This document shows, in pieces, positions 1-64,000 of a stretch of 64,000 bases of DNA. The translations under genes were made by a program, and so were the position numbers. Positions within the stretch are counted from its first letter, which is position 1, and every line of letters starts with the position of its first letter. The notes under the pieces were generated by a model that made no database searches, was not told where the DNA came from, and was given only the letters and a program-made list of their open reading frames with translations. This DNA comes from Psammoneis japonica (lineage: Eukaryota): the NCBI GenBank assembly GCA_008632985.1, contig QPGO01000012.1, positions 620,001 to 684,000 on the forward strand, in the 5' to 3' direction.

Positions 1-198
1 CGTACAGTAGTCGCGACGCCCGTGATGACAATAGCTCTACCAGGTGTGATAGCTAGCTAGTACTGTGATACCCACATAGAAACGCTATTGTGCATGAAAG
101 CAAAATGGTTAAGAGCGTCATTTTAGCGAAGAGAGACTAAATTCGATGGTAGACACAGACTTGCTATGTATTGGGAATTCTACAGTACAACGTTCGCC

Positions 199-2595
199 TC
201 AGGCACTTGAGCGAGTATAAAGCAAGCCAGAGTCGCGAAGATTAGCGTAAAGTTTACGGGGAAGGTCGCCTTCAATCTCTTCTGGCAACTTAATTTTGCC
301 TCCGTGCTTTGGAAGGTCCAGCGATTCTTTGTAGCCTCTTGCCAGCATGACAGACTTTCGATCCTTCAAATTGCCCACCTTTTCAGCCAAACTGTACAGT
401 TTTCCAGTCAAAGATTGCATGTGACATTGGCGCTCAGTCTCTCGCATGACGTCCTGAGCGGCTTTCAACCAGTTGTTGTTGTGTGGCCCGGGTGTACTCT
501 TGACCAGTTTCGAGTCCAACTGGGTGTCTTTCGCGCGAGTCACTTGCTTGACACACTCAAGAATTTCTGAGTCCCAACATGTGAAGTAGGGGTCTCCATC
601 AATATCGCCTTGAGCAATCTGCAGGGGAAGAGGAAGCGAACCATCACGTGGTCCCCCGAAAATTACAAAGCCGAAAGGCAACGAAAGAAGCCACTCCCAG
701 TCTTGCACTTGCATGGCCTTGGGCTTCGTATTGACAATAGAGACCATCCGTCCATCGGATGCTTCGAGGCACGGAAATCGGGAGATGAAGAGCTTGTCGT
801 GTTTGCCTTGCTCGGTTCCCATACCCGTTACAAACATGCGTCCCTTCGGTAAGGCACCGGTTGGGTCTGCAGCCCCGAGCAAGCTGGCATGTTTCAAGCC
901 TTTGATGGTTTTCTTGTTGTCACACCTCTTGCAGTACTTCGTGATAACATCGCTCGGAACACCAAGGTTTTCCCACAATCGAATGATCATTTTCGATGGA
1001 GCCTGACTCTCATTCTTGAAATAGCTCATTGGAGGATCTTTTGCTTCAGGGTCCAGTTGGCGTCCAATCAACTTGTTCTTTTGACTGGGGAATGTGTTCT
1101 TGACAATCATACATGACCACTTTTCGTCTTGTGCAACCTCTTGAGAACGCGGAACTTTCCGCATGGAACGAGGGAGCTCAATGTGATCAATGTTCTGTTT
1201 TGGAAAAAGTATTCCCTTGACACAGCCAAGGTGTGGAGAGAACACACGAACTTGCAGAACAGTGCAGTCATAGCGCTTGGCCATGGACTGGGGCATAAAG
1301 CCACAACCATCGTTACCTGGTTGGTCTTTTGTGACTTTGATGCGCGGCAGATCATCGCCATCTATGATCATTTTCTTGTTGGACTTGCTGACAATCATTT
1401 CCAGTCTTGAGGATGCCTTTTCGGGCGAGAGCTTGCCAAAGTTGGCTATCTTTTCCAATTCCTTTTTCAGTGAAATACTTTTCAAGCCTGGACCACGCGT
1501 GGCAACGTACCATATGCGTATTTCCTTTGCCTTTCGTATATGCCAGGAAACGTGATTTGAGCCATGGGCCTCTTTGTTGACTTTGGTTGCAAGTAGTTCA
1601 TAGGTACGGTCGTTAACCGTAAATTTCGTTGGAAGTTTGGCATGCGGTGCTTTCAGAGAGAGCTTGGCTTCCTGTAGGCGACGTCCGAAGTAGTGACTTG
1701 CAAAAGATACGTCCATTTCCTCTTCTGGAGGATCAAAGATTATCAACCGCACTTGCATGTTTCCAGCCACCAGTCCTGAGTTTCCGTCAGGAATCGCCCA
1801 CGAGGGACGAGTTTCGGCACCTTGATTTGCTCCTTTCGTCGCCTTACGTGCGACCCGGTTGCCTTTTACCACTTTCTTTTGTTGTTCGAACTTTGTCGCC
1901 TCCTCCTTGGCAGAATCATTCAACGACTCATCAGGTACCCATTCGTCGTGTTTTGCTGAGAACCCTCTCCAGCGAACCTTGTACTCTTTTGTGCCATTGG
2001 CGTTCGTGCGAACGGCGACAATCTTTGCTACTTCCGCGTAGTCTCCCTCGACGCGACAAGGCTCGGCTGATGTGGGAGTCGTCTTGCCTCCTGCTTTCGT
2101 CTTCGAGCGCTTTGCGTTTGCAGACGTTGATGTAGTAGAAGTCGACTTCCGTTTCTTGCTCCTGCGGCCTCTGGGCGGAAGTCCCTTCAACTGTCGATCG
2201 TAACAGTCAAAACAGCCTGCGTTCCGGCACCTTGTGCATCCAGGTGCACCTCGCTGTTTCCAAGTTTTACTCTTCGAGTCGTCCTTCGAGTTGACCACGC
2301 CTACTTCATCAGCTTCCACATCGGGGACAGGGGCAGCACCGGCAGGTGGTTGAGCAGCAGCTTCGTCTGTACCAGTAGAGATTTCTACAGCGTCTTCATC
2401 CTTTTTGGCAGGGGCTAGCATCTCCTTTGATGTCCCCCCAACAGAATCGTCAGGCTTTCCAGCAGCAGCGGCAGGCTCATCTTTCGAACCCGTCGAAGGT
2501 TCTCCATCACCAGAGACTTCCTCGGACTTTTCAGCACTTGCAACCTCTTTTGCAGCCGGCTTCACTTCCCCACCAGCGGTATACTCAGCGTCCAT
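199..2595 (-). CDS. RNA-dependent RNA polymerase-like protein (eukaryotic RdRP/RDR family) with N-terminal CxxC-x4-CxxC motif and chromodomain; may have an additional 5' exon at ~2670-2857
   Basis: 798-aa ORF. RdRP motifs DGCGFM, QVR...KG, SMRK, ISRFPCL and catalytic GDIDGDPYFTCWD (DxDGD). Chromodomain-like segment EVAKIVAVR...EYKVRWRGFSAKHDEWVPDESL. GCTRCRNAGCFDC Cys cluster. Confidence 0.85.
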   Translation of the reverse strand: MDAEYTAGGEVKPAAKEVASAEKSEEVSGDGEPSTGSKDEPAAAAGKPDDSVGGTSKEMLAPAKKDEDAVEISTGTDEAAAQPPAGAAPVPDVEADEVGVVNSKDDSKSKTWKQRGAPGCTRCRNAGCFDCYDRQLKGLPPRGRRSKKRKSTSTTSTSANAKRSKTKAGGKTTPTSAEPCRVEGDYAEVAKIVAVRTNANGTKEYKVRWRGFSAKHDEWVPDESLNDSAKEEATKFEQQKKVVKGNRVARKATKGANQGAETRPSWAIPDGNSGLVAGNMQVRLIIFDPPEEEMDVSFASHYFGRRLQEAKLSLKAPHAKLPTKFTVNDRTYELLATKVNKEAHGSNHVSWHIRKAKEIRIWYVATRGPGLKSISLKKELEKIANFGKLSPEKASSRLEMIVSKSNKKMIIDGDDLPRIKVTKDQPGNDGCGFMPQSMAKRYDCTVLQVRVFSPHLGCVKGILFPKQNIDHIELPRSMRKVPRSQEVAQDEKWSCMIVKNTFPSQKNKLIGRQLDPEAKDPPMSYFKNESQAPSKMIIRLWENLGVPSDVITKYCKRCDNKKTIKGLKHASLLGAADPTGALPKGRMFVTGMGTEQGKHDKLFISRFPCLEASDGRMVSIVNTKPKAMQVQDWEWLLSLPFGFVIFGGPRDGSLPLPLQIAQGDIDGDPYFTCWDSEILECVKQVTRAKDTQLDSKLVKSTPGPHNNNWLKAAQDVMRETERQCHMQSLTGKLYSLAEKVGNLKDRKSVMLARGYKESLDLPKHGGKIKLPEEIEGDLPRKLYANLRDSGLLYTRSSA

Positions 2596-3049
2596 ACCTT
2601 ACTACTACTTCCTTGCTTATACTTGTGGTGATCAGAGGAGAGAGAAATGGATTGTTCTTACGTACGACCTGTGTATCTTTCTCTTGATGATTCTTGACAC
2701 TTGTTCCTTGTTCAACGGGGCCAAGCCAACTCGCGAAAGAGCGTGTGGGCTTCACGACAGCCACAAGCTCGCGCGCGATCGCCGGCGCGCAGCCACCCCT
2801 GAGCGAGAGGGTTCTCGTGTCAGTTGCTTCGGGTGTGTAGTGCTTGGTTGATTGCATGCAATGGTTCGAATTGTCTGTGCAGGCAGACGCAGTGCTTGCA
2901 CGATCGTAATATAGACATACGGACTTTTTAGGTATATTTCAGTCTCTTTGGGATTTCCGAGAACCCCCCTGCTGGTGCGTACAACTCTACGCACTGTCAA
3001 GCCATTTCCCGCTCCGAACCCAAATCTCACCACACAAACACCGGGGTTC

Positions 3050-6000
3050 ATTTACGCTGTTCACCTGAAAGGCTGTTGTGACTGCACTCTCCCTCTTCCT
3101 TAGAAAGTGGGGGCACACACCATTGACACAAGTTCTGCATGAGAACAGCGTGCCACTGGTTTGAGAGGAATCAATCCTTTTTTGCAAAATGTCGAGTTGG
3201 TGAGATTCGGCGAGTCGAGTGATGACAGTGGTTCTTGCGAGAGTGTTTGTGCCAAATTTTTCATTTGTTGTTCATCTCCCCCTGCAGGCAACACGCGGAT
3301 CGCTCAATGTCTTGTGAGAACATGCTGTGGATGCATCTGCTTCATCAACTGAGACGACTTCATTGTGGACAAGTGTCTTGTCTCCCATGGCAAGATGCAA
3401 CTCAAGCTTTGGCACAAACCTCGTGCAACTGTTGGGGCATCGAATGCTGGACAATGAGTGCGGGCTCTCAATGATTGTAGATGACAAAGTTTGTTGTGGG
3501 ATTGGCAGGGCTTGCCATGGTGTGATTGGAGTGCCTTGATCTGGACAACAATTCCGTGGTTGGCGGCATCCACGACAAGCTCCATGGATTGACCACATTG
3601 GTTGCGTTTGATGTGCATTGCAATCAGTTCAATGTGGGCCACAATGCTGTTGTAACTCCACTCCAATGTGAGTCATCATTGAAGTGAAATTGTGCATTGT
3701 CGTCACATCCTGCTCTCACAAACACTGCGCATTTGCCATCAGCCCCCTTGTTGACGAACGCGTCCAAGATGCCAGATGCCATCCATTGAAGGACGGTGAG
3801 TCCCACGGTTGTAGAGTCTGGGCTCTTCTTGCTTCATGGTCTTAAACACACTGATTGTCCAACATCCTTGCATTGTGATGACAGGGTGACAAGTTCCTGG
3901 GGACAGTGCGCCAAAGTCGGGACATGACTCTTTTGTGATTGCATTGATGGCGATTTAGTTCTGTCTCCATTTGCACTCGGGATGTGGCAGCAACTTTTTT
4001 GTTGTCTGTGAATGGAGATGGTTTTGTGTGAACTGCAGCATCCTTTCAGGGTCGTCATGGCTGTTCGTTTCCACGTAAAAAGCAACCTTCTTGAGACAAG
4101 CATTCTGCAAAACACCAATGAATTCTACAAGCTCTTCCATGATGGGATTCCACATTTCACCCAGAGGAAGGATGTTTCAAATGCATTGTGCCAGTGCAGA
4201 TGCCAGCCACAGTTGTGGGTCACTGTCAACATGCACCAACCGTTGCTGGAACGCTTGTGTGGCCCAGGCAAAGGAACGACGTGAGTTCCGAGAACATCAC
4301 CCATGGGCCCTAAAATGTCAAGAGTTTTTTTTTTGCTTGCTTGGTTCCATGAATTGTCATGATGGCAAAGTCAGGGTCGCTCGGAAGTGCAATCAGCTTG
4401 TGGTGCACAGCCAACTCAGCCCCATGCTGGGCTCCGAATTTCGCAATGGTTTCGACATCATCATCATCATGCGCCACACCGGCCCAAACCAAGCGAGAAG
4501 CATGAAGATCACCACAAATGCAGTGATTGTCTTGATCCACACATCCCCGCGTCCTCCTTGGCTGATGCTCGTGTCACGACACGTGTCGTAGATTGTGCAG
4601 CTGCGGCGAACCGTGTCATGATTGAGAGCCAAAACAAGGGCCACCACTGCAATGGGTGGCCTTGCTCTGCAATGTGCTCAAAGCATGGGCCATCGATTGC
4701 CTTTTGATTTGCTCTTTTTCAGGCTGGTGCTGACTCTTGTGGCTCTCATTCTTTGGTGGCATGGTTGTCTTGTGAAAGACGAGGGAGCAGTGGCTTCAAG
4801 TGGTGCCACTCTGTGCTTGGCCGTGTTGGCGGCAGCTTGAGAAGACGATGAAATGGTTTGACGGTGCGCAGAGTTGTCACGGTGTGGGGGCCTCTGCGCA
4901 AATCCATTTCCAGGTTGTTTCATGTGCGGGCATTGGGACAATCAATCTTTGCCAAATGCGGAAAATCCATCTAATGTGATGAAGACAACATGTGAGCACG
5001 CCCAACTCCTTTTTCAAGATTTGCCCCTCGGCACAATTCACACGTCCAAACGTTGTGCAGCAGCCCCTGCTCAGGGGTGGGGCACAGCCAGCTGGGTGTT
5101 GGAGGGAGACGGACGTACGAAGCATGACCACATCAGAAAATCCGCACTCTGGCAGGGCCACACAGTGCACTCCACCAGCAGTCGCATCATGCATCCGTGC
5201 TCACACATTTCATCTTTTGCACAGGATCGAAGGCAAGTCGATGGAGGAGCACCACTTCTCTGTGCTTACATCCACAATCACGGCTCTGTGAAATCTGCAT
5301 GCAATTTTGATCCTCACTGCTGTCATGCTCATAAAATCTTTTGAATCAAGGGATTGGTGGTCGGCAGAGAGAGACACAAAATTGTCCAGCCTTTCCTTCA
5401 TGAAACTCGGCTTGTTGGTCGTGCCTGCGGGTGCTGCCACTGCAGTTTGGCACTCCACACTCATGAGAGCGTCCATGCTTGGAATGACAGTGAGGCATGA
5501 AATGATTGCCATGCACATGTGGATCTGGCCAGATGCTGAGGTTTTTGACTGCAGTCTGGCGGGGTGCAAACTTGCGAGCTGCCAAGATGTCACGCTGTCT
5601 CTGGTTGGAGGAAAAGCTTTGCAGTGCTGGCGTCTCTTGAAGCAAGGCATTCCCATGCCTGAGTCATTCACACTCCTGACTTGTGCATGCTCGATGCATG
5701 TTGGAGATGCTGGTGCCATTGACCTCATCAACGGTGTCTTTGCAAGCATGACTTTGCCGACAAGACGTTGCATGAAGACATTTGTGAGAAACTGGCTGCA
5801 GTTCATGAATGCATCATGTCAATGCCATTAAAAGAAGAGGTCATGGAGAATGTGGATTCCTTTCTGGGCACTCTCAAAGGCGCTCTTGTTGCAGCTTGCT
5901 CAAGCAGATCTGCGGAGGATCTTGCCGGCCAGTCTTTTGCTGGGCAGTGTGATGCACACTTGTGCGGGGTGACTGTCAAAGAAGTGGTTGAGTCCATCAA

Positions 6001-8260
6001 GAATTGCTGGGCTTCCATGTTCAAAAACCACATCATTGCTCGAGTTTGCTTCACACAAAACTCATGGGGCAAAAAGAATGAAGTCAAGATTGAAGCAGCA
6101 CATGGTCAAGGCAAAGGGATTGTGAGTGGAGAGATCACTCCCGACCAATTGTTTGTGCTCTTGACAAGCACAGCACCAATCTCTGCTGCAAGCAACTTTC
6201 AACTCAAACCCACAAGATTGTGCACTCATCCAATGTGGACAGGGCAGAAAAGGTTGAACTTTTGGAGTCAACGGCAGTTCCTGTTCTCAACAGCAGAGAG
6301 CTCAAGGTGATCACCCACTTGGCCATGGGCATGCAGAAGAGTTCTGCGGCAGTCAACAGGGTGTGGAATTCACGTTTGATGAGTGCACGGCACATTGCAT
6401 CTGTTGCAAGCCCATCCTGTCACAACCATCAATGACCATGGTTTCTTGTCTTTCTTGCCTCCCAGGGAAGGATTCTGGAGGTTCAATCCAATGCACTTTG
6501 CCCGTCCTCTTGTGCCACACTTTTGCAACTTGCATGACATGAGCTGATGCAGCGAGTGCTGCTCTCAATGCACAGGGTGCCTTGTAAAGAATGTGAAAAT
6601 GCATTGTGCTCACAGCTTTGGTTTCACCTGGCCTGAGTTCTTCTTGCCATCTGATGCTTTGGAATGTGCTGCTGAGGCTTGTTGGTCCAAGAAGCTGTGC
6701 AAAGATGACTGCTGTTGTGAATTCATGGATTTCTTCCAGCCGTCCTCCGTCCTGAGTGCGAAGCACTGCAAGAAGAATTGAGGAGTGCAAATCTGATTTC
6801 ATTGAGCCATCAATCCTTGGTTTCATGTGTTGCTCATTGTTTTAACCTCACAACAGATTTTTCTGGAAAAAACATCACTCACATGCTTTTCTGGCTGTTT
6901 GGTGTTGTTGGCAACTGTGCCAATTGAATGGGAGAGTTGCTGGGCAAGGATTCAATGGACAGCCTGGCGCCACTTGAGAATGCATTGCCTGAGTCACGTG
7001 GAACATTGAGTCGTGAAGATCTGTCACTTGCGGAAATGCACTGGCTGGTCAGCAAGTCAGAGAAAGCCGCGAGTCTGTTGCAATCAGATGAAAGCAGTGC
7101 CACATGGGCTCTTGATTGTTTGCTCCACCTTCCCAATTGACTTGGACACATGTTGAGAGAGGTCACATTCAAGCATGGATGGAGATTGGCAGGTGGTCAT
7201 GACTTGATTGTCTCTGGGCCAAAGAGCTCCCCAGCACAACATTGGCATCAAAGTAAAAAGACATTGCTCATGGCCACATTCTTTGACAGCAACTTGAACC
7301 TGTGGAGCCACTTGCTGTCCAGTGGCAACAGCTGCCAGCATCGTGGGCTCAACACAATCTGCTGACTGGAGCAGGGCTCAACCCAAATGTGCTCTCTCAA
7401 GTCAGGTGTGGGCATCTGGGAAGAGATGTTGTGAAATTCCATTTGTGTCTCATTTGCCCAGATGACATGATGAAAACCAGAAAGGATTTCAATGCAACAA
7501 GATTTGTCAGGAAAAACAAAATGCAGCAGAGACCTGGAGACTGCGGGAGGGAGACAAGACGACAAGAACAGTGACGCACTTGCAACAACAGCAACAGCTG
7601 GACATGGAGCACCATGCACTGAACTTTTGGCTTGCTGCTCAAAAGTGCAACAAGCAATGGAGCAAGTTTGTGCATCAGGTTGTGAGCAGTGCCTGAGTTT
7701 TGGCTTCCCCCCGGTGTGTTCCCCGCCACTCAGCTGAGACAATTGCTTTGACAGCACTTGCAAAACAACAGCTGGCAAGCCAGCAGAGAGCCCAGCTGTG
7801 GAGAACAGCTCACTCAACAAGCTCCATTGCTTTTCAGTTGTTTGCAAAAGCACGTGCTTGGTTGGCAAGCTCATGACACAAGCTTGCCCCTGCTCGGCAG
7901 AGCCAGCAGCTTTTGGTGCAAGATGCTGTGGGCCGCACAGCCGCGAAAGGCAACCTGCCTGCTGGGTTCTTCTTGGTGCCTCCCGTGTTCACTGCAGCGT
8001 TGTTGTCTTTTTGGCTGCTGCTGCTGCCCAGCCTGGCACTGCTCAAAAAGATTGTGCAATGGCTGCCCCTTTTGGTCTGTGCAACGATGTGCTCTGATCT
8101 GACAGAGAGCTTGCAATCACAGAAAAGCAACACACCACCCACCACCACCCACCACCGTCCATTGGCAGCAATCGGTTTGTGTCATCAATCCCAAATCTAG
8201 CACAAACGCACACTGACCCCTTCACAACTGAAACTGCTTTGACACCTTCCATTCATCGGC
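3050..8260. repeat. Degenerate TpA- and CpG-depleted repeat/heterochromatin-like block
   Basis: Visibly very few TA and few CG dinucleotides, excess TG/CA and many overlapping Cys/His-rich ORFs. Composition returns to normal on both flanks. Boundaries are approximate. Confidence 0.7.
5400..7600 (+). pseudogene. Pseudogene of a PEP-utilising enzyme (PEP synthase/pyruvate,water dikinase-like PPDK_N domain plus middle domain)
   Basis: Frameshifted fragments LVGGKALQCWRLLKQGIPMPESF, SSRSAEDLAGQSFAGQCDAHL...IKNCWASMF and IEAAHGQGKGIVSGEITPD match the PPDK_N motifs VGGK, AEDL..SFAGQYDTYL, CWAS and GLGEGVVSG..PD. Tyr is replaced by Cys/His. Confidence 0.7.
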
Positions 8261-8799
8261 ACATTGGCATCGGCATTTAGGAGATGGTCTTCGCACCTCC
8301 TCTCTCTACGGCGGGATTCATGTCGCCCCATTATGAAAAAGAGAGACTACGGTGTGCACGAAATGGCATGTATGGCTATGTAGACATTATTGGATTTCCC
8401 GCCAAAAAATGCCATAAATGTTATTCTTATAATTTGATACTAAGTGCCACTGCGTACACTAGATACTCGAACAGGTAGTGAAGAGACTTCTTTCGAACAC
8501 AGTAGTTCTTATGAAATTATTATTCAAGTACATATAATTTGATTGGAATAAGTTGTATAAAATGCTAATTGTTTTTATATGTCATATCCGCTAACAATCT
8601 TAGTGACATATTTAGTTTAAAAAATTATTCAGCGATTGATATCAAAACGGTTTTTGATCGGCAAGTGATCGGCAAGTGATTCCCGAATAATGCGGGACTT
8701 GATCCTTTTGAATTGGAGTTCGCTTTCTCCTGTTGTGTACCGTATTGTGCACTACTACAGTTAGTATTCTCAAAACATCAAAACAAAACAACAAAAACA

Positions 8800-9378
8800 A
8801 TGAAGTTTCTCTTTTCCTTTCTTACTTTCCTTTTGGATGCTGCCGTAGGAGTGGGAGATAGCACCTGTGATCCCAACCCATGCATGAATGGAGGGACGTG
8901 CTCGCATACACTTGGCGGGTTTTCTTGCGTTTGCTCCGAAGGGTTCACAGGCAGGAGGTGCAGAGTAGTGATGTCAGGTATGCGAAGCCGCCGACTGGAT
9001 ACGTGCGATCCCGATCCATGCCAAAACGAAGGGGTATGCGAGCATACCCTTGGTGGGTACAGATGCAATTGTACCGAGGGATGGGAGGGAACGAATTGCA
9101 CGGACGAGTCAACCCAACAGCCGCATGACACGTGCATGCCCGATCCATGCCACAACGAAGGGGTATGCGAGCATACCCTTGGTGGGTATAGATGCAATTG
9201 TACCGAGGGATGGGAGGGAACGAATTGCACGGACGAGTCAACCGATCAGCCGCATGACACTTGCATACCCGATCCATGCCACAACGAAGGGGTATGCGAG
9301 CATACCCTTGGTGGGTATCATTGCAATTGTACCGAAGGATGGGAGGGAACAAATTGCACGGAGAGCAGGAGCAACTAA
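8800..9378 (+). CDS. Secreted protein with four EGF-like domains
   Basis: Signal-like N-terminus MKFLFSFLTFLL followed by four CxPxPCxNxGxCxHTLGGY/FxCxCxEGxxGxxC repeats. Confidence 0.85.
   Translation: MKFLFSFLTFLLDAAVGVGDSTCDPNPCMNGGTCSHTLGGFSCVCSEGFTGRRCRVVMSGMRSRRLDTCDPDPCQNEGVCEHTLGGYRCNCTEGWEGTNCTDESTQQPHDTCMPDPCHNEGVCEHTLGGYRCNCTEGWEGTNCTDESTDQPHDTCIPDPCHNEGVCEHTLGGYHCNCTEGWEGTNCTESRSN
8998..9362 (+). repeat. Three near-identical 129-bp (43-codon) tandem repeats encoding EGF domains 2-4
   Basis: ccgatccatg recurs at 9011, 9140 and 9269 with near-identical intervening sequence. Confidence 0.9.
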
Positions 9379-10344
9379 ATGGCGGACGTGGGAGGCACCA
9401 TTCTTCATATTACATACTTTTCATTGTAGAGTGCCGTCAGAGAAGGAGACAAGAATACAAAGAGTACCTGGTACGCGAACTCCGGATTAAAACGTATACT
9501 GAATCCATAGTGTTATTCGCCATATTCGACATTATCAGAGCATGCCGAAACTTGTGGATGGTGGCCGCACCCTACTTTCATTTTCATACGATGCATGAAC
9601 AAATATTATTTTAGTACTTCCATTTTAATTTGATACATACTCAAACACTAAAAACAATGCTATTTAGTCCAGTACAAATTGCTCCCTCTCTTAAAACAGA
9701 GGTATCTTTCCATTCATTCATCTGCACTCTTCCCAAAGCGTTGAATGCAGTAGAAGGCTAGCATGATTTCATATTAGACGGCAGACGACGAGATGTAAAC
9801 TAGAATACAAAAGCAACAAGTTTGTCAAAACATGAAAACTATCTAACTTCAAACTGTTGATGCGGGCACGACAAAAAGAAGACAAACTAGTTCAGCGACC
9901 AAAGTTTGGAGAGCGCATTTTTGAAGCACCTTGAGAGGAAGGATTGGCAAGGCATGGACTCCAAAATATTGCACACCGACTTAACGTACCACGGAGTAAG
10001 GCGCCGTCCACGGCAAATCCCAATCCAGCATTGAAGCGTCCTCCTTCCGCTTCACACTTCACAGGTTCAGATCTCAAATCTCGAGATCTTCGCTTGAGCG
10101 ATGCATTCGATAAACGTTATGTTCAATTTTTTGGAAAAATTGGAAATTTTGGATTTGGAAATCCAAAATCCCAAATTGGCGCTGCCATATGACGATAGAC
10201 GACGACTGCTGTTGTTGATACATTGTGTTGCTCCCTTTTGTGCTTGTGTCAGTTATGATCGATTTGACTCATGGATCTACATGTAAAAGGTATTGGATAG
10301 TCAGAAAGAACAAGTGGCCTTTAGTTTGGATAACGGCAATCATC

Positions 10345-12481
10345 ATGTTTCTGTGTGGTGGGAAACGTGTTGCCGCCTGGTCGGGCACATGTCGACGACA
10401 ATTATTGTTTGCACGTCAAAATGGGCTTTCAAGAACTCGCGTATGCCCCATAGTTAGACTGCATGCCAAAGTTTGCAAGGAGGATATCGCACTCAATCCG
10501 AAACTGTGGGAGGGAGCGACTCATTCTTCTTCTGATTTTGTTACACACGTTTTGGCAGGACCCGACGAACCAACCGTCGTAAAAGCCATTGAATCCGCCG
10601 TGAATGTCAGCACGAATGTGGACTGCAATGCCATAATACCAAAAGAAAATACAAATCTATCCGCCTCGCATTTGTTGCAACTGGGGGCGGTTTGGTTCCT
10701 CCCAAAGGATGCACCGCGGAACCCCAGTTTGGGCGCAAAACCCATGCGCTGACGTTGGAAAACTCTATAACAACACTACAAGAGGGCGATTATCTTCGAA
10801 TCCATCATGCTCCACGTCGATTTCCGCAAGTGCATGACTACGAATGGAACCAACCAATAGCGGAAACTACAAAAGAAAACAAAACCGGTGTGATCGTGGC
10901 AGAGGACGTGGACAGGGGCTATCTCGTGATTAACAAGCCGGCCGGGGTGCCGGTCCATGCAACGGTGGATAACTGCTTGGAAAATGTAGCAGAGTGCATT
11001 CGCACACACACAAACCATGATTATGTTTCGACTCCACAACGGTTGGATCAAAACACGTCGGGATTGCTAGTAGTGGCTACCAAAAAGTCGTTTGCCGCCT
11101 ATTATGCCAAACTGCTGAGAACGAAAACGGATCAACAACTCAACACATCATCTACACCAACAAGAAGTGCCATTCACAAACGATATAAATGTCTTGTCTG
11201 TCTTATACCACGGAAAGACAACCAAAACAGCGACAGCGGTACGTATCGTTCACGTCTGGTCTCGACGTGGATGTTTTCCTATTTGTTCTTCTCACATCTC
11301 TGCCTCTTTTCACCAGAACCTTGGTCTGTCACATTGGCCATGAATCGACTCAAGTCGTTTGTAGGTACCGTTATGCGTCATTATCTGGAACCATCAATTC
11401 GTGCACCAAAACACTTTGCACGGGTGCCTGGAAACGAATCTTGGGCAGAGAGTCTGTTGCGAATCGTCAACGTTGGCACACCCTATCCATTGGTGGGAAG
11501 CCAGGCTGGAAATGAGCTTGCAAATGGCTTGTGGCATAGACATGGTATGACAAAGATAGCAATGAGTGTGACTCTTTTGTACGTTAGAGTAGAGGATTGC
11601 TATTGACGCTTATTCGGTTTTTTTCTGTTATCGTGGGATTATGTACAGAAGCCATGCCGGTAGACTGTGTCGGAGTTGTTGAATTGGAAGTGGAATTATT
11701 GACGGGACGAACACATCAGATTCGGGGACAGCTGTCAACAGAGGGCTTTCCGTTGGTTGGCGATGCCCAATACGGTGGTGCGATCGAGTCGTCATCCGAG
11801 GGACTTGGTATTTCTCCACAGACCCACTATGTTCATTCCAATCAACTTGCGTTACAGTGCAGCCAGCTCGAGTTTCTAGATCCAGACATGGTTATGAATG
11901 AAAAGGATGGTGCCGAGGTGGGCATGATCTCGAGTCGGTGGAATTCCTACAGCCTAAATGAGGCGTGGTGGTCTCCTCTCCTTGAGCGATATCGCGACGA
12001 GGCTGCAAACGGCCCTGCAACGAGCAGTTCGGCCGACCAAGAACAAGCACGAGCCCTGCAAGATTCTACCCAGCAAACAGAGCGACAGGGCATGAGATTG
12101 GACAGTGAGATTGGCATGCCACCTAGAGTGCAGTTGTCCCCTGGCACGAACAAATATGTCCTAGTCAAAGCCAAAAAGAGAGTGCATGACGAGAGTACAA
12201 CACATTGGTTTGTGAAGAGCGCTTCTCCATCGGAATGTGGTGGAGCCTACCATTCCAATGTTGCACAGGACCTGGTGGATGAGTTGTGGGAGTCATTTGA
12301 TAGTGTAGCTGTGATGGGTGGAGGACGGATTGATTATAATGACAAGGAAAAAGTGGCACATGTGTACGGCTTTAGCTATGGATTCGGAAAGGGCGATCAC
12401 GCTTTGGCAGCTCGTGTCATTGAAGAGGCGACCGACAATACGATTACTGTCACTTTTGATGATGCCGATGGGCTTTACTAA
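10345..12481 (+). CDS. RluA-family pseudouridine synthase fused to a C-terminal Janus/Ocnus (PHPT1-like phosphohistidine phosphatase) domain; introns ~11239-11316 and ~11545-11648; apparent frameshift near 10748
   Basis: RluA motifs VINKPAGVPVH, QRLDQNTSGLLVVA and LLTGRTHQIRGQL..GFPLVGDAQYG. Janus motifs KYVLV, YH, GGGRI and VYGFSYGFGKGDH. The predicted GT..AG introns restore the frame. Start codon is uncertain. Confidence 0.75.
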
Positions 12482-12759
12482 GACGCTGCGGGTGGAAAGT
12501 GCCGCAACTCGATTTTGTTCGCGTTCTCGAGCTTGGATTCGACAAGAAAGTTTCGATTGAATGCGTACAGCACAATGTCAACCGCGTCCAAACAATGCAA
12601 TACAAATATATTGAATCGTACCACCAGTTTTTGGCACCGTTATTTATCAACTCTATTGTACGTAAACCTTACTGTCAAAGTCATCTTTGCTGTACCGGGA
12701 GTGCGGGAGATTGTCGCTTCGGGGAGTTCGTACTCGAAATGGTTGCAGCACCTCTTACA

Positions 12760-14620
12760 ATGTGATGACCATGACACTGTCACAAATGACAAATTGCACC
12801 AACTTCTTCTGTCAGGGAGTGCAGGAGGAATGGAGTGAGAGCCACGCAAGGCTGGAGCAGGTGCTGGAGGAATTTCTAGAGAAGATGTGCAGGAGGAGCT
12901 GAGGGCAGGGTTTGGCACGTGCGATCCATGTGCCCCTTCAATGGTTTGGGAGAGGATCACCATCTTATTTGAGTGTTCTGCTGAATGGCATGTGAAGGTG
13001 TTGGGGACCTGGCAAAATGCTGGCAAGGAGAGCAGCTCACCGGAAAGCAGCATGACGAGACAAAATTGGGCAGGTGCCAAGACAATCCATTTGCCTCCTC
13101 GCCAATGTTTTCCAGGACATTTGACAGGACAAGTTTTGCCCACATTGTGGCTTGTGATGACCCCATTGGTTTGCTCATGTGTGGGAAAAAGCAGGTGTTG
13201 CACTTTTGGCCAGAAGCAAAGATGGGCCAAACATGTTTGCTTGAAAAGAGCTTCAAGAGTTTTTGTGAGGAAATGTCAGGACAGCTTCAAGTCCATGTGA
13301 TCCAACACAAAGAGAGCTTCAACAATTTCAAGTGAGAGAAGGCTGCTGTCATCACTCTTGTTTGGCATCCAGAAGATGTGCAGAAGCCAGGACCCCTCCA
13401 CAAGCTGCTGGCCATGGCAACCCTGTGTGGGCAACAAGCAACTTGTGAGCATTGGGCCCTCACAGGATGGCACCAGTGCTCTTGCAATTTCACTGCCCTG
13501 CACAAGAGAGTGCTTTCAGTGACCTTTGTGGCACATGCCTCACATGACACACACTGGTCTCTTTGCATGCACTTCAGCCTTGTCATTGAGCTCAGCCAAA
13601 GCATCACCTTTAAGCAGCGCCAGTGCATGAGCAAAAACTTCTCCAGACCCACTGCAATGTTTTTCCTTGCCAGAATGCAGATTGCTCAATTTGCACTTTG
13701 TTGGGCTGTTGGCATTGGCCAGTGAGTTCTGGGGCTCACACAACCACATGTGCTCTCCATTTGAGACGGCACACAATCTTCTCCAGAACTCAACCCACTT
13801 CTTCATGGTTGGCGTGGGTTTTTGGCAATTTGACTGACATCCCAACCTTTTTGTGCACTTGTGAGAGCACAACATTGCTGTGCCTTGTGCACCATCAGGA
13901 GATGAAAAATGGCAGGTTGTTGAAAGTCATGTTGTGGAAAGTTTGTGCAAGCTGTCCTGCAAAAGAAGTCTGGAACAACTTTCCTCCATGGAACCAGTGC
14001 CAGAAAAGCCAATGAAGACTGGAACAGCAGAATTTTTTTCTTTTTCTGGACATTCCCGGTGCTGACTGTGTGTCAGAATCTGTGCAGGTTTTGGCAAAAT
14101 CCAGATTTTCCAGACTTTGTGGAGACTCCCCTGGTGTGCTGGTTCTGCACCAGTTTCTGTGCATTTCAATGTTCCACACTTCTTGCGTTGGGCAGCAAGG
14201 CTGGTTCATTCTCTAGAAAAGTGGAGTCATGTGAACTCAGAATCACATGACCCTCTGTCAGTTTGCATTTTGGATTGTTGAAATTGGCAGCAAAAATTCT
14301 CTGACCCTGTTTGATGCTGAGTGTCTGCGCTCTGCGCCTGTTGTGTGTTGTCGCACTTGTTCTTGCACTCGTCCTGATGGACCATCAGAGCACACATGCA
14401 CAGATGCACAGGGACCCCATGTGCTTCCACAGCACAACATGCTGATGCTGCTGTGGTGTGCACACACCCAGGATCTGTGTGGTGTCACCAGCATGTTGCC
14501 AGCTTGGCAGAAAATGGGAAACAAACGAGATTTTCATGCACTTGGATCAATCCCAGGTGGGATGATTCTTCCACACAAAGAGAACTGCAACACAGGAAGA
14601 TTGTCACCATGACTGATGTC
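12760..14620. repeat. Degenerate TpA/CpG-depleted repeat remnant of unassigned family
   Basis: Same TG/CA-rich, TA-poor composition as the other blocks. No recognisable intact domain. Confidence 0.5.
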
Positions 14621-14800
14621 GAGTGACCATGGATGCGAAAGTTAGAGTTTCACACGTCTACAGTGCGTCTCTCACGTCAATCTGCTGTCACCAGCACAGG
14701 TTGCCCCTCGCACGTCATGTCGCTCGGATGATGACTGCAGCTGTCGTGCTCTCTGTCGCGTGGGTGTCTGCTTGTAGACCTGCTCGGGTTGCGATGTCTT

Positions 14801-14975
14801 TGAAGAATTTGCCATGTGGTCTTGTCGGAAACAGTGTTTGGAGCTGTGCATTTAGCGATTTAGAGCATGAAGACTCCACCCGAGATCCACTCACAATCTT
14901 AGAAACAGCAGCACAATGTCACAACGTTTTCTTTAACTTTGCTCTCTAGCAAGCGACTGCAGGGTAATTTGTTCA
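14801..14975 (+). repeat. 5' LTR of Copia element 1 (hypermutated copy)
   Basis: Aligns without gaps to 19626-19800 with 16 substitutions. Confidence 0.95.
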
Positions 14976-17900
14976 CTTTGTCAGAGCCATCGCCGCATGT
15001 GACGACAGTGGCAATGAATGCTGCGCTTGCGAACGACTCGCAATGCGGTTGTTCATTCCAACGAGTCAGAGATGACATGAAAACATCGATGAACGCAAGA
15101 CGACATTCAGTGCTTGACGAGCATGCAACTCCCAGGGCTAGTTCGGCCATGACACTTGTAGATGACAAAAGTGTCAACTACCCTGATGTGTCTCAAGAGC
15201 GTAAGTGCGCGGACACAGAGCGCAAATGTGGATCTGGGACGCCATTTCCATTCCGAAGTTATCTCGGAGGCAACTGCGTGGCGATTTGAAATCGCTGAGT
15301 GAGCACACAAACATGTCCAAGTTGAACATGTAGATGCGACACAATTGACAAATTACATTTAACCTCACTGTCGGTCAACGTAGACCAGGGAATGAGCACG
15401 TTGCCGATGATCGGCACGTGCGTCATTCGATCACGTAGATTGCAACAGCAGCCGTTACATCTGAAATCCAACACAGATTCAATCCACTTGGATTAAATGC
15501 AAACCGCCATCTGTAGACACGTTGATTGTCATCACAATGATGCTTTATCCAACAGTGGAAAAGCGACACGACGTTCGCGCACCTCACTCACTTTTCATGC
15601 AGAACCACACAAAAGTTTGTGAGAACATGTCAAACACACCGATCGTAACCATCAACAATGGCAGCCGCTGCAGCGATGCGTGCTGCCTGTGGCCGACCAG
15701 GCTTTACCGCGGAAGCAGCCACGGCTTTAACGGATGAGCAGGGAATCGACTCAGTGACGAACTGCATCATCTTGATGACCACGAGGTCGAGACCTTGTGC
15801 AGGTCATTCGTCACCCAGGAGGGGCTGCGGCAGGTGCTCCGCGGCAGGTGGGAACGTCCAACCCAACCAGGGACGTCTGTCCCATTACAAGCCAAGACGA
15901 ACCTCAAGCTCGCTGCGCACACGGCTCGTCACTGCGAGCGTGTGTCACGAACGCCAGCGCCGTCGACATCAGTCTAGCACAAGTGCGCGGCTTGCGTCAT
16001 CTCTGTGCCGCGGAGGACACCCATGAACCACCCGAAACGCTACCGACGATCATCGAGAAGGACTGGCCGAAGACGATCGAGTCGATCCAGGAGCACACAC
16101 AGGCTTGTCGAGGCGAAACGAAGATGCCGCTCATGTGCGTCATCCGCGAAGAGCAGGAAGCAACCGCCGAGGGAGACGATCGGCTGTGAACTACAATGAC
16201 CCGATCAAAGAGATGATTGCGAGGGCACCCCATCTCACTGCTGGACACAACCCGCAACCCACCGAAACGCACACGGCTGACAACATCAAAGTGTGGGAGA
16301 TCATTGCGGCTGCTGCGAGAGAACACTCGAGTTGGGCCTGTGTCAAGTTGGCCCAGAGGCGTCAGGATGCAGGACGGCCTGCCGAACCTCTGCAACCATT
16401 TCTTGGGCCCCAACAACACAGATGACATGGCAAACGCCGCTGAGAAGCGCCTTGCCAGTCTGTCCTGCCATGGGGAAAAGCGCAATTGGAATTTTGAGTG
16501 CTGCGTGCGAGTTCATGTCGAACAACACGCGATTCTGGACAGGCTGACCAAATGTGGTTATGCCGGGATCAACGCACGATCCAAAGTCCGCCATCTCCTT
16601 GCAAGTGTCAAGGCTGTTGCTTGACTCAGTTAAGATGCAGATTGTGGCCAGCGCAACGTTGCGCAACGATTTCGATGCTTGCGTTGTCCTGTTCAAGGAT
16701 TTCATCAAGCAGTCCAAGCTGGACAACGACGCGAAACGTCTTCGCGTTGCAGCTCTCAAAGCTGGCAAACGCAAACGCGAAACCGTCATTCATGCTGATG
16801 ATGTGGAGGATGAGCACTGCCCTCCCAAAGAGCATGCTGAGCTCTCTCCTCAGGCCAGGGAGAAGCTCAAGTCGCTGCGCGACACGCGTGGTGATGCGAA
16901 ATCCGGCAAGGCCACGACGGCTGGCAATGCCAAGCAGATCAAGTCGTTGACCAAGACAGTCGCGGCGTCTCCGCTCAGATGGACGATTCATCTGACGAAG
17001 GGAGCAGTGAATCTGAGGCCAAAGAGCCAATGAAGCCTCCGGCTGCCAAACAAGAATGGAGCCGCAACAACAAGGCATTGATTCGCGCGGCTGCTTGCAA
17101 ACATGTCCCCAAGGCAGGCCATCGCAAGAAGTGACAGCCAATGGTGGTGACCATGCAGCTCAGTCCATTGCAGGTCTTACGCCTAAACCAGACAAGGGTC
17201 AAGAGACCATCGCGTGAAGAGTCTGCACGGACATTGACAGTCATGCAGACATGAGTGTGCTGGGAAAGCACGCTTGAACCCTGCTTGACCACGACAGGCC
17301 AGCAGACACAGAAGGGTGTGACCCAATGCCAGGCACCAGCAAGAGACTGCACACAGTCAGTGGAGCTGTTGCTTGCACAGATCCTCAGACGGGCCACCCA
17401 CACATCTTGGTTGTCCACCAAGCAGTGCACACACCACACCTTGAGCACAACTTGCTGTGTCCAATGCAGCTGTGGCTGAATGACGTGGAACTTTCTTTAA
17501 AACCGAAGTTTCTGCTGACAAAGCCCAATGACACGGAACATGCAATTGCAGCCAAGGATGCAAATGGCACTTTGTTAACCACACCACAGACCTGGAGGGA
17601 GTCACGAGCTGCTTCCCCTCCGGCATCCCGACTTCATCCCAATGTGAGGATGCGGCCCAAGACGGAGCGTGCATGAACTCACGCATGAGTCCCCGGAATG
17701 GGACCCCGCCTCATCAGACTTTGATGCCAGAGAAGAAGCAATGACTGGTGCTCTTGGCAGAGTGCATGAGACCGGGGACGATGCGCGTCCTCACATGCAC
17801 GTTATGAGCATGAAGCTCTCACGCACTGCAGCTCAAGAGACCTCAGACCATCTGGGGAATCAGCAGCTGCGTGATGTTTCCAATGCATGCGATGACCGTG

Positions 17901-19625
17901 TGCTGCTGGCATCCATGAAACTGTCTTCACTCAAGACGATGAAGCGCGGCTTCAAAGTTGACGCTGAATGCTTGGCCGAGAATTGGTCTGTCAGCCTCAA
18001 GGATGCTCAGAATGCCCTTGAGGTAACAACGCAGCATGGAGCTAGGACAGTTCTACATCCTACGCTGTCACGCCGATTCTGTGCCAATGATCGACAACTG
18101 CGACACAGGCGCATCTCAAAGGAGATGTGCTCCGATGCCATGTTCTCCTCTGTCAAATCTAGACAAGGGAATGTGTGTGCGCAAGTGCTTGGAATGTCCA
18201 ATGGATGGGCACGCGCTTGCCCATTGAAGTCGAAACGTCTAGCGCACAAGGCATTGTTGTTGCTCTTCACGCAAGAAGGCGCACCTCACACCATGACAGT
18301 GGACGGGGCGAAGGAAGAGACAATGGGACGGTTTGGCAAGAAGGCCAGGGAGGCTGATTGCCACATCAGGCAAACTGAACCACACACCCCTTGGTCCAAT
18401 GCCGCAGAGGCACAATCCGTGAACTCAAGCGAGGTGTTGGGCGCAAGATGGTTAAATCACAGGCCCCAAAATGCTTGTGGGATGATTGCCTGGAACCAGA
18501 GGGCCTTGTTGGGTCAAACACCACTCGAAACATTTGTGAACTCGACGGTGAGGTCCTGGAAACTGCAGTGTCTGGTCAGACGGCCAACATCTCGCACATG
18601 TGCGAATTAGGCTGGGATGACTGGATCATGTTTCGAGACACAGCAGTCTCATTTCCTGAGGACAAGGAAGTCCTGGGGCGACATCCAGGTCCGAGCAGGG
18701 ATGTGGGCCCAGCCTGACGGCGCCAAGATGCTCAAAGAGAACGGACAGGCAGTCCATCGCTCATCATGTTGGGCATCAACGCCCAAGGAACAGCACCACA
18801 AGACGCACCTTGCGTTGCGTGAAAAGTTTGACAGGTTGACAAAGGCCAAGCTGGGTCTGGGTGTGACCGTCGGGGACTTTGACGACCCTGATGCAATCAC
18901 TCCTACCTTCGAACTGTTCAAGATGACGAGGACAAAGTGACAAGACACTCTTGCACTGGTTGTTTCATCCATTTGAACATGGTGTTAGTCTCCTGGTTCT
19001 CCAAGTGTCAGAGTGCCACAGAGACTTCAGTCTTTGGAGCCGAGTTTGTGGCTGTGAAGCAGGGCATGGAAGCTTTGCGAGGCCCAAGGCACAACTCAGG
19101 ATGATGGGAGTCCCGCTCAGTGGACCATCATACATTCATGGGGACAACATGTCAGTTGTCCACAACACCCAAAGCCCAGAGTCAACTTTGAAGAAGAAGT
19201 CTAACTCCACATGCTGCCATGCCGTCAGGGAGTCAGCAGCTGTGGGTGAGTCCCTCACAGGACATGTTAGATCGGAATGTGATCCAGCTGATCTTGCGAC
19301 TAAGATCATGTACGGTGGTGTCAAACGAGATGGCCTCGCAGGTGTGACACTGCACGACACATTTGATGACAATGGATGAACTGATTGACAGTCGCTTCTT
19401 CGACTGCTCCTTTTCCTGTTTCTCCTTCACATTTAGCGAGCATGTTGGCTCGCATTCCTTCCAAGCGCTTCTTGGATCAAAGCATAGTTGTGTGCCGGCA
19501 CCCTTTCCCAATTTGGGTTTAAGCAGGTTATTAGGGTTTCCTTGTCACTTGATCGTGGCTAAATGCTGTCGGAGTGTAAATTGGATCAAGCCGATTCAGT
19601 GTCTACTTCAACGACTTGAGGGGAC

Positions 19626-19800
19626 TGAAGAATTTACCATGTGGTCTTATCGGAAATAGTATTTGGAACTGTACATTTAGCGATTTAGAGCACGAAGACT
19701 CCATCCGAGATCTACTCACAATCTTAGAAATAGTAGCACCATGTTACAACGTTTTCTTTAACTTTACTCTCTAGCAAGCGACTACAGGGTAATTTATTCA
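19626..19800 (+). repeat. 3' LTR of Copia element 1 (TpA-retaining copy)
   Basis: Aligns to 14801-14975 and is preceded by a purine tract. Confidence 0.95.
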
Positions 19801-19887
19801 TCTTCGTGTTGGGTGTTGACTGTTGACCGCTGTTCAATTATTTGTTTTTCGTCAAGCCAAAGCACAAAGAGCATTTGACAAACGCAT

Positions 19888-21047
19888 GATGAGACGACAA
19901 CTTTTGCAGAGAACAACGGATGTGAAAATCCGTCACCTGAAGATGGTGATGCTTACAACTGTTGTCGTCTCACTGGCCATTTTGCTTGTTTCGACATTCA
20001 GTGATCAGGCATTTCAGAACAAGTCTCACCGCATTTCTCGTTCTCTGTCAGCACCACGAGTCTATTTGTGTGGCTGGGCCGACCCTAGTCCCGCAAATCC
20101 TCTCTTGCACCTCTTTCCAGGCCACAAATTTGTTCGGCTTACAGCAGAAACGGGTCCTCCTGATTTGTCAGTTGCTTTAGACGATGATATCATTGTGTCA
20201 AGCGAATCCCGAGAGGATCCTGCCTGTGCAGGAGTCTGGGATGGCTCAAATTCATTTTTTGAGTGGGTTGCGAAGTTTCCCGGCAAGGTTCTCCTTCGTA
20301 ATGGAGAGAGTCGAGAGAAACGGGAGAAGAATGTAACGGACAATGTCTACTCCATTGGATATTATCTGGATTCAATTGAGGAACGAACTATTCACTTTAC
20401 ATGGATGCAGATGAAACTTTTAGAGTACGGACGAGAGTGGTGGCGAAAGCTGCTAATTCATGATATGAAACCAACTAGCAAGCAAGAGAGGTTCCTTATC
20501 TATGCTGCAAGTAACTGCGTACCTTTTTGACAGGGAGCTTTCAGGCAACTTTGTGAGATAAGTGTCGCTGATTGTGTTGGAAAATGCTGCGATGGAGTGA
20601 ACAGCTCCTTGTGGCAAACACCTCCGAATGACAGACTAGTTTTCAAGACCCATTCCGATGACCACCGACGCAACCGACGAGGCTTCTCTTCATACAAGTT
20701 TTGCCTCGTTATGGAGAACACATACGTGGATGGTTATCTTACCGAAAAGATTATCAACGCCTTCCTCTCTGGCTGTGTACCGATCTGGTATGGATCAGAT
20801 GAGGTTTTTGACATTTTCAACCAAGACGCTTTCATATTTTATAACATTCAAGATCCCCGAAGAGCTTTGGCACGAGTTCAAGAACTTCAGTCTAACAGTA
20901 CGGCCTATGATGCAATGATGAAGCAACCATATTAGCAAATGGTGAAGAAACAATCAGAAAGTACTTTTCATTCACCCTGAGTTCGGTCAGGGCGAGTTGG
21001 TGAAGAAACTACATCGAAGGCTTTGGCCCATCGAAAACAAAAAGTAA
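19888..21047 (+). pseudogene. Glycosyltransferase family 10 (alpha-1,3/4-fucosyltransferase-like), disrupted
   Basis: N-terminal TM segment and motifs YAASNCVPF and YKFCLVMENTYVDGYLTEKIINAFLSGCVPIWYGS. In-frame TGA at 20528-20530 (probably from CGA) and 1-nt deletions near 20926 and 20976 relative to the adjacent duplicate. Confidence 0.8.
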
Positions 21048-21335
21048 AGTAAGCTGTGTACCGATCTGGTATGAATCAGATGAGGTTTTTGACATTTTCA
21101 ACCAAGACGCTTTCATATTTTATAACATTCAAGATCCCCGAAGAGCTTTGGCACGAGTTCAAGAACTTCAGTCTAACAGTACGGCCTATGATGCAATGAT
21201 GAAGCAAACCATATTAGCAAATGGTGAAGAAACAATCAGAAAGTACTTTTCATTCACCCCTGAGTTCGGTCAGGGCGAGTTGGTGAAGAAACTACATCGA
21301 AGGCTTTGGCCCATCGAAAACAAAAAGTAAAGTAA
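20772..21335 (+). repeat. Tandem duplication (~281/283 bp) of the 3' end of the GT10 gene
   Basis: 20772-21052 and 21053-21335 are nearly identical (gctgtgtaccgatctgg...aaagtaaagtaa). Confidence 0.95.
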
Positions 21336-23456
21336 TACAGGTAGCATTCAAAGGCATACCGGTAGCTGGAAGATGCCATCAGCGGTAACAGCAACAAATA
21401 TGAACCCTTTCAACTGCCTTTCGATTTGCCTACAGAGCTTGGCTGGATGTAATGTGATGGTATCAAGGAAGATCTAGAGGGAAGGCGAGCGGAAATTAGA
21501 GCCAGACTTCATGAACGTTATCCGTATATGAACAAGCAACAAATTGACCTATTAATCGGTGTACTTGACAATGCAATTAATCATTCGGCACCTCAAGTGC
21601 ATCTTCCTCCCTCTAATGAAGATCTTAAAATTTGAGAAACCGCTTACATGCTAAGGATTCTTTGTTGCAATCAAAACACCACTTTTGGTTTTCCTGGTCA
21701 CAACGTCGGTGGCTATTGCAGCCGCCCTCAGGAACAATTGAAAGATACTGAAGATCTATCCTTATGCAATAACTCTTGTGGCTTTTTCATTTAGTGTCCC
21801 TTCCATCTTTCACCGATTCAGTCACTGCTATAAAATGGCGTTCTCACTTTTGGGCAAGGCAAGGAAACGTGTGGAGCTCGCGATTGATGGCCTGGGAAAA
21901 CGAGCGTCTGAACATGGTGTCTCTCGCTCGATCAAAATTAGATCACTTCCTTGCTTTGATAAAGACTGAATTACGTAATGCTAGAATGGCAAAAGCGATT
22001 CTCAGGGAGGCAAATTATACTGCAGACATGTGATCCCAAATTGCTCAGACTTGGAAGGATATCCCACAGGTCCGCGGCTCCATAGACATGGCCAAGCCGA
22101 CACTCAACGTTGATCATTGCATACCTTGGACGCTTCGAACTCAGAGAAGATTTTCGCTGTGTGTGGTGCTTCCGATTCTAATTGTATTGCTAAGAATGTT
22201 GCACGTGGTGGACGGGCGAGGCTTTGGAGCCAACAGAAAACAAGTGGGATCCAGTCATTGTTGCAAACCAAACGCTTTTGATAGCACTCATCGAGACGGC
22301 TCTATCCTTTTTTGTAACACGGGCTAACCGCGTCGCGGACTTGTAAATCGAAAGATTGGCACCATGAACACGAGTGCCAATAGGATGTTGCGGAACAAGG
22401 TCGGTGATACGTTTCACTCCGTACTGGGCCTTGCCATGATTCACGTCCGTCAGGGAGAGCTCAAGATTGTGCAGGCCTTGAATCAGGTACAAGGTGTAGG
22501 GATTTAGGCTCAGAGTGCTGCACACGAAGTTAAAGACAGCACTGTGAAAGCACTGTGAAAGCCTCTCGCGTGATACTTTCCATCGAAGACGCAGTCGGGG
22601 GCGCTACGCAGAATGAGTCGCATGCTGTCGCAAACGTGATGCAGCGCGTCACTGATGCTTTGCATACCGTAGTTGAGGGCATTAACAACAATTGTACTGG
22701 AGGTTTGATCAACTGCACAGACTATTGCACTCCATCTAGTAGAGAACCGCAGGTGGAAACTGCATCTTCGGGTACACGGCAGGTCGTGCTTTGACGTCTT
22801 TTCTTGTTGGGTTCTTCTAGTTACAAAGTATCCTTGTTGTCAATTGGAATGGCCGTACTGCGGCACGGCCAAAATTTTGCAAGAGAATGCTTCCTATCAG
22901 AAATATCATGCACCGTTGGCGAAAATGCTTGGAGTAGAAGAATTAACAAGTGAAACGCGTCGGAGCAGTGGAGCCGAGGTTAGGTCCAGCAACGCATGAT
23001 GCATAAGAGTAGACGATAGACAAAGAGAATTCAAATAGCTAAACAATAGTACTAGTTTTTGTGGCTCTAACCAGTACTTATCAGGTGCGTCTGGGCCTAC
23101 TCAAGAGCATCGCAAGCATGCGACATTACATTCGATTTTGGCTGTTGGTCTGAGTGTGCTCCCTGTAATCAATTGACACAAGTTCTAAGGCCAATAGTAG
23201 AAGTCACTAGTTCAACAAAATCATCCTGAATTGTCTCGTCTACCGTATCATCGCGGTAGCTCGTTAGGTGTCATATCTTCCTTTTCAACAGACATATGCT
23301 GCGTGTACTATTGAAAATTTTGCTTGACTGATGCTGCATGGAACAGAAAGTATATCTTGTACAGTTATTGTTTACAATTATTTAGTCTCTATCTTTTGTA
23401 CTGAGTAGCTTGGTCGTATGTAAGTTACACATCGTTGTTGAACAACAGAAATGCAT

Positions 23457-24545
23457 TTAATCCCGACGAAGCTGCTGGTTGTTTGCAGCGTGCTCGTCGT
23501 CCACAAGCTCTCGAGATCCGTGAGCATAAAGATCGTCATTCATGTTATCGGCCTGGGCCCTCATGTCCTTGCACATTTTGTCAAAACTCGAGGCCGAAAT
23601 CAAATGGCACTTGCGGTCCACCTGCCAAGTAATGGGCGTAAACGGAGAGCAGATTTCATTGTTACGGGCGGTACCGGTGGTGGAGCCAGTGTACTTGGCA
23701 ATGTCGGTTCCCATGTCACCATCGACAATCATACCGCGGAAGAGGTCGGGGTAGTAGTAGTCCTCGTCATTAACAACGGTAAAGACTTGGGACTGGACTC
23801 CAATCTGTTGAGCAGTGTTGGTGATGACGCCGTCACGGCAGAAAACACCGTCGTAGAAGGGAGTTTGGTACTGGAAGGGGGTACCACAGGCACCGGCAGC
23901 AGAGTGGGGCCAGTGAACTTCGTAAGTTTGGCCAACCATCATGCCAATGCAGTGCTGCCAGTTGAACGGAGTGTTGAATTTGGGGTCGTTCTCGTCGTAG
24001 TATCTGCACTGGAATCCCTGACGGCCTTCGTGGAAATCGAGGGGACCGGTGCCAATCTCGTCAAACTCGCCAGCGGAGTAGTGCTCGGCACCAAGATGCC
24101 AGTGAACATTGACAGGGCACAAGCCGGCTTCGAAGTAGGAGGTAGTAATGGGTTCGGCGTCGGTCTCGCGGTCGCCATTGTATCCCTTGGTGACGTTGGC
24201 CCCGGATTGTTCTCCGGTTTGGGTCATCTCGTCGATGATACAGGCGACGTTGGGCAAATCGGGACGCTTGCCTTGGCAGGGGTTGGGTCCTTGAACTGTG
24301 GAGACTTCAACCTCCTTGTTCTTGTTCTTCTCATTGTCGCGGTCGACAGCGAGGTAGATGGTGGAAATGAGGAGTCCAATGGCACAGGCTCCCAAAAATG
24401 CCATGAGAAGCTTCATGCGCTTGAGAGCAACGTTGGGCATGACAGTAACGCCGGAAGAAGCACGGCTGCTGGCAGCGGTGGCATCATCTTGGGGAGTCTT
24501 ATCGACGGGAGCTCCGGATTCAATTTCGGTGGTTTCCTTGCACAT
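23457..24545 (-). CDS. Delta-class carbonic anhydrase (TWCA1-like) with N-terminal membrane anchor
   Basis: Motifs CPVNVHWHLGAEHYS, YEVHWPHSAAGACG, QYQTPFYDGVFC, GVQSQVFTVVNDE, YTGSTTG and ITWQVDRKCHLISASSFDKMC. Hydrophobic segment LLMAFLGACAIGLLISTIYLAV. Start placed at MCKETT. Confidence 0.92.
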   Translation of the reverse strand: MCKETTEIESGAPVDKTPQDDATAASSRASSGVTVMPNVALKRMKLLMAFLGACAIGLLISTIYLAVDRDNEKNKNKEVEVSTVQGPNPCQGKRPDLPNVACIIDEMTQTGEQSGANVTKGYNGDRETDAEPITTSYFEAGLCPVNVHWHLGAEHYSAGEFDEIGTGPLDFHEGRQGFQCRYYDENDPKFNTPFNWQHCIGMMVGQTYEVHWPHSAAGACGTPFQYQTPFYDGVFCRDGVITNTAQQIGVQSQVFTVVNDEDYYYPDLFRGMIVDGDMGTDIAKYTGSTTGTARNNEICSPFTPITWQVDRKCHLISASSFDKMCKDMRAQADNMNDDLYAHGSRELVDDEHAANNQQLRRD

Positions 24546-24649
24546 GTTGATGTTCTTATAAAGAGATGAAAAAATTGTGAGAAGTGCGGTTGCGAGAAGA
24601 AAGGTGACACGTAAAAAGTGTGAGAAAAAGGATGCGCTTGAACCGCGCC

Positions 24650-25017
24650 ACGTCAGTTTCCACGTGATTGAGAACGCACCAAACAATATATGATGTAAAA
24701 ATTGAAGCATGAAGTTTCTTCGAATAATTTATTTAACTATTTTACGTCATAATTGCGTCTTTAAAACGTGTTATTTAAAGCCATTTTTTGAGTTGTCGTG
24801 ACGTGTCTGAAATGTGACGTTGATCGCTCGTGTGACCTTTTAGGCGCGAAAATCCAGCCAGCTGCTCGATGCAACCGGGGCGAAGCTGCCAGATGCGACG
24901 CAATGATCACGTCTAAGTGTTTAAGTGCCTTTACGTCGAAATGACGTTCCATGCGAATCATGTTAAGTGCATCTTCCGTCACAATTCCGACACGTAAGAT
25001 CAACGCAAACCTGACGT
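24650..25017. promoter_or_regulatory. Cluster of TGACGT/ACGTCA (CRE/CCRE-like) motifs and one CACGTG upstream of the delta-CA
   Basis: ACGTCA at 24650 and 24744, CACGTG at 24661, TGACGT at 24799, 24815, 24942 and 25012. Confidence 0.4.
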
Positions 25018-25753
25018 TGTCAACTTTTGCCGGCGTTTTCTGCTTTTCGAACCAACAACAGCTGCCTGCTGCTCTGCCTGCTCCCCAAACAAATGATGCA
25101 CGTGATGCTTCCCTCCAGCACAAGAATGAAAACAGTTGTGTTTCTCTGTCAACACTGAAAAGTTGCCTCTCTCTGTTTGGACAAGGAAAAAGAGCAAGCA
25201 CGGCTCTCCTTTGTCCCTCGCGCACTCCTTTTTCCGTGTGTGTGCTCCTTTTCTCATGACAGGCTGGGCAACAACTGCAGCACTTTGCAACCCAAAAAAG
25301 GCTGTCTCTGGCCACAAAGATTCTGGTTTGTTTTGAGACTTTGATTGCAGCATCCAACATTTTGTTGGTGACTTGGGTTTTTGTCTTCCACACACTCCTG
25401 ATTGCTGTGCCCCACCAGGTCAACAAAGGGGGGCCAGTTTGCTTGCACACCATGTGAGAAACACACGGGGCGATGCTGGCAAAACCCAACGGTGTGCAAT
25501 CCAGCTTTGTTGTGAATTTCAATGTGTGCAAGTGCAGATTTTACAAGCTGCTGCATTGTTGCAGGGAGAGACAGATGGGAAAGGAGGGGCCAGCAACTGC
25601 TCTGTTTTTTTTTTTTTTTAATGAGAAGGCTCAACGGGGTGCTCAAAAAGGGCACAATGGCGCTGCCAGAGCTGAGAGCATGACACACCCATATGAAAAA
25701 AAGCTGTGGGTCATGGCAAAGCTGTGAGAATTCTGTTGTGCACCATTTCAGCT

Positions 25754-26524
25754 CCAGGTGGGACCTCGCACTGATGAGCTGTGACATCGACAGTTTTTTG
25801 AATCAAGCAAATGCCACGCACGTGCATTGCCACATGATTTCAGTGAATTTTGCACCACTCAATGGTGCAATTGTTGGGCAATCCATTTGACAACTCTTTT
25901 AGCATTTTTCTTCTGTGCCATTCTCAAATGTCTCAGGCGAGTCAGAACTGAAGCTGTGTTCCGCCTCAAGCTTCAGCATGCAAAGGGGGGGTCAAAATTG
26001 CCCATTTGTCACAGCATGCAGAATCTACGCAGGTTCTGGCATTGACCTTGCTGCAAGCACAGTCAGCAAATGACCCAACAATCCCAGCATGCAGGGCCTG
26101 CGCAGGTCATGGTGTTGAACTTCTTGTCAGTGCATGACCTGCGTGATCACGACTGCAACTTTTGGCAGCGATTCGATTCTTCCCGGGACTGACTGGTGAC
26201 GCACTGACTGTCACAGCAGAATTTGCACCATGTGCTGCAAAAGCTGTGATCAGCAAGTGGGCTGTGATCCAAAAAAGAATCTGGAACCTTGAAGGGGGTG
26301 GGGTTTGGAGGCGGAACACACAATTAATTTGGACTTGCCTTAAGAACAGTGCAGGTGAGGCGGGTCATCCAAAACTTGAGTGCAAACAGGGATGGATGTG
26401 CCTCAAACTTGGTTGTTTGTTCAAATGTCAAAGACTGGCATGTGCACTGACCAGAGCACAAACTGCAGAGCTCACATGCAGAATTTTGCTGCACAGGCAA
26501 ATGCTGCACAGAGTCTCACCCAGG
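25754..26524. mobile_element. MITE (CCAGGTGGGAC-type termini), same family as 62308-62668, interrupted by a second MITE
   Basis: Both halves align to 62308-62668 (ccaggtgggacctcgcactg...; aaaactt(c)gagtgcaaacagggat...). Confidence 0.8.
25936..26339. mobile_element. Nested MITE, PIF/Harbinger (Tourist)-like
   Basis: Imperfect ~35-bp TIRs ggcgagtc..tgtgttccgcctc / gaggcggaacaca..gacttgcc. 3-bp TSD is TTA on the right and TCA on the left. The empty site tgtc-tta-agaa is seen in the copy at ~62490. Confidence 0.75.
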
Positions 26525-29500
26525 GCTGGAATGTGCCAGAGAATTTGCAAGGAACGCCGTTGATTTCTGTGCTGAGTTGTGCCCAGCAAGCAGCGCCACA
26601 CTGTGCAATGCTGGTTGGGGTGCAACACACATCTGGGCTCATGCAGGCTTCAGCTGGTGCTTGGGCAAGGCATGGTCATCTTGTGTCAAGAGATTTGGCA
26701 ACGCTGCTCTTTTGCTGTCATTTTTTGCACTCACTGCTTTTAACACAATGCTCATCAGCCCAGCACACAGCAACTTTGTCTTGTTTTTTTTTTAGACCAA
26801 TGTTTGCTCTGTCAACAACACTCTGGCCATTGGGCTGTTTGTCCTTGTGCTTGGGCAGACCACACCAGTCTGAGTCCATTTGAACATGTTGCTCTTGCTT
26901 GCACTCTCTCTTTGATGCTGTGATCTCTGTCCCATGACAACATGGCTTGGATTCCTGTTTTGTTTTGTTTTGTTTTGTTGACACTCTTTGGAGTGAATCA
27001 TTTGGTTCACACAATTGTCATTTGGTGTCAAGAGGCACCTGTTTTGTTGTGTCAGCTGCACATTTTGCATTGATGCCAAGGCAACCCATGGCCACTGCAG
27101 ACTGCACCAAAGCAAGTGCACATGGCACAGGAGACCTTGCAGTGATTCCCTTTTGGTGACATTGGTTTGCAGGTTCAACGTTCACTCCAAAGAATCATTG
27201 TCACTGTGCTCATTGCTTGCAGACTGCAGACCACTGCCTGTGCAAAGTTTTGCTGCAGCCAACTCCCACACATCTGTCCTCTGTGTTGCTGCTGCTGCTC
27301 CTTGCACAGACTGCAGCACATTCAGGACAGCTTGCACTTGATGCACTCACTGTCTCAAATTTGCCAAGGACATGAAAAGGCAAAGGAATTTGCATGACCT
27401 GCTGCTGGAGATGCTTGTGGAGAATCTCTTAAAATGCTGTTGCTGACTGCAACTTGCTGTGTGTGCCATGCATGTTGCAGATGAGGGCAGTCTCTTGACT
27501 TGGCTTGGCCAGTGCATCACATTGTTGAGCTCACATTGTTGATTGATTTGTTTGCATTCATTTGGCATTGGATGCAACAACTCTGTTGTCACTTTGTGAG
27601 CCTGCTGGCAGCATTGTGCAAAAATCACTGCCTCAAAGGAAATTGAGTGGGGTGTCCACAAAGTTGCCAAAAAGATTTTTGCAAACTCCACCCAGCCAAG
27701 GACAAGAAGTTGATCAACTGGCAGTCATCCTGCTCTCTTTGCACTGGAGCTTGTGCCATGCTCCACCAAATGAGCTTCAGCACAGAGTCCAGTGGCTCTT
27801 GTAGTGGAATTCTGCTGCCTCTCTGTGGTGTGCCTTGGAAACTCTGCTCTCTTGGCAAGCCACCAGCACAGAGCTCTCAACCACTCTGCTGCCACCATGT
27901 CACACCTCCTCAACCTTTGAAAAATTTCAAAATTCCCAATTTTGTCATTGCACTTGGTTTGCACAACAACCAGAGCTGGGAATTGTCACACTTGATTTGG
28001 ACATGTGGCGCTGGCTTTCAGGTCTTCCATTTTTTAGATGCTGCCACCCACCTTCATTTTGTCCCACTCACAGCATGTGTGCCCACTTGGAATGTGCACA
28101 TCTCCTCATTGCCTTGTTTCTAGGTGCTGATGACATGGCCAATGCAAGCACTGCACTTTGCACAGTGCATCAGCAGCCAACCAAACAATTTGTTCACACA
28201 GCACAGCAAACAAAATGGATGGAGTCAGATCTGCAGATTTGCTCCATGTTTTCCAGCTGCTGTCTCAACAGCACGCGGCGCTGCATGGGCACATTTGCGT
28301 GTGTGTGTTTTGTGCATTGGGGGGCACATTCATGCTTTGCAGCAGCTCCTGAAAGTCTGCCTGACATTGTTGCCCACAGACTTGTGATGGGTTTTCATTG
28401 GAAGTTTGCCCATTTGTGCCAGTGCAGCATCTCATGAACCATGGGATTTTCTGCATGATTTTGTGTGTTGGATTCATGCATTGGAAACAAAACAAAATGT
28501 CTCATCAGTCAGGTGCACATGAAGGCAGAAAAGAAAACAAACAAACTGGGAACTTCTGCAGAAGTTTGTGCAACTGGACAGACATTTTGCAGTGGTCAGA
28601 CTTTTGGGAGGTGCCAGAGCATGCACTGGTTGTTGAGACAATTCTGGGCAGCTCCACTCTGTGACATGACATTTGCACTGCAGCCAAGCCAAGGTGGTGG
28701 CGGGGAATCTTTGACTCTTTGTGCCAAAACAGCAGGCCAAGCACAAGGAGAGGATTTTTTGTGGGGACAACAACCAGATGTCACCCAGTCACCCTGTTGT
28801 TCTTGGCAGATGATTGCTGGCGGCAATGCAGCTAGCTGTGGTGTGATCTGATGTGGGTCCATGATGATGAAAAATTCCCACCCAACCTGGCCTTCTGTTC
28901 ACACAGCGCTGGTGGGGGAGAACAAAATGGATGGAAAAGCATCTGCAGATTTGTTCCCCATTTTCTGGCCACTGTCTTGGCAGCACCACAACATGAACAT
29001 GTGTGTGCTTGCACACATGTTTCACAAAACAGACACATTTGTGTGTGCCTGGCTGCTGCTGTTGGGGCCATTTTGGCAGCTCCACACATTGTGGCCAAGT
29101 GGATGCAGCAGAATCAATCATTCAAAAGATGCACAACCTGTGCCCAGAATGACTTTTTTGCAGCTTCATTGGCATGTTCTCTGCGCGCATGTTTCCCTTG
29201 CAGCATTTGCACCAGCCTCAACAAAGTCCTGCCCTCCAGCAAACAAAAACATCAACCACAAGAAGTGAGCATCACAAGAAAAATCTGGAACTGTGTCTTT
29301 TTTCCTTTGTTCCTGAAGACAGCTCTTGCAATCCCAAAGCACAGCTCTCCCATGTTTTTGCTTGCTTGTGCTGCCAATGCTGCCCGCGTTGCTTCTCACA
29401 ACTTTTTTGCTGCTGCCCCTTTGGCTTTGCAACATGCCCGCCATTGCTGCTTGCTCCATGCCAAAGCTCTGCAAAGCACTCTGCAAGTGACAAACCTTGA

Positions 29501-29673
29501 AGAAGTTTCTCACGACACTGTTTGTGCTGTTTGCCACCAAGATGAAAAAACATGATGGCCTGCATCAGAGGGGCAAAAAAGGTGGCACAAATCACAGGTC
29601 ATCGTTTCACGCACTGAACCAGCGCACGCACATCTTCATTTGTTGGGTCGATGTCTCAATCATTTAATTTCCT

Positions 29674-32600
29674 TGCAGACTAGCGACATCGGGACGATCT
29701 AACAGACATCTAGGACAGATGACAATCGTGCGCTAGAGATGAGAGAAAGTGAGCAGAGAGAGATCATCGGATCTCTCAATGCTGTCCATGCCAGTCTGTC
29801 TGAGAGAAGGGAGTGCACTCCCCATCTTGGATGTCTGTCACCCTCCCCTGATGAGCAATGCAAAAGCTCATCAAGAAAGAAAAGGAGACAATCCGAGAAA
29901 AAAATGGGACCAGAATGGCAAACTAAAGAGACACACAGAACAGAACAACAATCAATGGCAGTGTCCCATGAGACGACGGGCATGGCAAGAGCAAAGCATC
30001 CAACCCACAGCCTTGGTCAGGACATCAGCGGGGTCAATGACACCTGGGACATGTCTTGTGACAATTTTCCCCGCATCACGCCAGTCTTGGATCGCAAAAT
30101 GTTGAACATCAACATGGCGGGATCGTTTGGCAGGGACCTTGTTGTTGATCATCCGGACAGCGGAAGAGTTGTCAATGTGCAAGGGAGTGGGGTCACATTG
30201 AACAAAGCCCAGTTCTTCGAGAACCATGCAAAGGCACAATGTCTGCTTGGCACCAGTGACAGCAGCAAGAAATTCAGCCTCAGTGGAACTGGTGGCTGCA
30301 ATGGTTTGTGCACGGCAACGGCAGTCAATCGCAGCACCAGCAAGGACATGTGCACAGCCAGCAGCAGATCTGCAATGCCAAAGTTCATTGGCATGTGCTG
30401 CATCAATGTGACCAAGCAGTCAAAATGGATCATCAGCACGGGGGAACTCAGGAAGAGATGGATCATCCTCGAGCCACTCAAAATCACGGGAAGGTGGGCC
30501 CGGATCATGCTGGTTTTCTTGCACATCAACCCCCAGTGTTTGGCACGACGGAGATGCTTGGCCATGTGCTTGAGAGAATCACAGTGGACGTCAGCAGGAG
30601 CCTTGGAGAACTTGGACAAGGTGACAACAGGGCAGCCAACATCCAAGCAACAACACGAGTGTGCAAAGACCAATTCACCCAAAAGAGAGCAATGGGAGAA
30701 ACCGTGAGAGTCAGAGAGAGCATCGTGTTAGGAGCACCCTCTTCAGGACCTTCAGCAGTGTGCAACTCGGGAGTGCAGTCAACGGGTGTGGGGGCAGCCT
30801 TGAAGTTGCCATCGGTTTCATTCGCAGCGGGAGCATCCCATCCATGAGTCTTGAAGACACGGTCAAGGCAGCTGGCAATGTTGATTGTGATCGAATCATC
30901 ATTCTGAACAACATCAACACCATTGAATTCAGTGACAAGGCCAAGACATTTGAAAGGAGGGGTGTCCTCGTTCTCCATCTGAAGAGCTTTTCCAATGTGA
31001 TCGTAGATTTCCTTTGCAACTTTCTCGGAAGGACAAGCAAGTGCAAAATCATCAACTTGATGGAGTAAGAGGACCTTGACACCATCATGTTGACCAGAGC
31101 AAATGCACTTGTCGTGAGCAGTGTTGCAAAAAAGAAGTTTTGCACCAGTGAGAATTGAGTTGATGTGCTTTTCCCACAGAACACCAGCTTCGGGATGGCC
31201 TTGGAGAGCATGCTTGAGCGGGAGGACACAGTGACGAGGGACCTTCTTGCCAAAGTGTTTTTCGCACCAAGTGGCACAGGCATCATCAATGGCAACAAAT
31301 GCCGGTTGGGAAGGGCCAGGAGAATGAGCGCATGCATCTCGTGCATCACCACCATAGACTTGACAGGACATGGCAGCACTGAGAGTGAAAAACATCTTTT
31401 CAATCGAGCGTTCCACACAAGAAGAGTGCGTGGAAGTCAGTTTGTGCAAGGCTGGCACAGCTGACTTGGATCCGTCTCCACATTGTTGAGAGCGACGTTG
31501 GCCATCTGGTTTCACCACATGGTCCCAATGCAGACGCACAACATTTGCTCCAGGAGGACGAGGTTGCGGGGACCATGCATGCCGAGTGCACAAAATTGAT
31601 CCAATTGGCGCTTCTCTCCTTCTTCCCATTCAGGCCATGTTTCAAGTTTACGGAGCTTGGCACGGGCAAGACGGTCGAGAGTGGCTTCTTCCGGAGTAAT
31701 TTCACGGGAGCTGACAGCGTGGAGGTGAGCATAGAAAACGTCCGTCAGAATGGAATCCTCAGAAAAATCATCATCAGGGTAGAGAACGGCTGCAATGGAT
31801 CGCACATCTTCCAAAGTGAGCTCCGGCGCATGGGAGTCGTCTTCCATTGCGTCATGGTCAAATGGCTCTGCTTCCTCAAAGGCTTTGTTGAGGGTGCGAG
31901 AGTCGAGACGTCATTCAGGCGCAAACGCAAGTTCAAAAGCAGGAATTTCATCTTGGCAGACCTGCAGGAGTGCGTTTTCAGCATCTTGCGGCATGAAGAC
32001 CTCATGCTTGTTGATGGATGCAACACAGGCGCCCACAAGCTTGTTCCGAGTGGCATGGAGAGAAGAAAACAGAGATGCCGCGGGACTGCGTTGCTTGATT
32101 TCCAAGACATGGACGCGTTCCATGAGAGCACACTTGGAGAACACAAAACCACAGCTGGGATCTTTCGGAGGGCGTTTCATGGTGCAAATGACAGTCTTGG
32201 CAAAAGGATTCGATGAAGACACAAACATTGGAACGGTGGTGTCCTGTGTTTCAGCGGGAAAAGGCTGGCCATTTTCCATGCATTGCAGCTGGGCAGCATT
32301 TGGAGGGAGTTGATCAAGAGAGAGGTCATTCATGCCCTCATCACAGCAGACGTGTTTAGCTGTCTTGACTTTGTCAGTCTCCGGATCCCACCAAAGAACA
32401 TTCTTCAGGGTGTTCGGGAGATGTCCAAGGAATGCACCTTTCTTGGAGTTGGAGCGAAAAGTGGCGGAGCGTTTTGTGGAGCATTTGGCCCATGCTCGAC
32501 ATCCAAAAGTCTTCAGGGCAGCAAAATCTTCGACCTTTCCAGTGGCAAGGGTGATGGGAGATGCATCTTGATCTTTCGCAGGAGCAGCATTCTTGATGCG

Positions 32601-35600
32601 GAGGCAGTGGTAAAAAGCACAGGGCCAGAATCTGATCGGGAGATTGGCGCCAATTAAAATTGCACGAATCGCGTTCTCGACTGTCAAATGTGAGCGTTCC
32701 ACAGGGCCACATTGATTGGAAGTGCCAGCGCCTGATGGGCAAATGTTGCACTGGAATTCTCGTTGGAAGAGGTCACGAACTTTGGGGTTCTTGTGCAATT
32801 CCCCTCCCTGGTCCACAAATGCATGTTTGTCATGACAATTGGCGAGTGTTGATCCAAAAATCGGCGAAGCCACTTGAGAGGACGGCCTTCGAGACTCGTG
32901 CAACACCATGAAGCATGCGTGTTTCATGGTCGTAGACGGTGATCCAACATGTTTCACCATTGTAACCAAGGCAGTCAGAGGTGCGGTCTTCATTCTTGGA
33001 GGCCTGACCAGCGAAAGCAAAATCCACAGTGAGACCTTGATGTGGTTGGGTCACCGTGCGGGTTGAGTTTGGTCCAGTGGGAGTCTTGACTTGTTTCACT
33101 TGGATGCACGTGGGGCAGATGTCAAGAACTGGGTTGGCATGACGGAACTTAGGAACTCCCTTGACACACTTGTGGGCATGGCACAAGTGATGATCGCTGG
33201 GATGTCCAAGGTGTTGGTGCCAAAGGAGATGTTCAGTCTCAACTTTCAAGGAGCGGACCGGGGCAGAACTTGACGGAGGCAATGAACAGTGGGCAATGGA
33301 GTTGCATTGCATCGGAAACAACTCAGCATCTGTCAACCAAGGGTCAGACGGTGTTTGCTGAGCATTGATGTAGAAGATTGCACGTTGGCAGGCATCGTCA
33401 ACATCATCAACAGGTGTCGAGTCAGGAGTTGGAGGCGTGGACAATGCATTTGTCGGAGACGGTGGAACTGGGGGCTGGGCAAATGCTTTCCCATGTCGGA
33501 GGATGCCATGAACAATCACCTCTTGGGCATCAGTTGAAGCAGCACAGGCACACGTTCCATCGGCGCAGGTCTTCTCGAGGGACTCGGAACGAACGGCTTT
33601 TGGTGTAAATCCAGAAGCCCGCGCAAAATCGCATTCATCGATCAAAGTAGAACGGAGACTTTGATGGTAGAAAGTGCAAACAAGCAGGAAACCATCAGCA
33701 TTTGCAGCGGGCACTTGTAGACAACCAAAGCCATGGGGGACCGCATCAGAGCCTTCAGCAGCAGGGAGCATTTTCAAGGGACAGGGATCATCCGAAAAAA
33801 AAATGCAGGCCTTGTAAATGCCATGTGGTGCTTGAACATCATCATCCGGTGGGATTTCTACAGTGGCAAGTTCATTTACAAAGCACTCCACAGTTTCCGT
33901 AGATTCTTCCACAGAAGGAGGAGCAGTTTCCGCAGGACTTTCCGGGGTGATCGGAGGTGGATCTGGCACTTCGTCCTTGGGTGACAAGTCAAGAGCTTGG
34001 AGGGGAGCTGCCAAAGGAGGATTGGCCAGATTCTGGTGATGGAGGCGTCGTGCAGGGCATTTGGGAGGTTCCTTGACACGAAGAGCAGGACTGTCTGGTT
34101 CCTTGAGAATCGCAGCAATCGTCTCGACAATCTTCTTCTGAGTGAACTTGTGTTCCTGACTCTTGTCTTCCCTGGCGGCGACTGTCTTTCGATGCAGGTG
34201 CTTTCCATGTCGAGTGTTGCTGAGAAAGACATCCAGCTCACCAGGATCATCGAGAGAAGCATCAACATTAGAAATGATGGCTCGCAGTTGGAGGAAATCC
34301 CTGAACAGAGCACAGCAACTGAGAATCGTGAGATTGTTTTGGTGTGGGTGGCTCTTGATCAGTTCATGTGGACGCTTGGTCCAGATCGGAAGAACATCGA
34401 ATGGGATCATCTTGAGGGCAGTGTGTCCGTCTCCACAGCATTGGCGAACAATGTCAGGATGCTTGGAATCGGCTGGGAAAATTCCAACCTTCTGAACATG
34501 CTGAAAAAGTGTTGGCTTCATGCGGTCGAGGGGTGCACGCATGCGAAGTGGCAGGTCATCAGTCGGATCGTTGCCACTCGTGAAACCCCAGTTGCCACCA
34601 TCTTCAATGAAACACCAGAGAGGATGCACATGGATCCCACAAGCCGAGGCTTGTTGGGTTGCTGCAGTGTGCCATGCTCGGATTCCTTGAGGTGAATTGT
34701 CGTCACACGTCAAAGGATCACGGAGGAAAGACTTGGCATCCCAATCAGTGTGATGAACAAATGGGGAACCATCGGCAAGAATGACACGTTCAGTGCCGTC
34801 TTCACAAAAGAGATTTCCAGATTTGCAAGGTGCCAGGGACTTCCCCAACACTGCTTTTCCGGATTCCTTGCATTGACAGCAAGCCAGTGCAGCTTTCGGG
34901 AGTCCTTTTGGGTTGAAAGTGCACAAGGCACCAGTCGTTGTCAAGGAAGGAGCCACAGCAGCAGTGGTCCCAGTGGAAAGCGAAGGAGGTGGTGCAGAAG
35001 CCGTGGAGGTCTTCAATGCGTTGGTCACAGCTTGCTCAACTGTTTTGGTCCAGGCAAATGAGCAGCAAAGGCCTTGGCAAAGTCTTCAGGAGTCGGACCT
35101 GCCATGACAGTTGGTTGAGATGCAGATCCTGGAGGAGACGCTGGTGGTGGGTACGGAGCATCAGAAATGTCATCCCAACAAAGACAACTCTCCAAACCAG
35201 GGCAGAAGAAGAGACTGACAGTCCCAACACATGTGGTTGTGGCATCTTGGGCGTCTGAGATGGCTTTGATCATGGCTTTCTGAAGATTGGCGAGATTCAG
35301 ATGGACTGGAGCATCTTGAGGAGCAGCCACGAAGAGGGGAGCTTTGTCAACAAGTGGTCCAATCTGTTTGAGATCCTCAGTCAGGGTGGCCTGAGGTGTG
35401 ATTGGATCATGAACGATCTTGTGATGGATGGTTGCGACTGCATCGGGCTTGAGGCCTGGAGGAGCAAATCTGCCCAGAATGTCTTCAGGATCAGGTGTCA
35501 CATCTGAACAAAGCTCATTCAGGTGAGAGTGGGCATCAGGTGGGCGATTCTGCTGCTTGAATTTGACCTGCATCGTCGTGATCTTGGTCAAATCGACGGA

Positions 35601-35989
35601 AGTTTGTTTGGTCGGTGCCATGGTTGCGCGGGAAAAAAATCAAATTCCCATGTAGAATGCTGGCATGTGATCTATGGTGGTCGTGATGATCACAAATCGA
35701 GTGAGAAAAATGGCTGTGACAAAGATGATGATTTCAACGGAGAAACGTCGCCAAATCACACAGCGAAAGTTGCAACGCAGTTGCATTGAGGAAGAGAAAC
35801 AGTGCACTGCTGCTCATGGCCTTGCGGACTGGCGATGTCGGGACGATCTAACAGATGTCTAGGACAGATGATAATCGTGCACTAGAGATGAGAGAAAGTG
35901 AGCAGAGAGAGATCATCGGATCTCTCAATGCTGTCTGTGCTGCTCTGTCTGAGAGAAGGGAGTGTGCTCCCCATCTCGGATGTCTGTCA
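29674..35989 (-). mobile_element. Full-length degenerate Ty1/Copia LTR retrotransposon (QVDD-type RT)
   Basis: 167-bp LTRs at 29674-29840 and 35823-35989, near TSD ttcct/ttccc, PPT aggggaggg. Domain order gag, LWHQHLGH (GAG-pre-integrase), integrase (DQGGEL, GPVER), RT (ALQGHPEAG, QVDD), RNase H (HIDNSSA..RSRHVDV..ADVLTK). Confidence 0.92.
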
Positions 35990-36099
35990 TTCCCATCCGC
36001 TGATTGGGATCTCACCTTTTTTATTCATTTGCACTTGTCCACATTAATCCCACCGCTGATTGTTGCCCCACGTCCCAAAAATGTCCTTTTTCATGTGCC

Positions 36100-39000
36100 C
36101 GCTGTAGCCAACAATCAACCAGCCCGACCGGCACATGTTCATGGATCAACCAGAAAATCCATTGTGTGTTCTGTTGATTCACTCACATGCAGCAACACTT
36201 GCATTTTTCAATTGCAAGGTGTGCATTTGATGTGTTCATGTCATTGGTTTTCACAACACATTGTGGCGGCAGTCAGCATGGTGCAGCAATCATCAACGCA
36301 TGCTCTGCATTGAGTCAACCGAATCATGTCAAAAATGCTTTGTCCATCCTGCGATCCTTCCACAGCCTTTCCACCATGTCAACTTCTGACCACTGCATTT
36401 TTTGCAAAGTTGACTGGGGGAAATCGCCGCAGGCTCTGTGCAGCCTCCATTGCCTCTTTCCGCATTGACCATGGGGCTGATTCTGCCGCCTTCACCGTCC
36501 CCTCCTGCCCAAGACAAGTTGTCCAACTCTGCAGACCCCACTGATGAATGATGAATGTTTGGAAGATGGCGACGTTGATCTGAAGTTTCGCTTTGGCACA
36601 ATGAACCAAGTGTGAATCATGTTGTTTGCACGCCATTGTTGTCTGCCAAGGAAGCATGCTCTCGCCTTGGACACTCCCTTGGGTGCTCACTTGCTGCTGC
36701 AGATGTCAATGGTGAAGTGGATTTTCCATCCAATGCAACCAGCAGCAGTTCTGTTATTGGCGCAGAAGAATCTTGTGACTCTGATGACGCATCCACCGGT
36801 TCTGCTGATTCTGGCTCCATGGAATCGCTGCCAGAGGCAATCCCTTTTGCTGACGATGACCTTGCCAAAGATTTGTTCAATGACAGTGGTCACCTTGATG
36901 ACAATGACAAATGCAACAACACAGATGACGCCACAGGCGATGCCGTAACTGACACTGTTTGTCCAAGAAAAACAAAAGCCGGCTCTTTGAAGAAATGCGG
37001 CGCGCCATTTCTGACTGCTCTTTGCACTTTATTTTGTTGCATGTTGAGTTGCTAATTTCCTTTTTCCTTGTTTGCAAGTCATTGAGACAGATGATGATGC
37101 AATTGTTTTTGCAAGTGGCAACGGACAACATTGCATCACCAAAACTCAATTTGAGAGGACAACAGAAACTCAAAGGGCAAGGAAGGCCTTTCTTTCTGCT
37201 CTTGTTTGGAAGCCCACCCCTGACTTTCCAGCACTTCCTCATTTGTGGCACAATCCCAAGAATGGTCTCTGCCACTTTTTTGAGCAAGTTGTCTCTGTCA
37301 ACGACATCATCGGTAAATCTCTTGGTTGCATCTGCAGTTTCCATTACATTCGAAGCCGTGGTTGGACTTGCAAGCTGGAAAAGAAGAAGGGGAAGGCCAC
37401 TGGGGGCTGTGTTCTGCAGTGCCAGAAAGTGGTGGAGAGGCCTTCAACAACCTGGAGTGCTGCAAAAAGAACCTTGTGGCCATGATTGACTTCATGCACC
37501 ATTTTGTCCAGTCTGAAAGTCTCTGCAACCACACAACGTTCCTGAAGAAGAGCAGTTTCATTGCCAAGGCCAACTTTGTGGCACAGATTCAGAGCATCGC
37601 CGCATCCATCATGGAGACTCTTTTCCTGCCACACATCGACACTGAAAGGGGCAACACCCACTTTTGGTCCAAATTAGTTTTTTCTCAGTGCTCGAAACCA
37701 AAGACCTTTTTGCTCGTAGCAAACAATCTCCTGCAAGCAGTCGACACTGAAGCTGAACTTAAATCAGGCAATGCAGTGAAGAACCTGCTGAAGACAGGCC
37801 CAGGTTCTGTCAGGGACCTGGTCAAAGACAAGGTCAGTTGTCAAAAAAGAGCACATCTTTGTTGCAAGTTGGTTGAAGAGCAGATGCAAAGCACATTTTC
37901 AAAGAACTGCAACAATCTCAACCGGCACAAAATGAAGAATTTGGCAATCGTGCGCTCGCGGGTTCACGATTTGATGTGTGGGCACCTCAAGCCAAAGCAG
38001 AAAGAAGACTTCACCTCTTCCACTTGGATTGGTTTGACTCAGAAGGACCCATCCTAAAGGCTCTGTGACCACCAAAGGTCAGTGTGTTTTCTGTCAGGGC
38101 CGTCATCCTGCATCTTTTTGTGTTTTCAAACTAATTTCTGGCTGCCACTGATTTTTCTGTTGGAACACAAGGATCCCTTTCTCCATTAAAAAGAAAGGCT
38201 GTCATGGACCTGGCTTCCAGCCGTCACTCTGTTGATCCCACCACCCGCCCCAATGCCAAGTTCCCCCCACTTGGCAAACTTGTGCATGACGTCGATGAAG
38301 ACGAAGATGATGCCCTGTCCGCAGCTGATGATGAGTCTCACCCCATGCCTGTTGCTCTCCGTCCTGCGACCCCTTTTTCTCCCGTGTCTCTGGACGACTG
38401 GGAAATTTGCTTTCCACCTGACTGCCAATGCCCAGTCCCCAGCCTGAGAGAAATCGCCAAGCTCAAACATTTCACCAGGTCAAACAATGCTCTGTTCAGA
38501 TGACAAGCTGTTTTTAAAACATTTTTCCGGTCTCAAACTTCATTTCGGTGCATTGGCGCATTTTGTTCTGGAGTGTGGCACCATCGATGAGAAACATGAT
38601 GAGGGTTTTCCCAGAGGACCTGTGCACAATTGTTGAGTTGACTTTGGCTGTTGCAGACAGAACTGGGTTGTTGGACCCGACCGTGCACCACAGCAATCTC
38701 CTTTGTGTGGCTTTGACATGTTTGATTCTGACTCGGATGAAGATGCAGAATTTCTTCTCCAAGTGAAGGCCACGTCAGCCAATGCTTTCGATTGCATGCA
38801 GCACTGCCAGGATGAATTGTGCGTCAAATGTTTTGACCTGCCACCATCCTGCAACAGCAAGGAGAGGACTCAAATGTTCGGCCAACAAGCACAAGATGCA
38901 CTTGATGCTGAACATGCCACAAACAAGCTTCACATGCTCCAGCTAAATGACATGAGCCGTGGTGGCAGGACATGTGATCACAAGGACATGTGATCACAAG

Positions 39001-39300
39001 GATGAACAGGACTGCTGTTGGTTCACGCACAGAGACACAGGGTGTCTCTGCTTGTTGGGCAATGACAAGGTGGGAGACACTTGGTCGTTGAAAGCTTTGT
39101 CAAACAGCCGGGACAAGGCTGGAAATTGCTGCATTGACAAATGCGGCATGAGAGACCTTGAGGCAAGGGTTGGCATTTTTGCTCGTGCCATTGACTGCAA
39201 TTGCAACTGATTCATCAGGGAATGCTGTGGTCTGATGTGTCTCCGGAAGGAATGGAACATCATTTGTGAAGGCTCAAGTGTTCTGGTTTGCAAGTTGATG
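36100..39300 (+). pseudogene. Degenerate ORF remnants of unknown function inside the DNA-transposon block
   Basis: Long, biased coding-like stretches (e.g. 37326-38057, 38703-39210) with acidic tracts, broken by stops and frameshifts. No family recognised. Confidence 0.3.
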
Positions 39301-39303
39301 AAT

Positions 39304-42300
39304 TGAATGAATGCCACCATGACAGCCAAGAATTGGGTGTAAGACAAGACAGAGTGTTGAGCAGCATCAACAGGTTCTAGAATTGTGAGATGTTGTGCTG
39401 CTGGGGCCACCAATTGAGCGACAGTGGACCAATCGCCAATGGCACATAAACTGCCTGTGTTCATGACAGCATGTCAGCATTTGTTCAGTCTCCCCTCGAA
39501 CCAACACCAGCTCCGCTCGGGTCAGATCGACAGACAAGTGCAACCTGATGCTGCCCCATTCCAGGGCAGTGATTGCATTTTGGGGGTGGGAAAAGCCGCG
39601 CCTGTGCGGCAAACCCATTCGGTTTGTCCCCTTTTGGGACTTACCACAGGACATGACTCATGATTTCCCGGAGCTTCGGTCCAGGCAACAACTTGGTTAG
39701 TGCATCCGCTAGATTCGTGCGTCCGTCTTCCCAAGCAATGCGCACTGTTCCAGCGGCTTGTGCCTCACGAGTCCTGTGACAGGCAATTGCATTGTGCTTC
39801 TTCTTCAAAGTGGACTCTGGTTTAGTTGAGTTCTTGAAGACAGCTTCATTGTCGCAGAAAACGTCAGTGGCCCCATCCATGGGGATTCCGAGCATCCGAA
39901 GCTTGCAACGCAAGGCTTCAATTTGCTCCACTGCAGTTTTCACAGCCACGAACTCTGACCCAAAAGCAGAGGACTCTACGGCATTCTGCCGCTTAGAGTG
40001 ACACAAGATGGGCGCTTGTTGGACAAAGATCAGGATCCCAGTGTGGGACCTGCGCATCACACGGCATCCGGCGTGATCAGCATCGACAAAGCAAGTGGCA
40101 GTCACGCCATTCCCGCGTGCCTCCGGCACATTCGGCGGCATTGGTTCAGCCGCGCCAGGGCAATGTTCTTCCCAATCACACTTGGCAAAGCGACTCTCGT
40201 CAAAGACGGGCTCAGTGTCGTTGAACACTGGCGCAGACTTAGAATGAGCCTTCAAGCATGCAAAGACATGGAGCACCTCGTCCAGGTGTCCAACTCGTGG
40301 TGCCGCCAAGCAGGAGGACATGAGCGAGACAGCGACAAAAATGTCCACTCGCCCCAGTTCAACCACCCACCGTAGCACACCAATGAGGCCTTGACAGCAG
40401 TTGGCCGTTTTGGCGTTCAACTCAGGTGAACCGTCCAGTTCAGGCCTGTGTCCCGAGCTCAAGGGTGTCGACGCCTTCGTCGGAAGACGCCTGTCAGTTT
40501 TCTTGAGCTCTAATTCAACGTCAGCTGATGCCCTTTTGACACAAAGGTCAGAGGACATAGCCCAGCGTGTCTCACCGTCCGAGTCAGACAGCTGGAACTT
40601 TCTGATCTGGGCGCCTGAGTGCTCCTCCGGCTCGCAGACGCTTCCGTCCTTGAGCGTGTGCCCAGAGCTCATGTAATCCATGACCTTCTGAGGTTCATGG
40701 GAGACGCACAACAAGTCGTCCACGTAGACAAGTGCATGTTCCCAGTGCTTGAAGCCACCCGGCTTAACCGCAGCCCGCATCCAGACATCCGGGTCAGCCT
40801 TGCAAGACTCGAACCCAGCGCCCCGCAGAGCAGCTGCCACATGCTCCCTAAATCTTGCACCTGAAGATTTGAGACCATGCAAGGCACGGACAATGATCAC
40901 CGGCCTTCCTTTGTTCTGCTTCCCAAATTCCAGGCCAGCAGCAGTGTGACACTTCTCCCCAGTGTGTGCGTTCAAGCAGGCATTCTGAATGTCAGCACTC
41001 AGGACCTCCAGGTCATTCAGAGCTGCTGCAGTGAATGCCATCCTAATGCTGTCACGCGACACCACGCTGGAATGTGTCGATTCCTTAGGTGGATCGGTTT
41101 GATGGCCTCCGACCACGAACCTCGCTTTACGTTGGAGAGTGCTCTTGATGTCAAAGTTCATGTGACAGTCAATGTGTTTGTGCCCGACCGGCACAGTGTC
41201 GTCATCGCGGAATTCGAACGCAGGCATGACGTTGCGCATTTCCTTCTCGATGGCTTTGAACCAGAAGTCGGTCCCGTTCTGTTGTCTGTCTCCATGGCTT
41301 CCTTGACAGATTTCGGGAGTTCAATTCCGAATTTATGCGCACGTTTCCAGTGACGCGACTTGACTTTCTTCAGGATCCTCGACCTGCGACGCAAGACGTC
41401 TCGGACCCACCAGTTAAAGGCTGGTTCACTGGCTACTTTGTTTGCTGCAGCGCACTCAGCAACCTCGACTGGATTGGACTCCTTCAAATCCTTGAGAGGA
41501 ACCCAGGATGCAGTCCCATCCTTCCATTCGACTTGCAGGTCCCAGCCCACTGTCGTCCTCCTGGGAGCACGCCTGCCAGTCTCAGTCGTTGTGCACCCGT
41601 CATCGGCCGTTACGGCACGGGCATCACGTCGGTGATCGACTGTTTCCTTCATGATCTGGTGGGCATTCCCTTCAGAGTCGATCTGAGCGAACAGGTTCTC
41701 TGCAATCACGTCAGCAGCACAGGAATCAGTGGATCCGTCAGGGAATTCCACGTCGTAAATCCTCGAGTCTAGGACAGGGTTGTCGTTCCCAGTGCCGACA
41801 GGAACCCCGTCGCTATCTCGCTTGCGTGCAATGACCCTAGCATGAGTCAGCTCGCCTCCTCGTGGTAACATGACTTGAGCCGTGAGATGTTCATCTAGCC
41901 CTTCCGGGGTGTGCTCATCAGCTTCCGGTTTGGAAGCGTCAGGTTCCACGGGTTCAACGGCATCGTCCCAGTCGTCCATGAAGTCATCAGGGAGTTCAGG
42001 GAAGTCAGCACTGGCATCCTTTTCCGGGACGCTAAGCCGTTCGATCAAAGCTTGATCGACCGATGCAAGATCCGTCTGGATCGCCGGAGTTTTAAGGTCA
42101 TCCTCCGGCATGGCCCATGCATCCTTCCGGATGATGGGTTTGCCTGATTCAGGCAAAATGATGAATGCCACATCGTCAGTGCAGTTGTCAGCTACCCCGA
42201 GCCAACGGCCAATGCACTTCTTTTCGTGTGGGAACTCCGCCACAGGCATGCAGCAGTGCACAGGTTGACACCAATCAAAGAGAGAGAGGGAAGAGATGTC

Positions 42301-45300
42301 GGGTGTCGAACCTGTCACCTCCTCTTCTGGGACTCATCCTCCCATGTCCGACATGCCAGTCGCAATCATGCGTCGGATGTCACATGTCCATTTGGTGCTG
42401 TGAGACCAAAGTCGCCTGTGAGCGCCAGTCCGGCGTAGAGTCACACGGACTCTTTTCTTCAACTCATGAATGGATGCCTCGGCTGGGTTCTGCCAGGGGC
42501 TGCATGGGGTGGACACCTCCTGGTGTGTCCTGTGTTCCTTGCAGATCTCCTTGGTCTGGCCTTCCGCCATTTCCGGCGCGCCATCCGACACAAGGACCTG
42601 CGGCACGCCAACATCATGTGCAAATGACATGACGGCGTCTGGGTGGTCCTGTTTCCTCTTCCAAGGACAGAACCTGTCACACCCTCTTCTGTTGGTAAAT
42701 GCGCTTCCTCCCATCTCACCATGTGTCGATTTGACCTTCGAAAACATCTGGTCGGAGTAGAACCGTCCCTTGATCGCAGGGAACTCAAGCCAAGGGGCTT
42801 TCTTCCGGACTTTCCATTCGGATGGTGTGCAGACATTGCAGACCCCTGCCTGGGTCGTCACTCTAAGGGTGTTCTCAGCGGCCGTCAGGCCAATGTTCCA
42901 CCTTTTAGAGAGCATCTCGGGCGTGACAGTCAATGCACAATTCGAGGTCGAAAGTGCATGCACCCGTTTCCGCTCGGCACAATCCGGGTGGACATCTGAG
43001 TCATGCCGGTCGTGGAGCCCGTCTCCCTCAGTGTCGTTGTGGGAGACATTTGCCTGAGCAACCAGGCGGCGATGCAATGAATCGTCGTCATCAGCATCCA
43101 CAATGACATTGTCATCGTGATGGGACATTTGGTGTGAATGAATGGAAGCGACACACCTGGTCGCATTCATCATCGTCGACCGTCCGTCCGACTTTGCTGA
43201 TCCTTGGCGCACACTGGCACATGCATGAGCTTCCTCCTTTTGCGCCAGGGCATCAGCAGAAGGCTCCCATTTCAGGGGTGATGTGAGTTCCAGCCGGGGG
43301 AGGTTCTCCAGATCCTCCTTTGTCGGCTTGTGTGAATCAAAGACTGAAGCAACACCTCGCACTTGCAATGGCATCCTGATGTTGAGTCAGGGAAAGAAAC
43401 AGAGTGTGTGCCAGTTGATCAAACTGGCGAGGGGCATCGTGGACAGTCAGCCCATTCGCTCGCAGTTGGTTGGGGCACAGGAGGGTGTCAGTCATCTTGT
43501 CCCCGAAAAACATGGCCTCGTTGACTGACAGCAGGTGTGGTTGTCCATCAGTTGGATCAACCCACACGGTGGCAGCTGTGCAAATGGGAATGTTTTCCAT
43601 TGGTGCACACTCTTCGGAGCAGGGGTGAACCACGACAGTTCTGTCGATGTCAGAGCACATCACAAAATTGGACCCAACAGCACACGTGTCAGCGTGCGAG
43701 TCCAAATCAGTGGTGGCTTCGTCATCTGAATTTCCAGCAGATGACAAAGAGACATGCACATCCTTTGAGAATCGCCTGGACAAATGGACAGTGCCAGCAG
43801 GTGCAGTGACAATTGGTTCCATGCCTTTCAGTGCTGGCACAACTGTTCATTCCTCCTTCTGAGGTTTCTTGTGCGCACTGCGTCCGAACTGGGTGCCTGC
43901 ATTGGCGGCAGGTTTGTCAGGCTCTTCGGAGTCTTTCAGTGCATCAGCAGGTTGAGAAGCAGGCTCAGCAACAGCCGCTTTCTTTACGGCACGAGTTTTG
44001 GTGTCGACCGACTCAGCCTCCGAGGACGCAGCAGCAGCTTTGCGTTTCTTCTCGGCCTTCTTGGCATCGCGGAGCTTTTGGACTTGCTCTCGTTCGGGAC
44101 CGTCAAGAGCACTCCACTCTTCGACAGGATGATGGCCTGCCCAGATTCTGGGCTTGTCCTTTTTAGGTTGGTGCTTCCGCCAGGGTTGGTGCGCCGATTG
44201 TTGCGGCGTTGGATGGATGCAACCCCGCGAGTGTCAGCATTGCGGTTCTTGGCATTCTCGACCAGAGTTTTCATGTGCTGCTGGCATGCCTCAAAGTCCG
44301 CTGGCTTTGTTGGGTCTCCATCCACTGCGCTCTTGCCAGTTTCCAACCTGGGGTCGGAGACACCCTTCAGAAAGTCAGAGACCTTCTTGGTCTCGGCTGC
44401 CGGTTCGTCAAGCTCAGACAAGTCGTTGTGAGCTTTTTGATGACGCTGAATGCACTGGTCAAATGTAAATCGACCCCGTCCGGTGTACTTTGCGGCAGCA
44501 ATTTGTGCATGAGCACGGTTCTTTCGGGCAGTGGCGGCAGCCGATCCTTCCGCTTGCCTCTCAAGTGCGAAGAAGGCAGTGCGACCATCGCGACTGCGAT
44601 TGGAAGGTTTGACAAAAGCCCATCCGGGCCCCCCTGTCACCAACTTCTTCAAGAGGTCACACAGGCATTGTCCCATCCTGTGTGTGCTGAGCTCCTGCAA
44701 GACGGGCAGCAGCAATGAGGTCCTGGTCAATGGCAGTGCAGGTGGCAGCCAACATCTCGGCGGTGACACCTTCATGTTCCCCAGTTGGGTGGATGAGGGG
44801 CACTCCGGTGACGGCACTGTGGTGGTGATGCAGTTCGGTCTCCAACAGCTCCTGGAAGGCAGGCCAGTCACATGGGTTCTTGAGTTCCATGGCAGTTTTG
44901 GCAGCTGATTCGTCATCCGAGTCGGCGGACTTGAGTTGCTCCAGTTCCGTCAGACGTGCCGTCCATGTCCCAATGACGTTGCCAGCGAAGAGAGCAGCGG
45001 TCGGCTCTTGGTTCCGGGCTCTGCGGCAGTCAATCCATGCGCGCAGTGCCTTTAGCTTACGATTCGCCAGGTGTGGAAAGCGGACTTGAGGGTCAGCGGC
45101 GGCATCCACACTCTTCATGGTGCCCTTTGTCATGTCGGCAATTTCAGTCAAAGGGACCTGTTCCAGGTCCTCGACAGTGGTCAAGCCTTGACGGGCTGTG
45201 TGGGTGCACGTCTGTGCATTGTATCCACAACGCGTAAGACAGGCGGTAAAGGCTGCGGCAGCGGCCATGGTGTGTCAGCAGTTATTCGCGTTTCGACGCG

Positions 45301-45998
45301 TGAGCATCCACTTGTGTGAGTGGAGGAAAGTGAGAAAAATGTGTGGTTCTCGTGCCGATTTGGCGGTTTCTACTTAGCGAACCCGCGAGCAGGCGGTGTT
45401 ACTCCCAAGTAATAATATCCAACAGACATGTATCCACATGTACAGTGTCTAAACAATTAGATAACGTATTTTGATTAATGAAATGTATACGATCAAATAA
45501 CAGACCTCAACACATAAATCATTATGTTATCTTAATCACGCATGTTTATATGTCTTAGCCAACATATTCCATCCACGTGATCAAACATTCCGTACTCCAA
45601 CGTCATGTCTAACGGATCACAGCTCTGGTCTCCAAGAGCATATCGTTCATATCCATGAACATTGATATATATAAAGGACTCAGCGATTACGCGAGCAACC
45701 ATGGGACCAACATGGCGCTTACCGCAAAAATCGATCGATCGCAACGACACCGTCGTACCGTTCGCGATGCCCGTTCCAGGCGATGAACATCATAGCGTGT
45801 TGGCTCTGATAAAGTGAATAAATACTACCATGATAGCTAAGAATTGGGTGTAAGACAAGACAGAGTGTTGAGCAGCATCAACAGGTTCTAGAATTGTGAG
45901 ATGTTACGCTGCTGGGGCCACTAATTAAGCGACAGTGGACCAATCGCCAATGGCACATAAACTGCCTACATTCATGACAGTGTGTCAGCATTTGTTCA
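39304..45998 (-). mobile_element. Full-length degenerate Ty1/Copia LTR retrotransposon
   Basis: 184-bp LTRs at 39304-39487 and 45815-45998, PBS ctttatcagagcca, PPT gaggggagac. Gag starts MAAAAAF (45268), protease LDSHADT, integrase, RT (ALHGLKSSG, YVDD) and RNase H (FCDNEAV..PESTLKKKH..NLADALTK), ending at 39641. Confidence 0.93.
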
Positions 45999-46299
45999 GC
46001 ATGGCAAATTCTGTGATGCCTGGATGCATCTGTCAAAGAAGAACAAGCTTCATGCCGCTGAAAACCTCCCACCAATCATGCCCAAGGAATCCGCACTTCT
46101 GCTGGGAGGAAGGGTGTCATGCATTGAAACCCACCTCCTGAGTGATTGCGCGAATGCCTGATGCATTTGGGCATGGTGTCTGCATGTTGATGCAACATGT
46201 AAGAGGCAAGGAACCATCATCTGCTTGTTGACACAACACAATGAATCTGCATGTCTAACCTGCAGCCACTTTCATGTTTTATGTTGGCAAAATGGTCAA

Positions 46300-49200
46300 C
46301 ACCTAAAAAATGTACATGTCCGCACTGCTTGAGTCTGCCTCCTCCTTGCATGCCATCATTTCTCTTGTCCACTTGACGAACATCACAGCCCAATCAATTT
46401 TTGGTCAAACTGCCATGACCATGTGCTCTCTCCTTGCAATTGGCAACTGAACTCAAGGCGGCACTGGGTTGGCACAATTCTTTGTTTGGAAAACAAGAAG
46501 ACCCCTCCTGATGCTGGATGCGGGCACGTTGCACATTGATGGTTTGCCGTTGCTCTGAAACTCTTGTGGCAATGTGTGAACAGCCTGGTGTCTCCACAGG
46601 TGGACTCACAGGCTGTTGCCAGCTTGCAATCAACAGAATGAACCGCGGCCTTCACACTGCCATTGATGTCCTGGCAGATTCCAACAACTCTTGTGGGGCA
46701 TTTGTCATTGGAGCTGTTGTCCATGTCAAAGTCAACAGTGGCCCAATCATGCCATGGCCCCTCCTTTGATCTGTGTTGTGGACATGCACGCATGTGTTCA
46801 CCGTCACCAAGTTTCAATTTGTTCCACATTTTGAATCTCTGTTGATTTGGTTCCAGTTCTTGGATCACTTCAAGGAAAGCCTGGCACGGTTTTCCTGTTT
46901 CCTTGTCAGCTGTTTTGGTGTTCCCAAATGGTCCATCAACATGACGCTGTCAAACTGACCACATTTGAAAACAAAGTTGGGCATCTCATGCGTGGCAGTT
47001 ACACTGGACATTTCGATGTGTTCATCCATGTCAGAGTTTCCGATTGATGAGCCATCTTGATCAAGTGTGTCGACACAACATTCAAAAAGCATGGTCTTGC
47101 ACACCCTTTCACAGGTTTGGCACACAAAGGTTTCCTCTCCCCACTTCTGCGTGGTCTTTGATGTTTTTTTGGCTTTGGTTTTAAAAAGTCTCTCACCTGT
47201 AGAAGCGCACGTTTGCATTGGATCTCCCAGGAACATCCGGTTGAACAGGGTGTGCAGCTGAGCGTGATTTTTCCCAGTGTTGTTGTCAACAGTCCTGTTG
47301 CCACAATGAATTGTTGTGTCCATGTGCACAACAACTCTCTTGACTCCACAGCCATGGGCTTTGCTGTCAAGCTGCATTTCCTTGGGAAGCTGATGGGAAC
47401 AGCAACAATGTGCATGATGGCAAAGAACACATTCAAGAAAGGACAAAAAGGTCAACATGTCTGACAGTGTTGAGCCTGTGCACCCGTTGCCCTTTGTCTG
47501 GGGTTTTTGTGGCGATGCTTCTCCACACAATTCTGCATTGTGGGAACAAAAACTGACATGGGTTGTTGGTGTCTTCCACATTGGCATCAGATTCTGTTGA
47601 AGGTGACTCAAGTTTCTTCTTGGCGACGGTCTTTCTCAATTTTTGGTCAAGACACTTCTCCACGTCAGTCACGAACTCTTTGTTGAGGATGCCTTGGCAC
47701 CTGTCCTGTGGGATTGGGCACGCGAGGGATTGGACACCTCCCTGGGAGGGACACGAGAAATGTTGTTTTCCATTGATTGCCTTCAGAATCTTCCAAGATT
47801 TGACAAACAGCTGGTCCATCTGAAAATTGTTGAAATCGTCTTCCAGCAAGAAGCCAAAGCCATGGAGCTTGAGGTTCTTGATTGCAAATTGGATCGTACA
47901 AGGTTTTTGGTCAAATGCATTGCCATGGTCATGGTCTGTTGCACAGTGCAAATCTTTCCTGAAAGGAAATGCACTTGGTGGCAAGGCAGGGTCATCCTCT
48001 GGCATTGTTTCCTCAGCAGGCATGGTGGCTGACTCAGTCAACTGCTGTTTCCTTTTGCAATGGGAGTGCGTTTTCCCGGAGGTTGCTTTTTTCTCCGATG
48101 GCATGCGCTCAGTTCCTGCACTCGGTTTTTCCTTCTGCAATGACTTGATCTTAGAAGCAGATGGAAAGGTGGTGCATTTCTTTGCTTGTTGTTTGTGAGC
48201 TTTTTCCATTGTCTCACGGGTGCCACTGCATTGCATCACTGCAGCTAGACAAAACAACGTTCCAATCTTTTTGGAGTGTGTCATGAGGGTCATTCTGGTG
48301 AAACCGGAGCTCAAACGGCCTTTGGGACAGTCACAAAAGGCACTGGATCCAGTGGACCCCACCACTGCCACCAACTCCTTTTTGAATGATTCCTTTTCCT
48401 TCGGAGTCAAACCATGATGTGCAACAGTGGCTACATTCTCTCCACCTTGAGCCTCCCAAGAGTGGAGATGATCATCCATGGTGGCGGCAAAGACACCCCA
48501 TGGGTTGCTGCCAAAATCAACACCATCAAAGGCATTTCTCAAGGGGTGCATCATGCATGGTCTGGCTGGCAGGGCAATGGCAAGCTTCTCTTGCCATTTC
48601 AGGAAATCTTCCATCCGTCCATTGGTTGAGATTTCATTGGCGGATGCACCGTGGCAGCCCAGTGCTGTTTTGTTGAGGCGCGACACTGTGTTCAGATTTG
48701 TCAGAGTGCAAGACAGGCCATTTTCTTTTGTGGGTGGGAATGAGTTGGAGGCATTTGTCAACAAACACATGCACAGTCGGTGAACCCAACCAGCACCACC
48801 TCCATTGGTTGCCTTGCAAACGCATGTGCAGTCCTGTGATTTCTGGTCACCAAAGATTGGGCCTTGGACAAGGAGAATGTGCATTGGCCAATGTCGCCTG
48901 CCCAAATTGACCATCATCCTGGGAGGGTGCTTCTGAAGATGCTTCAAATCCTCCAACAGAAACGATGACATGTCGTGGTGTGCCTGTGTGTTTGCAGACG
49001 AATCAGGTGATGATGAATCATCCTCGAGGGAATTGCCACTGTCGTTGGTGGAAACAGAGGAGGCGCCTTTGTCGGTGCTTGGTGGGAAACCCAAATGCCG
49101 CCAGGAGAAAGAGTGTTCACGAGCTTTCCTCTTCACAAGGAGGATGCAGAACAACCAGGGTTTGAGTGGATGTCGTTGGCAGGCATCTGTTCCTGTCTGG

Positions 49201-50130
49201 TCTGCATGCGAGCCCATTGGCAGAAGTGGGTCCTTCTTGGGATTGAAATCAGTGGGGAGATTGTCGCAGGTGTTGGTGAACCATTTGTTGCAAACTTTTC
49301 TCCGAGGTTGCAGTCGTTGACTGGAACAAACTTGCAGAAATGTTTGTCCATCAATTGGCTCAAATTGAGATTGTGATGGTCATCAAAAAGGGAGTGGGCA
49401 AGCAAGTCCCTCAACATGTCCTGCATCTGGAAACCTCATGGCACACTGAGGTTTTTTAGCAACTTTTTGTGCCAAAGTGCCTTGGAGGCATCAAACCTCT
49501 TTTTCTTATGAAGACGTTGCAGCAAGGTGAGCAGGGAATCGCAGAATCCTCTGGTGGCACCGGAATTGTCACACAATGTGATCAGCTCAAGAGATGCTTC
49601 CTCAGCCAATGTGAAGCTGCAACCGAGCGGAGGGGATGACTGTCCTTTGCCAATGTCATCAGGGGGGTGGGCCGGCAGCACGTTTTCTTCTGCATCCACA
49701 CCAACGTCAGCAGCAGAGTCAATGGTGCCAGGAAACATTTCAAAGAGAGACAGGGTGTCGTCGTCCTCTCTGTCGGTGTCAGAACCATTGCTGCGTGTCG
49801 AGTCATCATTGTCTTGTTCTTTGGGGGCCCCATTCTCAGAATCCGAATCAGTGGCAGTGAACTCTACATTGCATGCAGCCGGGGAACTGGTGTTGGAGGT
49901 GTCGATGGTGTTTTGGGAGGAAGAGGGAATGTTGGAGTGAGATTGGAAGGAGGACATTGATGGTGAGTCCTCATCCCCACTTTGATGGAGGAGCAACACA
50001 GTTGCTTGGGACAGAGTGCTCAAATCACCAGAAGAGATGTCGACACAACAGATTTGGCGGGGCTTGCATTTGCAGCGATGGGCACAAACCATTTGCAACG
50101 GATCAAATTGCAGGGTGGGGGTGCACACGT
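46300..50130 (-). mobile_element. Plavaka/CACTA-like DNA transposase pseudogene
   Basis: HADQTGTD..RHPLKPWLF...RE..SWRHLGF, GDQKSQD..C, NAFDGVDFGSNPWGVFAATMDDHLHSWE, GERLFKTKAKK..KTTQ and RACPQHRSKEGPWHDWATVDF resemble Plavaka-type transposase motifs recalled from memory. Confidence 0.7.
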
Positions 50131-50750
50131 TTGACGGGAAACAGTGTGGACTTCTTGGAAAACAGGTTTACAGATTGATTTGAAATCGAATCATTGAACA
50201 GGCAGTGGGGTGATTGAAATGCATGGGCATGCCGTGCAACCGGCTGGGCATTTAAAAATGCAGTGAGGGATAATTGCACCACATTTGAAACTCAGGTGAG
50301 TGAATTCAAAACGCACAAGTGAACATGTGGGCATGAATGAAATAAATGCACATCTCATGTTCGGGACATGAGGTTCATGACATGCAGGGAAATCACATTT
50401 GCAATGGTTCTTGCAGCAGCAGCGGCAGGCACAAACCATTTGCAAAGGATTGAATTGCAGGGTGGGGGTGCACGCATTTGACGGAAACAGTGTGGACTTG
50501 TTGGAAAACAGGTTTGCTGATTGAGTTGAAATCAAATTGTTGAAAAGGCAGTCAAGTGATTGAAAACACACGTGCTGTGCAGCCGGTCGGACATTTAAAA
50601 ATGCAGTGAGGCATGATTGCATTGCATTTGAAACTTGGGCAGGTGAGTTCAAAATGCACAAGTGAACACATGGGCATGAATGAAACAAACGTGCATCTCA
50701 TGTTTGGGACATGAGGTTCACGAATGCAGGGAAATCACATTTGCAATGGT
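50082..50750. repeat. Two diverged ~330-bp direct repeats (period ~347 bp) between the divergent transposon ORFs
   Basis: gcacaaaccatttgcaa..ggat..aattgcagggtgggggtgcac at ~50082 and ~50429, both ending aaatcacatttgcaatggt. Confidence 0.85.
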
Positions 50751-50837
50751 GAACCAGCCGGAAAACAACTTGCACACAATCAGCACTGGAAGGGACGAGC
50801 ACATGGGACAAAACCACACAAAAAACAGTGCAAAGAC

Positions 50838-52214
50838 ATGGCAACCACGGTGCAGAGGCAGATCAATCCAGCTGAGTGGATGGACGACGATGAGAAAGTT
50901 GGCAGAGACACAGTCAAGGTGAGAGACCACGTCAAAGACAAGGTGTTTCTCAGTGTCACATTCTTGTTTGATGCAAGGCAGTCAGAGGAAACCGGCATGC
51001 TGCACAGAGACTGCGCCCAGAATTGCAGACTGACACTGATGGACGGAATGCTGCCGGAGCTCCCAGAAGTGGATCAGAAGAACTGCCAGCGTTTCCTGTG
51101 GATGAAAATGAAACAAACCAGGTTGTGCCAGGATTGGCTTGCAATGAAGTGATCCAATGCTTGTCAGTCACAGCAGGACAAATTTCACAGCAAGCAATGA
51201 TGCAGCTGTGGATTGTTGTGAAAAACGGGGGTGACTGACCAACATGGGGATTGTTTTGTTGCTGTGGACGCATTGCTGTGTGCCCACTGTGAAAAGAACA
51301 ATTGCATCTTGCCTTTGCCTGAAAGATTCCAGGATCAATTGTCAAATCCAACGTTGCAGATGGTGTTCTACGACTGCTTGTTGCGGCCGGTCGTGGGAGA
51401 CATTCATTGGAAGAAAAGCCCAACCGACAACAAAAGGTTGGGCACATTGTGTGCTGAGGCATTTGCCCACATGCTCCTCAAGAACAATTGTGTTGTGTGG
51501 TGTGCAGAGTGAAAGAGCAACAACAACAGCAGTGTTTTGATGTCAGACTATGATGTCAAGCTCAATGACCAAGGAACACCCACCGGAAGGGGAGACTTGT
51601 GTGAGACCATGATGCTGGACATCACAGTTCTTGAGGCAGAGCATGAAAACGGATCAAGCTCATTCACCATTTTGGAAAAGGAACCTGAAAAGGACATGGA
51701 GCAAGGAACAGCAGAAGAGGAAATGACAAACAAGTTCAAGGAGGCACGGGAGGAGTCCATTGAGAGCCGCAATGAATGCATCAGGAAGGTGAGAGAGGAG
51801 CAATCGATGCAGGACAGGTTGTCAGTTATGACAGAGGTCACGACAGAGCTGCAGAACAACAAGAACCTGCCCAATGAAGAATGTGGGGCAAAGAAGAGAC
51901 AGTGCATGAGATGCCTGAAGCACTTCACGGCAGAGAACTCCAAGAATGGAGCTGCGGAAGGGAGTGCACCCAGGAAACGCAAGAGGGCAGCTGGGAAGAG
52001 CAAGGGATGGTCACCGAGGGCGAACAAGTTCTTCAAGAAGATGGTGAGGGAAATCAAACAAGATGTTGTGAGCAAACAACCAGGCCAATGGGAGGATTTG
52101 CACAGGAAGATTGTGGCAGAGTGTGACAGGAAAGTGGATGAGGGGGACACAATGAGTCGGGGGATGAGGAAGACCACATGGTGGATTGCGCCAAGACACA
52201 TGAACTGGAGTTGA
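50838..52214 (+). pseudogene. Accessory ORF of the Plavaka/CACTA-like transposon (divergent from the transposase), degenerate
   Basis: Fragments FYDCLLRPVVGDIHWK..EAFAHMLLKNN and KGWSPRANKFFKKMVREIKQD. Position is head-to-head with the transposase. Confidence 0.45.
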
Positions 52215-53048
52215 CGCCTGTTCAGCAGATGACATGTGAAAAGCAGCAGTCATGTTCATTGTGAATGACATTGTAGACACAATCTAAATTGAACAACTGC
52301 ATTCCATGGTGCCAATTGGAAAGCAATTGGGGAAGGGCACAACAAAAATGGCATTTTGGGATGCAAGTCAAGCGATCTGTTGTCAGTCAGTTGTCGGAAG
52401 TGTTGGAATGGATCATCGTGATGGAGTCAACTTTTTACGTTGTAATCAACTTGTTGGTTTTGCACGTCCTTGATTGGAAACTGTGGTGACATCTGCTGAA
52501 CAGGCATCAGCTCCAGTTCGTGTGTCTTGGTGCAATCCACCACATGGTCTTCCTCATCCCCCGACTCATTGTCCCCTCATCCACTTTCCTGTCACACTCT
52601 GCCACAATCTTCCTGTGCAAATCCTCCCATCAGCCTGGTCGTTTGCTCACAACATCTTGTTTGATTTCCCTCACCATCTTCTTGAAGAACTTGTTTGCCC
52701 TCGGTGACCATCCCTTGCTCTTCCAGCTGCCCTCTTGTGTTTCCTGGGTGCACTCCCTTCCGCAGCTCCATTCTTGGAGTTCTCTGCTGTGAAGTGCTTC
52801 AGGCGTCTCATGCACTGTCTCTTCTTTGCCCCACATTGCATCATGTCTCAAGTCACATGAAAAGATCCTCTGTGCATCAGGGGCCCAATTGGGGAAGGGC
52901 ACAACAAAAATGGCATTTTGGGATGCAAGTCAAGCGAACTGTTGTCAGTCAGTTGTCAGAAGTGTTTGAATGGATCATCGTGATGGAGTTGACTCATTAC
53001 ATTGCAATCAACTTGTTGGTTTTGCACGTCCTTGATTGGAAACTGTGG
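51880..53048. repeat. Inverted duplication (51880-52231 vs 52490-52837) interleaved with a direct duplication (52324-52486 vs 52886-53048)
   Basis: Direct sequence comparison. The ORF track shows KGWSPRANKFFKKMVREIKQDVVSK on both strands. Confidence 0.9.
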
Positions 53049-53819
53049 ACACTTGTCAGAAGTGGCGGACAGCTGCGCTTGTTTTTGTGCAAAAATCACA
53101 CACACTCATCACAAATGTGTGTGATTCATGTTAAATCAGCATCATTTGTTCATAAATCAATTGACGTGTTTGTGCTCACACATGTTTTGTCAGACTGCGG
53201 CATGGTCGCACGCGAGTGCAAGGATTCATGGATTCGGGCCCCTGATGTGCTCATCTTGTGCTCTCCTCGCTGTGCAAGAGCAGCTCAAATCTTCCTTTGT
53301 GTGGGCTGCCAGATGAGACACAGTCTCTTGAAAACTGTGTCTGCTTTGTGCAAGAGTGCAACATCAATGTGCAACCACTGTTTTGCATGTCAAGTTTTGT
53401 TGCAAAAAAAAAAGTCTGTCTTGCACTCGCTGCGACTTCTTTTCCAACGACAGCACTGCAGCAGCGCGGCACCTTGGCTTCAGCACACACCACCACACAA
53501 CATTCAAGAAATGTGCTTTGGCACCATTGTGCAATCCTTAACCACAATGCTGCAGAGACTGCTCAATCACACCACACTCAACATTTCGTGTGTTTGTGTT
53601 TTGGCGTTTTTGAGCCCGGTCTAGCCGTCGCTCGTTTTGGTTGAACACGCGGCGCGCGGTTCTGCAAAAGCTCACATCAAACGCACGACGTTCGTACGGA
53701 ATGACGTTTTTTGTAGTCACATTAGTACATTTTCTACATGCGTGAATTTGACGTAATAATAGCACCGACGAAATCCTGCCCTTCAAAAAACATCAACCGA
53801 AAGTTCAGCGAAAGGCACC

Positions 53820-54500
53820 ATGATGGATCGCCGTCATTTTTCCATGACTGCTGCAACAACAACAACACGTCAAACACCATCGTTGGGTCGAAGAGCTTGG
53901 CTGTTTTATTCATCCTCACTATATAAGTACCCCTTACGAACCAAAGCAATCGCTGCCGCTGTGATTTTCTTTTCGAGCGATTGTGCAACCCAATACATTA
54001 CGCAAAACAAGGATGAATCGTTTTGTTGGGATGCACCACGATCCTGCAGCGGTGCCTTTTTTGGTGTAGTGGCTTCGAGTTGGCTACACGTTTGGTGGGG
54101 AGCTCTGGAAGTCTTTATGGAAGCTAGAATACCTGCGGCAAAATCGCGATTGGGCAACGCCGTTGCCAAAGTCATTGTGGATCAAGGAGTCGGAGCTCCA
54201 TTTTACATTTATTCGTATTACTTTTCCACAAACTTGCTCCATACCCTATCCAAGTCAACGAAAGAAAATCAGAAATCCTTGTTGAAATCAACCCACGACA
54301 AGGCGGTGGAGCGACTCGTTCCGACCATGCCGCGTCACTGGAGAATATGGCCCTTTGTTCACACCTGTACGTTTTACTTTGTTCCGTTGCATCATCGAGT
54401 GCTCGTTCAGAATACCTTTCTTGTGGGTTGGAGTGGATATCTGAGCCATTTAAATCATGGTGGTCTGAATGAACAAGACGAGGTAAAGGGCTTTGATTAA
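53820..54500 (+). CDS. Mpv17/PMP22 family membrane protein
   Basis: YPLRTKAI, SDCATQ, WDAPRS, KVIVDQ, WRIWPFVH..FYFVPLHHRVLVQN...WSGYLS. Confidence 0.9.
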   Translation: MMDRRHFSMTAATTTTRQTPSLGRRAWLFYSSSLYKYPLRTKAIAAAVIFFSSDCATQYITQNKDESFCWDAPRSCSGAFFGVVASSWLHVWWGALEVFMEARIPAAKSRLGNAVAKVIVDQGVGAPFYIYSYYFSTNLLHTLSKSTKENQKSLLKSTHDKAVERLVPTMPRHWRIWPFVHTCTFYFVPLHHRVLVQNTFLVGWSGYLSHLNHGGLNEQDEVKGFD

Positions 54501-54799
54501 GAAACAAAAGAGGACCGGCACGCTACGCCCATATCAACAAGCTCTGTATTCATCATATGTGCTCTCAAACAATCATGTCAAACACGTTAAGACACGACTT
54601 TTTTCATCCATGATAAGTGGAGTGCAAATAACCCGTAATTAATAAATCCTTGCTGCTATCGCAATCATGAATGTGCCGTGTACTTTTATAGCAAGCATTT
54701 TATTCAAAAGCTGCATGTAACTCGCTCAAGAAAATTGACGAAACTCACAGACTCTTATATGAGTCGGTTTCGATGTTTGGAATGCCTCGCATCCCTACC

Positions 54800-56896
54800 T
54801 TACCAGGAAAGCATGGACATGACAGCAAGACTAATCATGATGATTGCATTTCCAATCAACTCCCTCATCACTGATGCCCCACTACTTTCACTCGGGCTTG
54901 TGCTTGGCGTAAGCGAGGGCTCTGGAGAACTACTCGATACGGCGGGCGGAGACGTAATTTGAGGCGTTGGATTGAGTGTAAGGCCAGAGGTAGAACCCAG
55001 CGTGGGCGTGGTGGACGGAGTCTCGGATGTCGTCGTACTTGTCGGCGTGACGGATGGACTTGCCGTAAGGGGTGTCGTGGTGGTTGGCACACCGGTCGGA
55101 GCGTTTGTCGTAGCCATGGTCGTCGGGTTTGACGACACTGGTTCCGTCATGGCTGTCGGACTTGACGACACTGGCTCCGTCATGATGGATGGAGCAGGGC
55201 TTGTTTGAACAGGAGGCTGCGAAGGAGGCGCGACAAAGGCTGGGTCTCGAGCAAAGACACCAAAGTTTCCAACGTCTGAAGTTGTACTTCCAGAAATGAG
55301 CACAAAGTATTGCGCGTTGGCGTCCGAATTGAACGTGTAGCTTGTGCCAAAGACATTGGAGCAGGGTTCTGAGACTCCTGGGTCTAGGTTGGTTGGGCAA
55401 CTGGCACGACAAGAATTTGGATTTGGGCGGATTTCTGTTCGAAAATCGGTTGCCGCATCACACGTGTTAATCGTCAAGACGCCTCCAGTTCCTTGAACCA
55501 CATACCACACACCTCGCTCACTCTGACTTGTAGATCCACAAGCGGTGTCCCTCGTCGCATTGAATGTTGACCCAATTTCTGTTGGTCCATTTACCAAAAG
55601 AGAAATAGCGTCAGTACAAAGATCGTTAGCAGGTGGCTCGTAGTCAATAGCCGTGATTCCAAAGCTACCAATGTCAGAGGTGGTAGAACCAGATACCAGC
55701 ACGTTGTAGTTGGTTCCCAGTTGAGAGTCGAAGGTATATGTTACGCCGAATGGATTGCTGCAAGGAACAGCAAAGCCCGTTTGTTCGTTATCTGGGCAAC
55801 TTGCGCGGCACGAGTTGGGAACTGGCCGAATCTCCGTTACAAAATCAGTTGCAGACTCGCAGGTGTGGATCGTCATGATACGACCCGTTCCTTGGATCAA
55901 GTACCACACCCCTCGTTCGCTTTTGCTTGTAGAACCACAGCTGAAATCCCTAGTGGCATTGACCGTGGAACCGGTTTTGGATTCACCGTTGACAATAAGA
56001 GGAATTGCATCCAAGCACTGATCATTCGGTGGTGGTACATAGTCGAAAGCCGTGATTTCAAAGCCGCCAACATCGCTGGTGGTAGAACCTGATACCAGCA
56101 CGTTGTAGATGAACCCAAGCTCAGAGTCAAATGTATATGCAATGCCAAATGGATTACTACACGGGACAGGAAATCCAGGATCCTCGATTTGAGGGCAAGT
56201 GGCACGACAAGAGTTTGGAACTGGACGTATCTCTGTGACAAAATCCGTCCCAGCCTCACAGGTGGAGATTGTCATTATACGACCCGTTCCTTGGATCACG
56301 TACCACACGCCTCGTTCGCTTCGGCGTGTAGAACCACAGCTGACATCTCTCGTGGCATTGACGGTGGAACCTGTTTTAGATTCACCGTTTACAAGGAGAA
56401 GAATCGCGTCCAAACAAAGATCGTTAGGAGGCGGCTCGTAGTCCACAGCAGTGATACCAAAGCTACCAACGTCGTCTATTGTCGCCCCCGACACAAGAAC
56501 ATTATAATTGGTTCCTAGCTCTGAGTCAAACGTGTACGTTGTACCAAAAGGATTGTTGCAACCCACTGGAAAGCCAGGGTCTTCGATGGCCGGGCAGCTA
56601 GCACGGCAAACGTTAGGAACGGGGCGTATCTCCGTAGCAAAATCCGTCAGAGCCGCACACGTGTCGATGGTCATGGTCCGACCGGTCCCTTGGATCAAAT
56701 ACCAGACGCCTTGTTCACTGAGACTAGTGGATCCACAGCTCGTGTCCGGTGTTGCATCGATGTTGGTTCCGGTAAGGGTAGGGCCATTCACGGCCAAGGC
56801 TTCAGCACTGTCGCATTGATCATTTGCTGGTTGTGCCCAAGCCTGCCTGAAGGAAGCTTCGAGAAGAAGAAAAACAGCAATTATTTTTAAAGTCAT
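54800..56896 (-). CDS. Secreted/cell-surface protein with four ~133-aa Cys-containing repeats, a Ser/Thr/Pro stalk and a hydrophobic (GPI-like) tail
   Basis: Signal peptide, 4x P(A/P)ND.C..A..L.VNG...G.T..AT.D..CGST..SE.GVWY..QGTG repeats, T/S/P-rich region and hydrophobic C-terminus. Confidence 0.85.
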   Translation of the reverse strand: MTLKIIAVFLLLEASFRQAWAQPANDQCDSAEALAVNGPTLTGTNIDATPDTSCGSTSLSEQGVWYLIQGTGRTMTIDTCAALTDFATEIRPVPNVCRASCPAIEDPGFPVGCNNPFGTTYTFDSELGTNYNVLVSGATIDDVGSFGITAVDYEPPPNDLCLDAILLLVNGESKTGSTVNATRDVSCGSTRRSERGVWYVIQGTGRIMTISTCEAGTDFVTEIRPVPNSCRATCPQIEDPGFPVPCSNPFGIAYTFDSELGFIYNVLVSGSTTSDVGGFEITAFDYVPPPNDQCLDAIPLIVNGESKTGSTVNATRDFSCGSTSKSERGVWYLIQGTGRIMTIHTCESATDFVTEIRPVPNSCRASCPDNEQTGFAVPCSNPFGVTYTFDSQLGTNYNVLVSGSTTSDIGSFGITAIDYEPPANDLCTDAISLLVNGPTEIGSTFNATRDTACGSTSQSERGVWYVVQGTGGVLTINTCDAATDFRTEIRPNPNSCRASCPTNLDPGVSEPCSNVFGTSYTFNSDANAQYFVLISGSTTSDVGNFGVFARDPAFVAPPSQPPVQTSPAPSIMTEPVSSSPTAMTEPVSSNPTTMATTNAPTGVPTTTTPLTASPSVTPTSTTTSETPSTTPTLGSTSGLTLNPTPQITSPPAVSSSSPEPSLTPSTSPSESSGASVMRELIGNAIIMISLAVMSMLSW

Positions 56897-58180
56897 CGCG
56901 AAAAGGAATTTCTAAGTATCTACTTACTCGCGCTCATGGCAATCATCACGAAGATAGCAGACAGCCCAAAAGAAGCTGGAGGAGTTTTGTACACCATTTT
57001 GTATCAAACGACTTGTATAACTGTCAAGTGACAATGGATATCACTACGTTCCTTAAAACAGCTAGGAAAAGCGGAACAAGTTAGACTTGGGGATCTTGGA
57101 CCCTTTGTAAGAAAGTCACCTCACAAGGCCAACTAAAAGCTGCGCTCCAGTGAAAACTCTAAATCAATGACTGCTTTGTATCACCACAACAGAACAGATG
57201 TACACAAAGGAGTTTCGACACCTCTCACTAAGAGCACACCGTTTCTCCTGATTGGAAAAAACATGAAAGCGCTCCCTCCCGCAGAGTACATGAACATGAA
57301 GGAAATGTACGAGCGGCGCGGCCAGATCTTCGATTCATAAATCAACCGTACTTACAACGAAAGCAATATCTCAATACATGCGAGGCTTGTGTGCGACAGA
57401 CTCACACTCTCTTTTCCTCTTGCTGCTTCTATTGTAGGATCGTCGATGGTGATGGGCGAGAGGCAGGCGAACCCGCGAAACATGAGGATGCAAGATGCAA
57501 GTTGAAGCGAGGGCCGCTGGGGAGACGAAGGCTTATTGATCAATCACGATTTCATGTTGCTCTGACTATGGATGCGCACGCCCAAGAGGTTTGTTTTACA
57601 TTTGATACTTAACCCCACGTCGCGTTCACAGGTCTTGACAAGACCGAGAGCAGCTGCCCACCACATTTGAAATCACTTTGGTCAAAGCAATCGACCCCAT
57701 CCAACAACACTCTGAACATTCCACATCGGACATCAGGCTTAAAATGACTACTTCTTTGGCAAGGGAAAGCGACAACAAGGCTGCTACAGAAGTATCGCGA
57801 TGGAAAAGGAAAACAGGAAACAGCAACAAAATTTGAAGTGAGTATTCACCGATATAAAATCTTTGTATGTAGAATTGTACGAGAATGAGTACTGTCGATG
57901 TGCGATCAAAGATATACACAGTGTGTCACATTGTGTCACACGACTCAGATCTCAGCAGTTTTTTCTTCCAAATCGAGTCATCTCGGTTTCTGAAGAAGCC
58001 ATCTCCTACTCGGCGGCTTTTACACCTATTTGCGACTCTAGCTAGCGCCAAACAGACTACAACAGTGCTGAGACATCGTTACTCTACTCGCCTAGAGGCT
58101 AGAGCTCGCCAATCATCATTGCACCACACCACTAACGCATGATTTGATACACCTTGAGTTGATTCCTTCACATTATCATG

Positions 58181-60046
58181 TTACGCTTGCTCTTCACCAC
58201 CTGCTGCAGCTTCTTGCTTTGCAGCCTTTTTTGCAGCTCGCAAATCATCAAATAAGCGATGAAGGACGCCGAGCCCACAAATTGTCGTGTACGAACACAC
58301 GCACGCGATAAACACGGGCGACGTTGCCGCACCTCCAAGTGCAAGCATCATGGATATCAAGGTCGTAAAGGTAAAGATTGCCGGAATGAATGCACACGGT
58401 ACTGCCACGATACAGCAAGGAACGGCCACCAAGATTGGAAGTCCAGGAACGATCAAGGTAGCGACTGTTCCGACGCAGGCACCTACAAAGAGAAAAGGAA
58501 AGATTGGACCGCCAACAAATCCAAACGGGACGCTGAAGGAAAGACACAAGAACTTGATTGCTGCAGTAGCCGCAATTGTACCGGATCCTAGGGCTTTTCC
58601 CAGCGTCACGACGGAACTCAGTTGGTCTGCACCGTCGGACAAGCACAGAGGGGATACAACGCAAAGCAATCCAACAAGCGTTCCGCCAACGACGGGTGTC
58701 AATAGGAGGCCAAGACTGATTCGTCTCTTGTGCAAACCCATCTTTTCTCCAAGAGCGTCCAAAGCGTCATGCGTCTTGTCGCCCAGCACGTTTCCAAGTA
58801 TGAGAATAATCAAACCCGCAAACCCAACAACACCACAAATGATTCCGAGTATCATGCCTTCAAACATGTTAACAACGTCGATCTCGGGAAGAAGGTCATA
58901 GGCAGCTTGTGGAAGCTGGATTTGGCTGAGTATAGTATATTTCTCAATAGAGGTAAACACGATATAAGCCACTGAGGCCGAAATGCCTGTGCGAGCAAGT
59001 GTTTCCGTCGCCGAAAGAGTGCTGTTTTCACCCCAGTGATTACCAAGCTCGAAAATGAGCATGGGACTGAGGTACTGTGCAGGGAGCAACGCTCCAAAAG
59101 CACCAGCAATGCCGTCCATAACAATGTACTTCTCGTCTTGAGAAAAGTCGGGCAACAATTTCGTCACTTGGTAGCTGGATTCTTCCTCTTGCTGATTCGT
59201 CTCATCAGCAGTCTCTTGTTGGTCACCTTCATTCTTGTTGATGGACGGCGCTGCCCGAAACTTTCCAATGCGCCAACGCTTGGACAAAAAGGTACCCAAA
59301 GCAGTGCCCGTTGCACCCATTGCTGCTTCTGGTCCAACCGACGCACCGAGTCCAATCGAAAGCGCGCTGCAAATGAGAATGGGCAATGGCAAGTATATAT
59401 CATGCGCATGAAGTCCTCGAATATCGTCGAGAAAGCCGGGTACTTTGCGCGGAAACGCATGGCGTTCCGGCACGAGGAGCGTCCAAATTACCTTTACCAA
59501 ACCAACCGCAAGTCCGGCTCCGGCAAGCATTCCAACATACCACCATTCGCCATTTCCCAAGCGGAACATATCCACGGGATCATGGCCTTCCTCAAAATGA
59601 GTTTCTTCTCCTTCTCCTCCTTCAATAATGCCTTCTTCTCCCGCAAGAAGGAGTGCAAGCGGTGAATCTTTTGGAATGAACTGTAGGGAATGGTGGTAGT
59701 CGTCCGACAACCACGTGTGTTGTGCAAGCACCGTGTAGAGATTGAAAAAGCCAAGAGCCACCAAGGCCAGAAAGCCTCCTTGGGGAACGGAGGAATAGAG
59801 AATTCCCATCCAGAATTGAGTAGTGCTGGCATAGGCCGGTCCAAAGATGCTGAGAAATTCTCTGGTTTCTTCTTGTTCTGTTGACGATTCGTCGTCGTCG
59901 TCGTCCTTTGTTGGATCGACGAACGTATCTTTTGTGCTCATCTTTGTTGATGTCACCGCGTTCGAGTCGTCCATCACTTCTTCGCTCATTTCTTCTTCCC
60001 CTGGTAATGAAGATGTGAACGTTCTCTCTACTCCATCAGAAGACAT
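58181..60046 (-). CDS. ClC (Voltage_CLC) chloride channel/transporter family protein, bacterial-like, no CBS domains
   Basis: Multiple TM helices, GASVGPEAA (GxEGP-like) and GFVGGPIFP (GxFxP-like) motifs, intronless 621-aa ORF. Confidence 0.85.
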   Translation of the reverse strand: MSSDGVERTFTSSLPGEEEMSEEVMDDSNAVTSTKMSTKDTFVDPTKDDDDDESSTEQEETREFLSIFGPAYASTTQFWMGILYSSVPQGGFLALVALGFFNLYTVLAQHTWLSDDYHHSLQFIPKDSPLALLLAGEEGIIEGGEGEETHFEEGHDPVDMFRLGNGEWWYVGMLAGAGLAVGLVKVIWTLLVPERHAFPRKVPGFLDDIRGLHAHDIYLPLPILICSALSIGLGASVGPEAAMGATGTALGTFLSKRWRIGKFRAAPSINKNEGDQQETADETNQQEEESSYQVTKLLPDFSQDEKYIVMDGIAGAFGALLPAQYLSPMLIFELGNHWGENSTLSATETLARTGISASVAYIVFTSIEKYTILSQIQLPQAAYDLLPEIDVVNMFEGMILGIICGVVGFAGLIILILGNVLGDKTHDALDALGEKMGLHKRRISLGLLLTPVVGGTLVGLLCVVSPLCLSDGADQLSSVVTLGKALGSGTIAATAAIKFLCLSFSVPFGFVGGPIFPFLFVGACVGTVATLIVPGLPILVAVPCCIVAVPCAFIPAIFTFTTLISMMLALGGAATSPVFIACVCSYTTICGLGVLHRLFDDLRAAKKAAKQEAAAGGEEQA

Positions 60047-60739
60047 CCCTATGGTTTTGGCTTCGATATGTTGTCGTAGAACGTATTCTACTCTCTGGCT
60101 AGTTGCGTACTACTACCGGAGGTATGTAAATAGTAGCGAAGTTATTTTTGCTATTGAAAAATCTCGACACCAAAAAATACTTATCGAAAATCGGCTTTCG
60201 TCAGTCACTAAAACACACCCAGTTGCAGCGACTGACGAAAGCCTTTTTTCGATATCTTCAGTTGTAAGAGCTGTAGAGCAAGAGCAAAGTATAGAAACAA
60301 GGTGTCCCATAAGTAATTTATATAGTATACAATCCTGGATGAGATTTCGGAACTCCGGATTAAATGTCAAATTTATGATACGATTAATGTTTGTATATAA
60401 ATTTAAAAATCAATTAGAAAAAGGCGAATATAACCGTTATTTTTCTTTAAATAAATACCAAATTTTCAACGACAAACATTCGCTTTCCGCTCACTCCGAC
60501 CGATACAACATGCGTTTGACCTTGTTCAGCTCGTCGAGAGCTTTCCACCGATATATGGGTCTTGGGGTCTGTGAGGCGATCCTGAAAAAAAGTTCGCTAC
60601 TATTCACATACCTCCGGTATCATTTTTCATGTTCTTCGCGAAGCTACCGTATGGTATCTCACGTGACACGTGACACCTGATGCTCCTTGCTGTTCATCAC
60701 TCATCCTCATTACTGTATGTATGGTATTCATCATCGCAT

Positions 60740-63700
60740 GGTTCCCCAGTGCAACTCAAACTATCACACCGGCAGGATGGTGGTGGTTATAATGCCGCCA
60801 CCCACACTGGGCTCCATCGAGCCTGTTGAGCCAAAACCTAGTGCTAAGGGATAGACTCGAGTCTAGAAATCAGGGCTTAAAATCTTAAGCCCCAATGAGC
60901 TGGGCACGAGTTGGTCCTTAATCCCAAGTGGTTCCGTCGACTCCTCCTGGGGAAAGAAAAATTTTTGCCCATCTGGGCGTTGATTCGTTGATGCTCCAAA
61001 TTGTGAGATCTTGAATGTGGACTTGGAGGGACTCCACTTTTTGAGTTTCCCCTCTGATTCCTAGCATGGATCCCACTGGAGCCTTTGCATTCCCATGATC
61101 ATTCGCATTTGTGACCATTCGCATTAGATTCTGTTGCGGCGAAAGCTTGGCCCCCATTTTTCTGCTCAACACCAGGTTCGTCATCACCGGGGCGATCCAT
61201 CTTCAATTTCTTCGTCTGTCTGAGAACCTGTCAATTGGGGCAAGTGATGAGGTTCCCCAGTGCAACTCAAACTGTCACAGGATGGTGGTGGTTACAATGC
61301 CGCCACCCACACTGGGCTCCATCGAGCCCATTGAGCCAAAACCTGGTGCCAAGGGATGGACTCGAGTCCAGAAATCAGGGCTTAAAATCTCAAGCCCCAA
61401 TGAGCTGGGCACGAGTTGGTCCCTAATCCCAAGTGGTTCCGTCGACTCCTCCACCCCCCATCTCGCGTTGCACTGCATTCCTCCATTGCCCCCATGCGTT
61501 CACATGGAAAACAAGGCAATGACGAGGCGGTCCCGCAGGGTCCATTCTCGGCACATGACATCAATGGGTTCCCCGCGGCAGCTCCGGCACCAGCGGGCAT
61601 GTTCATAAATCTGGTCCTTCATTGCCTTGTGGTGCTGGCCCGGGTGAGCTCGTGAAACGTGAGAACGTGCACCGCGACGGTGACAGTGGAGAGACCAAAA
61701 TTTCTCAGGAATGGAGTTTCCGGGGGACCCATCAAAGGCACACAAGAAAGGGTCACCCTCGCGCCGTTGCTCCTCGAGAGCCGGCCACAAGTGTGCAGTT
61801 CAACAACAGGTGGACGTCCAAGGGGTGCCATCCATCTGAGAGAACAAGAGGGTGCGACTGTGGGACCAGTCATCCCGACACAAGCCATGGGTGAGGTGTG
61901 CCCGTTTGAACCATCGCCCAGGATAGAAACCCGCAAAAGTGTGGTAAGCTGGTGCAACATCGGCGGGCAGATCACGTCGCCCCTTGGTGTCCAATCCCAG
62001 GTCAAAGGTGATGGCCCCGCAGCCTCGTGGCAGGTCAGCTGAGGCAGCACGAGTGGGATGCACAACGTTGACGTCGGCAAAAGCACGACCAAAGAGCTCA
62101 CCCCAGCGGAGCCACCCCAACCAGAAAACAGTGTTGGCCAGTCCGGCCTGTGCAAGTTCTCAGCACAATGCGGGGGAGGTGGCCAAATGGAAGCGCCGGG
62201 TCAAATCTTCGTCCAGCCACTTGACATGTCATTCTAGGAGAGCAACTGAGGGCTTAGATTCATTGCCGAGACGAGCCCCCATGCCGGCAGCGAGACGCGC
62301 TCCAGGTCCAGGTGGGACCTCGCACTGCTGAACTGTGACATCGAGAGTTTTTTGAATCGCGTCGTATGTCGTGCACGTGCATTTCTACGTGATTTTGGCG
62401 AAATTTTGCATGATTTGACAGTGTGTTTGTCAGGCTGTCCATTGAACAACTTTTAACATTTTTTTCTTCTGCGCCATTCTCGAGTGTCTTAAGAATGGCG
62501 CAGGGCAGGCGCATTGTCCAAAACTTCGAGTGCAAACAGGGATAGATGCACTGCAAACTTGGCCATTTTTTTTATGTCAAAGACAAACACATCCATTGGC
62601 CAGAGTACGAACTGCAGAGCTTGCATGCAGAATTCTACGGGGCAAATGTCACAAAAAGTCCCACCTGGGACTGGAACCCGTCGCGAACAGTTGAGCACTC
62701 AGGTCGTCGGCAGTGCGGCACGGGATGTGTGACAAACGATTCTCATCCACAACTGCCGCCCCCGGATGGGAAATCATCACATCCCATGCGAAAAACTGAG
62801 AGGCGGCGCTGCGGAGTTGGCGCACCGCACCAAAAGAGACCGGCTCACCTTTCTTTCCCGGGCGGAGGCTGCATTGCTCCTGTGCCCACAAGAGAGTGAC
62901 CTCCGGTCCGTGAGGTGGTCGGGTGAGGGGTGTGGGGGTGAGGATTGGAACTTGAAATGTGCGCTCAAATTTCCGAAGAGAGTTGAGTTTTTGTTGATGC
63001 TGCACGTGAGTTCCCGCGGACCATGCATGTGCCACATCCAGGATCCACATGCGTTCCAGAGCCATGAGCCGCCAGTCCTTGGAGGATGTGAGCTCATGGT
63101 CTAGGACACTGCACACCGCACACTTTTCACAGACAAAGTGAGCCCATTGTCAGATCTGAGGCGGTGGGGTGAGCCCCCCAGCCTGCTTGCGCCGTGTCAT
63201 GAAAGGCGGGCCGGCCCTGAAACACCGCGGATGGTGACAAACACCACATGGTGAGCATGCAGTGCCCGAGTTGAACTCAAACCCATGGACAGCAAAGGAG
63301 CATGTCACCAGTGGGTCACGAAGCGAGGCTCCTTGGTGGCAACCCGCGCATTGTTGAAGCCTGTTGCTCATGCCACCGAACAACTCCTGGTGAGGCAAGT
63401 GACTCCAACCTGTTGGAGGTGACAGCAGGCACAACACGCTGGTGAGGTCCAAGGCACAAGATGACGATCAGAATGGGCAGTCGCGGGGGAGCAAGGAGGG
63501 GTGCCCACGGGTCCAGTGGGAAGAGAGTCGGCAGCTCCTGAACACTGCGGGATGACCCATGCCAGAAAGCCGGGATGACACGGGGAACGAACACCAATGC
63601 CGCCGCAATGAGTGGGCGCTTTGTGCAGGCGGTCAGGAGGAAGGTGAGAAGTTGCCTGGCAACCTCCGGGGGTGGGAACCACACACAGTGAGTTTGTCTG

Positions 63701-64000
63701 GGACATCTCGTGCATCCCACACAGCATGCCACGGTTCCAAGGCCCAGGTGGAATGTCCCAACAAAGAAGCAACGTGCACTGCTAGGGACGGATCAGGCAT
63801 CAAGGGTTCAAAGACGGCAGCGTTGAGTCGGTCCTGGTCCTCGAGCTCGTGTGGTGCACCAGCCCATGCACCTCGGCTCAGCCCATCGGTCATTTGCCGA
63901 ATCACAACAATGCCGGGGACATGGACCACCTGCAGGCTGCAACCCAGTTCGAGCTCAATGAGACAGATCTCTTCTATGAGCTCATGTAATCCAGGAGAAG
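60740..64000 (-). mobile_element. Ngaro/DIRS-like tyrosine-recombinase retrotransposon, 3' part (runs off the window)
   Basis: RNase H-like VHVPG..IRQMTDGLSRG. Tyrosine recombinase motifs GWLRWGELF, SLHCHRRGARSHV and IYEHARW. Split direct repeats at 60740-60947 and 61251-61452. Confidence 0.8.
62308..62668. mobile_element. MITE inserted in the tyrosine recombinase ORF
   Basis: Perfect 11-bp TIRs CCAGGTGGGAC / GTCCCACCTGG, non-coding, homologous to 25754-26524. Confidence 0.85.

What the first reader, a model, noticed from the sequence alone, without database searches (positions are those of the whole stretch)
199..2595. Chromodomain + Cys-cluster + RdRP fusion gene bordering a hypermutated block
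Seen in sequence: one ORF joins a CxxC-x4-CxxC motif, a basic patch, a chromodomain with aromatic residues (Y..W.GF..EW) and a compact RdRP catalytic domain (GDIDGD) that ends soon after the active site. Established knowledge: in fission yeast the chromodomain reader (Chp1/RITS) and the RdRP (Rdp1/RDRC) are separate proteins that couple H3K9me to dsRNA synthesis. Inference: this could be a single-chain chromatin-tethered RNA polymerase that marks repeats for silencing, and so a candidate targeting component for the repeat mutagenesis. Its adjacency to a TE block may be coincidence, or it may be TE-borne.
Basis: partly seen in the sequence, partly recalled or inferred. Interest (0 to 1): 0.7.

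Follow-up and report, generated by a model that had tools for sequence, protein, structure and literature searches.

The report
Chromodomain-tipped headless RNA polymerase gene
This is one intact gene, probably from a diatom, that joins a chromatin-reader-type domain to a stripped-down RNA-silencing polymerase lacking the usual clamp-like head, a design that could tie small-RNA production to silent chromatin but has not been tested, and its position beside hypermutated DNA is ordinary for this genome.

Summary
The fusion is real: one 798-aa ORF with a Cys4 motif, basic patches, a chromodomain (Pfam E 2.6e-10; folds like CDYL2/Chp1) and a QDE-1/RDR2-fold polymerase with all catalytic residues. 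A relative's contig is colinear, with frame-keeping indels only. Three corrections. (1) 'Compact' is a family trait: the core covers slab, both barrels and most of the flap of QDE-1, but lacks the C-terminal head/clamp; the Phaeodactylum RdRP is in this family (696 clusters). (2) The methyl-lysine cage is incomplete: Ala187 holds the first cage position, so H3K9me reading is doubtful. (3) Adjacency to TpA-depleted DNA means nothing: 58% of the region is depleted, 8 of 8 other long ORFs outside blocks lie within 1.4 kb, and paralogous copies are themselves hypermutated. The gene is not TE-borne. The family swaps chromo, KOW, Tudor, PHD and HA modules; chromo sits on 5 of 7 members of this gene's clade. 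Best reading: a monomeric, head-less RdRP tethered to chromatin or nascent RNA to feed heterochromatic small RNAs. The scan noted chromo-RdRP fusions before, in two other genomes and in a broken paralog here. No description turned up in the papers searched.

The parts
199..2595 (-). Whole ORF, 798 aa plus stop; no intron needed
   Evidence: a relative's contig is colinear over 166-2672 with frame-keeping indels only
2284..2595 (-). Acidic low-complexity N-terminus (aa 1-104). Most of it (2271-2583) is absent from the relative's gene and matches another contig of that run, so it is probably a lineage-specific insertion
   Evidence: 24 D/E vs 9 K/R; joint 2270/2584 and record 2; no second copy found in own genome
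2203..2238 (-). CxxC-x4-CxxC cluster (C120, C123, C128, C131): possible small zinc knuckle, no family assigned
   Evidence: 5 of 20,000 shuffles; no hit; pLDDT 45-60; region present in the relative at about 88% DNA identity
2050..2190 (-). Basic Ser/Thr-rich patch (aa 136-182), NLS-like or nucleic-acid-binding (inferred)
   Evidence: 14 K/R, 1 D/E; predicted disordered
1864..2040 (-). Chromodomain (aa 186-244); cage positions A187 / W209 / F212
   Evidence: Pfam; PDB phmmer to CDYL2, MPP8, Chp1, CBX; AF2 pLDDT 83-96, Foldseek TM(target) 0.75-0.85 to CDYL2/Chp1 chromodomains at E about 1e-3
1801..1878 (-). Basic extension of the chromodomain helix and linker (aa 240-265); a similar K/R-rich linker follows the chromodomain in P0002, P0041, P0182
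   Evidence: 8 K/R, 1 D/E
202..1800 (-). Head-less two-barrel RdRP core (aa 266-798): slab, DPBB1, short connector, DPBB2, bridge-helix/flap; ends 35 aa after K763
   Evidence: AF2 pLDDT 89.6, pTM 0.89; VIA Z 23.3 (rmsd 3.4, 414 aligned) to maize RDR2 379-931 and Z 19.6 (rmsd 3.6, 429 aligned) to QDE-1 418-1136
592..606 (-). Catalytic DIDGD (D664, D666, D668 = QDE-1 D1007, D1009, D1011)
2793..5080 (.). Dispersed repeat starting 198 bp upstream of the ATG; context, not part of the gene
   Evidence: 23 other matches in own genome, none extending into 2100-2790
3176..8125 (.). TpA- and CpG-depleted block upstream of the gene; holds a decayed PPDK_N (PEP synthase/PPDK-type) gene piece

Best explanation
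The gene encodes a working member of an algal, mainly diatom, family of cellular RdRPs that have lost the C-terminal head (clamp and dimer domain) and carry interchangeable binding modules instead. In this copy the chromodomain and flanking basic patches hold the monomeric polymerase at silent chromatin or on nascent repeat RNA. There it copies single-stranded nucleic acid into dsRNA for Dicer/Argonaute, feeding heterochromatic small RNAs. SHOWN: the fusion, both folds, the conserved active site, the missing head, the family and module swapping, purifying selection in a relative. INFERRED: expression, catalysis, monomer state, nuclear location, the chromodomain's ligand and the role in small-RNA production. 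The ligand may not be H3K9me, because the cage is incomplete.
For: Q448, K460, K480, D664, D666 and D668 match QDE-1's invariant Q736, K743, K767 and three Asp; each is kept in 104-108 of 108 aligned family members. The model matches RDR2 and QDE-1 best. The family ends a median 29 aa from the conserved K of KHG (104 of 108 within 50 aa), against 210 aa in Arabidopsis RDR2 (counted from the alignment). QDE-1 cut to 377-1192 is monomeric and keeps RdRP and DdRP activity (PMC9508822, passages). On the polymerase core alone the gene falls in a clade (99/97) where 5 of 7 members carry a chromodomain. Pfam on 142 of the best 150 relatives finds KOW/SH3-type modules in 30, Tudor in 5, chromo in 4, HA in 2, PHD in 1, RNase H in 1. 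The first 40 of 184 listed differences to a relative give pN/pS 0.32 with no stop. The Phaeodactylum protein is 33% identical over 526 aa, E 4e-72; that species has one described RdRP and 25-30-nt small RNAs with 180-nt periodicity over methylated TEs.
Against: Ala at the first cage position; only 4 of 12 RdRP-linked chromodomains aligned or listed have three aromatics at the three cage positions. Chromodomains are clear in only 11 of 166 family proteins examined, and starred branches force at least 7 gains or losses among 36 selected rows, so the domain is dispensable for the family. The core stops about 50 residues short of the active QDE-1 truncation and also lacks the internal head segment, so activity is extrapolated. 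The genome also has canonical long RdRPs (C1, C341) that could do the silencing work. No experimental data on any family member were found.
Confidence: 0.5

Rival explanations
1. The polymerase is functional but the chromodomain in this copy is vestigial or binds a non-histone partner. The enzyme works post-transcriptionally, without chromatin tethering.
For: The first cage residue is Ala, two base changes from Trp. Chromo is gained and lost repeatedly and moves from N- to C-terminus (P0005). Most family members, including the Phaeodactylum one, have no Pfam chromodomain.
Against: The domain still scores well above Pfam's cut-off and folds confidently. The chromo-basic linker-polymerase order is kept in relatives only about 42% identical. 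An extra aromatic just before the first cage position (Y186) is conserved in the subfamily and might rebuild a pocket.
Confidence: 0.27
2. The head-less enzyme is mainly DNA-templated: a one-chain stand-in for plant Pol IV + RDR2 + reader. It is recruited to marked chromatin, transcribes unwound DNA and copies the product into dsRNA.
For: QDE-1 and its head-truncated form have both DdRP and RdRP activity. [quoted passage not shown] Many of the family's modules are chromatin- or DNA-associated types (HA, PHD, MBD-like, Tudor; functions recalled). Small RNAs are phased at 180 nt in Phaeodactylum.
Against: The fold is closer to eukaryotic RDR2/QDE-1 (Z 18-23) than to phage DdRPs (Z 11-17). No template data exist, and this ORF has no helicase.
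Confidence: 0.13
3. One reading: the enzyme is the targeting component of TpA-to-TpG/CpA repeat hypermutation.
For: The genome has both an expanded family and strong TpA depletion. The Bigelowiella preprint speculates that RNA intermediates could guide the process (10.64898/2026.01.13.699255, passages).
Against: Adjacency is uninformative. Paralog copies are victims: 23 of 28 TA steps became TG/CA in the C16 duplicate. The passages read show no RdRP involvement: 0 occurrences of 'RNA-dependent'. No co-occurrence test was possible.
Confidence: 0.07
4. The gene is cargo of a transposable element or a recent chimeric pseudogene.
For: It sits on a 3.4-kb island between two depleted blocks. The N-terminal acidic piece looks like a recent insertion. 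Several paralogs are broken.
Against: 2100-2790 is single-copy and the repeat boundary is outside the gene. The ORF has TA o/e 0.42, like other intact genes. pN/pS is 0.32. The architecture recurs in distant relatives.
Confidence: 0.03

Closest known systems
Phaeodactylum tricornutum RdRP (ACN89265.1 / XP_002179579.1 / UniRef B7FXM0; probably the Pt2_45417 of De Riso et al. 2009, PMC2724275; that equation is inferred)
   Same: Same compact family: 33% identity over 526 aa, same end point, DxDGD.
   Different: No chromodomain or Cys cluster by Pfam (on cluster representative P0010); different branch of the tree. No functional data found.
Neurospora QDE-1 (PDB 2J7N, 7Y7P) and plant RDR2 (7W82, 7EU0)
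   Same: Slab plus double-psi beta-barrel core, invariant Q/K/K and DxDGD.
   Different: Lacks the third neck helix and C-terminal head (QDE-1 1162-1372). [quoted passage not shown] It carries a chromodomain in cis.
Fission yeast RITS (Chp1) plus RDRC (Rdp1)
   Same: A chromodomain and an RdRP act together; the chromodomain model matches Chp1 (3g7l, TM(target) 0.85). Pathway details are recalled.
   Different: One chain instead of two complexes; incomplete cage; no Argonaute link shown; head-less polymerase.
Thermus phage P23-45 gp96 clamp-less virion RNAP (PMC10770324)
   Same: Lacks the C-terminal clamp element and has a short connector; a structural parallel.
   Different: [quoted passage not shown]
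Diatom JmjC-chromo protein (JMJ-CHROMO of PMC3145265; own-genome copy on contig C24)
   Same: Apart from the C42 paralog, the only other chromodomain hit in this genome (E 3.2e-5); same subfamily signature as RdRP-linked chromodomains.
   Different: Fused to a demethylase domain; keeps Trp at the first cage position and has Cys at the third.

Membership tests
Cellular RdRP (PF05183; QDE-1/RDR) | Pfam RdRP score above the curated cut-off | tested here: met
   95.3 bits vs 23.8
Cellular RdRP (PF05183; QDE-1/RDR) | Two double-psi beta-barrels plus slab, QDE-1/RDR2 fold | tested here: met
   Predicted model: Foldseek E 8e-20; VIA Z 23.3, rmsd 3.4, 414 aligned
Cellular RdRP (PF05183; QDE-1/RDR) | DxDGD and invariant Q736, K743, K767 | tested here: met
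   Q448, K460, K480, D664/666/668
Cellular RdRP (PF05183; QDE-1/RDR) | Four-domain architecture with neck and head (clamp, dimer interface) | tested here: not met
   Alignment ends at QDE-1 1136-1143 / RDR2 931-939 with under 25 residues of the model left
Cellular RdRP (PF05183; QDE-1/RDR) | RNA-templated RNA synthesis | not testable with these tools
   Needs an in vitro assay
HP1/Chp1/MPP8-type methyl-lysine chromodomain | Three-strand plus helix chromo fold and PF00385 hit | tested here: met
HP1/Chp1/MPP8-type methyl-lysine chromodomain | Three aromatic cage residues (MPP8 F59, W80, Y83) | tested here: not met
   A187, W209, F212: first position is Ala; neighbouring Y186 might substitute, untested
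HP1/Chp1/MPP8-type methyl-lysine chromodomain | Binding to H3K9me2/3 or H3K27me3 | not testable with these tools
   Needs peptide or nucleosome binding assay
Zinc finger (Cys4) | Match to a known finger family or a confident fold | tested here: inconclusive
   Motif is beyond chance, but no family hit and low pLDDT without an alignment
TE-borne cargo gene | Gene lies within the ends of a repeated element or travels with its copies | tested here: not met
   The repeat starts at about 2793; 0 of 23 other matches reach into the gene
RITS/RDRC-like heterochromatin loop | Argonaute-siRNA and H3K9 methyltransferase coupling | not tested
   Dicer, Argonaute and methyltransferase genes of this genome were not searched

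The most novel reading that the evidence does not exclude
Diatoms and some other algae use an undescribed family of clamp-less, single-chain two-barrel polymerases that plug in chromatin readers in place of the head. These enzymes act as a one-protein equivalent of Pol IV-RDR2-reader: they dock on marked nucleosomes, make RNA from DNA and then dsRNA, and produce the nucleosome-phased heterochromatic small RNAs. In this lineage those RNAs would also mark repeats for TpA hypermutation.
Probability: 0.12. Interest if true: 0.9.

Novelty: new variant of a known kind. Interest (0 to 1): 0.57.

Why it matters
How diatoms make the 25-30-nt small RNAs that cover their methylated transposons is open (PMC4247016, passages). 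The RdRP of the model diatom Phaeodactylum belongs to this head-less family, so the question can be tested by ordinary knockout and biochemistry. A eukaryotic two-barrel polymerase family that has shed its clamp and swaps in reader modules would extend the known architecture of RNAi polymerases; a clamp-less form was called unprecedented when found in a phage RNAP in 2024. The chromodomain members give a natural experiment on direct chromatin-to-dsRNA coupling. The link to TpA hypermutation would raise the stakes but has no support here.

Tried and rejected
Expression: no RNA holder listed. The single run laid (X1, RNA status a guess, contigs only) is a relative about 92% identical and does not show transcription; its difference table was cut at position 772, so the relative's residue at position 187 could not be read. 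Cys-cluster relatives: nothing in the word-indexed search of residues 105-300 (0 of 551 candidates), the 51-aa search among longer proteins (0 of 6), own genome or the ESM Atlas (no usable hit; chromo-only leads at 0.78). Metagenome loci: 48 pattern matches, none confirmed. Viral structure library: only distant phage polymerases, best TM(query) 0.48, so no sign of a viral origin. Intron reading of 2271-2583: a GT..AG pair could excise 315 nt in frame, but the relative's joint has 7 other letters and the piece matches another contig, so an insertion fits better; not settled. No donor copy of that piece was found. Scan look-up by sequence returned nothing, and by 'headless' words nothing. Literature: 10 searches (listings and abstract starts seen) gave no paper describing a chromodomain-RdRP fusion or a head-less diatom RdRP. 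The New Phytologist diatom Dicer paper (Grypioti et al.; recalled as surveying diatom RDRs) is not held and may cover this. Supplements of PMC2724275 were not read. The shuffle test on chromo labels (179 of 500) is not meaningful because the 36 rows were picked to be chromo-rich. No complex prediction was run: a methylated peptide cannot be modelled and a pass would reflect solved chromodomain structures. Co-occurrence with TpA depletion across species could not be tested because no relatives' genomes are held.
Full report
OBSERVATION. Window 199-2595 on the minus strand is one uninterrupted frame of 798 aa. In order it holds an acidic N-terminus (1-104), CxxC-x4-CxxC (120-131; 5 of 20,000 shuffles), a basic patch (136-182), a chromodomain (Pfam 188-238, E 2.6e-10, above cut-off), a second basic linker (240-265) and an RdRP region (PF05183, E 4.9e-27) with DIDGD at 664-668. 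Named relatives are Phaeodactylum, Thalassiosira exigua, Proboscia alata and the green alga Cymbomonas, so a diatom is inferred.

ONE GENE, UNDER SELECTION. A 2,294-nt contig from a relative (run X1, RNA status only guessed) aligns from 166 to 2672, just past both ends of the ORF. Its indels inside the ORF sum to multiples of three. The first 40 of 184 listed differences change 36 codons: 17 synonymous, 19 not, no stop, pN/pS 0.32 (C-terminal 190 codons only). The relative lacks 2271-2583, and that piece matches another contig of the run, so the acidic N-terminus is probably a local insertion. Independent proteins with chromodomain, basic linker and polymerase in the same order exist at about 42% identity (P0002, P0041; also P0182, P0112). 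The fusion is not an assembly or reading artefact.

THE POLYMERASE IS HEAD-LESS, AND THAT IS A FAMILY TRAIT. An AlphaFold2 model of aa 266-798 from 108 sequences has pLDDT 89.6 and pTM 0.89. It matches maize RDR2 residues 379-931 (Z 23.3, rmsd 3.4, 414 aligned) and QDE-1 418-1136 (Z 19.6, rmsd 3.6, 429 aligned); phage single-subunit polymerases follow at Z 11-17. By the domain limits of Salgado et al. (PMC1750930, passages) this covers slab, DPBB1, DPBB2 and most of the flap. It omits the third neck helix and the head (1162-1372), which forms the dimer and was likened to the Pol II clamp. The connector between the barrels is about 89 aa from K480, against about 149 in QDE-1 (counted). The residues named invariant in QDE-1 are kept: Q448, K460, K480, D664, D666, D668, each in 104-108 of 108 rows. 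In the best 150 relatives, 145 have DxDGD; 127 have a K[HQRY]G motif downstream, and 124 of these end within 45 aa of it. Arabidopsis RDR2 continues 210 aa past the equivalent lysine. These hits were selected by likeness to a head-less query, so this describes the family, not all diatom RdRPs. The same genome has canonical long RdRPs on C1 (424 aa after DLDGD) and C341. Loss of the head need not kill activity: QDE-1 377-1192 is a monomer with RdRP and DdRP activity (PMC9508822, passages), and phage gp96 works without a clamp (PMC10770324, passages). Our core is shorter still, so activity is inferred.

THE FAMILY. phmmer finds 696 clusters at 50% identity with E up to 0.001, 269 up to 1e-30. 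One cluster holds the Phaeodactylum protein ACN89265.1 (33% over 526 aa). De Riso et al. list one RdRP in that species (PMC2724275, passages). Pfam on 142 of the best 150 gives extra modules at E up to 0.001: KOW/SH3-type in 30, PTM/DIR17 Tudor in 5, chromo in 4 (2 above cut-off), HA in 2, PHD in 1, RNase H in 1. Seven of the other eight were covered, which adds PHD (Cymbomonas) and, among further hits, a weak MBD; P0041 was not Pfam-scanned. A chromodomain profile built from ten family and own-genome domains finds clear domains in 11 of 166 family proteins, 8 of them seeds, and weak ones in 3 more. In a tree of the polymerase core alone, the gene groups with six others at 99/97 support, and 5 of these 7 carry a chromodomain, one of them at the C-terminus (FastTree on 162 rows agrees). 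Across 36 selected rows, starred branches force at least 7 gains or losses. The chromodomain is therefore typical of this subclade but is one of several swappable modules.

THE CAGE IS INCOMPLETE. The chromodomain folds confidently (pLDDT 83-96) and matches CDYL2, Chp1 and MPP8 (E about 1e-3 because of its size). MPP8 binds methyl-lysine with F59, W80 and Y83, F59 lying in V-F-E-V (PMC3192050, passages). The equivalent here is Y186-A187-E188-V189, W209 and F212. The first cage residue is Ala, where relatives have W or Y (H in the decayed C42 copy). Among 12 RdRP-linked chromodomains aligned or listed, 4 have three aromatics; several have Cys or Ser at the third position, as does the genome's JmjC-chromo protein, the nearest non-RdRP chromodomain found in this genome. 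An extra aromatic one residue before the first position is conserved in this subfamily (Y186 here) and could build an alternative pocket; I could not test this. That losing a cage aromatic usually weakens methyl-lysine binding, and that Chp1's chromodomain also binds nucleic acid through a basic helix, are recalled, not checked. The Cys cluster is beyond chance but has no relatives or confident fold.

THE NEIGHBOURHOOD DOES NOT LINK IT TO HYPERMUTATION. TpA and CpG depletion with CpA/TpG excess is real. But 42.8 of 74 kb around the gene (58%) is depleted. Of the 8 other ORFs of 250 aa or more lying wholly outside blocks (one is an opposite-strand shadow), all 8 are within 1.4 kb of a block and 5 within 500 bp; this gene is at 427 bp. 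The upstream repeat begins at about 2793, and none of its 23 other matches enters the gene. The own-genome search gives 12 matches on 7 contigs including this one. C123 is intact. C42 is frameshifted and partly depleted. The C140 copy has a stop and lies in a block. The second C16 copy has 23 of 28 TA steps changed to TG or CA, with 1 kept. Family copies are targets of the process. The Bigelowiella preprint proposes an adenine deaminase and only speculates about RNA guidance (passages). A targeting role is not excluded, but nothing here supports it.

MECHANISM AND VERDICT. Most likely (0.5) this is a functional, monomeric, head-less RdRP whose chromodomain and basic patches tether it to silent chromatin or nascent repeat RNA, supplying dsRNA for heterochromatic small RNAs. 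The 180-nt periodicity of 25-30-nt small RNAs over methylated regions in Phaeodactylum (PMC4247016, passages) fits a chromatin-templated source but does not prove it. Rivals: a vestigial or non-histone chromodomain (0.27), a mainly DNA-templated Pol IV-like role (0.13), a hypermutation targeter (0.07), TE cargo (0.03). It works like a fused Chp1-Rdp1 or reader-RDR2; it is a member of the cellular RdRP family by sequence, fold and active site, but fails the head/neck criterion, and its chromodomain fails the three-aromatic criterion.

NOVELTY. Ten literature searches found no description of the fusion or of the head-less architecture; one likely relevant paper was not held and supplements were not read. 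The scan's own notes report chromo-RdRP fusions in two other genomes and a broken one in this genome; these are unchecked notes, not support. Class: new variant of a known kind. Interest 0.57.

Noticed in passing
window 5723-6307 (+): Decayed PPDK_N (PEP synthase/pyruvate phosphate dikinase-type) gene piece inside the TpA-depleted block, Pfam E 3.4e-21: the block holds a dead host-type gene, not only TE sequence.
   Followed up: partly
L031 (C240) vs L032 (C238): Two 97%-identical copies of a family paralog with chromo-like repeats inserted after the active site. The C240 copy has about 2.8 kb of other sequence at its 5' end holding a 737-aa ORF that looks like a tyrosine recombinase (by eye; no Pfam hit). 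The C238 copy shifts frame at the active site.
   Followed up: partly
L036 (C341:25606-29988): Canonical-type RdRP with DCDGD, followed by a Cys-rich stretch and helicase-like frames; probably the scan's note e1-7691100.
   Followed up: no
L026:2102-4687 (-) (C24): Chromo-JmjC gene whose chromodomain is of the same subfamily as the RdRP-linked ones; a possible donor lineage for the module.
   Followed up: partly
Family hits P0107, P0046, P0050, P0067, P0171: Other fusions of the head-less polymerase: C-terminal RNase H, multiple HA repeats, four tandem chromodomains, and a 2,467-aa PHD protein of Thalassiosira exigua.
   Followed up: partly
window 8998-9362: Tandem repeat of about 130-bp period at 93% identity in a non-depleted stretch.
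   Followed up: no
L027:4822-5967 (-): GPR1/FUN34/YaaH transporter gene on the next non-depleted island, 3' of the polymerase gene.
   Followed up: no
L029+L030 (C16): An intact paralog has DMDGD and follows a KOW-repeat frame; its local duplicate also shows CG to CA/TG in 44 of 80 steps, so CpG decay and TpA loss act on the same copy.
   Followed up: partly

Follow-up and report, generated by a model that had tools for sequence, protein, structure and literature searches.

Probable regionally targeted TpA hypermutation in transposon-rich domains of a diatom, a possible chemical mirror of RIP

LTRs of a retrotransposon are identical at insertion. In the window analysed here, which is the whole 64-kb stretch of DNA under study, the two LTRs of one Copia element (element 1) differ mainly in one direction, with TpA in one copy facing TpG or CpA in the other. 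The question raised by this locus is which process can have changed one copy and left its partner intact.

A directional difference between LTRs and the surrounding domains

The element 1 LTRs form a 175-nt direct repeat, 91% identical and ungapped (repeat search and MAFFT), which starts with TG, ends with CA and has TCTT flanking both ends. The initial annotation had counted 16 differences by hand, and the MAFFT alignment gives the same 16; the recount was also identical for the 12 differences in which TpA of the 3' LTR corresponds to TpG (seven; 14811, 14824, 14836, 14848, 14941, 14959, 14971) or to CpA (five; 14832, 14888, 14906, 14909, 14920) in the 5' LTR, none being reversed. The remaining four are one CpG in the 3' LTR corresponding to TpG in the 5' LTR, two other transitions and one transversion. 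The proposed loss of 12 out of 18 TpA, against one out of six CpG, agrees with the dinucleotide counts of the 5' and 3' LTR (TA 6 vs 18; CG 5 vs 6). Only 36 of the 175 positions lie in a TpA, and chance is excluded as the source of the clustering of 12 of the 16 differences on them (binomial P = 4.5e-6). TG and CA products are mixed within a single LTR.

The same depletion extends to about 42 kb of the window, in sharply bounded blocks (Table 1). The depleted blocks (42,429 nt) contain 248 TA, with observed/expected ratios (o/e) of 0.10 for TA, 1.70 for CA, 1.56 for TG and 0.52 for CG, while the gene blocks (21,571 nt) contain 921 TA, with values of 0.61, 1.24, 1.18 and 0.95, respectively. Expressed per dinucleotide, the loss of TA (0.037) plus that of CG (0.019) matches the gain of CA and TG (0.053). 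TpA o/e falls below 0.1 in 100 of 253 1-kb windows; in 500-nt windows it is 0.00-0.13 in domain A, with CpG o/e 0.17-0.64, and 0.00-0.31 in most of domain C. Non-coding DNA of the gene blocks is dense in TpA up to the sharp domain edges, and after domain B density is normal again from about 19500. The spared island is formed by the ~780 nt at the end of element 2 that carries the 5' LTR. Within depleted blocks TG and CA are balanced (4292 vs 4356), and six-frame stops are 1974 TGA, 193 TAA and 157 TAG.

Table 1. Coordinates of the depleted domains, elements and repeats in the window
Feature	Position	Strand	Remarks
Domain A	3000-8200		edges ~2988/3053 and ~8198
PPDK/PEP-synthase-like pseudogene	5475-7233	+	inside domain A; PPDK_N E 3.4e-21
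Domain B	12900-19500		stretch 12900-14800 and most of element 1
Copia element 1, 5' LTR	14801-14975	+	175 nt; inside depleted domain; keeps 6 TpA
Copia element 1, interior	14976-19625	+	internally deleted Copia derivative
Copia element 1, 3' LTR	19626-19800	+	175 nt; outside domain; keeps 18 TpA
Domain C	25000-45220		~20 kb; contains elements 3 and 2
Copia element 3	29671-35989	-	170-nt LTRs 29671-29840 and 35820-35989, 91% identical
Copia element 2	39296-45999	-	193-nt LTRs 39296-39488 and 45807-45999
Spared island	45222-45999		normal TpA density; between domains C and D
Domain D	46000-53540		TpA-depleted
343-nt tandem repeat	50081-50750		in domain D
175-nt direct repeat pair	60773-60947 (outside), 61278-61452 (inside)		straddles domain E edge
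Domain E	60950-64000		TpA-depleted; extends beyond window end

CpG loss to TpG/CpA, as produced by 5mC deamination, is also found in the depleted blocks, as the CG values above indicate. However, at 16001-17000, in element 1, CpG o/e is 0.92-1.09 despite a TpA o/e of 0.08-0.10. Since TpA is nearly gone where CpG is intact, 5mC decay explains the CpG loss only; CpG decay is a second component, separable from the TpA loss, slower, and visible in the older blocks. Nor is TpA depletion a Copia family trait: at 80 related Copia loci elsewhere TpA o/e is 0.53-1.05, and none of 1329 1-kb windows falls below 0.3. These loci were the best-scoring copies, hence intact ones, and give little information on how widespread the process is.

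The terminal direct repeats and the gag-protease-integrase-RT-RNaseH order typical of Ty1/Copia are found in elements 1-3; Pfam matches to RVT_2, gag_pre-integrs and SH3_retrovirus in the window are weak but present. In element 1, tblastn matched Copia polyprotein residues ~25-613 at 17233-18883 and ~1270-1356 at 18934-19316, and its interior ORFs of at least 110 aa gave no Pfam match. Element 2 is collinear (39644-43726) with residues 2-1358 of 1359-aa Copia polyproteins (tblastn), with E 1e-196 against library Copia proteins and just E 3e-9 for Pfam RVT_2. Element 3 has RVT_2, SH3_retrovirus and gag_pre-integrs on the minus strand; its LTRs, both within the domain, differ by five CA-vs-TG doublets, and such doublets between copies could originate from either CpG or TpA. 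The PPDK-like pseudogene is distributed over three frames and covers residues 1-641 of a homologue of 951 aa. A homologue search with a 648-aa ORF of domain D (47436-49379, minus strand), which contains no Tyr, found none.

Timing, polarity and context of the change

Two further repeat pairs lie across a domain edge. In element 2, 10 of 14 difference events between the LTRs are TA in the right copy and TG or CA in the left one; the left LTR, inside the domain, has three TpA and the spared right one has 13. In the repeat pair of domain E, six of eight differences are TA outside and TG or CA inside. No reversed event is present in either pair, so that the three pairs together give 12+10+6 = 28 cases of TA outside and TG or CA inside, against none reversed. 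This 28:0 asymmetry across domain edges indicates that the change is chromosomal, post-insertion and regionally targeted. The initial annotation had placed the changes in chromosomal DNA after insertion and on both strands: the three asymmetric pairs support both statements, and the balanced TG and CA counts the second one.

Its further description of the process as repeat-targeted stands in part. The family of element 1 is indeed multi-copy (summed contig depth 330-880, vs ~60 for the unique flanks), but the target is a sharply bounded domain. The affected domains cut through elements, spare one LTR and include a host-gene pseudogene and a single-copy stretch; 12900-14708 is near single-copy today by k-mer depth, yet lies within a depleted domain, and one LTR is spared in each of elements 1 and 2 although equally repeated. 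The spared LTRs would favour a chromatin domain, rather than sequence homology, as the recognition cue.

An untargeted decay, in which the ordinary mutation spectrum strips TpA from old unconstrained DNA while selection protects genes, would fit the under-representation of TpA even in gene blocks and the coincidence of the oldest-looking blocks (CpG o/e 0.1-0.2) with the most TpA-free ones. However, the LTRs of one element are equal in age, and an untargeted process therefore cannot give the 28:0 asymmetry: in elements 1 and 2, one LTR lost 12/18 and 10/13 TpA, respectively, and its partner none. Decay is also contradicted by the TpA-dense non-coding DNA that reaches the sharp edges, by the parts of element 1 where CpG is preserved (o/e 0.9-1.1) and by element 2, which keeps 301/348 non-Tyr conserved residues but only two of 15 Tyr. 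We regard it as very unlikely.

Editing of RNA or cDNA, either by an ADAR-like A-to-I activity on double-stranded transposon RNA or by a cDNA deaminase, and fixed by retrotransposition, appears even less credible. In animals, RNA editing is known to hypermutate retroelements from A to G, and most of the affected DNA here is retrotransposon. However, such editing would leave LTRs that match at insertion, while those of elements 1 and 2 differ 12:0 and 10:0; both strands are equally changed within one LTR, domain edges fall inside elements, indifferent to their ends, and the host-gene pseudogene and DNA assigned to no element are equally affected. Moreover, ADARs prefer a 3' G, opposite to the 3' pyrimidine preference described below. 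The distinction from ADAR/APOBEC editing during retrotransposition, which would be pre-integration, strand-specific and associated with identical LTRs, had already been drawn from element 1 and is upheld.

The LTR pair of element 1 gives by itself no polarity, and RIP of the 3' LTR would look identical. A polarity from TpA to TpG/CpA, proposed from this pair with no outgroup, was confirmed by outgroup homologues, which carry Tyr at sites that are now Cys or His. In the RT ORF (39644-41320, minus strand), 14 columns in which 70% or more of 32 Copia homologues have Tyr now contain one Tyr, six His (CAY), six Cys (TGY) and one Trp, while 177/195 other conserved columns are unchanged. Over the whole of element 2, the 13 conserved Tyr codons that were lost became four His, seven Cys and two Trp; elements 1 and 3 keep none of five and none of three, respectively, and the 18 of the PPDK-like pseudogene are now 10 Cys (TGY), five His (CAY) and three other codons. 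Thus, in the three Copia elements and the pseudogene only 2/41 conserved Tyr codons survive, the others being mostly Cys (TGY) or His (CAY). Depleted-block ORFs of 320-751 aa have 0-5 Tyr each, while 148/150 homologues have at least 2.4% Tyr. The TpA-poor state is the abnormal one, with an o/e far below that of both the gene blocks and the 80 Copia loci.

Classic RIP, or another C-to-T change of TpA-rich copies, would require TG/CA to be ancestral and the 3' LTR to be the mutated one. RIP leaves CpA-to-TpA changes on both strands as its signature, a comparison of two sequences has no polarity, and the 3' LTR alone passes the RIP indices (TA/AT 18/14; (CA+TG)/(AC+GT) 18/22). However, the Cys and His codons of the window correspond to Tyr in homologues, with 39/41 conserved Tyr lost, the TpA-rich copies are normal in composition, like the gene blocks and the 80 related loci, and both indices are satisfied in just one of 128 500-nt windows. 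Classic RIP is rejected on the outgroup polarity and on the TpA o/e of 0.10 in affected DNA, and we assign it practically no probability; the claim that the polarity is opposite to that of fungal RIP is confirmed, since C:G to T:A changes that create TpA are not what is observed.

The depletion might also be an artefact, a modified base at heterochromatic TpA being misread in sequencing while the real DNA keeps TpA, a possibility already named in the initial annotation. The public runs all stem from a single sample, which may be that of the assembly itself, and no library type is recorded for them, which leaves some room for this reading. However, a Logan contig of 5425 nt from run X1 covers 9289-14708 at depth 59, similar to that of its unique neighbours, and departs from the window at 11 letters and nine gaps. 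With normal TpA in its ~1.7 kb of depleted DNA, ~90 differences would be expected; given this contig, which carries a depleted block, a basecalling artefact is unlikely. Furthermore, the longest X1 contig reaches 315 kb, implying accurate reads; strand-wise misreading predicts reads that are all TG or all CA, while a fixed TG/CA mosaic is seen within single 31-mers; and the signature is shared by two Copia proteins without Tyr that come from other public assemblies. Overall, an artefact is about as improbable as untargeted decay.

The process prefers A in T-A-Y, a context that can just as well be read as T in R-T-A. Residual TpA sites, sorted by the number of strands reading TAY (2/1/0), are 10/123/109 in depleted blocks vs 306/463/158 in gene blocks (chi-square P 7e-28), a test which presupposes an ancestral tetranucleotide composition of the depleted blocks similar to that of the gene blocks. 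At 40 polarised TpA sites, mutation is found in 15/28 cases for A followed by a pyrimidine and in 13/52 for A followed by a purine (Fisher P 0.014), and the order of loss is TAT > TAC >> TAR. In the third repeat pair 5/6 conversions are at A followed by a purine; thus the preference is quantitative, not absolute. Since TpA is palindromic, and T-A-Y is R-T-A on the other strand, the base attacked is not readable from the sequence.

A candidate mutator and its consequences

Taken together, the data very probably reflect a regionally targeted mutation process in silenced, transposon-rich domains, which converts TpA to TpG or CpA (A:T to G:C) on either strand, near to exhaustion. It acts on chromosomal DNA after insertion of the elements; retrotransposons, host-gene pseudogene and other DNA are affected alike. 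The rate of TpA conversion is roughly a hundredfold above background substitution. TG and CA are no longer TpA, so that each conversion removes its own target, leaving a stable end product and no new CpG. The outcome is inactivation of the elements through replacement of Tyr by Cys or His throughout.

The agent may be an enzyme recruited to heterochromatin or to repeats. Our first choice, which must be considered tentative, is a TadA/ADAT-type deaminase of DNA adenine, producing hypoxanthine that is read as G; it might act on N6-methylated TpA, analogous to 5mC at CpG. The chemistry suggested in the initial annotation, adenine deamination or processing of a modified A or T, is compatible with the T-A-Y context. 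A domain scan of the 187 ORFs of the window revealed no deaminase or dioxygenase domain.

Alternatively, the same targeted process could modify the T of TpA, by TET/JBP-type oxidation to 5hmU or 5fU or through another T adduct that mispairs with G, leading to T-to-C changes in R-T-A. We consider this unlikely, but far less so than the explanations discarded above. T before A is preferred by both dinoflagellate 5hmU and the base J of kinetoplastid telomeres, and 5-formyluracil mispairs with G; conversely, 5hmU itself is weakly mutagenic, and we know of no such T modification in diatoms. The window ORFs without a dioxygenase domain speak against it. The sequence cannot separate T of R-T-A from A of T-A-Y, and gives no reason to prefer the former over adenine deamination. 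In favour of T modification, a TET/JBP enzyme makes transposon-silencing 5hmU in dinoflagellates (PMC11572971).

Whichever base is attacked, we lean, with some reserve, to a dedicated genome-defence mutator, the chemical mirror of RIP, in diatoms or at least in this one; it would be the first natural programmed A:T to G:C chromosomal editor and the first RIP-like system outside fungi. An enzyme recruited to silenced domains would convert the TpA adenine (or thymine) to a G-like (or C-like) base, possibly by way of methylation or oxidation of TpA, a mark that would be kept up on the palindrome like 5mC on CpG, and within a short time TpA, all Tyr codons and TAA/TAG stops would be erased from transposons. 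To our knowledge, fungal RIP, with its cytosine chemistry, is the only case of mutational genome defence. Full-text literature searches found no description of a system with this signature, in agreement with the initial annotation.

If true, genome defence would gain a new kind of mechanism, and a new source of mutation bias would be added to those that shape algal genomes; the enzyme would itself be directly interesting, being a natural editor of adenine or thymine in DNA. TpA o/e and CA+TG o/e, used jointly, would provide a simple sequence index with which silenced domains of diatom genomes can be mapped. Furthermore, hypermutated DNA lacking TAA/TAG stops contains long false ORFs in all six frames, by which gene callers may be misled; profile searches are much weakened on hypermutated transposons, and LTR-divergence dating would overestimate ages several-fold.

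Comparison with known systems

Decay of CpG through 5mC deamination resembles the process described here in that it, too, turns a palindromic YpR of silenced DNA into TpG/CpA on either strand; the TpA loss is however faster, and can be almost total in places with intact CpG. ADAR (A-to-I) and APOBEC (C-to-U) likewise inactivate retroelements by deaminase-type transition hypermutation, ADAR giving A-to-G; they act on RNA or single-stranded cDNA before integration, are strand-biased and leave LTRs alike, while here the changes are post-integration, strand-symmetric and domain-bounded, and involve also non-retroelement DNA.

Natural TadA/ADAT enzymes edit tRNA, and their activity on DNA is known to us only from engineered editors. 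TadA-derived editors work best on A after T, a C in the next position being favourable and an A unfavourable (PMC8989541); A-to-G change, T before A and a better following pyrimidine are shared with this locus. The order TAT > TAC found here runs against their liking for a following C. Dinoflagellate TET/JBP 5hmU is also a base modification other than 5mC on transposons of a marine alga (PMC11572971); it is an epigenetic mark with no reported mutational scar, unlike the present case.

The closest parallel is ascomycete RIP. RIP creates TpA from CpA/TpG through C:G to T:A changes, while here TpA is destroyed through A:T to G:C; GC goes up and not down, stop codons are removed and not created, and the host is a diatom-like stramenopile instead of a fungus. 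As A or T is attacked instead of C, the cytosine-methyltransferase chemistry of RID/DIM-2 cannot apply. In both systems, however, the change is chromosomal, post-insertion, confined to segments and directed to one dinucleotide on both strands; it proceeds near to saturation, kills transposons by missense and leaves a scar that can be read in dinucleotide indices.

Composition and content of the depleted domains

Mapping of dinucleotide observed/expected ratios (o/e) in 500-nt windows, together with TpA counts per 100 nt, revealed two kinds of DNA with sharp boundaries between them. In the depleted blocks, ~42 kb in total, TpA o/e is mostly 0.00-0.3, CA+TG o/e is 1.4-2.1 and CpG o/e is 0.0-1.1; in the gene-bearing blocks TpA o/e is ~0.5-0.9. 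Altogether, 248 TA (o/e 0.10) are present in 42,429 nt of depleted DNA and 921 (0.61) in 21,571 nt of gene blocks, with corresponding o/e values of 1.70 and 1.24 for CA, 1.56 and 1.18 for TG, and 0.52 and 0.95 for CG. Expressed per dinucleotide, the losses of TA (0.037) and CG (0.019) balance the gain of CA+TG (0.053).

Coordinates of depleted domains, elements and other features of the window
Feature	Position	Strand	Remarks
Depleted domain A	~3000-8200
Depleted domain B	~12900-19500
Depleted domain C	~25000-45220
Depleted domain D	~46000-53540
Depleted domain E	~60950 to window end
Copia element 1	14801-19800	+	LTR pair; internally deleted
Copia element 3	29671-35989	-	LTR pair
Copia element 2	39296-45999	-	LTR pair; collinear with 1359-aa Copia polyproteins; best library match E 7e-196
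PPDK/PEP-synthase-like pseudogene	5475-7233	+	Three frames; inside depleted block
RNA-dependent RNA polymerase frame	202-2598	-	799 aa; PF05183, E 5e-27; chromodomain PF00385, E 3e-10; adjoins domain A
Coding tandem array (EGF domains)	8998-9384		129-nt units, 2.8 copies, 94% matches
GT10 fucosyltransferase-like frame	19820-21335	+	One in-frame stop (20528-20530); just outside the spared 3' LTR of element 1
Tandem duplication after the GT10-like frame	20772-21052 / 21053-21335		281-283 nt; 99-100% identity, thus very recent
703-aa ORF	54803-56911		Odd composition: 1 His, 5 Lys, 24 Cys, 37 Asn
Coding tandem array in the 703-aa ORF	55616-56716		399-nt units, 2.8 copies, 75% matches

Besides three Copia elements, the depleted blocks contain the PPDK-like pseudogene, tandem repeats and further DNA. 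Pfam gave zero matches for 41 ORFs of at least 110 aa within or next to element 1, whose Copia identity comes from tblastn alone. The pseudogene is a copy of a host gene with two frameshifts, lacking ~310 C-terminal residues relative to a 951-aa homologue. The gene blocks carry ORFs for an RdRP with a chromodomain, an EGF-repeat protein, a pseudouridine synthase, an Ocnus-family protein, a GT10 fucosyltransferase-like protein, a delta carbonic anhydrase (Bacillariophyta is the commonest phylum of its nearest atlas clusters, suggesting a diatom or a close relative as the source), an Mpv17/PMP22 protein and a CLC channel (top homologue 62% identity). At the start of domain C, positions 25401-26000 reach a summed contig depth of ~20,900 in X1, a public sequencing run assembled as Logan contigs, against ~60 for unique DNA, which marks a very high-copy repeat; many X1 contigs stop at 25749/25805.

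Six-frame TGA/TAA/TAG stops number 1974/193/157 in the depleted blocks and 798/400/370 in the gene blocks and, since TAA and TAG are scarce, the former contain many long overlapping ORFs. These frames, for example at 30152-35639 and 47436-49379, lie on both strands, reach up to 751 aa and often have no homologue; a search with the 648-aa Tyr-free ORF of domain D (47436-49379, minus strand) returned no match. Frames from which TAA and TAG have been erased would pass as genes with naive predictors.

The blocks are also poor in CpG, as methylation decay would produce. The loss of TpA is separable from that of CpG and faster: at 16001-17000 TpA o/e is 0.08-0.10 while CpG o/e is 0.92-1.09, and both ratios approach zero at 13001-14500 and 26501-29500. 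Other genomic copies of element 1, compared at 40 listed places of the 795 that differ, have CpG where the window has TpG/CpA at 15090, 15105, 17096, 17261 and 19121, and TpA where it has CpA/TpG at 15096 and 17262; both decay processes thus vary from copy to copy.

Timing, targeting and polarity of the changes

The direct repeat that forms the LTRs of element 1 (14801-14975 and 19626-19800) is 175 nt long and 91% identical without gaps, as determined by repeat search and MAFFT; it starts with TG, ends with CA and has TCTT beside both ends. Position by position, 16 differences are found, 12 of which are TpA in the 3' copy and TpG (7) or CpA (5) in the 5' copy, with none reversed; re-alignment thus reproduced exactly the counts of the initial annotation. 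The remaining four are one CpG (3')/TpG (5'), two other transitions and one transversion. The 5' and 3' LTRs contain 6 and 18 TA, and 5 and 6 CG, respectively, and 12 of 16 differences on the 36 TpA-member positions correspond to a binomial P of 4.5e-6. No further copies of element 1 for a DNA consensus exist inside the window.

The 5' LTR lies within the depleted block, the 3' LTR just beyond its edge. Three repeat pairs span a block edge, with only one of the two copies inside: TA outside versus TG or CA inside occurs 12 times in the LTRs of element 1, 10 in those of element 2 and 6 in a 175-nt pair (60773-60947 / 61278-61452), and never in reverse. Under equal mutation of both copies, this 28:0 asymmetry has a two-sided sign probability of ~7e-9. 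Both LTRs of an element have the same age and, owing to reverse transcription, start out alike at insertion; therefore an untargeted genome-wide bias is excluded by the asymmetry, and editing of RNA or cDNA by the differences between the LTRs. TG and CA products are interleaved within one LTR and balanced overall, with no consistent strand bias in 1-kb steps across the window (range -0.22 to +0.17), indicating that both strands were mutated. The proposal that the changes arose in chromosomal DNA, on either strand, is therefore supported. In the inside copies of the LTRs of elements 1 and 2, 22 of 31 TpA are converted and non-TpA divergence is ~2-3%; the TpA mutation rate may be roughly a hundred times the background. 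The LTRs of element 3, both located in a block, differ by five CA-versus-TG doublets, each reflecting independent hits on one ancestral dinucleotide that could be either TA or CG.

Block edges ignore the boundaries of elements. TpA density returns in element 1 from ~19500, 125 nt ahead of the 3' LTR, and in element 2 the terminal 780 nt (45222-45999) are spared, flanked by two depleted blocks; this favours, short of proof, a chromatin-type domain over homology recognition. Thus, of the repeat-targeted process initially proposed, targeting stands, but its unit is the domain rather than strictly the repeat, as edges cut elements and a pseudogene is included.

A classic RIP of the 3' LTR would produce the same pairwise picture, polarity being undecidable from two sequences; it is refuted by outgroup Tyr codons. 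The reverse transcriptase ORF of element 2 (559 aa) was compared by alignment with 32 library homologues (P0018-P0049) whose Tyr content is 3.0-4.8%. The window sequence is identical in 178 of the 209 columns conserved in at least 70% of homologues, while the 14 conserved Tyr columns hold 1 Tyr, 6 His (CAT/CAC), 6 Cys (TGT/TGC) and 1 Trp; Ile to Met (ATG) and Leu to Ser (TCA) changes are also present. The same pattern was obtained by tblastn with 53 of 150 homologues, those longer than 1100 aa, and with 12 of 36 PPDK homologues.

Present state of codons conserved in homologues (tblastn)
Sequence	Conserved Tyr codons	Present state	Non-Tyr conserved kept
Element 2	15	2 Y, 4 H, 7 C, 2 W	301/348
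PPDK-like pseudogene	18	0 Y, 10 C, 5 H, 3 other	314/467
Element 1	5	0 Y	102/133
Element 3	3	0 Y	27/69

Since homologues keep Tyr where the window has Cys or His, TpA is ancestral and TpG/CpA derived; the polarity advanced in the initial annotation is thus sustained by conserved Tyr codons that are now mostly CAY or TGY. Indeed, block ORFs of 320-751 aa contain only 0-5 Tyr each and are enriched in Cys and His. The conversion of every conserved Tyr codon in the PPDK-like pseudogene indicates that the process is not confined to transposons.

Read support and family controls

Misreading of the base at TpA sites during sequencing is an unlikely explanation. Read support comes from three runs of one sample, possibly the assembly's own, of unrecorded library type and kept as contigs, up to 315 kb in X1. 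An X1 contig of 5425 nt and depth 59, covering 9289-14708, shows 11 other letters and 9 gaps, where ~90 differences would be expected had the depleted 1.7 kb carried normal TpA. Moreover, per-strand misreading would yield strand-consistent all-TG or all-CA reads, unlike the fixed mosaic seen.

Among related metagenome Copia loci, the best 80 of 539 confirmed relatives and hence biased to intact copies, TpA o/e is 0.53-1.05 and none of 1329 1-kb windows falls below 0.3, against 145 of 253 below 0.2 in this window; the comparison is a family control, not evidence of absence elsewhere. Two of the best 150 library homologues, P0106 and P0113, which derive from Logan assemblies and not from this window, have 0 Tyr, 4.5-4.7% Cys and 4.5-5.1% His, with Cys or His at the same conserved Tyr positions; the signature is therefore present elsewhere in public data, in the same or another organism. 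Both, like P0204, are Copia RT fragments that lack Tyr, are rich in Cys/His and share 45-47% identity with element 2.

Sequence context, candidate mechanisms and known systems

Residual TpA in the blocks is mostly Y-TA-R, and R-TA-Y is close to extinct (chi-square P 7e-28). Counts in depleted and gene blocks are 21 and 34 for CTAA, 24 and 40 for CTAG, 34 and 44 for TTAA, and 30 and 40 for TTAG; they are 1 and 70 for ATAC, 1 and 72 for ATAT, 1 and 73 for GTAT, and 7 and 91 for GTAC. Of 40 polarised TpA in the three spared copies, 28 are converted in the partner copies; the mutated fraction is 15 of 28 for A preceding a pyrimidine, against 13 of 52 for A preceding a purine (Fisher P 0.014). The target is A in T-A-Y, with TAT above TAC, or equivalently T in R-T-A, the two being indistinguishable at the sequence level.

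The process is specific, fast and restricted to domains, suggesting an enzyme recruited to silenced DNA. Each hit would turn TA into TG or CA, no longer a target, so that products would accumulate and CpG would not be made, matching the observation. A candidate for coupling small RNAs to silenced domains is the RNAi polymerase, which carries a chromatin reader. A scan of 187 window ORFs yielded neither a deaminase nor a dioxygenase domain.

The reaction may be a deamination of adenine to hypoxanthine, read as G. TadA-derived editors are described as preferring A after T, a following C improving and a following A reducing their activity (PMC8989541), and the T-A context agrees with this deamination. 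The order TAT > TAC observed here, however, mismatches the editors' preference. Alternatively, the T of TpA may be chemically modified. Such T marks prefer T before A, and 5-formyluracil is mutagenic. That algal repeats can bear marks other than 5mC has a precedent in dinoflagellates, where TET/JBP enzymes place 5hmU on transposons (PMC11572971).

Hypermutation of repeats from TpA to TpG/CpA is not described in the open-access full texts searched, in agreement with the initial view that no known system has this signature; term look-ups in PMC2806351 (the main diatom retrotransposon paper), PMC5124317, PMC7884421 and PMC11572971 likewise returned no such signature. The observation itself is confirmed, and a domain-targeted conversion of TpA to TpG/CpA by a putative enzyme is supported. 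The process resembles RIP in outcome; however, the defining C to T change of RIP creates TpA, whereas here TpA is destroyed, and thus a different chemistry is required.

Follow-up and report, generated by a model that had tools for sequence, protein, structure and literature searches.

The reverse transcriptase (RT) of Copia1, an LTR retrotransposon in a 64-kb window (the whole stretch of DNA analysed) of the diatom Psammoneis japonica, has had nearly all of its conserved tyrosines replaced by histidine or cysteine. This replacement is probably the footprint of a regional DNA hypermutation of the kind described in Bigelowiella natans, which would turn TpA into TpG or CpA after integration, in silent, transposon-filled tracts. 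The frame concerned is the following:

39641..41320, minus strand: Copia1 RT/RNase H frame, 559 aa, RVT_2 at E=3e-9, TA o/e 0.19-0.20

The initial annotation described this frame as open for 532 aa and nearly free of Tyr, and quoted six motifs from it (RALHGLKSSG, DIQNACLNA, NCCQGLIG, FACLK, EALRCKLR and IACHRTREA). All six were found in the minus-strand frame, which is indeed open, although slightly longer than quoted when measured from stop to stop, and which contains 2 Tyr, 20 Cys and 26 His (Y 0.4%, C 3.6%, H 4.7%). The corresponding values in 40 relatives are 3.1-4.7% for Y, 1.0-2.3% for C and 1.7-3.4% for H, and Y amounts to at least 3.1% in 120 out of 120 relatives. Pfam RVT_2 scores only 37 bits on the full-length Copia1 RT. 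In an alignment with the 60 closest relatives, 345 columns were conserved at 70% or more. Only one of the 18 conserved Tyr columns was kept, nine having turned into His (all CAY) and eight into Cys (all TGY), whereas 289 of the 327 non-Tyr conserved columns were kept (Fisher p = 4e-14 vs Tyr). The sole surviving conserved Tyr is the Y of YVDD, encoded by TAC. At the 18 columns the relatives have Tyr and not Cys or His: neither of the latter occurs in 45 of the 60 relatives, one occurrence is seen in 13 and two in 2. These data confirm the Tyr-to-Cys/His observation, support its interpretation as TpA loss, and set the direction of mutation as TA to TG or CA, with which the seven LTR sites described below agree.

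The substitutions were also expected to be enriched at TpA-containing codons, and this is what we found. TA occurs 2, 5 and 9 times at codon positions 1-2, 2-3 and 3-1 of the Copia1 RT, respectively, compared to means of 22.3, 15.1 and 21.9 per 559 codons in the 11 nearest DNA relatives. The accompanying prediction that Ile-to-Met/Thr and Val-to-Ala changes would dominate failed at the protein level, where 7 of 8 conserved Ile and 18 of 22 conserved Val were kept and Val had changed to Ala once. In 80 metagenome relatives the same RT region has a TpA o/e of 0.43-0.88 (median 0.70) and none of the 80 is depleted, which means that TpA depletion is no intrinsic trait of the family of Copia1. Relative to its relatives, Copia1 has CG at 0.80 and TA at 0.24 of their value; its GC content is 0.55-0.57, and theirs mostly 0.41-0.52 (full range 0.40-0.59).

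Outside the RT frame, Copia1 comprises these parts:

39296..39487, minus strand: Copia1 3' LTR, TA-depleted (3 TA), with a polypurine tract just upstream on the element strand
41158..45274, minus strand: rest of the Copia1 coding region (gag, protease-like, integrase and integrase C-terminal part)
45200..45998, minus strand: Copia1 5' leader and 5' LTR (LTR 45807-45998), undepleted, 53 TA in 800 bp

The element has the Ty1/Copia layout, with the integrase upstream of the RT and flanking LTRs of 192 nt with TG...CA ends; the rve match is weak (E=0.0086, below cutoff). Its closest named relatives are RT proteins of Fragilaria crotonensis. The remaining coding region falls into five stop-to-stop frames with 0-0.5% Tyr and a TA o/e of 0.0-0.22, and the lesions amount to a single in-frame TGA together with four or more frame shifts. 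The initial annotation proposed that elements are inactivated by missense erosion of Tyr with no creation of stops. The second half of this proposal stands, as judged by the genetic code and by the stop census given below; inactivation through Tyr erosion is something we infer, since Copia1 carries the TGA and the frame shifts as well. With 13 TA in the 5' LTR vs 3 in the 3' LTR, the two ends of the element differ clearly. No target-site duplication was found at the Copia1 ends (flanks CAAGT vs GCATG), and because of this and of the undepleted 5' LTR and leader, Copia1 may have arisen by recombination between two copies or insertions. Its LTR pair may therefore not record change after one insertion. 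The undepleted 800 bp adjoin a fully depleted flank, which simple whole-tract targeting fails to explain. As judged by summed word depth (5000-9000 vs ~55 for single copy), Copia1 has a copy number of some 100 or above, counting copies of at least 90% identity. For the depleted flanks (36-39 kb and 46-48.7 kb) the depth is 64-117 vs ~55; old copies may share less than 90% identity.

Could the lack of TA be a property of active elements? They might avoid TA adaptively, escaping a TA-reading nuclease or an insertion target, or stem from a TA-poor donor, with Cys and His being functional. The RT frame is open over its 559 aa, and five full-length members, each on its own contig, are known from a public cluster of Plavaka-like proteins of 1200 aa that have 0.1% Tyr; both facts would suit such an explanation. 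However, open frames are expected regardless, as the changes are unable to create stops. Moreover, 17 of the 18 Tyr conserved among the 60 relatives were replaced while other conserved residues persist, the loss is strongest at the non-synonymous codon positions 1-2 (2 vs 22.3), and Copia1 has both an in-frame TGA and frame shifts as well as two LTRs that differ at TA sites. We therefore regard adaptive avoidance as hardly credible.

Depletion is found in several other elements and tracts of the window (tracts carry no strand):

3000..7500, no strand: TA- and CpG-depleted tract containing a PEP-synthase/PPDK_N-like fragment
12800..14300, no strand: short TA- and CpG-depleted tract, TA o/e 0.02-0.15
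14801..19800, plus strand: Copia3, LTR element, 6 vs 18 TA in its LTRs, TCTT at both ends
25000..44500, no strand: largest TA-depleted tract, 1-kb TA o/e 0.02-0.26, containing Copia2 and most of Copia1
29674..35994, minus strand: Copia2, LTR retrotransposon, both LTRs depleted, target-site duplication TTCCT/TTCCC, frames with 0.3-0.7% Tyr
46000..53000, no strand: TA-depleted tract, TA o/e 0.02-0.10, beginning directly outside the Copia1 5' LTR
47436..49379, minus strand: Plavaka-family DNA-transposase relic, 648-aa open frame, 0 Tyr, TA o/e 0.03
61000..64000, no strand: TA-depleted tract up to the window end, TA o/e 0.10-0.19

None of the seven conserved Tyr of the Plavaka relic, mapped by BLASTP alignment to homologues, was kept (His 3, Cys 2, Phe 1, Asn 1). 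For Copia2, 0 of 61 aligned homolog Tyr positions were kept when it was compared with the Copia1 homologue set, which is too distant (~30% identity) and yields two conserved-Tyr columns. The corresponding figure for the Copia3 RT fragment (18374-19361) was 1 of 512. The PEP-synthase/PPDK_N-like fragment (5723-6307) has no Tyr, and its conserved 'TYL' now reads 'AHL'. At 25-29.5 kb the CpG o/e falls to 0.02-0.35. The homologue search with the RdRP-chromodomain frame of the window gave no match at E of 0.001 or below, and the pseudouridine-synthase of the window has its best match at 51% identity, the best named match being from Cyclotella (35%).

The regional contrast is considerable. TpA o/e is 0.089 over 38.9 kb of transposon-rich tracts vs 0.603 over 20.1 kb of gene tracts, and the ratios between depleted and normal tracts are 0.15 for TA, 0.55 for CG, 1.33 for CA/TG and 1.01 for TC/GA. 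Only TA, CG and CA/TG shift between the two tract classes, the other dinucleotides being unchanged; CG o/e is 0.51 in depleted vs 0.93 in normal tracts, and the pooled CA/TG value of 1.63 in depleted tracts is lower, 1.43, inside Copia1. Frames differ accordingly in Tyr content (host genes 1.7-5.2%, transposons 0-0.7%), and TAA plus TAG number 3.8 per kb of strand in depleted vs 17.7 in normal tracts. The 1-kb TA o/e values are bimodal: tens of consecutive bins lie at 0.02-0.26, and the switches between tracts span a few hundred bp. These results clearly demonstrate that the change is specific for the TpA dinucleotide and, for this one 64-kb window, that it is regionally confined.

It could be argued that TpA decays neutrally throughout the species and that TA is kept only where selection protects genes; the gene tracts are themselves moderately TpA-poor (o/e 0.60), and the depleted tracts are non-genic and presumably unconstrained. 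Against this, seven non-ORF stretches between the genes of the normal tracts retain a TA o/e of 0.60-0.86, the non-coding Copia1 5' LTR and leader keep their 53 TA in 800 bp beside fully depleted DNA, and the 1-kb values fall into two classes with abrupt changes between them. Neutral decay is thus very improbable as the cause.

The LTR pairs bear on when the mutations arose. Between the LTRs of the three pairs we counted 44 difference events, 31 of which are TA vs TG/CA, or TG vs CA at one and the same dinucleotide; the remaining events are five of CpG type, five other transitions and three transversions. At seven sites in all, five of them in Copia2, TG in one LTR faces CA in the other. Copia2 and Copia3 are flanked by target-site duplications. 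It should be underlined that TA was assumed to be ancestral in the LTR pairs, and that independent polarisation comes from the protein columns only. Together with the Plavaka relic, these results demonstrate that the hypermutation acts on integrated DNA, in both class I and class II elements.

A source of A-to-G change at the RNA level would be A-to-I editing of retrotransposon transcripts by ADAR- or ADAT-like enzymes with a 5' U preference, fixed by reverse transcription. Change at UpA does resemble the 5'-U preference of ADAR (bioRxiv 10.64898/2026.01.13.699255). Copia1 is furthermore a retrotransposon of high copy number (about 100 or more at 90% identity or above). In contrast to what editing predicts, the LTRs of one insertion differ at TA sites, with TG vs CA at five sites of Copia2, and the two strands are about equally represented at the Tyr codons (9 His, 8 Cys). 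The Plavaka relic, the PEP-synthase-like fragment and unannotated flanks are even more depleted. ADARs favour a 3' G, and TAG contexts are here among the slowest. RNA editing is therefore exceedingly unlikely, and ADAR editing of dsRNA was rejected as a candidate on the same grounds: a DNA transposon relic and non-transposon DNA are affected, and the LTRs mutated independently.

Sequencing or assembly error was likewise considered, since modified bases give systematic long-read miscalls, which might occur at modified TpA. Neither the assembly nor run X1, the one read set that covers the stretch and probably from the assembly's own sample, has a platform on record. Contigs built from k-mers of run X1 (word depth ~55) nevertheless agree with the depleted single-copy flanks to within 0-2 differences per 460-570 nt, which noisy reads would not do. 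Public Plavaka-like proteins are also Tyr-poor at conserved columns (P0350 0/7, P0266 0/3, P0267 2/6), whereas four control homologues keep from 11/14 to 13/15 Tyr. The TG/CA alternatives between LTRs and the normal TA in adjacent genes are also unlike a motif-wide miscall, and the chance that the pattern is an artefact appears next to negligible. Among the 40 listed of 468 places at which reads and assembly differ, nine are of TA type, although few TA remain, and 17 of CpG type, which is at most a hint of a raised rate at TpA. Run X2, from the same sample and not recorded as RNA, matches only 53.8-56 kb of the window, and no RNA data set containing the window was found.

The bases flanking TpA have a strong influence on its survival. 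Compared to normal tracts, site survival is 0.004 for ATAC, 0.008 for ATAT and 0.037 for GTAC, as against 0.32 for CTAG and 0.41 for TTAA, demonstrating a hierarchy in which RTAY is erased and YTAR persists at 30-40% of normal density. The sense-strand RTAY density drops from 13.0 to 0 per kb. A pyrimidine at position +1 is found in 17 of 31 oriented LTR/repeat events vs 4 of 30 unmutated orientations (p=0.001). Tyr codons preceded by a purine became His in 13 cases and Cys in 4, while those preceded by a pyrimidine became Cys in 8 cases and His in 1 and were kept in 2 (Fisher p=0.003). The initial annotation held that the catalytic YVDD happens to survive; it does survive, but not by pure luck, because its CTAC is a slow context. 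At the palindromic RTAY sites, 13 His vs 4 Cys (binomial p=0.049) are no more than suggestive of a strand bias, with gains of RCAY vs RTGY of +11.4 vs +1.0 per kb in the RT region and +11.4 vs +7.1 over the whole polyprotein. Since all elements but one share the same strand of the window, the orientations of transcription and replication are inseparable here.

In the process that we propose, TpA steps would be converted to TpG or CpA (A:T-to-G:C transitions) in silent, transposon-filled tracts after integration, by attack on either strand of double-stranded genomic DNA, and neighbouring genes with their non-coding flanks would be spared. The preferred target would be A followed by a pyrimidine (T-A-Y, equal to R-T-A on the opposite strand), as a result of which palindromic RTAY would be lost first and YTAR last. 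Frames would stay open because the conversion makes no new stop codons, while every TAY Tyr codon is hit; A-to-G or T-to-C change at TpA turns TAA into TGA only, and TAA and TAG are removed. The function might be genome defence against mobile DNA, or the process might be a companion of such a defence. It would in some way choose its tracts and may be active at the present day. As to the chemistry, enzymatic deamination of adenine to inosine in DNA is a plausible candidate, oxidation of thymine at TpA a distinctly weaker one and something else weaker still.

With regard to oxidation, the mutations might be a passive by-product of a TET/JBP-type dioxygenase that oxidises the thymine of TpA steps, to 5hmU or beyond, where repeats are silenced. 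Thymine oxidised in this way can mispair with G, and T-to-C change would occasionally follow, in parallel to the CpG-to-TpG change driven by 5mC. The context preference can equally be read as a T with a purine before and an A after it, and the same tracts show CpG decay, which is what 5mC usually leaves behind in repeats. In dinoflagellates, TET/JBP homologues are reported to make 5hmU that is enriched in repeats and helps to silence transposons, and older work cited there has 5hmU preferentially replacing thymine in TA and TC dinucleotides (PMC11572971). In contrast to that preference for both TA and TC, TpC/GpA is unaffected in the window (ratio 1.01). The sequence alone cannot tell T-to-C change on one strand from A-to-G change on the other. 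We know of no thymine dioxygenase or 5hmU in diatoms, and consider the by-product explanation rather unlikely.

The closest precedent for the proposed hypermutation is the TpA-specific hypermutation of integrated viral DNA that Mettrop et al. (April 2026, bioRxiv 10.64898/2026.01.13.699255) describe in B. natans. According to this preprint, 230 of 231 mutations in two viral regions of mutation-accumulation lines were A to G or T to C, all of them at TpA, with a directly measured, episodic rate elevation of ~1000-fold; an ADAT2-like DNA deaminase is put forward there as a hypothesis only. The likeness is extensive: both systems have exclusive A-to-G/T-to-C change at TpA on either strand in discrete foreign or mobile regions, with clusters of TpA-poor, CpA- and TpG-rich 1-kb windows and, in low-TpA CDS, enrichment for RT and DDE transposase domains. 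There are differences as well. B. natans is a chlorarachniophyte, and diatoms or stramenopiles are never mentioned in the preprint (0 occurrences). The target described there is a giant-virus insert, whereas LTR retrotransposons and a DNA transposon are affected here; the depletion here (o/e 0.02-0.2) is deeper than the Rho of 0.45 given for its NCLDV region; and the rate was measured directly in B. natans, while here the process is known from its footprint. Beyond B. natans, the window documents the hierarchy of RTAY far above YTAR and the co-occurring decay of CpG. We take the process in the window to be of the same kind as that of B. natans, a precedent consisting of one preprint.

Other known systems resemble the process in part. 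Fungal RIP is also a context-specific transition hypermutation of transposon copies at the DNA level, in repeat tracts beside normal genes, and the diatom DNMT4 is described as related to RID (PMC9998398). RIP, however, converts CpA to TpA, lowers GC and makes premature stops, whereas here TpA is destroyed, GC is raised and premature stops cannot be made (TAA plus TAG 17.7 to 3.8 per kb of strand); with its direction reversed and stop codons depleted, RIP was rejected for the window. APOBEC3 shares the deaminase-style hypermutation and the fossil footprints in LTR retrotransposons, but acts on C (to U) in minus-strand cDNA (G to A in the plus strand), strand-asymmetrically and before integration. 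APOBEC editing of cDNA was likewise rejected, since the change here is A:T to G:C, on both strands, after integration and in a DNA transposon too, and the LTRs diverge. ADAR and ADAT have in common with the process the change of A to G with T/U directly 5' of the edited A, but the substrate here is genomic DNA, a 3' pyrimidine is preferred and TAG is slow. Deamination of 5mC yields the same products, TpG and CpA, in the same tracts; in contrast, it is unable to remove TpA and is slower here (Copia1 CG 0.80 vs TA 0.24 of relatives). Dinoflagellate 5hmU is a base modification of repeats in another SAR lineage with a preference for the T of TpA, differing in that TpC is preferred as well, and the accessible text of that paper reports no mutational footprint (PMC11572971). 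A search of the openly accessible literature turned up no paper describing TpA loss in transposons of diatoms.

Before the 2026 preprint, the known cases of targeted hypermutation of eukaryotic mobile DNA were cytosine deaminations (RIP, APOBEC), and the TpA process has a different chemistry. What is new here is the same signature in a second, ecologically dominant algal lineage, where it comes near saturation on LTR retrotransposons and a DNA transposon, its action on integrated DNA, and the rule of RTAY fastest and YTAR slowest that any candidate enzyme must match. For annotation it follows that affected elements score low in Pfam yet keep long open frames, and that their translations, free of Tyr and rich in Cys and His, may pass for novel proteins. 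A DNA adenine deaminase, should the enzyme prove to be one, would be a natural counterpart of laboratory adenine base editors. More speculatively, diatoms and chlorarachniophytes could share a dedicated, chromatin- or small-RNA-guided editor of silenced mobile elements that converts T-A-Y to T-G-Y, a 'reverse RIP', although we hold this to be doubtful. Such an editor would be a natural adenine base editor that kills transposons through their Tyr codons, TATA-like and AATAAA signals and never through stops, and if homologous in both lineages it may have originated as early as the early SAR eukaryotes.

The flagged stretch is the RT/RNase H portion of a minus-strand Ty1/Copia LTR retrotransposon (Copia1); among named Copia sequences, its closest relatives come from Fragilaria crotonensis.

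39641-41320, minus strand: RT/RNase H frame, 559 aa open; Pfam RVT_2, E = 3e-9
up to 45274, minus strand: frames 5' of RT on the element strand; integrase-like (weak rve match), protease-sized and gag-sized
39296-39487 and 45807-45998: 192-nt LTRs with TG...CA ends; polypurine tract present

A single in-frame TGA and four or more frame shifts interrupt the polyprotein, and read contigs from X1, the sole public run containing the Copia1 stretch, differ from this copy by 1-nt indels close to the breaks. The summed word depth of the Copia1 contigs (5000-9000, against ~55 for single-copy flanks) indicates a copy number of the order of 100 for the family at ≥90% identity.

All six motifs quoted by the initial annotation were located in the RT frame, and its description as nearly Tyr-free was equally accurate (2 Tyr, 20 Cys, 26 His); Tyr content was at least 3.1% in 120 of 120 retrieved relatives. 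Alignment with the 60 closest relatives gave 345 columns with at least 70% conservation. Only 1 of 18 conserved Tyr columns was retained, the others having His (9, CAY in all) or Cys (8, TGY in all), versus 289 of 327 columns for conserved non-Tyr residues (Fisher p = 4e-14). As had been predicted, Tyr to His and Tyr to Cys led the substitutions, together making up 17 of 55 conserved-column mismatches; Thr to Ala (3) and Lys to Glu (2) came next, as expected if A→G strikes a T|A that spans two codons. The predicted dominance of Ile to Met/Thr and Val to Ala was not seen, Ile being retained in 7 of 8 columns and Val in 18 of 22. Nor do relatives carry Cys or His at the Tyr sites, each having at most two across the 18 columns.

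The TpA observed/expected ratio (TA o/e) of the RT frame was 0.19, and that of the same region in 80 metagenome relatives 0.43-0.88 (median 0.70). TA at codon positions 1-2, 2-3 and 3-1 occurred 2, 5 and 9 times, versus 22.3, 15.1 and 21.9 times per 559 codons in the 11 nearest DNA relatives. The losses are thus concentrated at TpA, as initially proposed, and are heaviest at the non-synonymous position, which is the reverse of what purifying selection leaves. Copia1/relatives ratios were 0.24 for TA, 0.80 for CG and 1.26 for CA/TG, with all remaining dinucleotides at 0.91-1.08. The Tyr loss is a dinucleotide phenomenon rather than a tyrosine one; the original observation is confirmed, and its interpretation is supported with refinements.

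TA survival, taken as TA density in depleted relative to normal tracts (stretches of the window with low and ordinary TA o/e), was lowest for ATAC/GTAT (0.004), ATAT (0.008), GTAC (0.037), ATAG (0.057) and ATAA (0.075), and highest for CTAC (0.15), GTAA (0.22), CTAA (0.31), CTAG (0.32) and TTAA (0.41). These values indicate that RTAY (R, purine; Y, pyrimidine) is erased first, then RTAR/YTAY, then YTAR. Tyr codons preceded by a purine gave 13 His and 4 Cys, those preceded by a pyrimidine 8 Cys and 1 His (Fisher p = 0.003). Both retained conserved tyrosines (n = 2) belong to the pyrimidine-preceded class; the Tyr of YVDD is indeed retained, but does not just happen to survive, as it sits in CTAC, a slow site. 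The 16 residual TA of the frame comprise 10 YTAR, 4 YTAY, 2 RTAR and no RTAY. On the sense strand, compared with relatives, RTAY fell from 13.0 to 0 per kb while RCAY gained 11.4, and YTAY lost 10.8 while YTGY gained 11.5. A +1 pyrimidine was present in 17 of 31 oriented LTR/repeat events versus 4 of 30 unmutated orientations (p = 0.001), and 13 of 15 shared surviving TA sites were YTAR. Palindromic RTAY sites had a marginal sense-strand T→C excess of ~3:1 (p = 0.049). We read the target as T-A-Y if adenine is edited and as R-T-A if thymine is changed. The latter chemistry, a 5hmU-type thymine modification by a TET/JBP-like enzyme, deserves weight: in dinoflagellates a TET/JBP enzyme produces 5hmU on repeats and reportedly favours T in TA and TC (PMC11572971), although TC is unaffected in the window.

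TA o/e in 1-kb bins was bimodal, 0.02-0.26 in depleted versus 0.5-0.85 in normal tracts, with transitions within a few hundred bases.

Depleted tracts (1-kb TA o/e): about 3.0-7.5, 12.8-14.3, 15.6-19, 25-45.2, 46-53 and 61-64 kb
Host genes in normal tracts: RdRP with chromodomain; EGF-repeat protein; pseudouridine synthase fused to Ocnus; GT10 fucosyltransferase; delta carbonic anhydrase; Mpv17/PMP22; CLC channel

Pooled TA o/e was 0.089 in depleted (38.9 kb) versus 0.603 in normal tracts (20.1 kb), and pooled CG o/e 0.51 versus 0.93. Besides Copia1, the depleted tracts contain two further Copia elements, a transposase relic and unannotated DNA. Tyr made up 1.7-5.2% of host frames and 0-0.7% of transposon frames. 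Seven non-ORF stretches adjoining genes had TA o/e of 0.60-0.86, indicating that neutral gene-near DNA lacks such decay and that the process is regional.

The RdRP (E = 5e-27) and chromodomain (E = 3e-10) lie in a 799-aa open frame (202-2598, minus strand) directly adjoining a depleted tract; its TA o/e (0.42) is the lowest of the host-like frames, and no homologues were found at E ≤ 0.001. Pseudouridine synthase and Ocnus/Janus occupy adjacent overlapping frames (10593-12478, plus strand), probably a single gene since several homologues have both domains fused. The delta carbonic anhydrase groups with clusters mostly from Bacillariophyta; by this resemblance and that of the Copia relatives, the window probably comes from a diatom. 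It does not belong to the published Bigelowiella natans gene set, in which the host proteins have no identical counterparts. X2, a run of 30 million letters from X1's sample, covers only the gene-bearing 53771-56000 (word depth up to ~350) and behaves like a transcriptome, though its record does not label it RNA. At 25000-29500, 13000-14000 and 5500-7500, CpG o/e is 0.02-0.35, TpA is nearly absent too and GpC reaches 1.3-1.5; no Pfam domains were found in frames of these tracts, which look like the oldest.

Three LTR pairs yielded 44 difference events: 24 TA versus TG/CA, 7 TG versus CA at one dinucleotide, 5 CpG-type, 5 other transitions and 3 transversions. Target-site duplications flank Copia2 (29674-35994, minus strand; TTCCT/TTCCC) and Copia3 (14801-19800, plus strand; TCTT at both ends), so each of these LTR pairs was identical at insertion. 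The LTR of Copia3 that lies within the depleted tract carries 6 TA, the one adjoining a gene tract 18. The Copia1 5' LTR and leader (45.2-46.0 kb) form an undepleted island (53 TA in 800 bp) with depleted DNA on both sides, and no target-site duplication was found at the Copia1 flanks; the argument therefore leans mainly on Copia2 and Copia3. Recombination between an old copy and a young one may have produced Copia1; alternatively, conversion may have restored the island. On the plus strand, AATAAA in the undepleted Copia1 LTR reads AATGAA in the depleted one, so TA loss also alters AT-rich words resembling signals outside coding sequence. Two further targets are not Copia elements.

47436-49379: Plavaka-family transposase frame, 648 aa, zero Tyr
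5723-6307, plus strand: PEP-synthase/PPDK_N-like fragment, zero Tyr; enclosing tract TA o/e 0.02, CG o/e 0.30

Among 36 long homologues of the transposase frame, 29 matched PF18759 at E ≤ 0.01 (24 above the Pfam cutoff); six additional homologues gave two sub-threshold matches. The frame retains none of 7 conserved Tyr (3 His, 2 Cys, 1 Phe, 1 Asn) and 116 of 157 other residues. Compared with solved PEP synthases, the second fragment has AHL for TYL and Cys for Arg; it is either a decayed host-gene duplicate or a captured fragment. RNA editing followed by reverse transcription is disfavoured by the LTR divergence, the Plavaka frame and this fragment. The process works on DNA already integrated, and elements of both classes are hit. 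A 360-nt inverted repeat of 94% identity (51874-52234 and 52487-52844) within a depleted tract has no TA in either arm, and its arms differ chiefly by CpG-type events (8 of 13).

X1 (platform not on record) is probably the assembly's own sample. Its contigs (word depth ~55) differ from the depleted single-copy flanks at 0-2 positions over 460-570 nt, making a noisy-read base-calling artefact unlikely. The 40 read-versus-assembly differences listed, of 468 places, comprise 17 CpG-type, 9 TA-type, 6 other transitions and 8 transversions; 9 TA-type differences despite scarce TA hint that the process is recent, the count being no rate. Plavaka-like public proteins from other contigs retain 0 of 7 (P0350), 0 of 3 (P0266) and 2 of 6 Tyr (P0267), against 11 of 14 to 13 of 15 in four control homologues, so the footprint extends beyond the window. 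These three (P0350: 1200 aa, cluster of 8) contain 0-0.8% Tyr, with the same kind of Tyr to His/Cys replacement.

RIP is a functional analogue, but its direction is opposite and it makes stop codons. CpG decay accompanies TpA loss in the window, yet is incapable of removing TpA. APOBEC and ADAR editing each disagree with the data in direction, strand or substrate. The closest known match is TpA hypermutation in Bigelowiella natans. In mutation-accumulation lines of that species, two integrated viral regions mutated ~1000 times faster than other genomic DNA; A→G/T→C accounted for 230 of 231 changes, each of them at TpA, and 11 of the 15 lines were affected; RT and DDE domains were enriched among low-TpA coding sequences; and an ADAT2-like DNA adenosine deaminase is the authors' unproven proposal (bioRxiv 10.64898/2026.01.13.699255, April 2026). 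Its text does not mention diatoms or stramenopiles, and no account of TpA loss from diatom transposons turned up in our search of openly accessible literature. The best explanation is a regional, DNA-level hypermutation of the same kind, which would convert TpA to TpG/CpA in silent mobile DNA after integration, with a preference for T-A-Y; its chemistry, targeting and current activity are what we infer. The window holds 121 frames of at least 130 aa, the majority within depleted tracts. Erasure of TAA and TAG leaves long open frames in several reading frames at once (e.g. 30-35 and 46-50 kb), and gene prediction in depleted tracts will produce spurious proteins devoid of Tyr.
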